Shown in pieces: positions 1 to 36,450 of a DNA stretch of 36,450 nucleotides (positions are counted from its first letter, which is position 1; each line of letters starts with the position of its first letter). The notes under the pieces are model-generated. The model did no database searches. It was not told the DNA's origin and saw only the letters and a program-made list of their open reading frames with translations. Source of the stretch: Macrostomum lignano (lineage: Eukaryota); NCBI GenBank assembly GCA_002269645.1, contig NIVC01004743.1:1-36450 (forward strand), in the 5' to 3' direction. Made by a program: the position numbers and the translations under genes.

Positions 1-2
1 GA

Positions 3-1103
3 GGGGTCGCCTTTTTTGAGATGAATGACGTGGACTTTGTTGCTGGCCTGGTGGCCGCAGCCGAGCAGCCGCTGCCAGACGGAGCCAGCCTGCGCCTGCG
101 GCCCTGCGACGGCGCCGACGGTAGGCGATTCGAACTTCGGACTTCCGGCTGCGACTGTCGCCTGTTTGGCGCCTCCGAGCTCAGCTACTGCATGTGGGAG
201 GGGGAGGCGGTGCAGGTGAGAGCTCAGCTACTGCATGTGGGAGGGGGAGGCGGTGCAGGTGAGAGCTCAGCTACTGCATGTGAGAGGGAGAGGCGGTGCA
301 GGTGAGAGCTCAGCTACTGCATGTGGGAGGGGGAGGCGGTGCAGGTGAGAGCTCAGCTACTGCATGTGGGAGGGGAGGCGGTGCAGGTGAGAGCTCAGCT
401 GCTGCATGTGGGAGGGGGAGGCGGTGCAGGTGAGAGCTCAGCTACTGCATGTGGGAGGGGGAGGCGGTGCAGGTGAGAGCTCAGCTACTGCATGTGAGGG
501 GAGAGGCGGTGCAGGTGAGAGCTCAGCTACTGCATGTGGGAGGGGGAGGCGGTGCAGGTGAGAGCTCAGCTACTGCATGTGGGAGGGGGAGGCGGTGCAG
601 GTGAGAGCTCAGCTACTGCATGTGGGAGGGGGAGGCGGTGCAGGTGAGAGCTCAGCTACTGCATGTGGGAGGGAGAGGCGGTGCAGGTGAGTGCTCATAG
701 GAGGCTTGAGCACAGGAGATGCAGAAACCCGTCAGCTTCCACTGCCAACCCCCAGATCGACTTGTCGGCCGAGAGGCCGGTCTGCGCTGCCGCATCGGAG
801 TGCGGCGCCGTCAGCTCCGCCTCGCTGAAGTGCCTGATGGGCCGCCTGCTGCAGCTGGCCGCTGCCGACAAGCCCACCCTACCGTCGCCGCATATCGTGT
901 GGGTTGACACCGTCGCCAACCGACCGACTTCCGGCGGACTCGATGACCTGCTGATGCGCGCCGGCTTCGAGAACAACACGGCCAATGAAGGCTGGCTGAT
1001 CTGCCTGCTGGCCGGCCGGCCGCTGCACCTGCTGGCCAACAGGCCGCTGAACTGCCGCCTGCACCCGGAGCTGGCCGGCTGCCCGGATTCACTGTCTGAC
1101 TGA
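3..1103 (+). CDS. GNAT/SSAT-like two-domain protein, paralog 1 (5'-partial; exons <3..215 and 756..1103)
   Basis: The frame is open from the window edge (GVAFFEMNDVDFVAG... aligns to IGFFELWPAKFVNS of paralog 2). Donor CAG|GTGAG at 216, acceptor CCCCCAG| at 755, phase 0. The spliced product SYCMWEGEAVQ|IDLSAERPVC...NEGWLICLLAG aligns with paralogs 2-4. Stop TGA at 1101-1103. Confidence 0.85.
180..692 (+). repeat. 43-bp tandem repeat (~12 copies) made of the exon 3' end plus the splice donor
   Basis: Unit CTCAGCTACTGCATGTGGGAGGGGGAGGCGGTGCAGGTGAGAG. GT donors at 216, 259, 302, 345, 387, 430, 473, 515, 558, 601, 644, 687. Confidence 0.95.
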
Positions 1104-1110
1104 GAGAGAT

Positions 1111-1518
1111 GTGAGAGTCCTGATCCCCACTGTGAGAGGCCTGATCCCCACTGTGAAAGTCCTGATCCCCACTGTGAGAGTCCTGATCCCCACTGTGAGA
1201 GTTCTGATCCCCACTGTGAGAGTCCTGATCCCAATGTGAGAGTCTTGATCCCCACTGTGAGAGTCCTGATCCCCACTGTGAGAGTCCTGATCCCCACTGT
1301 GAGAGTCCTGATCCCCACTGTGAGAGTCCTGATCCCCACTTTGAGAGTCCTGATCCCCAATGTGAGAGTCCTGATCCCCACTATGAGAGTCCTGATCCCC
1401 ATTGTGAGAATCCTGATCCCCACTGTGAGAGTCCTGATCCCACTTTGAGAGTCCTGATCCCCATTGTGAGAGTCCTGATCCCCAATGTGAGAGTCCTGAT
1501 CCCCACTGTGAGAGTCCT
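1111..1518. repeat. 21-bp minisatellite, ~19 copies
   Basis: Unit GTGAGAGTCCTGATCCCCACT, beginning ~8 nt after the paralog 1 stop codon. Confidence 0.95.
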
Positions 1519-1949
1519 GTTTACTCATTATCTCCTTATCTCTGATCACAGGTCATCTTAGGGTTCGAGTCCTGACTTTACAGTTGGACCAACGCTAATC
1601 TTCAGTATTTGATTTACTTCTATACTACTATGAGTAGGTTCCGCTTATTCTGGTAATCTTTTATGCAAACTTTAACACAGATCTATCGCTTAGCAGCTCA
1701 AACTAAATCGCTGTTTTAATATATCCTTTTATGCTTAAATTTTAACACTTACACATTGCTCTAACAGTAGTGCGCTGTGCCTAATCCAGTGTAGCTCTCT
1801 TAACGTATCAAGCACTCTACTAACTGATCGCTTGCTGTGCTTAATATGTTCAACTTTATTTTCTGACTTTAACCTGTTTCTTAACAGAAGTTTTAGTTTT
1901 TTGTGGCACTAACCTACCTCACATTACATGCAATGTCCTTGATTCTTGA

Positions 1950-2910
1950 CCCTTGACTAATGAACCATCCTTGTCTCTTATGAACCATCCTTGACTCTTA
2001 TGACCCATCATTGACTCTTATGACCCATCATTGACTCTTATGACCCATCATTGACTCTTATGAACCATCCTTGACTCTTATGACCATCCTTGATTCTCAT
2101 GACCCATCATTGACCCTTATGACTCATCCTTGATTCTCATGACCCATCATTGACTCTTATGAACCATCTTTGACTCTTATGACCCATCCTTGACTCTTAT
2201 GACCCATCATTGACTCTTGTGACCCATCATTGACTCTTATGACCCATCATTGACTCTTATGAACCATCCTTGACTCTTATGACCCATCATTGACTCTTAT
2301 TAACCATCCTTGACTCTTATTAACCATCCTTGACTCTTATGACCCATCCTTGATTCTCATGACCCATCATTGACCCTTATGACCCATCCTTGATTCTCAT
2401 GACCCATCATTGACTCTTATGACCCATCATTGACTCTTATGACCCATCATTGACTCTTATGACCCATCATTGACTCTTATAAATAATCTTTGACTCTTAT
2501 GACCCATCCTTGACTCTTATAAACCATCCTTGACTCTTATGACCATCCTTGATTCTCATGACCCATCATTGACCCTTATGACCCATCCTTGATTCTCATG
2601 ACCCATCATTGACTCTTATGACCCATCATTGACTCTTATGACCCATCATTGACTCTTATGACCCATCATTGACTCTTATAAATAATCTTTGACTCTTATG
2701 ACCCATCCTTGACTCTTATAAACCATCCTTGACTCTTATGAACCATCCTTGATTCTCATGACCCATCCTTGATTCTCATGACCCATCATTGACCCTTATG
2801 ACCCATCCTTGATTCTCATGACCCATCATTGACCCTTATGACCCTTCCTTGATTCTCATGACCCATCATTGACCTTATGACCCATCCTTGATTCTTTTGA
2901 CCCATCCATG
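1950..2910. repeat. 20-bp minisatellite, ~47 copies
   Basis: Unit TGACCCATCATTGACTCTTA with variants (TGATTCTCA, TGAACCATCC). Confidence 0.95.
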
Positions 2911-3064
2911 GCAAGACGTATTTAACTCACCACAATACACGCAAAATTTACTGTCTGCAGCTAATTCTACTTTTAGTAGGCTGTTGCGCCTAGCAAGTCA
3001 AAATGCTTAGAATAAAAAATTATTATTATTAACAACATCCCGCATTTGCAGTCAGCCGGTTGCC

Positions 3065-4359
3065 ATGGAAACTCAGATACAAATTAGACGCGGCACGGCG
3101 GACGACATCGAGGCGGTGGCCGCGCAGGAGCTGGAGCTGGCGAACAGCCACAATGGCATGCAGCTGTACTGCCGGATCGAGTGCGATGAGCACCACCGGA
3201 TGCTGCTGGCCGGCCTGCTCAAACTGCTGGTCGCCGCCGACTGCCAGTCCGGCCGGGTGGTCGGCTTCCTGCTGTACACGCCGTCTTACATGCACAGCCA
3301 GCCCGAGCCCGGCTTCTATGTGCAGAGCCTCTTTGTGGAGCTGGACTACCGGCGGCACAGGGTGAGGCTTCTTGGGGTCCTCAGTGATTGGGCCGCTGCC
3401 TCATTTGGGTCCTCAGTGACTGGGCCGCTGCCTCATTCGGGTCCTCAGTGATTGGGCCGCTGCCTCATTCGGGTCCTCAGTGACTGGGCCACTGCCTCAT
3501 TCGGGTCCTCAGTGACTGGGCCGCTGCCTCATTCGGGTCCTCAGTGACTGGGCCGCTGCCTCATTCGGGTCCTCAGTGACTGGGCCGCTGCCTCATTCGG
3601 TCATCAGTGATTGGGCCGCCAAATCTCGCTGGACCAACTGCAACTCTGGTTGGCAACCCGCAGGTCGGCCAGTCGCTGCTGGCCACGCTGGGCCGCCTCG
3701 CCGCCTCCTCCGGCTTCGGCCACCTGAAGCTGCTGGTGCAGCGCAGCAACGCGCCGGCCGTGAACTGCTACAGACGTCTGGGGTTCGAATTCCTGAGCGA
3801 TACGGAGAACATCGGCTTCTTCGAGCTGTGGCCGGCCAAGTTCGTGAACTCGATGCTTCGGGCGGGTCGCCGGCCGCTGCCCGCCGGCCTCAGCCTGGAG
3901 CTGCGGGACTGCGACGGCCGGCTGTCGGGCGGGCTGGAGGCCGGGCGGCGGTTCGCCCTGACCTGCGCGGCCTGCGACTGCCGCCTTCAGGGCACCGCGG
4001 CGCTCACCTACTGCATGTGGGACGGCTGCATCATGCTGGCCGACCTGCGGCTGGTGCGGCCCGCCTGCGCCCAGCGGCCCTGCCAGCTGCTGAGCGTCGC
4101 CAATCTGAAGCGGCTGCTGGGCCGCCTGGCACTCAGCCTGGCTGCGTCGCCAAGGCGGCTTTGGCTGGAGGCGCCTCGGCAGCAGACCGAGCTGCACCGG
4201 ATGCTGCTGCACACCGGACTGGAGGACTTGGACGGCCGCCACGACGGAGACTGGGTCGTCTGCGCGCTGCGGGGCGCCCAGCTCTGCGGCCTGGCGGAGC
4301 GGCAAGTCGCGGATCATTTTGTGATTGAGGCCGACTGTGCTGCGCCTGCGATTCTGTAG
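3065..4359 (+). CDS. GNAT/SSAT-like two-domain acetyltransferase, paralog 2 (exons 3065..3361, 3664..4359; 330 aa)
   Basis: IRRGTADD...ELA...VVGFLLY...FYVQSLFVELDYRRHR|VGQSLL...LKLLVQRSNAPAVNCYRRLGF is a GNAT fold resembling SAT1/SAT2. Donor AGG|GTGAGG at 3362, acceptor CCGCAG| at 3663, phase 0. The second half has TYCMWDG and GLEDL...DW motifs of a second SSAT-like domain. Confidence 0.88.
3375..3618. repeat. 32-bp intronic minisatellite, ~7.5 copies
   Basis: Unit GGGTCCTCAGTGACTGGGCCGCTGCCTCATTC fills most of the paralog 2 intron. Confidence 0.95.
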
Positions 4360-4900
4360 TGTGCTCAGCAGTGTGCTCAGCAGTGTGCTCAGCAGTGTGC
4401 TCAGCAGTGTGCTCAGTAGTGTGCTCAGCAGTGTGCTCAGCAGTGTGCTCAGTAGTTTGCTCAGCAGTGTGCTCAGCAGTGTGCTTAGTAGTGTGCTCAG
4501 CAGTGTGCTCAGCAGTGTGCTCAGCAGTGTGCTTAGTAGTGTGCTCAGCAGTGTGCTCAGCAGTGTGCTTAGTAGTGTGCTCAGCACTGTGCTCAGCAGT
4601 GTGCTCAGTAGTGTGCTCAGCAGTGTGCTCAGTAGTGTGCTCAGCAGTGTGCTCAGCAGTGTACTCAGTAGTGTGCTCAGCACTGTGCTCATCAGTGTGC
4701 TCAGCAGTGTGCTCAGCACTGTGCTCAGCCGTGTGCTCAGCAGTGTGCTCAGTAGTGTGCTCAGTAGTGTGCTCAGTAGTGTGCTCAGCAGTGTACTCAG
4801 TAGTGTGCTCAGCACTGTGCTCATCAGTGTGCTCAGCAGTGTGCTCAGCACTGTGCTCAGCCGTGTGCTCAGCAGTGTGCTCAGTAGTGTGCTCAGCAGT
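4357..4900. repeat. 12-bp minisatellite, ~45 copies
   Basis: Unit AGCAGTGTGCTC (variant AGTAGTGTGCTC). The first unit overlaps the TAG stop of paralog 2. Confidence 0.95.
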
Positions 4901-5651
4901 GATGCTGAGTTTATTTGCAGTATTGTTTGCAGTTTGCACTAAACCCAGCGTTTATAATCTGGTTGTACTGATTTTATCTATCGAACGCTCTTTCACGCAA
5001 TGGCAATATTTTTTGTATTTCAAGTTGTGAGAGAAACTCTTTTGCAAACCTTTTTTAGCCTCTCTGCTCTCCATCTTTGATTGCGGGACATTGCAACCCT
5101 TCAAAATGCTTTTGTACTTTTGTACAGTATATATATACACTGATTGTACGTATTGCTAGCGACCAGATCCCACACCTTGCTGCTATATCCTACTGCCAAG
5201 TCTCAATCCCCTACCCCCGCACCGGTAAGAAATTCTTTTGTTTGCCCTCAAGTGCAGAGTCTGAGAAGCAGCTCAGAATTGGGAAAGCAGAGTGACGCGC
5301 GGGCTCGCGGAACCGCCTTTTGTCCAAATAAATTTCCTGCTACCTGTCTGATGCAACTGTTAACAATTCAACTATCCGTTGTCCCCAATCGGATGTACTT
5401 TTATTTTGATTAGATTTTATTACCATAAGCAGTACAAATCCTGCGCTGTGCAATAAATTTACTTGTCTGATTAGCTTAGAAAATTGTAATTTTTTTTAGC
5501 TGAGTGCATCGCTTTATTGTATCAAATATCATTAGATATGTTATCCACACAGGCGTGGCAAACTGCAGTTTGTCGTTCGTGTTTTTGTCTGCTCAAGTGA
5601 TTGTATCATTTTCACTGCTATGCCAATGTTTTACAGTTCTCTCTGGTGTCG

Positions 5652-5950
5652 TGCGGGATCTTTTAGGGTGAGATTGTGGGATCTTTTAGGGTGAGATTGT
5701 GGTATATTTTAGGGTGAGATTGTGGATCTTTTAGGGTGAGATTGTGGGATCTTTTAGGGTGAGATTGTGGGATCTTTTCAGTGAGATTGTGGGATCTTTT
5801 AGTGTGAGATTGTGGGATCTTTTAGGGTGAGATTGTGGGATCTTTTAGGTGAGATTGTGGTATATTTTAGGGTGAGATTGTGGATCTTTTAGTGAAATTG
5901 TGGGATCCTTAGGAAGTGAGATTGTGGGATCTTTAGGGAGATTGTGGGAT
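5652..5950. repeat. ~23-bp minisatellite, ~13 copies
   Basis: Unit GGGTGAGATTGTGGGATCTTTTA with indel variants. Confidence 0.9.
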
Positions 5951-6120
5951 ATTTTGGTATGATATTTCGGGGTCTTGGATGCAGCTTTCAAAGGATCTTG
6001 TCAGAACACATCTTGAGCACCTGATCAGTGAAATTTAGGCCAGATTTTGCTTTAAAAAATTTACTGGCTAAAACTTTTCATTCGTTTCTGCATCCGTTGC
6101 CCTAAAACTTTTCCAGCAAA

Positions 6121-7224
6121 ATGTCTGTTGCCATGGTGACTGGCAGTTGCGGCCAGCCGGCCCAGCCAGCGCTGCTCATCAGGCAGGGCGCCCGGAGGAC
6201 CTCCTGGAGGCCGCCGAGCTGGAGGAGGAGCTGGCAGCCTGCCATGACGGCATGCAGCTGTACAGCCGCTGCAGCGCCGTCGAGCACCGCCTCATGATGC
6301 TGGCCGGCCTGCTCAGGCTGCTGGTCGCGGTTGCTATGGCAACCGGCCGGATTGTGGGCTTCGTCCTGTACACCGTGTCTCACGTGTCCCAGCAGGACCT
6401 GCCAGGCCTCTACGTGCAGAGCCTCTTTGTTGACGGGGCTTACCGGAGACACCGGGTGAGTACCGGGTCAGGGATGCTGCGAGTTGTCACTGATTGCAAA
6501 TGGGAATTATTTAATCCTGAGCCTCATCATCCATCTACATCCCACCTGCTGCAGGTCGGCCAGTCGCTGCTGGCCACGCTGGGCCGCCTCGCCGCCTCCT
6601 CCGGCTTCGGCCACCTGAAGCTGCTGGTGCAGCGCAGCAACGCGCCGGCCGTGAACTGCTACAGACGTCTGGGGTTCGAATTCCTGAGCGATACGGAGAA
6701 CATCGGCTTCTTCGAGCTGTGGCCGGCCAAGTTCGTGAACTCGATGCTTCGGGCGGGTCGCCGGCCGCTGCCCGCCGGCCTCAGCCTGGAGCTGCGGGAC
6801 TGCGACGGCCGGCTGTCGGGCGGGCTGGAGGCCGGGCGGCGTTCGCCCTGACCTGCGCGGCCTGCGACTGCCGCCTTCAGGGCACCGCGGCGCTCACCTA
6901 CTGCATGTGGGACGGCTGCATCATGCTGGCCGACCTGCGGCTGGTGCGGCCCGCCTGCGCCCAGCGGCCCTGCCAGCTGCTGAGCGTCGCCAATCTGAAG
7001 CGGCTGCTGGCCGCCTGGCACTCAGCCTGGCTGCGTCGCCAAGGCGGCTTTGGCTGGAGGCGCCTCGGCAGCAGACCGAGCTGCACCGGATGCTGCTGCA
7101 CACCGGACTGGAGGACTTGGACGGCCGCCACGACGGAGACTGGGTCGTCTGCGCGCTGCGGGGCGCCCAGCTCTGCGGCCTGGCGGAGCGGCAGGTCGAC
7201 AGCAACATCCTGGTTGCCGTGTAG
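6121..7224 (+). pseudogene. GNAT/SSAT-like paralog 3, frameshifted (exons ~6121..6455, 6555..7224); pseudogene or assembly errors
   Basis: Exon 1 is homologous to paralogs 2 and 4 but has a 1-nt deletion at ~6190 (LIRQG-x-PEDLL). Exon 2 is identical to paralog 2 exon 2 except single-G deletions at ~6840 and ~7010. Donor CGG|GTGAGT at 6456, acceptor TGCAG| at 6554. Repaired length ~335 aa. Confidence 0.8.
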
Positions 7225-7225
7225 C

Positions 7226-7510
7226 CAGTCTGTAATACTGTCAGTCCGTAATACTGTCTGTCTGTAATACTGTCAGTCTGTAATACTGTCTGTCTGTAAT
7301 ACTGTCAGTCTGTAATACTGTCAGTCTGTAATACTGTCAGTCTGTAATACTGTCAGTCTGTAATACTGTCTGTCTGTAATACTGTCAGTCTGTAATACTG
7401 TCTGTCTGTAACACTGTCAGTCTGTAATACTGTCAGTCTGTAATAATACTGTCAGTCTGTAATACTGTCAGTCTGTAATAATACTGTCAGTCTGTAATAC
7501 TGTCTTTCTG
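7226..7510. repeat. 16-bp minisatellite, ~17 copies
   Basis: Unit CAGTCTGTAATACTGT, starting 1-2 nt after the paralog 3 stop. Confidence 0.95.
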
Positions 7511-7876
7511 TGACACAGGCTTTAATACTGAAAGCTTGCAGCTACTACAGACTTGCACTGTCCATATTTCTTCATAATTAATTTGTATTGCGACTTTCTT
7601 ACTGTATTGCGATTTGCGATTGCGATGTGTTTTACCTTTACTTCAATCAAGCCAGCTGTCTTCGTTTACAGTTCATCAAGTGCTTTTCCAACCAGTTTTT
7701 TTATTCGCTCGATAATCCTGAGATCATTCCTTTGAGCAGATTTTTCTTGACAACTGATTACAGAATGAATTAGATTTTTTAATTCACCTTTTTATCTATT
7801 TTTTTATCCCGATTTGTTTCTTTGGTATCCTTTTATTTTTACTTTTTCGTAAAGCTTTAGTGGGCAGTAAGTGTAG

Positions 7877-7894
7877 GCGTAGTTGTAGTAGTAT

Positions 7895-7993
<99 letters not shown>

Positions 7994-7994
7994 C

Positions 7995-8031
<37 letters not shown>

Positions 8032-8192
8032 CTAGTAGTAGTAGTAGTAGTATTAGTAGTGTAGTAGTAGTAGTATAGTAGTAGTTAGTATAGTAGTAGT
8101 AAATTATAGTAGTAGTTAGTATAGCAGTAGTATATTATAGTAGTAGTTAGTATAGCAGTAGTATATTATAGTAGTAGTTAGTATAGTAGTAG
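7877..8192. repeat. (AGT)n microsatellite degrading into AGTAGTTAGTAT variants
   Basis: Long pure AGT run ending ~40 nt upstream of the paralog 4 ATG. Confidence 0.95.
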
Positions 8193-8230
8193 TCAGCAGC
8201 AGCCATATATTTCACCGCCACCCCGAATTC

Positions 8231-10552
8231 ATGCAGCTGCCAGCAGCCATGAAGCCCGAATCCTCCACCGCCACCGTGGTGATCCGCTACGGCACGCCGG
8301 ATGACATGTACCAGGTGACCTGCCACGAGAAGGAGCTGGCCAAGTGTCACGAAAACATGCTGCAGTACTGCAGGCTGGGCAGCGAGGCGCACCGCCAGAT
8401 GCTCATGGACGGCCTGTTCAGGATTATGGTTGCCGAGGCCGAGGGCCGCGTCATCGGATACCTGCTGTACACCCCCTCCTACCTGCTGCGGCACGCTGAG
8501 CCGGGCTTCTACGTGCAGAGCTTGTACGTTGAGCCGCTGTACCGCAGGCACCAGGTGAGGCGTCCCTCTGTGTGATTGCACTGTGAATGCACTGTGAATG
8601 CACTGTGAATGCACTGTGAATGCACTGTGATTGCACTGTGAATGCACTGTGATTGCACTGTGAATGCACTGTGATTGCACTGTGAATGCACTGTGAATGC
8701 ACTGTGAATGCACTGTGAATGCACTGTGAATGCACTGTGAATGCACTGTGATTGCACTGTGAATGCACTGTGATTGCACTGTGAATGCACTGTGAATGCA
8801 CTGTGAATGCACTGTGAATGCACTGTGATTGCACTGTGAATGCACTGTGATTGCACTGTGAATGCACTGTGATTGCACTGTGAATGCACTGTGATTGCAC
8901 TGTGAATGCACTGTGATTGCACTGTGAATGCACTGTGAATGCACTGTGATTGCACTGTGATTGCACTGTGAATGCACTGTGATTGCACTGTGATTGCACT
9001 GTGAATGCACTTCTATTTGGGGCTGTGGCATAAATTCGCTGCGACTCCAGGCTATCCCACATTTTACTGTAAGAAACAGCATCTCATAATGCTCCACTGC
9101 ACCCCATAATATCCCACTGCACCCCAGAATACCCCACTGCACCCCATATTACCCCACTGCACCCCATAATACCCCACTGCACCCCAGAATACCCCACTGC
9201 ACCCCATATTACCCACTGCATCCCAAAATACCCCACTGCATTCCATAATACCTTACTGCACCCCATAATACCCCACTGCACCCCATAATACCCCACTGCA
9301 TCCCAAAATACCCCACTGCATTCCATAATACCCCACTGCACCCCATAATACCCCACTGCATTCCATAATACCCCACTGCATTCCATAATACCCCACTGCA
9401 CCCATAATACCCCACTGCATTCCATAATACCCCACTGCATCCCAAAATACCCCACTGCACCCCACGGTAGCACGGGGCATATTAAGAAGCCATAAATATC
9501 CCATACAACCAACCAGACCCGCACCGGCCCTCCCGCAGGTCGGCCAGTCGCTGCTGGCCACGCTGGGCCGCCTCGCCGCCTCCTCCGGCTTCGGCCACCT
9601 GAAGCTGTTGGTGCAGCACAGCAACGCGCCAGCCGTGAACTGCTACAGACGTCTGGGGTTCGATTTTCTAACCGAGACGGAGAACATCGGCTTCTTCGAG
9701 CTGTGGCCGCCGAAGTTTATCACTTCAACTCTGCAGGCGGGTCGCCGGCCGCTGCCCGCCGGCCTCCACCTGGAGCTGCGGGACTGCGGCGGCCGGCTGT
9801 CGGGCAAGCTGGACACTGGGCGGCGGTTCGCCCTGACCTGCGCGGCCTGCGACTGCCGCCTGCAGGGCACCGTCGCTCTGACCTACTGTATGTGGGACGG
9901 CCCTGTGGCTCAGGTGAGATTTCTAGATTTCTGATTGGCTCACACCATCTACCCAGTCCAGCTCTGATTGGCTGGCACTATGTACCCAACTCAGCTCTGA
10001 TTGGCTGGCTCTGTACCCAACTCAGCTCTGGTGGGCTGGCACTATGTACCCAGCTCAGCTCTGATTGGCTGGCACTATGTACACAGCTCAGCTCTGATTG
10101 GCTGGCACTATGTACCCAGCTCAGCTCTGATTGGCTGGCACTATGTACCCAGCTCAGCTCTGATTGGCTGGCACTATGTACCCAGCTCAGCTCTGATTCG
10201 CACGCTTCCCTTAAACGCTTTCCAGGCCGACTTGGAGGCGGTTCGGCCGAGCTGTCCGGCCCGCGGCTGCGCCCTGCTGAACGCGGCCAACCTCCGCCGG
10301 CTTTTCGGCCGGCTGCTGCTCACCTGCCTGCCTGTCCGGCCGGTCCGCCTGTGGCTGGAGGCCGGCCGCCGGGACTCCCGGCTGCGCCAGCTGCTCATCA
10401 AGATCGGGCTGGAGGACAGCACGGCCAGCGAGCTGTGGCACGTGTGCGACCTGTCCGGCCCCGGCCTGTCCGAGCTGGCCGGACGCAGCGTGGCCTGTCC
10501 GAGTGTTGGCCGACTGGCCATTGATGCAGGCGCCTTGACAGCGGAGCTTTGA
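8231..10552 (+). CDS. GNAT/SSAT-like two-domain acetyltransferase, paralog 4 (exons 8231..8554, 9539..9913, 10226..10552; ~341 aa)
   Basis: VIRYGTPDD...EKELAK...VIGYLLY...FYVQSLYVEPLYRRHQ|VGQSLL...NCYRRLGF...TYCMWDGPVAQ|ADLEAVRPSC...GLEDSTASELWHVC...LAGR. Both introns are GT-AG and phase 0 (8555-9538, 9914-10225). The start could also be the ATG at 8249. Confidence 0.88.
8571..9010. repeat. 11-bp intronic minisatellite, ~40 copies
   Basis: Unit TGTGA(A/T)TGCAC, in paralog 4 intron 1. Confidence 0.95.
9093..9463. repeat. ~20-bp intronic minisatellite, ~19 copies
   Basis: Unit ACCCCATAATACCCCACTGC with variants. Confidence 0.92.
9930..10197. repeat. 33-bp intronic minisatellite, ~8 copies
   Basis: Unit CAGCTCTGATTGGCTGGCACTATGTACCCAGCT fills paralog 4 intron 2. 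Confidence 0.92.
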
Positions 10553-10715
10553 AGCCCCTGCTTTGTTTTTAGCCGTGTCGTTTTGTGATTGTTTTTGTGT
10601 GGCTCACCAAGCACTGTCTATTGATCCTGTCTGGTTTTAGTTGCTATGCTGGACTCTTTTGTGTTCAGTTTTTATTGCTTATGGTAATACCGATTGATCA
10701 AGGATAAAGTCGCTA

Positions 10716-11645
<930 letters not shown>

Positions 11646-12573
11646 CTATTTTTACACTCTGTCAATATTTAAATTATCTGTGTCAAGCTGGGTTTGGTTT
11701 ACCGCCCAACTCCGCGTCTCACATTCAGTACACTTTAGTGCTGGTTGCATATGCTAAGATGCATTTCCACTTGCGGGTGCTCTGAAAGTCTGCAATCTGG
11801 TCTAATTTGGCCACTGCTATGTGCGGCAGACCCCTCACGCTATTGCCGTACTGTATTAAGCTTTCATCATTGTGACTTGATCTCCCCCTCATGTCTCCGA
11901 TTCGTAACGTCTGCTCGCTCCCTCTGTGTCCGATCTGTTGTCACAGGCATTTTTTACCGCGCTCTGACCGTCTTCAATGCGATCCTTTGCGATTTGTGAT
12001 CCTCAATTTGGGAATTCAATTGTGATTTCGTCTTTATTTACAATAACTCTTGCTTGCTTTACAATTTTGACTTGGTGATAAACATAATTTCCCCTCTACT
12101 GTACTCGTACTTATCTACTAAGTAGTCTGACGCGTAATTTTTTCCAAGCTGTGATTTTTATCAATAAATCGACTAATCGCTTAAAATAAGTTCGTCCTGT
12201 ACTTGTGTGCGACTTTCCAACTTGTTATTGTTTTGCTTCGAGCTGCCGGAACTACCAAATCTATCAAGAATGAACTCAAAGTTTCTTCAAGTGTTTTGAA
12301 AGCACTGGAATGCTAGCCGCGCACTGTGTGTTTATTTTCTTTAGTTTTGTTCCATGGACTGGCCGGTGTGTCTGGCCGGCGCAACACAGCAAATCTGACA
12401 GTCTTGAACTGGGCAAAAAGCGTGTGAAAGAAAGCGGGAAAAAGCAGAGATTAACAAGCAAGTAGTTAAAGTATTTGAGCGAAATAGCAGTGCGACTCAT
12501 GAGGATCCCTCATGAAGCTGGCTGAGTCAGAATGTCACCTGCAGCCTCAGGCGCTGCGGCTGAGGCTGCGATA

Positions 12574-12990
12574 GGATTTTGGGGATTCGATTTTAGGGAT
12601 TCTAAAATGTGGGATTAGATTTTGGGATTCTAAAATGTGGCACTCGATTTTGGGATTCTACAATGTGGGACTCGATTTTGGGATTCTAAAATGTGGCACT
12701 CGATTTTGGGATTCTACAATGTGGGACTCGATTTTGGGATTCTAAAATGTGGGACTCGATTTGGGGATTCTAATAAAATGTGGGATTTGATTTTGGGGAT
12801 TCTAAAATGTGGGATTGGATTTTGTAGATTCTAAAATTTGGGATTGGATTTTGGGATTCTAAAATGTGGGACTCGATTTTGGGATTCTAAAATGTGGGAC
12901 TCGATTTGGGGATTCTAATAAAATGTGGGATTGGATTTTGGGATTCTAAAATGTGGGATTGGATTTTGGGATTCTAAAATGTGGGATTTG
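12574..12990. repeat. ~28-bp minisatellite, ~14 copies
   Basis: Unit GGGATTCTAAAATGTGGGACTCGATTTT with variants. Degenerate copies reappear at ~13565-13600. Confidence 0.9.
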
Positions 12991-13048
12991 TTGGGTTCGA
13001 ATTTGATTTCAGACTGGATTTCGCTTTCACCGAACCTCTGGCTGTCAA

Positions 13049-13561
13049 TCAGTTGTCAACCGACTGTCTCAGCGACTCGTCGATGCTGAGCACCTGCGGC
13101 CGCAGCCGCTGCCGACCCGGCAGCTGGTGGTCGGAGCCGGTGCTGGGCAGGCAGAGGCGCCGGGGCTCGCGCTCCACCAGCCGGCCCTGCCGCTGCTGCT
13201 CGGCGAGGTGCTGCACGGACAGCCGCTGCTCGGACCGCGTCAGCGACTGCTGCAGAGGCGGCGAGGACGAGGCGGAGTCCGGGCCTGCGGCATGCTGGCT
13301 GGCCTGCCGCCTGACGCTGTGCTTTGCCCGCTCCTGTTGAGGCTGCTGCGGACCCTCCGGCTCTGAGCGGAGGCTGGTGACCCGGGGAGTTGCCTTCGGC
13401 TCCCGATGAAGAAGCTCTGATGCTGCTGCGGCTGGTGCGGCTCCTGCAGCGACGGCTGCTTCCTGGGCGTTGACCAGGCCTCGCGCAGGCCGCGGGCTGC
13501 CGCGAGCTGCTCCCAGGACTTGGCGAGCCGCCCGCTGCTGCTGCCGCCGCTTGACGACATT
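13049..13561 (-). CDS. Probable terminal coding exon of an unidentified minus-strand gene (low-complexity Q/S/R-rich protein)
   Basis: GC3-rich island between AT-rich repeats. Acceptor TTTTAGAAACCAG| at 13562 and TGA at 13051-13049. One frame is open across all 513 nt and ends ...RRQASQHAAGPDSASSSPPLQQSLTRSEQRLSVQHL...LSIDESLRQSVDN*. No recognisable domain. Confidence 0.6.
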   Translation of the reverse strand, partial: NVVKRRQQQRAARQVLGAARGSPRPARGLVNAQEAAVAAGAAPAAAASELLHREPKATPRVTSLRSEPEGPQQPQQERAKHSVRRQASQHAAGPDSASSSPPLQQSLTRSEQRLSVQHLAEQQRQGRLVEREPRRLCLPSTGSDHQLPGRQRLRPQVLSIDESLRQSVDN

Positions 13562-13860
13562 CTGGTTTCTAAAATTTGAGATTTGGGATTCCAGACTAAA
13601 CCGTTACGACATATAATTTAGGTTTGGGATTTGGAATAGTGGGTTCTAGATTTGCGATTTAAAATTAGATTGCGGACAATTATTGTCTTTGTGATTCGAG
13701 TTTGAGGTTTGAATTTTTTTAAACCTAGGATTCGGACTTTGAAATGATGGGCTTTTAGGTATACCTGAGTTGGAGATACAGGATGAGACCAGATACTCTT
13801 TGTTGTCAACCTTTGTTGGCCTGTTGTCAGCCTATCCCAATCCACGGTGTGCAACTCTCT

Positions 13861-14668
13861 GACAGACTCCCTGACAGACTTATTGACAGTCTCATTGACA
13901 GACTCCCTGACAGACTTATTGACAGTCTCATTGACAGACTCCCTGACAGACTTATTGACAGTCTCATTGACAGACTCCCTGACAGACTTATTGACAGTCT
14001 CATTGACAGACTCCCTGACAGACTTATTGACAGTCTCATTGACAGACTCCCTGACAGACTTATTGACAGTCTCATTGACAGACTCCCTGACAGACTTATT
14101 GACAGTCTTATTGACAGACTCCCTGACAGACTCGCTGACAGACTTATTGACAGTCTTATTGACAGTCTCATTGTCAGACTTATTGACAGTCTTATTGACA
14201 GTCTCATTGTCAGACTTATTTACAGTCTCATTGACAGTCTCATTGACAGTCTCATTGACAGTCTCATTGACAGACTTATTGACAGTCTCATTGACAGTCT
14301 CATCGACAGACTTATTGACAGACTCCCTGACGACTTATTGACAGTCTCATTGACAGTCTCATTGACAGACTCACTGACAGACTTATTGACAGTCTCATTG
14401 ACAGACTCCCACTCCCTGACAGACTTATTGACGGTCTCACTGACAGACTCCCACTCCCTAACAGACTCAGTAACAGACTCCCTGACAGACTTATTGACAG
14501 TCTCATTGACAGACTCCCTGACAGACTTATTGACAGTCTCATTGACAGAATCCCACTCCCTGACAGACTTATTGACAGTCTCATTAACGGACTCGCTGAT
14601 AGACTCTTAGATAATATTTATGACTACCTGACGGACTACCTGACGGACTACCTGACAGACTACCTGAT
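13861..14668. repeat. 12-bp-based minisatellite with a 36-bp higher-order unit
   Basis: GACAGACTCCCT+GACAGACTTATT+GACAGTCTCATT occurs as ~7 near-perfect 36-mers, then shuffled 12-mers, then CTACCTGACGGA units at ~14623-14668. Confidence 0.95.
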
Positions 14669-14696
14669 AGAAAACTCGAAGTTCTGTTCCGCCTAC

Positions 14697-14748
14697 CTTG
14701 GCAGGCCGCGCCAGGAGTCGCCCTCAGAGTTCTCTAGCCGTTGATGAG
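14697..14748 (-). CDS. Candidate 52-nt internal exon of the minus-strand gene
   Basis: On the minus strand: CCTTCTTTGTGAGCAG| ...HQRLENSEGDSWRGLP... AG|GTAGGC. The phase-2 end joins the 13561 exon as R-MSSSGGSSSGRLAKSWEQL. Upstream exons are not resolved. Confidence 0.3.
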
Positions 14749-15998
14749 CTGCTCACAAAGAAGGATTGATTCGACTGCTGCTGGCAGCTGTCGAGCTGAG
14801 ATGAGGCGTCGCCCGTCTAGGAGTTCAGCTCCCGCCTCAGGCCGGGCCTTATTAAGCGTATCTTGGGTTGCCGGCAGCCCACAGCCAACCAGAGCCGGCA
14901 TCCCTGCATCCCCGCCTGCCCCCAGTGCCTCCTTCCATTGTGCCCCAAACTCTCTGCACTGCAATTCGCATTGCAAGCCGCAGCGGCCGTGACCTGTGCT
15001 GGCTGGGGGTGGGCGAGGCCGCCAGTGAAACTCCTTCCAGCTTCTCTACCTCATCTGTCTGCGTGTTTTTTCTCCGCTCCCTCCCCCCCCCCACCCACCC
15101 AAGAGCTGGCGCAATGCGACTTCCGCAGACATCTGGACTGGATAGAATCCGGACCGACAGGCTCCGAGGCCGACGGCAAGAATTCTTGTACATTTTTGTG
15201 CATCAGAAATCAGCTTAGCAAAGTCTGCAAAATGCGGTTCGGCTCCGCGCAGGGAACCGCTGAACGGGGGAGGACAAAGGGGTCAGCTGCCTCCCCTTCA
15301 GTGAAAATGGGAGGTCAACAAGTTGACATATTGCCGTCAAGCTGGACTCATGCCCCCCCCCCTGGCAAATCAGTTGTTTGGCGGTGCCCGGGTCCATGCC
15401 ACTTTCAAGTTAACGTTATACAGGTTTCTAGTCCAGATGTTCATTCCCGCTAGAAGTCCCTGGCTGTCCCGCGCAATTTGTAGGAGATGTAGGCGAGGGA
15501 TTTCTATTTGGAGGGCTGACGCGGGGTCCGCACTGCATGCTGGAGCAGGGGACGCAGTTTAGTTGAATTCCCTGCAGCCAGAGTTGGCGGTCCGCGGCCC
15601 GCTCCTCACACTCACTCAGCCTCTCTCCTGTTCTTCATCGATAGACTCACAGGCGCCGACAAGGTGAGTTGCCGCCTTGCTGAGGAGGATTGCCCGCAGA
15701 GCAAAAGCAAGTCAGCCTAATAGCATCGCGATTTCCTATCTCTTTGGGCAGGACAAAATCCCACTGGCTTGCCAACTGGCAATGGCATTTTTAATGCATT
15801 TTATACGGCCGCGGCGATTGTAAATTTTTAACTTGGGTCCTCAGAATTTGATCCAGACGGCGGACAGTCATAAATCCCGGATTATCACTTTACTGCGGAG
15901 CCACCTTTGACGTCGGCGCGCTGCACAATTTCTCAATGCAGCGTCCACCCTGTGCAGTTTGATTCATTCCGGAAAATTCTCAGAAAATCCGGCACTTT

Positions 15999-17946
15999 GC
16001 AGAATCTAGCAGATTTCTAGCAGATTTTTAGCAGAATTCTAGCAGATTTCTAGCAGGTTTCTAGCAGATTTCTAGCAGGTTTCTAGCAGGTTTCTAGCAG
16101 ATTTTTACCTGATTTCTAGCAGGTTTCTAGCAGGTTTCTAGCAGGTTTCTAGCAGATTTTTACCTGATTTCTAGCAGGTTTCTAGCAGGTTTCGAGCAGA
16201 TTTCTACCACATTCTAGCAGATTTCTCACAGAATCTATAGCAGATTTCTCACAGAATCTATAGCAGATTTCTCACAGAATCTATAGCAGATTTCTCACAG
16301 ATTCTATAGCAGATTTCTCACAGAATCTATAGCAGATTTCTCACAGAATCTATAGCAGATTTCTCACAGAATCTATAGCAGATTTCTCACAGAATCTATA
16401 GCAGATTTCTCACAGAATCTATAGCAGATTTCTCACAGAATCTATAGCAGATTTCTCACAGAATCCAGCAGATTTCTCACAGAATCTATAGCAGATTTCT
16501 CACAGAATCCAGCAGATTTCTCACAGAATCTATAGCAGATTTCTCAGAATCTATAGCAGATTTCTCACAGAATCTATAGCAGATTTCTCAGAATCTATAG
16601 CAGATTTCTCACAGAATCCAGCAGATTTCTCACAGAATCTATAGCAGATTTCTCACAGAATCTATAGCAGATTTCTCACAGAATCTATAGCAGATTTCTC
16701 ACAGATTCTATAGCAGATTTCTCACAGAATCCAGCAGATTTCTCACAGAATCTATAGCAGATTTCTCACAGAATCTATAGCAGATTTCTCACAGAATCTA
16801 TAGCAGATTTCTCACAGAATCTATAGCAGATTTCTCACAGATTCTATAGCAGATTTCTCACAGAATCTATAGCAGATTTCTCACAGAATCTATAGCAGAT
16901 TTCTCACAGAATCTATAGCAGATTTCTCACAGAATCTATAGCAGATTTCTCACAGAATCTATAGCAGATTTCTCACAGAATCTATAGCAGATTTCTCACA
17001 GAATCTATAGCAGATTTCTCACAGAATCCAGCAGATTTCTCACAGAATCTATAGCAGATTTCTCACAGAATCCAGCAGATTTCTCACAGAATCTATAGCA
17101 GATTTCTCAGAATCTATAGCAGATTTCTCACAGAATCTATAGCAGATTTCTCAGAATCTATAGCAGATTTCTCACAGAATCCAGCAGATTTCTCACAGAA
17201 TCTATAGCAGATTTCTCACAGAATCTATAGCAGATTTCTCACAGAATCTATAGCAGATTTCTCACAGAATCTATAGCAGATTTCTCACAGAATCTATAGC
17301 AGATTTCTCACAGAATCTATAGCAGATTTCTCACAGAATCTATAGCAGATTTCTCACAGATTCTATAGCAGATTTCTCACAGATTCTATAGCAGATTTCT
17401 CACAGAATCTATAGCAGATTTCTCACAGAATCTATAGCAGATTTCTCACAGAATCTATAGCAGATTTCTCACAGATTCTATAGCAGATTTCTCACAGAAT
17501 CTATAGCAGATTTCTCACAGAATCTATAGCAGATTTCTCACAGAATCTATAGCAGATTTCTCACAGAATCTATAGCAGATTTCTCACAGAATCTATAGCA
17601 GATTTCTCACAGAATCTATAGCAGATTTCTCACAGAATCCAGCAGATTTCTCACAGAATCTATAGCAGATTTCTCACAGAATCTATAGCAGATTTCTCAC
17701 AGAATCCAGCAGATTTCTCACAGAATCTATAGCAGATTTCTCACAGAATCTATAGCAGATTTCTCACAGAATCCAGCAGATTTCTCACAGAATCTATAGC
17801 AGATTTCTCAGAATCTATAGCAGATTTCTCACAGAATCTATAGCAGATTTCTCAGAATCTATAGCAGATTTCTCACAGAACCCAGCAGATTTCTCACAGA
17901 TTCTATAGCAGATTTCTCACAGAATCTATAGCAGGTTTCTCACAGT
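15999..17946. repeat. Satellite: 11-bp units (15999-16216) switching to 23-bp units (~75 copies)
   Basis: GCAGATTTCTA, then GCAGATTTCTCACAGAATCTATA with 21-bp deletion variants. Confidence 0.97.
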
Positions 17947-18989
17947 CTCTTTATGGTCAATAATTCGTGAACTGCATAGCAAATTTCTAAAAGATTTCCA
18001 TCCGGCAGGAGTTAACTGCAGGATTTCAACTTCCTCAGGTGCAAGTGACAAGCACAAAAAGTTGCCAAAGCTCAGCACCGCCCACGCACAGCCGCTACCA
18101 GCTTTGGCCTCCCGTGCTCATAAAACTTCTCAAAAATGCAGCGGTTGCACCGCGCCTGTCGGACCAAATTTGGTGATAATTTTTTTGCTTTTCCCGCATA
18201 TCTCCACTCATATCAATAGCCTAAAAAGTCGTGTTCACGCCCACAGAAAAAAGCAACTTGCCGGCGTTTGCAGCGCGTATTAAACTGTCGGAGAGCAGTT
18301 GAATCTCTTGGCGCATTTTGGATTCTTATTGGGTTCGATTCCCCACAGGGAAACCCATTGGTTCAGTCACATTCAAGTATCGGGTGCCGAGCATCTAGAA
18401 ACAGGATGAGTACCGAGTACTCATCCAGCCCTTTGTATAATTTATTTCGCGCAACTACAATTCAATGAGCAAAACCAAAAAGCGCACTGAGGACTTTTCT
18501 TTGTTAATCTTCAACTTCACGGGAAAAATATCGCTTTTTGAAAGTTAATTTCCTGCCTTTTCTGGGAAATATTTTAGGTTGTGAATATTACTTTTAAAGT
18601 TTCAATCCTTTATCAAAACTTTTGAAACATCAAAACTTTTGAACATCAAAACTTCAGTTGCGATTTTTTATTATAAATTACTCGTCAAAACTAGATTAAA
18701 AACGAGTACAGAGTCCCCTGCTGGGGATCATCTTTCTAAAGCTCCCCGGCCCTGCAAGCTGTCAAGCAGATCAAGCCTTCGCATCTGTTGTCAACCTTTG
18801 AAAATCAACCGGCTGAGGTTCGAACCCATCAATGCAACCCATTTTTTATTAGAGGCAGGGGGTTGTGTGCACCCTGGCGCACTTTAAGCGACATGGGCAC
18901 ACAACCGGCGAGAGGCATTACTGCCCATTCCGCCGACTCCCCTGAGCAGGCATACAAGCGCGCGGATACGTACGCAGGCACACACTCAC

Positions 18990-19201
18990 ACAGGAGTGTA
19001 CAGCGGCCCTAACTTTATATTATCGTTAGGCATGTACACTTCACTGCGCCTTGGGGGGTTGGCTCTCAAGGCCGTTAATTGCACGAGCAGAGCCAAGCCG
19101 AGATTCCAATTCAGCCCCAAATTAATGTGACTGCACTTGGAATCGAGCCTGGGTCGCTGGCACACCAGAGCAGCTGCGCTACCGCTGGGCTACGGCCCCC
19201 C
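18990..19201 (-). mobile_element. tRNA-derived SINE-like element (head at ~19135-19201)
   Basis: Minus strand GGGGCCG-TAGCCCAGCGGTAGCGC (A box) ... CCAGGCTCGATTCC (B box) at tRNA spacing, with a non-pairing acceptor stem. The 3' extent is uncertain. Confidence 0.5.
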
Positions 19202-19908
19202 TAAATGCAACCCATCAATCACTTTTCCTCTGCTTTCAAATTCAAAACTTCCAAAGAGAATTCTGCTTGTCAAAGCAGCAGTAGCTGAGGAACTGCTGCC
19301 TGGCAGTCCTTTGTTCTTGAAACCATTGTTACTGACAGTGGAATAGCGAAGCTGCGTGATGAATGCGGATTTCTCGGATTTGGTTGAGTAGTCTGGGCGA
19401 GGGCTCGGGCAGATGGGGGATTGAGAGGCTTCCAATAAATAACTTCCCAACATCCCATTCCACTGCTGCACTCTTCATGCAAGAACTGCAGGGCCACAGG
19501 GGCCCCCCTGTCCAAATTAACTATTCATGACGGCAGTCGCCATGAAAGTCGGTCACGCCTAGAAAGTAGCCGAGAGAGTCATCTTGGGAGGGTCAGTCGG
19601 TGCTGCGAGCCTTGTGCATGGACATTACTTCAGCCATGAGAGGGTAAATTGCAAAATAAAAAATGTTTGGGATTAAGGCAGGTCAGCTGATTTGCATTTC
19701 ATACTCAGAAAGCAAGACAAAATCGAAAGTCAAAAAGTTCAAAAAGCCTACAATCTAGAATAAATTCTTTCTGAGTAAGCATAGAAAAAAAACCTACTTG
19801 ACTACTCGCCGCAGTAGAATATTGCGTATTTCGCAGGTCTGTAAAAAATTTCATTTGTGAACGTCTGGAAAGCCAGTGAGTTAGATAGGGGTTACACGTG
19901 GGATTTGG

Positions 19909-19980
19909 TTAGGGTTAGGGTTCCGGTTAGGGTTAGGGTTCCGGTTAGGGTTAGGGTTCCGGTTAGGGTTAGGGTTAGGG
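19909..19980 (+). repeat. Interstitial telomeric-type tract [(TTAGGG)2 TTCCGG]3 (TTAGGG)3
   Basis: 12 hexamers read directly: 9 TTAGGG and 3 TTCCGG. Confidence 0.95.
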
Positions 19981-20687
19981 TCGGCAGTCCAAAGTCGCCC
20001 CAATGTTGGACCCTCAGTCTCGCTCAGTCCACTTGTCCTGTCACTTCTGCTCTAACTTCAGCAATCAACTGAGCTTTTTCTTAGAAGCCCCGTCGTCACA
20101 GGTGACCTGGAGTCATTTGGTTCTTCCGTGTGTTTACTGTGTACCGATAATTACTCTCTCCTCTATCTGTCTCTTCTCCCGCTGCACACTGCTATTTAAG
20201 CTATACTAACGGATATACGAATGCCAAACAGCAGTGTCACACTGTGATGCTGGGGACAGTGCCGCGGTGGGCTGCAGAGCCATGGTAATAAATTTTCTCA
20301 TCTAGGAATTCGAAGCCCCTCTTTCACAATCGTCACACATTTCAGTAAATTTACAGAGGCCGCCCCAAGGGCATACATGTAGCAATTTGGTGAAATTTAG
20401 GCGCCGGCGTTGCGAGATAAGTTTGCACAGCAGCTGCTGTTGCAAGAACTGCATGCGGTTTGGATGAAGCTTTTTGCTTCTCTTAGCCTGCGAACAAATT
20501 TCGGGCTCATAAATTGCACTGACCAAAGCTGCGATCATAAATATGAAGCCTGCCGCTGGCGTCTCTGCATGCGTAGCATTTTTTTAGATTTATCGGTCAG
20601 ATGAAACACTTGACCGTCCAGGCATAAAACACTGAAGCCTGGCCTTCCTGCTAACCCCAGTCACCTCTTGTTGCTAATATTGCTGCC

Positions 20688-22220
20688 ATGATTGACCTGC
20701 AGGCTACCTTCAAGGACATCGGAGGCTTCGGCCTCTACCAGGTTCTCGTCTGTATCGTCGGCTGCTTCACATTGATCTCCAGCGGGATGATCATCGCTGG
20801 TGGAGCTTTCCACAACCTCATGACCTGCAGCGCCAACGCGACTGCGGAAGACATTGTCGCCGCGGCCAACAGCAGCCAGCACGGCTTCACGACGTCCGTC
20901 AGCGCCGAGTACGGTCTCTGTGACAGTCAGGCTTCTCTCGGAGAGCTGTCCGCCGTCTTTCTGCTCGCCGGCTGCATCCCCGGCTCGTTGATGGCCGGTC
21001 CAGCAGCAGACAGCATCGGGCGAATTCCCGGACTGCTGATCGGCCTTTTGTGCACTCTGGCCACCAATCTGCTGGCCGCGCTAGCGCCGCAGTTCTGGCG
21101 GCATCTGGCCAGCCGTCTTGTCTGCGGCTTCTTCGTCAGCTGCACTCTCGGCTCAGTGTTTGTGTACGGCAACGAAGTGCTGCTGACGGAGCACCGGGGC
21201 AGGTTCGTCAAGACGTACAACCTGGGTGCAGCCGTGGGTGGCATTCTCCTAGCTATCCTGGCCTTCGTCCTTCGAGACTACAAGTGGCTGATGATCACAA
21301 ATAATTTTTTTATTGTTCCACCAGTCATTGTGGCCGCCCTTCTGCCCGAGAGTCCGTCCTGGCTGCTCTCGCAAAGAATGAAATCCGTCAAGAAGGTGAG
21401 GCGAGCGCTGCAGAAGATTGCATGGATCAACAGGCGCCCATTGCCAGAGAGTGTTCTCAGTCTGAGCTCGGGTGGTCAAGGTGAGGAGTCGCTGCAGCTC
21501 GAAGAGAACGGAGAGCTTCTCGACACTCAGCAAACCAAAGACCATGGGACGCCTCGCGCGATACTTGGAGGGTCGCTCTGCACTGCCATCAAGAAGCTGC
21601 TATCAGATAGGGTGTCGGTATTCCGCCTGCTGTCCACCTGCCTGTACAGTTTCAGCAGCGGCTTCGCCTACTACGGTTTCACTTTCGTGATCACCCACGC
21701 CGTGCCGAACATCTATATCACCTTCGCTCTCATGGCAGCTGTGGAGCCACCATCTCTGCTTCTCCTGAATACATTCAGTCGGGGCCGCACTCTGTTCGTT
21801 AGCGCGCTGGTCACCGTCGGCTGTTGTTTCTCCATCGGCATCATCTTCGCCACAGTGCCGGCAGCAGAAGACGGACAGCTCAGCATGATCGTCATCGTTC
21901 TTTTGGTGTGCCTTTCCGTGAGCGGCAAGTTCTTCTCGAACATCGCCTTCTGTGCCATCATGGCGGTCGGGGCAGAGATCTACCCGACAGCGGTACGCAA
22001 CACGGGACTCGGGCTGCTGATGGCCACCCTGCGGACCGGCTGCATGCTGTCGCCGCTGGTGAACTTCATCCCCTACATGCCGGCCAGGTTCGCCACCCTC
22101 GGTCTCGCCTGTCTCGTTGCCGCCTTTCCGACCCGCAGTCTGCCGGACACTCGCATCCAAGACCTGACCGAGACAGTGCCGACCGATGGGCCACGGCCGC
22201 CGCCGCCGTCCTCTGCTTGA
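20688..22220 (+). CDS. SLC22/organic cation transporter-like MFS transporter, copy 1 (510 aa, intronless CDS)
   Basis: About 12 hydrophobic segments, with GPAADSIGR (MFS motif A), E..TEHR, LPESPSWL, AEIYPTAVRNTGLG and LPDT. A possible 5'-UTR acceptor CTAACCCCAG lies at 20660. Confidence 0.9.
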   Translation: MIDLQATFKDIGGFGLYQVLVCIVGCFTLISSGMIIAGGAFHNLMTCSANATAEDIVAAANSSQHGFTTSVSAEYGLCDSQASLGELSAVFLLAGCIPGSLMAGPAADSIGRIPGLLIGLLCTLATNLLAALAPQFWRHLASRLVCGFFVSCTLGSVFVYGNEVLLTEHRGRFVKTYNLGAAVGGILLAILAFVLRDYKWLMITNNFFIVPPVIVAALLPESPSWLLSQRMKSVKKVRRALQKIAWINRRPLPESVLSLSSGGQGEESLQLEENGELLDTQQTKDHGTPRAILGGSLCTAIKKLLSDRVSVFRLLSTCLYSFSSGFAYYGFTFVITHAVPNIYITFALMAAVEPPSLLLLNTFSRGRTLFVSALVTVGCCFSIGIIFATVPAAEDGQLSMIVIVLLVCLSVSGKFFSNIAFCAIMAVGAEIYPTAVRNTGLGLLMATLRTGCMLSPLVNFIPYMPARFATLGLACLVAAFPTRSLPDTRIQDLTETVPTDGPRPPPPSSA

Positions 22221-23134
22221 ATTTTGAAGTTGAGCCAAACCAGAAGGCTGAGAATGAATTTTATAAGAGCTCAGATACTCAAGTGAACCACTGTGGTTTT
22301 AACATTAAGTTGATAGACTTTAATGCTCACTCAGTAAGCTGAAGTACTTCAAAATCAGGTCTTATGGAAAGTATTTCTGGTTTAGCTGAAGGCTCAGAAA
22401 AACGGAATAGATGCTTAGGAACAAAATTTGAGTTCTGGAACTAGTTAATTTTTTGTCACAATTGCTCACTTCCTACTCTGCACTATCTACACCCCGTACC
22501 ACTTCCTGCTCATCCTCGATTGCTTATGCAGTCGCAACTCGTCCGCTTAGGCTCCTCGAGCAAAGTGTCCATAATGGGCACTCGGGCACCGAGGCAACGA
22601 ACTTGATGACAGTCTTGCTGGCTGGTTTAAACATTTTTATCGTTTTTTGTCATGGCGTGTCGTTATCATCATATTAAATTTTGGCCTCCTGAATTCGGAC
22701 CCCGGATGCCAATTTGGCACCCTACTTTTCCAGACTATGTGCTGCTGGATTTAATTTAAGTTCCAATTTTCTTAAATTCACATATCATTCGAAGTATCAA
22801 TAAATGATTATTGAGGGTTCAAGAATTCTATTAATTTGAGTAATCTGTAGATATGAAGTCTGCAGACTTCTGCGACATCTGCAGATTAAGAGAGGCTCAG
22901 CATTATTAATTGATTTTGATTTTTTCGACTGATGCCAGCTAGCATCCGGGATTTCAATTTGGCATCCTGAGTTTGGACCCGGTTTTTCAATTTCTGGCAG
23001 CCTTGCCTTCGGCTCCCGAACCATTGCCACCATTGTGGTACCGCCGCTGTCATCTCCCGGGTTAACCGGTGGGCGACATTCAAGCACGAGAGATGTGAGC
23101 TAATTGTCTCCCCTGTCACGCGCTGCTGTTCCCT

Positions 23135-23620
23135 ACAGGCCCTCGCCCACCCTGCTTGGATGTGACAGTAAATCGGTCACCATATGACTGTTTTGCTACC
23201 TCTAGGAGAAGCCGCAGTGAGAGACGCCCTTTCTGCCCCTCCGGTATGAAAATGCGGAGCACTTTATTCATGAATACCCAGTCAACCCCGTCTTCAACCC
23301 GACTGCCGGCAATCCCGCGCGGCTGTCCGCTGTCCTTCCTCCGCCCTGCGCAGGGCCCTGCTTGGACTCAACCGCAGGGACATCAGGGCGGTGACCATGG
23401 CCCTCTCGGGTCATGGCTGTTTTGCCATGCAGGCATCGTTACCTCCAGGGAAAAATCTGTAGCGTGGAATGCCCTTTCTGCCTCTCCTGTGTCGAGAATG
23501 CGGAGCACTTAGCTCGTAATCTGTTAATGCCTCGCCTTTACTCAGGACAGACTCGCCTACCTCGGCCCAAACCCGGACCGCCAGCGATCGTCCGCTACCT
23601 AAGGGCCACCGCGGGCGAGC
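23135..23620 (+). mobile_element. Degenerate 3' end of a non-LTR retrotransposon ORF2 (LOA/I-group-like C-terminal zinc knuckle)
   Basis: Across several frameshifts: GP.P ... DCRQSR ... [29 protein letters not shown]...CPFC...ENAEH...C.AF..DRLAYLG...IVRYLRAT. This matches the CRQxK / LLTGH / C-x2-C-x8-H-xn-C pattern of RNase H-bearing LINEs. Confidence 0.6.
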
Positions 23621-24862
23621 GACCATCCACCTCCTGGACTCTCCGGAGGGGGACCGCGCTGCGGACACCGGCACCACCGGAACTCCCTGCGCGAAACCGC
23701 AGCACCAGCTGCCCGTGGTCGCCAGGGGTTAGCAAACTGGGCGGAAACGCCTCCTCACTGCATCCGGATGCAGCTGAGTCAAGTAAGCCCGTCTTTAACC
23801 AGGACGAGCCAGCTTGTCCGTTACCCACTCAGAAGGATTGCAGTTTATGGGAGGGCACACAAGCTGACCCGACGACGAATAATGAGCGTGTCTGTATTTT
23901 TCAGTTCCTTGGCGAGCTGGTCCTTGAGCTCGCTGCCCAGGATGCCATCGAGGCCATACGTCTAGTCAATTTTGACCGTAATGTTCTGCAGGCTTTTTTA
24001 AAACAGACTAACTTGGTTGGGAATTTTTTAACAGCGACAGAGCAAGCGACAGAATATAATGAGCTGTTTGCCGTAGACAATAGATAAGAAAACCCAAGCT
24101 AATTGCGGTAATTTGAATAAAGTAGGTCAGAACAGCCTTTATCAGAATCAGATAAGGTCCCTAATAAGTACCAATACCACCTAATATATAAGTACGAGCT
24201 AAGTCAGCTGGTTCTGGGAGGTTGCACACACAGAGGGTTGAAGGTGAAATAATTTAAAGGAGTGCAGTGTACAACTTCGCTGTGCGATTAAGGCCAATTA
24301 GGAGAGAGGGGTGCGCCTGGGACATAATAATAATTGATTACCCCTGCCCCAATCGGGCCAGATGTGCAACCGACAGCTCAGCCGCAGCTATTGCGCGGCG
24401 CATCTCTGAAGCCTGCGTACGGTTGGGGAGTCGCCATTTACGCTCGTACACACCCTCAATTACCCCAGCTAATGCTGTTACCCAACTCATTTTACAGCTG
24501 GGTGAACTGAAGCATGCAATGGATAAATAATCAGCGGTCCCAGTGCGTGACAACTATTGTCTGGCGAGCGCCGGTAGTCGCGAGCCATAGACAAATCGTT
24601 GTCACGTGCTGCGACCGCCGATTCTTTGCATTGTTTTTCTGTTTGACGATCCTACAGACAATGGCAGATCCTACGCGCACTCGTGTTTGGCCATTATTTC
24701 AGCCCCTTACCTACTACGCAATCTACCATTATTTAGCAATTTGACGATCATTATTCACATTTTTAATGCAGAACAATCCATTACTACAAAAAATGCATTG
24801 TTTAGTAATTTGACGATCATTATTCACATTTTTAATGCAGAACAATATATTACTACAAACAA

Positions 24863-24928
24863 TGCATTGTCCAGAAGACACAGCCTGGCGTAATGCTACG
24901 CGCACTCGTGTTTGGCCATTATTTCAGC
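24863..24928 (+). repeat. Left inverted repeat of the YR element
   Basis: TGCATTGTCCAGAAGACACAGCCTGGCGTAATG + 17 nt + TGGCCATTATTTCAGC. Confidence 0.9.
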
Positions 24929-25048
24929 CCCTACTACGCAACGTCATTGTCTATAAGACACAGCCTGGCCATTATTTCAGCGTGCCGGAAGCGGTCATTA
25001 TTTCAGGGTAAGAGTCTGCGTGCGTGCGACTGCGTAAAGAGGGCGGTG

Positions 25049-25100
25049 GTTGGGCCATAGACTATAAATAAAAAAAGCTGTTGGGCCATAGACTATAAAT
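25049..25100 (+). promoter_or_regulatory. Duplicated 21-bp motif containing TATAAAT; candidate promoter of the YR gene
   Basis: GTTGGGCCATAGACTATAAAT at 25049-25069 and 25080-25100, ~90-140 nt upstream of ATG 25188. Confidence 0.3.
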
Positions 25101-25187
25101 GAATAAGCTGATGATAGGCTTGAGCTGACGAGAAGTAGAGATAGTCGAGATCGAGGATTAACAGAGCTGTCTTTTCTTTTTTCGGCT

Positions 25188-26675
25188 ATGGCGCTTATCA
25201 ATTGGTCGCATCTTCCCGTGGACAGCCTTAACGGAGTATCTAGATATGAGTTAGAACTACTATTCGAGCTAAGTGCAAAGGAGCATCAACAGGATGTAGA
25301 ATTGAGTTCATTTATCAAGTGGCTCGAAGATCCACTGGCTGATTCTGGAGACTTGCCGGAGCTGCCTCCCGCCGAAGATGGAGTCAACCTTGACGCCGTG
25401 GAAATCCAGTCGTTGCCAAGAACGTCTAGGGAGCAAATGATGCGACATGGTGGAGCCTTTGAAAAGTTCTTGCAGGACAATACTGCAGAGGATTGCGTCA
25501 CGATGCCTTCCTGGAAGCTTAACGAGTACCTTCGATACTACTATTTCGGTTTGAAAAAAACGACCGGAGAGCCCTACGCTCCAGCTACTCTTGTATGCGT
25601 TCGGGCAGGCATCCAACGGTACCTCCATCTGGTCAAGCATCGTGCTATCAATCTGGTGAGTGGAACCGATTTTGAGAGTGCCAACAGAATGTTGAGAGTG
25701 ACGGTTCGCGAGTTCCACAACAGTGGCGGTGTGACCACTCAGTACGAGCCTATCAATGAAGGAGATTTAGCGAAGCTGCGAGACTACTTCGACAGGAGCA
25801 CGGGTGAGAAGTTGCAAAATGAAGTCCTATTTACTATCCTCTACGTGTTTGGTGAAAGGGGGCAGGAGCACCTAAAGCAGATGCGTAGAAAGGGAACCCT
25901 GCAGGAAAAGACCGACGCCGACGAAAATCCTTATTTGGAGCTGCCTGCCATGCCTACCAAAAACCAGTCCGCTGATCCCAACCGCTGCAAGGACGACGTC
26001 CGCAAGCAGTCTCGATTGTACGGCGAGCAACGTGATCTTGTATTGCGGTATGCTGCCCTGCTGCCGGAGAACACGAGGGACAACAGCTTTTTCCCTAAAC
26101 CATTAGCCAACGATTATTCAACGGATTCGCTTCTCAGACAAGATGGTTCGAGGATTTAATTGGATGGCTGGCTTCATGCAGAAATTAAGCCAAACATGTG
26201 CTCTATCCCGTGTCTACTCAAACCACTGCATTCGGGTCACCAGGATATCAGATCTCCGTGATGCTGGACATGACATGAGCGACATAATGTGTATCACAGG
26301 CCAGAAAAGCGAACGAACTGTCCGTAGGTACTAGTCACATAAACGGGACCGAGCCGTGCGTGCAGCCTCGACAGCGATAAGCAGTGCTCTGAAGAGAGCA
26401 TCTGAGCAGCATGAGACACTGGCAAATAAGCAAAGTGTTGTCACAACTAGCAGTGCAACCTCCTATGCTTCAGTGGACGTGAGACAGGAGACGCGGATGA
26501 AGCATGGTAAGTACATGTACATTAAGTTGTAAGTAAATTAGCGGCTATACTATTGGTTATATAGAAACGGTGAATTTTTTACAATACCCATTAATCTGCA
26601 GGTCGGATGGATTCAGAAAGTGCAGTTCGGTTTTTAGAGAATTGCCACTTCAAGGATTGCACATTTCATTTTTAA
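25188..26675 (+). pseudogene. Tyrosine recombinase (Crypton/DUF3504-like), disrupted; exons 25188..26506 and 26602..26675
   Basis: Motifs YAPATLVCVRAGIQRYL, FGERGQE (Arg), TKN (Lys), YSNHCIR (HxxR) and TGQKSERTVRRY (Tyr). Frameshift at ~26130 and in-frame TAG at 26332. The frame continues to G|GTAAGT at 26507 and CTGCAG| at 26601, ending FLENCHFKDCTFHF*. Repaired length ~460 aa. Confidence 0.8.
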
Positions 26676-26893
26676 TGAGCAACTTCTGATGAACAGACTA
26701 CGACTACTATGTTGTTTTTGTGTTAGGCGCGTTTTCTGCTAAATAGTTTTGTGGCTAAATAGTTTTGACTATCATTTTTCTTCTCACTAATATTACTATT
26801 GTTGTGATTATCATTACTGTGAACATTATTCCCTTATGCCAGTTAATATATGAATACTTTAACTAATCGTCTATGGTTCAAACGTCTGTTAAA

Positions 26894-26953
26894 GCTGAAA
26901 TAATGGCCAGTTGAGTTTGTCATTACGCCAGGCTGTGTCTTCTGGACAATGCA
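26894..26953 (-). repeat. Right inverted repeat of the YR element
   Basis: GCTGAAATAATGGCCA + 11 nt + CATTACGCCAGGCTGTGTCTTCTGGACAATGCA, the exact reverse complements of the two left blocks. Confidence 0.9.
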
Positions 26954-27065
26954 GAGTTAAGTGTCTTGCTCAAGGACACGAATTGTTTCGAGTGGGTTGA
27001 GGATAAAACCACAGACCTTTCAGTCGTGAGTGAGTCCGATGCTCTCACCACTAAGCTATACAACC
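26954..27065 (-). mobile_element. tRNA-derived CORE-type SINE fragment
   Basis: Minus strand: A box TAGCTTAGTGGTGAGAGCA, a degenerate B box, then GTGTCCTTGAGCAAGACACTTAAC (26979-26956). The last block resembles the CORE-SINE central domain (cf. MIR GTGACCTTGGGCAAGTCACTTAAC). Confidence 0.65.
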
Positions 27066-29657
27066 CTCAGGAACGGCAGAGATTTAGATAGCAGACTGAG
27101 AGATAAAGGCCTGTGTTCACATTAACGCTATAGTCAGCTGCGGGGGTCGAATATTGCTCAAATTAATATTAAAATTGGTCTGAATCAAATGCATTAATAT
27201 GAGCAATCTTTGACCCACACAGCTACTAGTATTAATGTGAAACGGCTTTAAGAAATGAATAATGAGCTTACAGCGTGGGACAAAGATTGATAGCAGAGAT
27301 TTCGGCCTGAAAACGTTAACTGTTTTCTTTTCACCGACACCAAAAAAATACAAAATGCAAGCTCTCTGACAATATCTAAACCGGTTGACGACGTTGACGT
27401 TAAAGTCTATCGGGTGGCTGTCCTAATCGTGTATGGCCTATGATTGACGTTTTCAAATCTCCATCTGATGCATAGTGTTATGTTATGATAGACTCATAGA
27501 CTCATTCTCTGTGTGTTTGATTTATGTCTATGGACACGACTAATAAACGAGTGTTAAAGAGCACTTATAACTACACAGCTGCTCTATATCCATACAAGCA
27601 TCTGGAAACATAAGACTTCTGTGTCGCAACACAACAGAGGGCCGACTGGCAGCCCAGATGAGTAGGGCACACGGGCGTCACGGTAGATGGTGACAATAGT
27701 GCTTATGTCATGCGGTGTTAAAAGTGTTTTCAAGGTCTTCCTTGCCTTACATGGCTCAATTGGTATGTACACGCGTGCGTGTAATGTTGGCACAGCAGAC
27801 TCCAGCTCCATCATACTTGACCTGATGAAGCCAACATATATAGATATTTATAACGGATTGTGGCTGATGCTACACAGTGTGGGGACTGGGGAGACACTGG
27901 AAGAGGACGGAGTGCCTCGTACCAGAAACGCAGAGAGTACCAATAGCCGGCCCCCATGCGTCTCGACTGCGTAATATGGTCTAATATATAGCAGACTGAC
28001 TCTAACACCACCCATCTTCCTTCATGCTGGCCGTGCTGCCACGATTCTGCAGTCAGGCCTTCTTGGTATCGCTTGTTTACTGGGCGCTGATTGGCTGCGG
28101 CTGCTTTGTTATTTTCCTCGCGGTGTCGTTGATTGGCTGGTGGGGGCAGGGGGGTTGAAGCTGCTGTTTGGGGCGGTGGGTGAGGGGGGATCTTAGCCTG
28201 CCCCTGCCCCCCTGTCCTAATTTGTTTACCACGGGGCCGGGCCCTCACTTTTGGTTTTGTTAGCTGTGCAGTCCTATTTACTGTCTCTTATTAGAACTGC
28301 AGGCATATGAGCTGATCTAATAAAACACGCCAGCGCGGCGAAGCGAGAAAATGTTCGCACTTCACAGCTTATCTTCAGCATCCAAAAAATTGGGCAATTA
28401 GCAGGACGCTAAAACTAAAACGGCCGCGAGGCTAAAGCCTTTGGACCAAGACCAAACACGAACGCCAAGGCCCACAACCCCACGCACGCATATAGTCAGC
28501 CCGGAGGCCAACCCCCAAAGCGACCCCCTCCTGGCTCTCCAAGAGCTCATGCAAAGTCAAGGCGACGCAAACAAATAGGGTTTTGTTAACTAATAAAACC
28601 AAAGCATAAAAGACGTAAAAGGCGCTTTGCCTATGGGCTCAGCGCTGCAAGAGAGTCGACCTCCAGTCAAGCAAATACAATACAACAATAATTAATTATG
28701 TTCACTTTGCTGACAACTGAGCTCACGAGCAAGGACCACTTGTAGGGGGGGGGGGGGCAAGCTATACCAAGCAACTACAACCCAACATTAGAAAATCTAA
28801 ACGCATAATCAGCCAATTTGGGCCATACATTTTTAGCCACGACAAAGGGTGGGGCAAGGACCGCTGTAGTATAACAGGACACGGGAAAAATTTCAAAGAT
28901 GGTGTAATTTTTTTAGGTCAACTTCGTGGAAAAATGGTGATAGGAAAAATCATTTTTTATCATATGATGATTGCCTTTGATCTAAAGCAGTGAAGATTAC
29001 CATTCTTTTAATTTAGCATCGAAGTCCATCGAAGCCACTCCAGAACATCCGGTCCGATTCGCTAAAACATTACTGGCTTTGTTTTACATTGCTTTCGTCA
29101 TCGCCTATATTGAAATGCTGCCGTCTCTGCCTGCCGCAGTCATGGCTTGTATTATTAGCGGGCTGAATGCTTCTTTTTCTAATCATCCTACTTTCTTATC
29201 TGTGCCTTCAGCTCTCTACGACTGCTTCGCTAACTGATGAAATTCTGGTGTACACATGGCCCCGTGCACCTTCACCTGTGACCTAAACTCAAAACTCTTT
29301 TAGGTCAGTTCGACCACCTCACTCTCAGCATGCAATTAGACACAAAGCCATGATGATAATATATTGTCTCGCCTCGCCGGGGACTTGGATGTGCTCACCT
29401 ATCCACTTCTGTCTCTGTCTCTCCTAATTTCTTTCCACAGAGAAGGACCGAAGAGCAACACAGCAATTTATTTTATAAAGTTGGCACACGTTCTGTATAA
29501 CAAGCAGCTGCTGTTACACAAAGAGAAAGTACTTATGCAAATTTTTTCTATTCTCTCCTCAAGCAAAACATTTTGAGCTCAAAAACATTCCCGCATGCAC
29601 TAACTCAAACTGCAGACAAAAGCAATAGAAGCTTGTTGCTATCATTTTAATACAGCC

Positions 29658-31190
29658 ATGCTCGACTTGCAGGCTGCATTCAGTGACATTGGCGGCTTCG
29701 GCCTCTACCAGGTTCTCGTCTGTATCGTCGGCTGCTTCACATTGATCTCCAGCGGGATGATCATCGCTGGTGGAGCTTTCCACAACCTCATGACCTGCAG
29801 CGCCAACGCGACTGCGGAAGACATTGTCTCCGCGGCCAACAGCAGCCAGCACGGCTTCACGACGTCCGTCAGCGCCGAGTACGGTCTCTGTGACAGTCAG
29901 GCTTCTCTCGGAGAGTTGTCCGCCGTCTTTCTGCTCGCCGGCTGCATCCCCGGCTCGTTGATGGCCGGTCCAGCAGCAGACAGCATCGGGCGAATTCCCG
30001 GACTGCTGATCGGCCTTTTGTGCACTCTGGCCACCAATCTGCTGGCCGCGCTAGCGCCGCAGTTCTGGCTGCACCTGGCCAGCCGTCTTGTCTGCGGCTT
30101 CTTCGTCAGCTGCACTCTCGGCTCAGTGTTTGTGTACGGCAACGAAGTGCTGCTGACGGAGCACCGGGGCAGATTCGTCAAGACGTACAACCTTGGCACT
30201 GCCATAGGTGGAATCCTGCTAGCTCTTCTGGCTTTTGTCCTACGAGACTACAAGTGGCTGATGATCGCTAACAGCTTCTTCATTATTCTGTCAATCTTTG
30301 TGGTCGCCTTCCTACCCGAGAGTCCGTCCTGGCTGCTCTCACAAAGAACGAAATCCGTCAAGAAGGTGAGGCGAGCGCTGCAGAAGATTGCATGGATCAA
30401 CAGGCGCCCATTACCAGAGAGTGTTCTCAGTCTGAGCTTGGGTAGTCAAGGTGAGGAGTCGCTGCAGCTCGAAGAGAACGGAGAGCTTCTCGACACTCAG
30501 CAAACCAAAGACCACAGGAGGCCTCGCTCGATACTGCGAGGGTCGCTGTGCACCTCCATCAAGAAACTGCTATCAGATAGGGTGTCGGTATTCCGCCTGC
30601 TGTCCACTTGCCTGTACAGTTTCAGCAGCGGCTTCGCCTACTACGGTTTCACGTTCGTGATCACCCACGCCGTGCCGAACATCTATATCACCTTCGCTCT
30701 CATGGCCGCTGTGGAGCCACCATCTCTGCTTCTCCTGAATACATTCAGTCGGGGCCGCACTCTGTTCGTTAGCGCGCTGGTCACCGTCGGCTGTTGTTTC
30801 TCCATCGGCATCATCTTCGCCACAGTGCCGGCAGCAGAAGACGGACAGCTCAGCATGATCGTCATCGTTCTTTTGGTCTTCCTGGCCGTGAGCGGCAAGT
30901 TCTTCTCGAACATCGCCTTCTGTGCCATCATGGCGGTCGGGGCAGAGATCTACCCGACAGCGGTACGCAACACGGGACTCGGGCTGCTGATGGCCACCCT
31001 GCGGACCGGCTGCATGCTGTCGCCGCTGGTGAACTTCATCCCCTACATGCCGGCCAGGTTCGCCACCCTCGGTCTCGCCTGTCTCGTTGCCGCCTTTCCG
31101 ACCCGCAGTCTGCCGGACACTCGCATCCAAGACCTGACCGAGACAGTGCCGACCGATGGGCCACAGCCGCCACCGCCATCCGTCGCTTGA
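29658..31190 (+). CDS. SLC22/OCT-like MFS transporter, copy 2 (510 aa, intronless CDS)
   Basis: Same motifs as copy 1 and largely identical at nucleotide level. A possible UTR acceptor TTTTAATACAG lies 2 nt before the ATG. Confidence 0.9.
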   Translation: MLDLQAAFSDIGGFGLYQVLVCIVGCFTLISSGMIIAGGAFHNLMTCSANATAEDIVSAANSSQHGFTTSVSAEYGLCDSQASLGELSAVFLLAGCIPGSLMAGPAADSIGRIPGLLIGLLCTLATNLLAALAPQFWLHLASRLVCGFFVSCTLGSVFVYGNEVLLTEHRGRFVKTYNLGTAIGGILLALLAFVLRDYKWLMIANSFFIILSIFVVAFLPESPSWLLSQRTKSVKKVRRALQKIAWINRRPLPESVLSLSLGSQGEESLQLEENGELLDTQQTKDHRRPRSILRGSLCTSIKKLLSDRVSVFRLLSTCLYSFSSGFAYYGFTFVITHAVPNIYITFALMAAVEPPSLLLLNTFSRGRTLFVSALVTVGCCFSIGIIFATVPAAEDGQLSMIVIVLLVFLAVSGKFFSNIAFCAIMAVGAEIYPTAVRNTGLGLLMATLRTGCMLSPLVNFIPYMPARFATLGLACLVAAFPTRSLPDTRIQDLTETVPTDGPQPPPPSVA

Positions 31191-32186
31191 AATTTTACAG
31201 AAAAATCAAAATAAGAATGCTGAGATAATATTGCACACGAATGAATCGATGGGACTAAAGAACTTTTTTGCGGGAAAAGAATTTCTCTACATGTACGAGT
31301 AGTACATATTATATAAACATAGCTGCCATACGAAAGAAAGCATTAGTGGGCGAAACGTTTTGTATTTTAAACGAAAGTCGGTTGCAGAGATATAAAAAAA
31401 CGCATACCAATAACATTTTTCTCCTTCTGCTTCCTCTCTCTGTCTCCATTTCCGGCTCCCTATTCGCCGCTTTTCGCCTGTGTATTTGCCTCTATCGCCC
31501 CTCTATCTCATTCTCTCTCAACACCTCTCTCAGAAACTCTGTTCTTAAACACTGAACAAGTTTCACGGGTTGATCTCCTGCCAGCGTGTTTAGCCATACA
31601 CATAGAAGGCTGCATGCACTGTGCGATTGTGCGATCCCGAGCCCAGTTGCCACCTGTAAACAACTGAGTGATCATGATGTATTTGGACGCGTGGATGCTC
31701 GATCTCTGTCTGCCTCTCTTTCCCCTTCCTCCCTACACTGACTCGCCCCTCGTATGGAGTCGTGATTTCAGTCCACAGGGTCCAAAGTTGAAAGGAGCAA
31801 CATATATGAGAGAGCTTAGCAATAAGAGAGCAGTCGCCAAAAGCGAGATAAGCGTTGAAACAAGCAGCTTCTGCTGCATTAAAAAGTATTTATGTAGCTT
31901 TTTCTCTTCTGGGTGCACAAATGTTGTTACTGACAGCTAGAATGAGTAGGAGGCGCACGTGAGCTAACCACAAGAGAGAGCAAAGGTAGAGCTCAAAGGG
32001 CGTTAGATAAATCATTATTTACTATCATGTGTAAATGACACTGAAAAGTGACTACTTTAAGCGATTGCGATCTGGAAAGCTCAATTACTAACAACATGTA
32101 CAAAACGCTGTGAAACAAATAAAACACAAAGTAAATAACAGAGCTTCCTGCTATCAGCCAGCTCGCGACCATCATTTCCTGATATA

Positions 32187-32213
32187 CTGCTGCTGCTGCT
32201 GCTGCTGCTGCTG
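32187..32213 (+). repeat. (CTG)9 immediately upstream of the copy 3 ATG
   Basis: Read directly; ends 2 nt before ATG 32216. Confidence 0.95.
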
Positions 32214-32215
32214 CA

Positions 32216-33724
32216 ATGCTTGACTTACAGACTACCTTCAACGACATCGGTGGCTTCGGCCTCTACCAACTGATCGTCTGCATTGTTGGCTGCTTAACCT
32301 GCGGCTTCTGTGGGATGATCATCGCAGGCAGTGCCTTCCACAACCTCATGACCTGCAGCGCCAACGCGACTGCGGAAGACATTGTCGCCGCGGCTAACAG
32401 CAGCCAGCACGGCTTCACGACGTCCGTCAGCGCCGAGTACGGTCTTTGTGACAGTCAGGCCTCTCTCGGTGAGTTATCCGGCGTTTTGCTGCTCGCAGGC
32501 TGTATCCCCGGTTCGCTGATAGCTGGCCCGGCCTCGGACAGCATGGGGCGAATTCCCGGACTGCTGATCGGCCTGTTGTGCACTCTGGCCACCAATCTGC
32601 TGGCCGCGCTAGCGCCGCAGTTCTGGCTGCACCTGGCCAGCCGTCTTGGCTGCGGATTCTTCGTCAGCTGCACCGTCGGTTCAATGTTTGTGTACGGCAA
32701 CGAGGTGCTGATGACGGAGCATCGGGACAGGTTTGTTAAGACTTTTAACCTTGGCACCACTGTGGGTGGCATCCTGCTGGCCTTTCTAGCCTTTTCCCTC
32801 CGAGACTACAAGTGGCTGATGATCGCTAACAGCTTCTTCATTATTCCGTCAATCTTTGTGGTCGCCTTCCTACCCGAGAGTCCGTCCTGGCTGCTCTCGC
32901 AAAGAACGAAATCCGTCAAGAAGGTGAGGCGAGCGCTGCAGAAGATTGCATGGATCAACAGGCGCCCATTGCCAGAGAGTGTTCTCAGTCTGAGCTCGGG
33001 TGGTCAAGGTGAGGAGTCGCTGCAGCTCGAAGAGAACGGAGAGCTTCTCGACACTCAGCAAACCAAAGACCATGGGAGGCCTCGCGCGATGCTGGGAGGG
33101 TCGCTCTGCACTGCCATCAAGAAACTGCTATCAGATAGGGTGTCGATATTCCGCTTGTTATCCACTTGCCTGTACAGTTTCAGCAGCGGCTTCGCTTACT
33201 ACGGCTTTCCATTCGTGATCACCCACGCCGTACCGAACATCTATATCACCTTCGCTCTCATGGCCGCTGTGGAGTCACCGGCTCTGCCATTGCTGAACAT
33301 ATTCAGTCGGGGCCGCACTCTGTTTTTCAGCGGGGTGGCAATCTTCTGCTGTTGCTTTTTTATCGGAATTATTTTTTTCGTTGTGCCTACACAGCTCAGC
33401 ACTGGTGTCATGGTTCTTTTGGTCTTCCTGGCCGTGAGTGGCAAGTTCTTCTCGAACATCGCCTTCTGTGCCATCATGGCGGTCGGGGCAGAGATCTACC
33501 CGACAGCGGTACGCAACACGGGACTCGGGCTGCTGATGGCCACCCTGCGGACCGGCTGCATGCTGTCGCCGCTGGTGAACTTCATCCCCTACATGCCGGC
33601 CAGGTTCGCCACCCTCGGTCTCGCCTGTCTCGTTGCCGCCTTTCCGACCCGCAGTCTTCCGGACACTCGCATCCAAGACCTGACCGAGACAGTGCCGACA
33701 GCTGCTGGTGGCGTTCGATTGTGA
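32216..33724 (+). CDS. SLC22/OCT-like MFS transporter, copy 3 (502 aa, intronless CDS)
   Basis: Same architecture. More divergent in TM1-2, TM5 and TM8-10, but near-identical to copies 1 and 2 in the loops and in TM10 end to TM12. Confidence 0.9.
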   Translation: MLDLQTTFNDIGGFGLYQLIVCIVGCLTCGFCGMIIAGSAFHNLMTCSANATAEDIVAAANSSQHGFTTSVSAEYGLCDSQASLGELSGVLLLAGCIPGSLIAGPASDSMGRIPGLLIGLLCTLATNLLAALAPQFWLHLASRLGCGFFVSCTVGSMFVYGNEVLMTEHRDRFVKTFNLGTTVGGILLAFLAFSLRDYKWLMIANSFFIIPSIFVVAFLPESPSWLLSQRTKSVKKVRRALQKIAWINRRPLPESVLSLSSGGQGEESLQLEENGELLDTQQTKDHGRPRAMLGGSLCTAIKKLLSDRVSIFRLLSTCLYSFSSGFAYYGFPFVITHAVPNIYITFALMAAVESPALPLLNIFSRGRTLFFSGVAIFCCCFFIGIIFFVVPTQLSTGVMVLLVFLAVSGKFFSNIAFCAIMAVGAEIYPTAVRNTGLGLLMATLRTGCMLSPLVNFIPYMPARFATLGLACLVAAFPTRSLPDTRIQDLTETVPTAAGGVRL

Positions 33725-34324
33725 AGAAAAGAGGCACGGTGAAAATGTACAGCATCCGAATTGACAGGCTTGATCCCAGCCGAAGCCACTTCTGGGACGT
33801 TTGCTTGTTAAATTTCTGCCATCAGGAGAGTCTAAAGTGAGATTGTAAATCGTGACGTGAGCCTCCGTTTCTCACCTCCCTTTGTCACAACCTAAAAATT
33901 CAGTCTTCTCATGAGAAATCAACCTGTCTGTTGATGAGTGATTCTGTTGCAGGTATTGCTTGCTGATCGCGGAAACATTTTTAATTAGAGATTTCCAGAA
34001 AAAGATTTTTGGTTTGCGGATGCGCTAAGCAGGCAAAATGTGTTCTGAGGACTGGCCATTTCGCCTCTTTCGGGTGGCTCCTTAGCAGTGTGGCGCTTGT
34101 CTACAAGCAGTTTTGCACAGCCTGGAGCAGATAGTCACTAATCTCCAAGCCGTTATATTTCTCAATGTTTGCAACTTTGCAATGTAAATTTATTTTTACG
34201 ACTATTTATCTTACTTATCTTATTTATCTTATCATTATTTATTTTCTTTATAATATATGTCTAGTCTTGTTTTAGCTATGTTAAACGACTACCATCAGAT
34301 TGGTATCATTACTATTATCATCAG

Positions 34325-36331
34325 AGCACCATTCCCCCAGATTAGCATCACTCCCCCAGATTAGCACCACTCCCCCAGATTAGCACCACTCCCCAAGATT
34401 AGCACCATTCCCCCAGATTAGCATCACTCCCCCAGATTAGCACCACTCCCCAAGATTAGCACCATTCCCCAGATTAGCATCACTCCCCCAGATTAGCACC
34501 ACTCCCAAGATTAGCACCACTCCCCAAGATTAGCACCACTCCCCAAGATTAGCACCATTCCCCCAGATTAGCATCACTCCCCCAGATTAGCACTACTCCC
34601 CTAGATTAGCACTACTCCTCCAGATTAGCACCACTCCTCCAGATTAGCACCACTCCCCAGATTAGCACCACTCCTCCAGATTAGCATCACTACCCCAGAT
34701 TAGCATCACTACCCCAGATTAGCACTACTCCCCCAGATTAGCACCACTCCCCCAGATTAGCACTACTCCCCCAGATTAGCACCACTCCCCCAGATTAGCA
34801 CTACTCCTCCAGATTAGCACCACTCCCCAGATTAGCACCACTCCCCCAGATTAGCACCACTCCCCCAGATTAGCACCACTCCCCCAGATTAGCACCACTC
34901 CTCCAGATTAGCACTACTCCCCTAGATTAGCACCACTCCTCCAGATTAGCACCACTCCCCCAGATTAGCACCACTCCTCCAGATTAGCACCACTCCTCCA
35001 GATTAGCATCACTACCCCAGATTAGCATCACTACCCCAGATTAGCACTACTCCCCCAGATTAGCACCACTCCCCAGATTAGCACTACCCCCAGATTAGCA
35101 CCACTCCCCAGATTAGCACTACTCCTCCAGATTAGCACCACTCCCCCAGATTAGCACCACTCCCCCAGATTAGCACCACTCCTCCAGATTAGCACTACTC
35201 CCCTAGATTAGCACCACTCCTCCAGATTAGCACCACTCCCCCAGATTAGCACCACTCCCCCAGATTAGCACCACTCATCCAGATTAGCACCACTCCCCCA
35301 GATTAGCACCACTCCCCCAGATTAGCACCACTCATCCAGATTAGCACCACTCCCCCAGATTAGCACCACTCCCCCAGATTAGCACCACTCCCCTAGATTA
35401 GCACCACTCATCCAGATTAGCACCACTTCCCCAGATTAGCACTACTCCCCCAGATTAGCACCACTCCCCCAGATTAGCACTACTCCCCCAGATTAGCACC
35501 ACCCCCAGATTAGCACCACTCCCCAAGATTAGCACCTGCACTCCCCAAGATTAGCACCTGCACTCCCCCAGATTAGCACTACTCCCCAAGATTAGCACCT
35601 GCACTCCCCAAGATTAGCACCTGCACTCCCCAGATTAGCACCACTCCCCTAGATTAGCACCACTCATCCAGATTAGCACCACTTCCCCAGATTAGCACCA
35701 CTCATCCAGATTAGCACCACTCCCCCAGATTAGCACCACTCCCCCAGATTAGCATCACTACCCCAGATTAGCACCACTACCCCAGATTAGCATCACTACC
35801 CCAGATTAGCACCACTCCCCCAGATTAGCACCACTACCCCAGATTAGAAACACTCCCCCAGATTAGAAACACTCCCCCAGATTAGAAACACTCCCCCAGA
35901 TTAGAACACTCCCCAGATTAGAAACACTCCCCAGATTAGAAACACTCCCCCAGATTAGAAACACTCCCCAGATTAGAAACACTCCCCCAGATTAGAAACA
36001 CTCCCCCAGATTAGAAACACTCCCCCAGATTAGAAACACTCCCCCAGATTAGAAACACTCCCCCAGATTAGAAACACTCCCCCAGATTAGAAACACTCCC
36101 CAGATTAGAAACACTCCCCCAGATTAGAAACACTCCCCCAGATTAGAAACACCCCCAGATTAGAAACACTCCCCAGATTAGAAACACTCCCCCAGATTAG
36201 AAACACTCCCCCAGATTAGAAACACTCCCCAGATTAGAAACACTCCCCCAGATTAGAAACACTCCCCCAGATTAGCACCACTCCCCCAGATTAGAAACAC
36301 TCCCCCAGATTAGAAACACTCCCCTAGATTA
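34325..36331. repeat. 19-bp minisatellite, ~105 copies
   Basis: Unit AGATTAGCACCACTCCCCC. A 22-bp CACCTGCACT variant occurs at ~35530-35630 and an AGATTAGAAACACTCCCCC variant from ~35841. Confidence 0.97.
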
Positions 36332-36450
36332 ACATTTACTCACAGCAGATTGGCACTGCTCTAGAATATTAACACAGTTCCAGCTAAATATCTTCTAATT
36401 CAAATGTAAAAATATTAAAGTGCGCTAGTAAAGCATTGATTCTGCATGGA

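What the first reader, a model, noticed from the sequence alone, without database searches (positions are those of the whole stretch)
3..10552. Tandem family of single-chain SSAT-like pseudo-dimers with complementary half-sites
Seen: each ~330-340 aa paralog has two SSAT-like domains. The N-domain keeps the motif A region (YRRH[RQ]VG), N-x-x-A-V-N-C-Y (the catalytic Tyr position) and LGF, but has lost the Y-x-x-W-x-G loop and the EGW arm. The C-domain has lost helices 1-2, motif A and the Tyr, yet retains [TS]YCMW[DE]G and the tail (GFENNTANEGWLIC, GLEDSTASELWHVC...LAGR), which resembles the SAT2 tail GAQDLTEAEGWHFF...LAGK. Established: SSAT/SAT1 is an arm-swapped homodimer whose acceptor site is completed by the partner subunit, including the W-containing loop and C-terminal arm. 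Inference: the fusion encodes one asymmetric active site, with the N-domain binding acetyl-CoA and the dead C-domain supplying the partner elements. I do not recognise this as a described family.
Basis: partly seen in the sequence, partly recalled or inferred. Interest (0 to 1): 0.78.

Follow-up and report, generated by a model that had tools for sequence, protein, structure and literature searches.

The report
Flatworm two-domain SSAT-like acetyltransferase gene array
A flatworm (Macrostomum lignano) carries four tandem genes, each encoding an SSAT/NATA1-type acetyltransferase domain fused to a second, degenerate copy of the same fold; this repeats a design known from other enzymes and is found only in this species so far.

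Summary
Window 3-10552 (+ strand, Macrostomum lignano) carries four spliced paralogs, A-D, of about 330-347 aa. A is cut by the window edge. C has three 1-bp homopolymer deletions in its exons here and is intact on three other contigs.

- **N half:** a clear SSAT/NATA1-type GNAT domain (Pfam 7e-12; best PDB hits NATA1, thialysine acetyltransferase, SSAT1/2).
- **C half:** invisible to Pfam, PDB sequence search and a 1.84-billion-protein profile search, which returned only M. lignano sequences. It does align colinearly, from beta3 to the C-terminus, with an SSAT2+NATA1 profile (hhalign P 8e-5; z 9.7 against column shuffles). An AlphaFold model with no homolog rows over that half gives GNAT strand/helix order minus helices 1-2 (pLDDT 65-83).
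- **Selection:** both halves are under purifying selection between locus copies (15 synonymous : 2 nonsynonymous changes).

The "degenerate second SSAT-like domain" reading is therefore supported. The "complementary half-sites in SSAT dimer geometry" reading is untested and partly weakened. The N-domain loop without Trp is simply NATA1-type. The N domain carries Gln at the general-base position (E92) and lacks the first P-loop Gly. Model pTM is only 0.54.

Single-chain two-GNAT enzymes are already known (MshD, NMT, FemA). This is a new, lineage-restricted variant of moderate interest.

The parts
3..215 (+). Gene A, exon 2 (partial; the gene's 5' part lies outside the window). It covers the end of the N domain and beta1'-beta3' of the C half, ending ...SYCMWEGEAVQ|gt.
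   Evidence: Translation. 98.6% identical without gaps to L001 2791-3003, within a called 347-aa gene. The full-length A-type protein is P0007.
177..697 (+). 43-bp minisatellite (12.2 copies) that starts inside gene A exon 2 and fills most of intron 2. Each unit repeats the exon end (ELSYCMWEGEAVQ) plus the GT donor.
   Evidence: TRF; sequence; frame translation.
756..1103 (+). Gene A, exon 3. It covers beta4' to the tail of the C half (…GFENNTANEGWLICLLAGR…) and the stop codon.
   Evidence: Acceptor cccag|ATCGAC. 100% identical to L001 3415-3762.
3065..3361 (+). Gene B, exon 1. It covers N-domain beta1 through the start of motif A (…LDYRRHR|gt).
   Evidence: The protein is 100% identical to P0001.
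3664..3861 (+). Gene B, exon 2, first part: the rest of the N domain (P-loop variant VGQS, SNAPAVNCY with the catalytic Tyr, the tail ENIGFFELW and the linker).
   Evidence: Pfam Acetyltransf_1 over residues 56-140, E 6.8e-12. PDB hits to NATA1, SSAT and related chains.
3862..4359 (+). Gene B, exon 2, second part: the C half (degenerate GNAT-like domain). It is contiguous with the N domain in the same exon, with no second intron, and includes the stop codon.
   Evidence: Continuous ORF. hhalign and shuffle tests.
6121..6455 (+). Gene C, exon 1. A 1-bp deletion at 6191 in a C run shifts the frame in this window.
   Evidence: The intact counterpart is P0002.
6555..7224 (+). Gene C, exon 2 (N-domain end plus C half, no second intron). 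It is 99.5% identical to gene B exon 2. 1-bp deletions at 6841 and 7009 in G runs shift the frame in this window.
8231..8554 (+). Gene D, exon 1 (ATG at 8231 or 8249).
   Evidence: It is near-identical to P0004 and 99.3% identical to the L001 copy of this exon.
9539..9913 (+). Gene D, exon 2: N-domain motif A to tail, the linker, and beta1'-beta3' of the C half, ending …TYCMWDGPVAQ|gt.
10226..10552 (+). Gene D, exon 3: beta4' to the tail of the C half (…GLEDSTASELWHVCDLSGPGLSELAGR…) and the stop codon.
   Evidence: The tail matches SAT2 with z 6.8.

Best explanation
This is a Macrostomum-restricted tandem array of four paralogous spliced genes.

Each gene encodes one polypeptide with two GNAT-type halves. 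The N half is an SSAT/NATA1-family acetyltransferase domain. It keeps the acetyl-CoA-binding core (beta4-alpha3-beta5-alpha4) and the catalytic Tyr. The C half is a second SSAT-type GNAT copy that arose by internal duplication or by fusion of two SSAT-like genes. It has lost helices alpha1-alpha2, the pyrophosphate P-loop and the Tyr, so it very probably cannot bind acetyl-CoA or catalyse transfer.

SSAT-family enzymes are obligate intertwined homodimers whose acceptor pocket is lined by both subunits. The most likely role of the C half is therefore a built-in, non-catalytic partner subunit, giving a single-chain pseudo-dimer with one acetyl-CoA site and one acceptor pocket for a small amine (diamine, polyamine or basic amino acid type).

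What is shown: the gene models; the single chain; SSAT/NATA1 membership of the N half; SSAT-type homology and GNAT-like secondary-structure order of the C half; and purifying selection on both halves.

What is inferred: loss of CoA binding by the C half; intramolecular pairing; the asymmetric single active site; and the substrate class.
For: - **Single chain:** in B and C the N-domain end and the whole C half are one exon without a stop in B. The annotated proteins P0001, P0002 and P0004 match the models.
- **N half:** Pfam Acetyltransf_1 at 6.8e-12. Best PDB sequence hits are NATA1-like/GNAT8 at 3e-11, thialysine acetyltransferase at 1.5e-8, SSAT1 at 1e-6 and SAT2 at 3e-4. hhalign against SAT2 gives P 2.4e-15. 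Foldseek top hits are 2fe7, NATA2 and SSAT. The Tyr is kept (NCY in B, C and D; SWY in A).
- **C half, sequence:** hhalign against a mammalian SAT2 profile gives P 0.002 over 97 colinear columns, with 0 of 300 column shuffles reaching the score. Against an SAT2+NATA1 profile it gives P 8.3e-5, probability 61% and score 34, against a shuffle mean of 12.4 +/- 2.2 with maximum 19.6, z 9.7. MAFFT places homolog tails on the C-half tail.
- **C half, structure:** AlphaFold model 2 had homolog rows on the N domain only. It gives the C half pLDDT 65-83 and the element order b1'178-184, b2'196-203, b3'209-219, b4'223-233, a3'247-261, b5'268-273, a4'278-286, b6'299-302.
- **Constraint:** between the window and the diverged locus copy L001 the counts are N half 7 synonymous: 0 nonsynonymous (P 5e-5) and C half 8: 2 (pN/pS 0.10, P 9e-4).
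- **Background:** SSATs are intertwined obligate dimers with pocket residues from both chains (bioRxiv 10.1101/2024.03.04.583282; PMC4964394). There is precedent for an inactive GNAT domain completing the substrate site in MshD.
Against: - The inter-domain arrangement is not confidently predicted (pTM 0.54), and I could not superpose the model on an SSAT dimer.
- No Foldseek query of the C half alone was possible, and all top 50 hits are single GNAT chains with TMq <= 0.40.
- Standard searches do not see the C half: Pfam gives 0 families, PDB phmmer/hmmsearch gives no GNAT, and the C half against its own N half gives P 0.13.
- The N domain deviates from active SSATs. It has Gln-Ser (Gln-Ala in A) where SSAT has E92-D93, and the P-loop is R-R-H-[RQ]-V-G (R-G-L-K-V-G in A), so the first Gly is lost. 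Catalysis is therefore not assured.
- The N domain keeps its own beta6-like tail (IGFFEL), so it might still homodimerise.
- Between paralogs, dN/dS in the distal C half is about 0.8, which indicates weak long-term constraint.
Confidence: 0.55

Rival explanations
1. The N domains still homodimerise like ordinary SSAT/NATA1 enzymes. The C half is an accessory or regulatory module rather than the partner subunit, for example a cysteine-rich metal- or redox-sensing domain, or a second ligand-binding site.
For: The N domain keeps a complete GNAT element set, including its own beta6 tail. pTM 0.54 gives no confident N-C packing. The C half has seven Cys invariant across all four paralogs (B numbering C182, C203, C205, C216, C234, C239, C299), even though dN/dS there is 0.7-0.8.
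Against: The C half retains exactly those SSAT elements that line the dimer interface and acceptor pocket: the beta3-beta4 Trp loop and the W-x-V-C-x-L-x-G tail. No metal-binding family was detected.
Confidence: 0.25
2. The proteins are pseudoenzymes. Neither half catalyses acetyl transfer, and the proteins bind or sequester a small amine or CoA derivative, or act as scaffolds.
For: The N domain naturally carries Gln at the position of general base E92. The review PMC4964394 cites the E92Q substitution as showing that E92 is essential in mouse SSAT. The first P-loop Gly is replaced by Arg, Gln or Lys. The C half lacks both the Tyr and the P-loop.
Against: Many GNATs work without a dedicated general base and tolerate atypical P-loops (PMC4964394). 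The catalytic Tyr and the beta4-alpha3-beta5-alpha4 core are conserved in all paralogs. The N half shows strong recent purifying selection (7 synonymous: 0 nonsynonymous).
Confidence: 0.15
3. The C half is an unrelated, fast-evolving lineage-specific extension, or the genes are decaying, and the SSAT-like motifs are chance.
For: No Pfam or PDB sequence hit and no homolog outside M. lignano among 1.84 billion representatives. Between-paralog dN/dS is about 0.8 in residues 221-316. Copy C is frameshifted in this window.
Against: The hhalign score is z 9.7 above column shuffles and colinear over 89 columns. AlphaFold gives GNAT-order secondary structure without homolog rows over the C half. The C half shows 8 synonymous: 2 nonsynonymous changes between locus copies (P 9e-4). 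Copy C is intact on three other contigs and differs from the closest (L003) only by homopolymer deletions.
Confidence: 0.05

Closest known systems
Spermidine/spermine N1-acetyltransferase family: animal SSAT1/SAT2 (thialysine acetyltransferase), plant NATA1/NATA2, bacterial 2fe7-type
   Same: The N half is a sequence-level member. It has the catalytic Tyr, the N-x-P-[AS]-[VI]-N-x-Y motif and a NATA1-type beta3-beta4 loop (PGFY). The C half aligns from beta3 to the C-terminus, with the SAT2-type Y-x-x-W-x-G loop and a NATA1/SAT2-type tail (W-x-V-C-x-L-x-G...LAG[RK]).
   Different: Known members are ~170-230-aa single-domain obligate homodimers, whereas this family has two copies on one chain. 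The N half has Gln at E92 and lacks the first P-loop Gly. The NATA-type di-arginine pocket is absent from the N half (His, Glu), and the C-half tail has Asp, Ala or Leu where NATA2 has R222. The C half lacks alpha1-alpha2, the P-loop and the Tyr.
Mycothiol synthase MshD (actinobacteria)
   Same: It is a monomer with two GNAT domains on one chain. One domain is catalytically inactive yet contributes residues to the single acceptor site between the domains (PMC4964394). This is the same design logic proposed here.
   Different: In MshD the active domain is C-terminal, both domains still bind acetyl-CoA, and the lineage is unrelated. The NCBIfam MshD model scores only 15.5 bits against a cut-off of 163.
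N-myristoyltransferase (NMT) and FemA/FemX
   Same: Both are monomeric enzymes with two GNAT folds. NMT has internal two-fold symmetry, which the review attributes to gene duplication, and very little residual sequence identity between its halves (PMC4964394). This matches the C half against N half result here (P 0.13).
   Different: They use different acyl donors and acceptors (myristoyl-CoA and peptides; aminoacyl-tRNA). They are much larger, ancient and widespread families, and are not SSAT-like.

Membership tests
GNAT superfamily (Pfam Acetyltransf_1 and related) | A profile match above the curated threshold | tested here: met
   N half: PF00583 at 46.1 bits against a cut-off of 20.7, plus PF13508 and PF13673. 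The C half alone matches 0 families at E <= 1.
GNAT superfamily | A second GNAT fold in the C half (b1-[a1-a2]-b2-b3-b4-a3-b5-a4-b6 topology) | tested here: inconclusive
   AlphaFold secondary-structure order fits GNAT minus a1/a2 at pLDDT 65-83. hhalign against SSAT-family profiles gives P 8.3e-5 and z 9.7. No 3D comparison of the C half alone was possible.
SSAT / NATA1 family | Closer to SSAT-family members than to other GNATs | tested here: met
   N half: the top PDB sequence hits are NATA1-like/GNAT8, NATA1, thialysine acetyltransferase, 2fe7 and SSAT1/2. The Foldseek top hit is 2fe7 at 32% identity.
SSAT / NATA1 family | Catalytic general acid Tyr (hSSAT Y140) | tested here: met
   N half: NCY (B, C, D) or SWY (A), aligned to the Y of SAT2 and NATA1. 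C half: Leu at that position.
SSAT / NATA1 family | General base Glu on beta4 (hSSAT E92) | tested here: not met
   N half: Gln (FYVQS in B, C, D; LYLQA in A), aligned to YLED of SAT2 and YIED of NATA1. The C half has an invariant Asp at the aligned column (ADL or IDL).
SSAT / NATA1 family | P-loop R/Q-x-x-G-x-G/A | tested here: not met
   N half: R-R-H-[R/Q]-V-G (B, C, D) and R-G-L-K-V-G (A). The first Gly is replaced. The C half has no recognisable P-loop.
SSAT / NATA1 family | Obligate intertwined homodimer with strand exchange | not testable with these tools
   This needs coordinates or solution data. Only pTM 0.54 is available.
NATA1/bacterial SSAT subtype | Di-arginine at the back of the acceptor pocket (NATA2 R191 and R222', one from each chain) | tested here: not met
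   I mapped R191 and R222 from the numbering of the alignment and. The N half has His at R191 (GFGHLK) and Glu at R222 (FFELW). The C-half tail has Asp (D), Ala (B, C) or Leu (A) at R222.
Single-chain two-GNAT enzymes (MshD / NMT / FemA type architecture) | Two GNAT-type halves on one polypeptide | tested here: met
   Continuous exon in B. N half by Pfam; C half by profile-profile comparison and AlphaFold secondary structure. Confidence for the C-half fold is moderate.
Mycothiol synthase MshD (TIGR03448) | A profile match above the curated cut-off | tested here: not met
   15.5 bits against a cut-off of 163.1, on the N half only.

The most novel reading that the evidence does not exclude
An obligate SSAT/NATA1-type homodimer has been converted, within the Macrostomum lineage, into a single-chain asymmetric pseudo-heterodimer. 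One half keeps acetyl-CoA chemistry. The other half is a cysteine-rich, rapidly diversifying 'specificity subunit'. Its pocket-lining tail residue differs between paralogs (Asp, Ala or Leu at the NATA2 R222 position), so the four-gene array would encode enzymes with different amine specificities. The array might work together with the three organic-cation-transporter-like genes about 10 kb downstream as a lineage-specific module for detoxifying or exporting cationic metabolites.
Probability: 0.15. Interest if true: 0.55.

Novelty: new variant of a known kind. Interest (0 to 1): 0.4.

Why it matters
If the pseudo-dimer reading holds, this family shows how an obligate homodimeric small-molecule acetyltransferase becomes an asymmetric single-chain enzyme. 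The same route is inferred for MshD and NMT, but in those families the sequence trace of the duplication is largely erased. Here the degenerate half still aligns to the parent family, and four paralogs sample its divergence. That could make the family a workable system for studying subfunctionalisation of dimer halves. In practice the genes are annotated only as hypothetical or GNAT-domain proteins, and the second domain is invisible to Pfam. The scope is narrow: one flatworm species so far, and no functional data.

Tried and rejected
- Pfam on the isolated C half found nothing.
- PDB sequence searches with the C-half profile and with the single C halves of A and D returned only chance hits (a c-di-GMP-binding protein and an FAS DH domain) or nothing.
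- My first hhalign of C half against N half matched only the 11 residues I had left overlapping in the two alignments. That was an artefact. Redone without the overlap it gives P 0.13.
- AlphaFold with only the four paralogs as alignment gave pLDDT 48 and was unusable.
- A MAFFT alignment with full-length SAT2 and NATA1 homologs split each homolog between the N-domain core and the C-half tail. I did not use it for modelling because it would have imposed a contact. I used tail-truncated homologs instead.
- Foldseek on the full model returned only single-domain GNATs, and there is no way to query the C half alone or to see query ranges.
- The pseudogene reading of copy C is rejected as unlikely. 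Against L003 its only differences are four homopolymer deletions, and the copy is intact on three other contigs.
- Literature searches for the locus tags and for Macrostomum SSAT-like genes found nothing. A search for 'tandem GNAT / pseudo-dimer' returned irrelevant papers.
- Exact-protein look-up of the first MFS ORF found no record.
- tRNA and Rfam scans of the window found nothing.

Full report
**1. What is in the window**

The window is genomic DNA of the free-living flatworm Macrostomum lignano. Gene B translates 100% identically to NCBI 'hypothetical protein BOX15_Mlig012588g2'. The window is 99.6% identical over 14 kb to contig NIVC01004736.1 of assembly GCA_002269645.1.

Between 3 and 10552, on the + strand, lie four paralogous genes with GT-AG introns.
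- A: 3-215 + 756-1103. Its 5' part lies outside the window.
- B: 3065-3361 + 3664-4359, 330 aa.
- C: 6121-6455 + 6555-7224.
- D: 8231 or 8249-8554 + 9539-9913 + 10226-10552, 341 or 335 aa.

These models rest. tblastn finds no further copy in the window. Introns and spacers are filled with minisatellites.

The same A-B-C-D array, called as intact genes of 347, 334, 336 and 339-340 aa, is present on three other contigs (L001, L002, L003).

Copy C in this window carries single-base deletions in homopolymer runs at 6191, 6841 and 7009 (exons) and 6541 (intron). Against L003 these are its only differences. The other three contigs have C intact. An assembly error is therefore more likely than a pseudogene.

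**2. The observation**

The single-chain architecture does not depend on splicing. In B, the end of the N domain, the linker and the whole C half are one uninterrupted exon.

**3. The N half**

- Pfam Acetyltransf_1 scores 46 bits, E 6.8e-12.
- The best solved relatives by sequence are plant NATA1-like/GNAT8 (3e-11), NATA1, a thialysine acetyltransferase, P. aeruginosa 2fe7, SSAT1 (1e-6) and SAT2.
- hhalign against an SAT2 profile gives P 2.4e-15.
- Foldseek on the model puts 2fe7 first at 32% identity, and NATA2, NATA1 and SSAT are in the list.

The N half is therefore an SSAT/NATA1-family domain. It keeps the general-acid Tyr (hSSAT Y140; PMC4964394).

- The Trp-less beta3-beta4 loop (YTPSY..EPGFY) is the NATA1-type loop (PNYSSFLSKPGFY), not a special loss.
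- The position of the general base E92 is Gln in all paralogs. The review cites E92Q as showing that this residue is essential in mouse SSAT.
- The first Gly of the P-loop is Arg, Gln or Lys.

Residue numbering of human SAT1 is from my memory of the sequence. It is consistent with the E92 and Y140 numbering used in the review.

**4. The C half**

Ordinary searches see nothing.
- Pfam finds no family.
- PDB phmmer and hmmsearch find no GNAT.
- A profile search of 1.84 billion representative proteins returned six hits. Five are M. lignano entries or near-identical to the window's genes, and the sixth is a frame-shifted read-through of these genes, so I take all six to be M. lignano sequences.

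Targeted tests do support SSAT-type homology.
- Smith-Waterman of the D C half against SAT2 gives z 6.8 over the last 38 residues. It proved 95% identical to the macaque SAT2 cluster.
- hhalign of the four-sequence C-half profile against 65 mammalian SAT2 sequences gives P 0.002 over 97 colinear columns. C-half positions 40-144 align to SAT2 positions 73-170, which is beta3 to the C-terminus. None of 300 column shuffles reached the score.
- Adding plant NATA1 fragments to the target profile raises this to P 8.3e-5, probability 61% and score 34.0. The shuffle mean is 12.4 +/- 2.2 with maximum 19.6, so z is 9.7.
- MAFFT spontaneously aligned the tails of SAT2 and NATA1 homologs to the C-half tail (WRVCRLTGDAL against WHVCDLSGPGL) rather than to the N-domain tail.

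C half against its own N half is not significant (P 0.13). NMT shows the same pattern between its two halves.

**5. Structure**

AlphaFold with only the four paralogs as alignment failed (pLDDT 48).

The second run gave homolog rows to the N domain only, using tail-truncated SAT2 and NATA1 sequences, so nothing was imposed on the C half. It gave mean pLDDT 73.5. The C half scored 65-83 up to about residue 290.

The C-half element order is b1' 178-184, b2' 196-203, b3' 209-219, b4' 223-233, a3' 247-261, b5' 268-273, a4' 278-286, b6' 299-302. This is the GNAT order without helices alpha1-alpha2, and it agrees with the hhalign register.

pTM is 0.54, so the relative placement of the two halves is not confidently predicted. 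I could not access coordinates or query the C half alone. All top 50 Foldseek hits are single GNAT chains. The SSAT-dimer-geometry claim therefore remains untested.

**6. Constraint**

Between paralogs, dN/dS is 0.49 for the N half (B against D) and 0.68-0.77 for the C half. It is about 0.8 for residues 221-316. That indicates rapid divergence after duplication.

Between the window and the diverged locus copy L001, non-coding DNA is about 92-98% identical and exons are 98.6-100% identical without gaps. Across A, B and D there are 15 synonymous and 2 nonsynonymous differences. The N half has 7:0 (P 5e-5). The C half has 8:2 (pN/pS 0.10, P 9e-4). Both halves are therefore currently maintained as protein.

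**7. Mechanism**

SSAT-family enzymes are intertwined obligate dimers. They exchange beta7. Both chains line the acceptor pocket, for example the di-arginine pair in NATA1/2.

The most economical reading is that the degenerate C half replaces the second subunit. The N half would bind acetyl-CoA and supply the Tyr. The C half cannot bind CoA because it has no P-loop, no alpha1-alpha2 and no Tyr. It would complete the fold and the pocket.

By my mapping, the NATA2 R222 tail position is Asp (D), Ala (B, C) or Leu (A) in the C half. The R191 position is His in the N half. The NATA-type di-arginine pocket is therefore absent, and the partner-side residue varies between paralogs. That would fit diversification of substrate specificity, but this is inference.

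An unexpected point is that the acidic residue at the E92 column is invariant in the C half and absent from the N half. In known SSATs, as far as I recall, E92 and Y140 serve the same site. This does not fit a simple 'complementary half-site' picture.

Seven Cys are invariant in the C half. This is unexplained.

The rivals are N-N homodimers with an accessory C half, pseudoenzymes, and a chance resemblance. They are scored separately in the Rival explanations section.

**8. Comparison and novelty**

By sequence the N half belongs to the SSAT/NATA1 family. It fails two of that family's catalytic-motif features (E92 and the P-loop Gly).

By architecture the proteins join the known class of single-chain two-GNAT enzymes: MshD, NMT and FemA (PMC4964394). 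They are not members of any of those families. The MshD model scores 15.5 bits against a cut-off of 163.

No paper mentions these genes. I rate this a new variant of a known kind, seen only in M. lignano among the databases searched. Those databases may simply lack other macrostomids.

**9. Context**

About 10 kb downstream are three tandem intron-less ORFs of 502-510 aa. Their best match is the organic-cation-transporter family TIGR00898 (5e-54 to 8e-55, below the curated cut-off; also Pfam Sugar_tr and MFS_1). A functional link with amine acetyltransferases is conceivable but was not tested.

Noticed in passing
window 177-697: A 43-bp minisatellite (12.2 copies, 96% matches) starts inside gene A exon 2. 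Each unit duplicates the exon's last 13 codons (ELSYCMWEGEAVQ) together with the GT donor, so intron 2 begins with about 12 tandem copies of a 5' splice site. Only the first donor keeps the frame without a stop. The array is also present in L001.
   Followed up: partly
window 3664-4359 vs 6555-7224, and 3065-3361 vs 6121-6455: Exon 2 of B and exon 2 of C are 99.5% identical (647 of 650 aligned positions), starting exactly at the splice acceptor, whereas their exon 1 sequences are only about 75% identical. B and C also both lack the intron after YCMWDG that A and D have. This points to gene conversion, or replacement by an intron-less (cDNA-like) segment. B against D likewise shows low dS (0.14-0.23) for codons 100-220, against 0.7-0.8 on either side.
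   Followed up: partly
window 6191, 6541, 6841, 7009: There are four single-base deletions, each in a C or G homopolymer run, and three of them shift the frame of gene C. Against L003 they are the only differences in this 1.2-kb stretch. C is intact in L001, L002 and L003. This is probably a long-read assembly artefact.
   Followed up: yes
window 20688-22220, 29658-31190, 32216-33724 (+): Three tandem, apparently intron-less ORFs of 510, 510 and 502 aa encode MFS transporters. Their best match is the organic cation transporter family (TIGR00898, E 5e-54 to 8e-55, below the curated cut-off; also Pfam Sugar_tr and MFS_1). They lie about 10 kb downstream of the acetyltransferase array on the same strand.
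   Followed up: partly
window 25188-26159 (+): A 323-aa ORF lies between MFS copies 1 and 2 and has a weak QRICH1-domain match (PF25561, E 5.7e-5, 23.6 bits against a cut-off of 30.8). It may be part of a mobile-element-derived gene.
   Followed up: no
window 1-16000: Almost every intron and intergenic spacer is occupied by a different minisatellite (periods 9-43 bp, up to 96 copies, for example 10743-11608 with a 9-bp unit and 1960-2907 with a 20-bp unit). These arrays create most of the long spurious ORFs in the mechanical ORF list.
   Followed up: partly
C half of genes A-D (gene B residues 182, 203, 205, 216, 234, 239, 299): Seven cysteines are invariant across all four paralogs in the C half (RDC, CDCRL, YCMW, RPxC(x4-5)C, WxxC), in a region that otherwise diverges fast. 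The N half has no comparable set. A possible metal or redox site was not tested.
   Followed up: no
L001 (NIVC01000731.1), L002 (NIVC01004736.1), L003 (NIVC01005044.1): The whole locus occurs at least four times among the sequences seen. Two contigs are about 99.6% identical to the window, and one copy on a 459-kb contig has 92-98% identical non-coding DNA. This is consistent with haplotigs plus a duplicated-chromosome copy in M. lignano. A RhoGAP-domain gene lies upstream of the array in L002 and L003.
   Followed up: partly
window 16001-18000 and 34001-36000: There is an AT-rich stretch (GC 0.36) at 16-18 kb and a region of extreme GC skew (-0.52) at 34-36 kb. Neither was examined.
   Followed up: no
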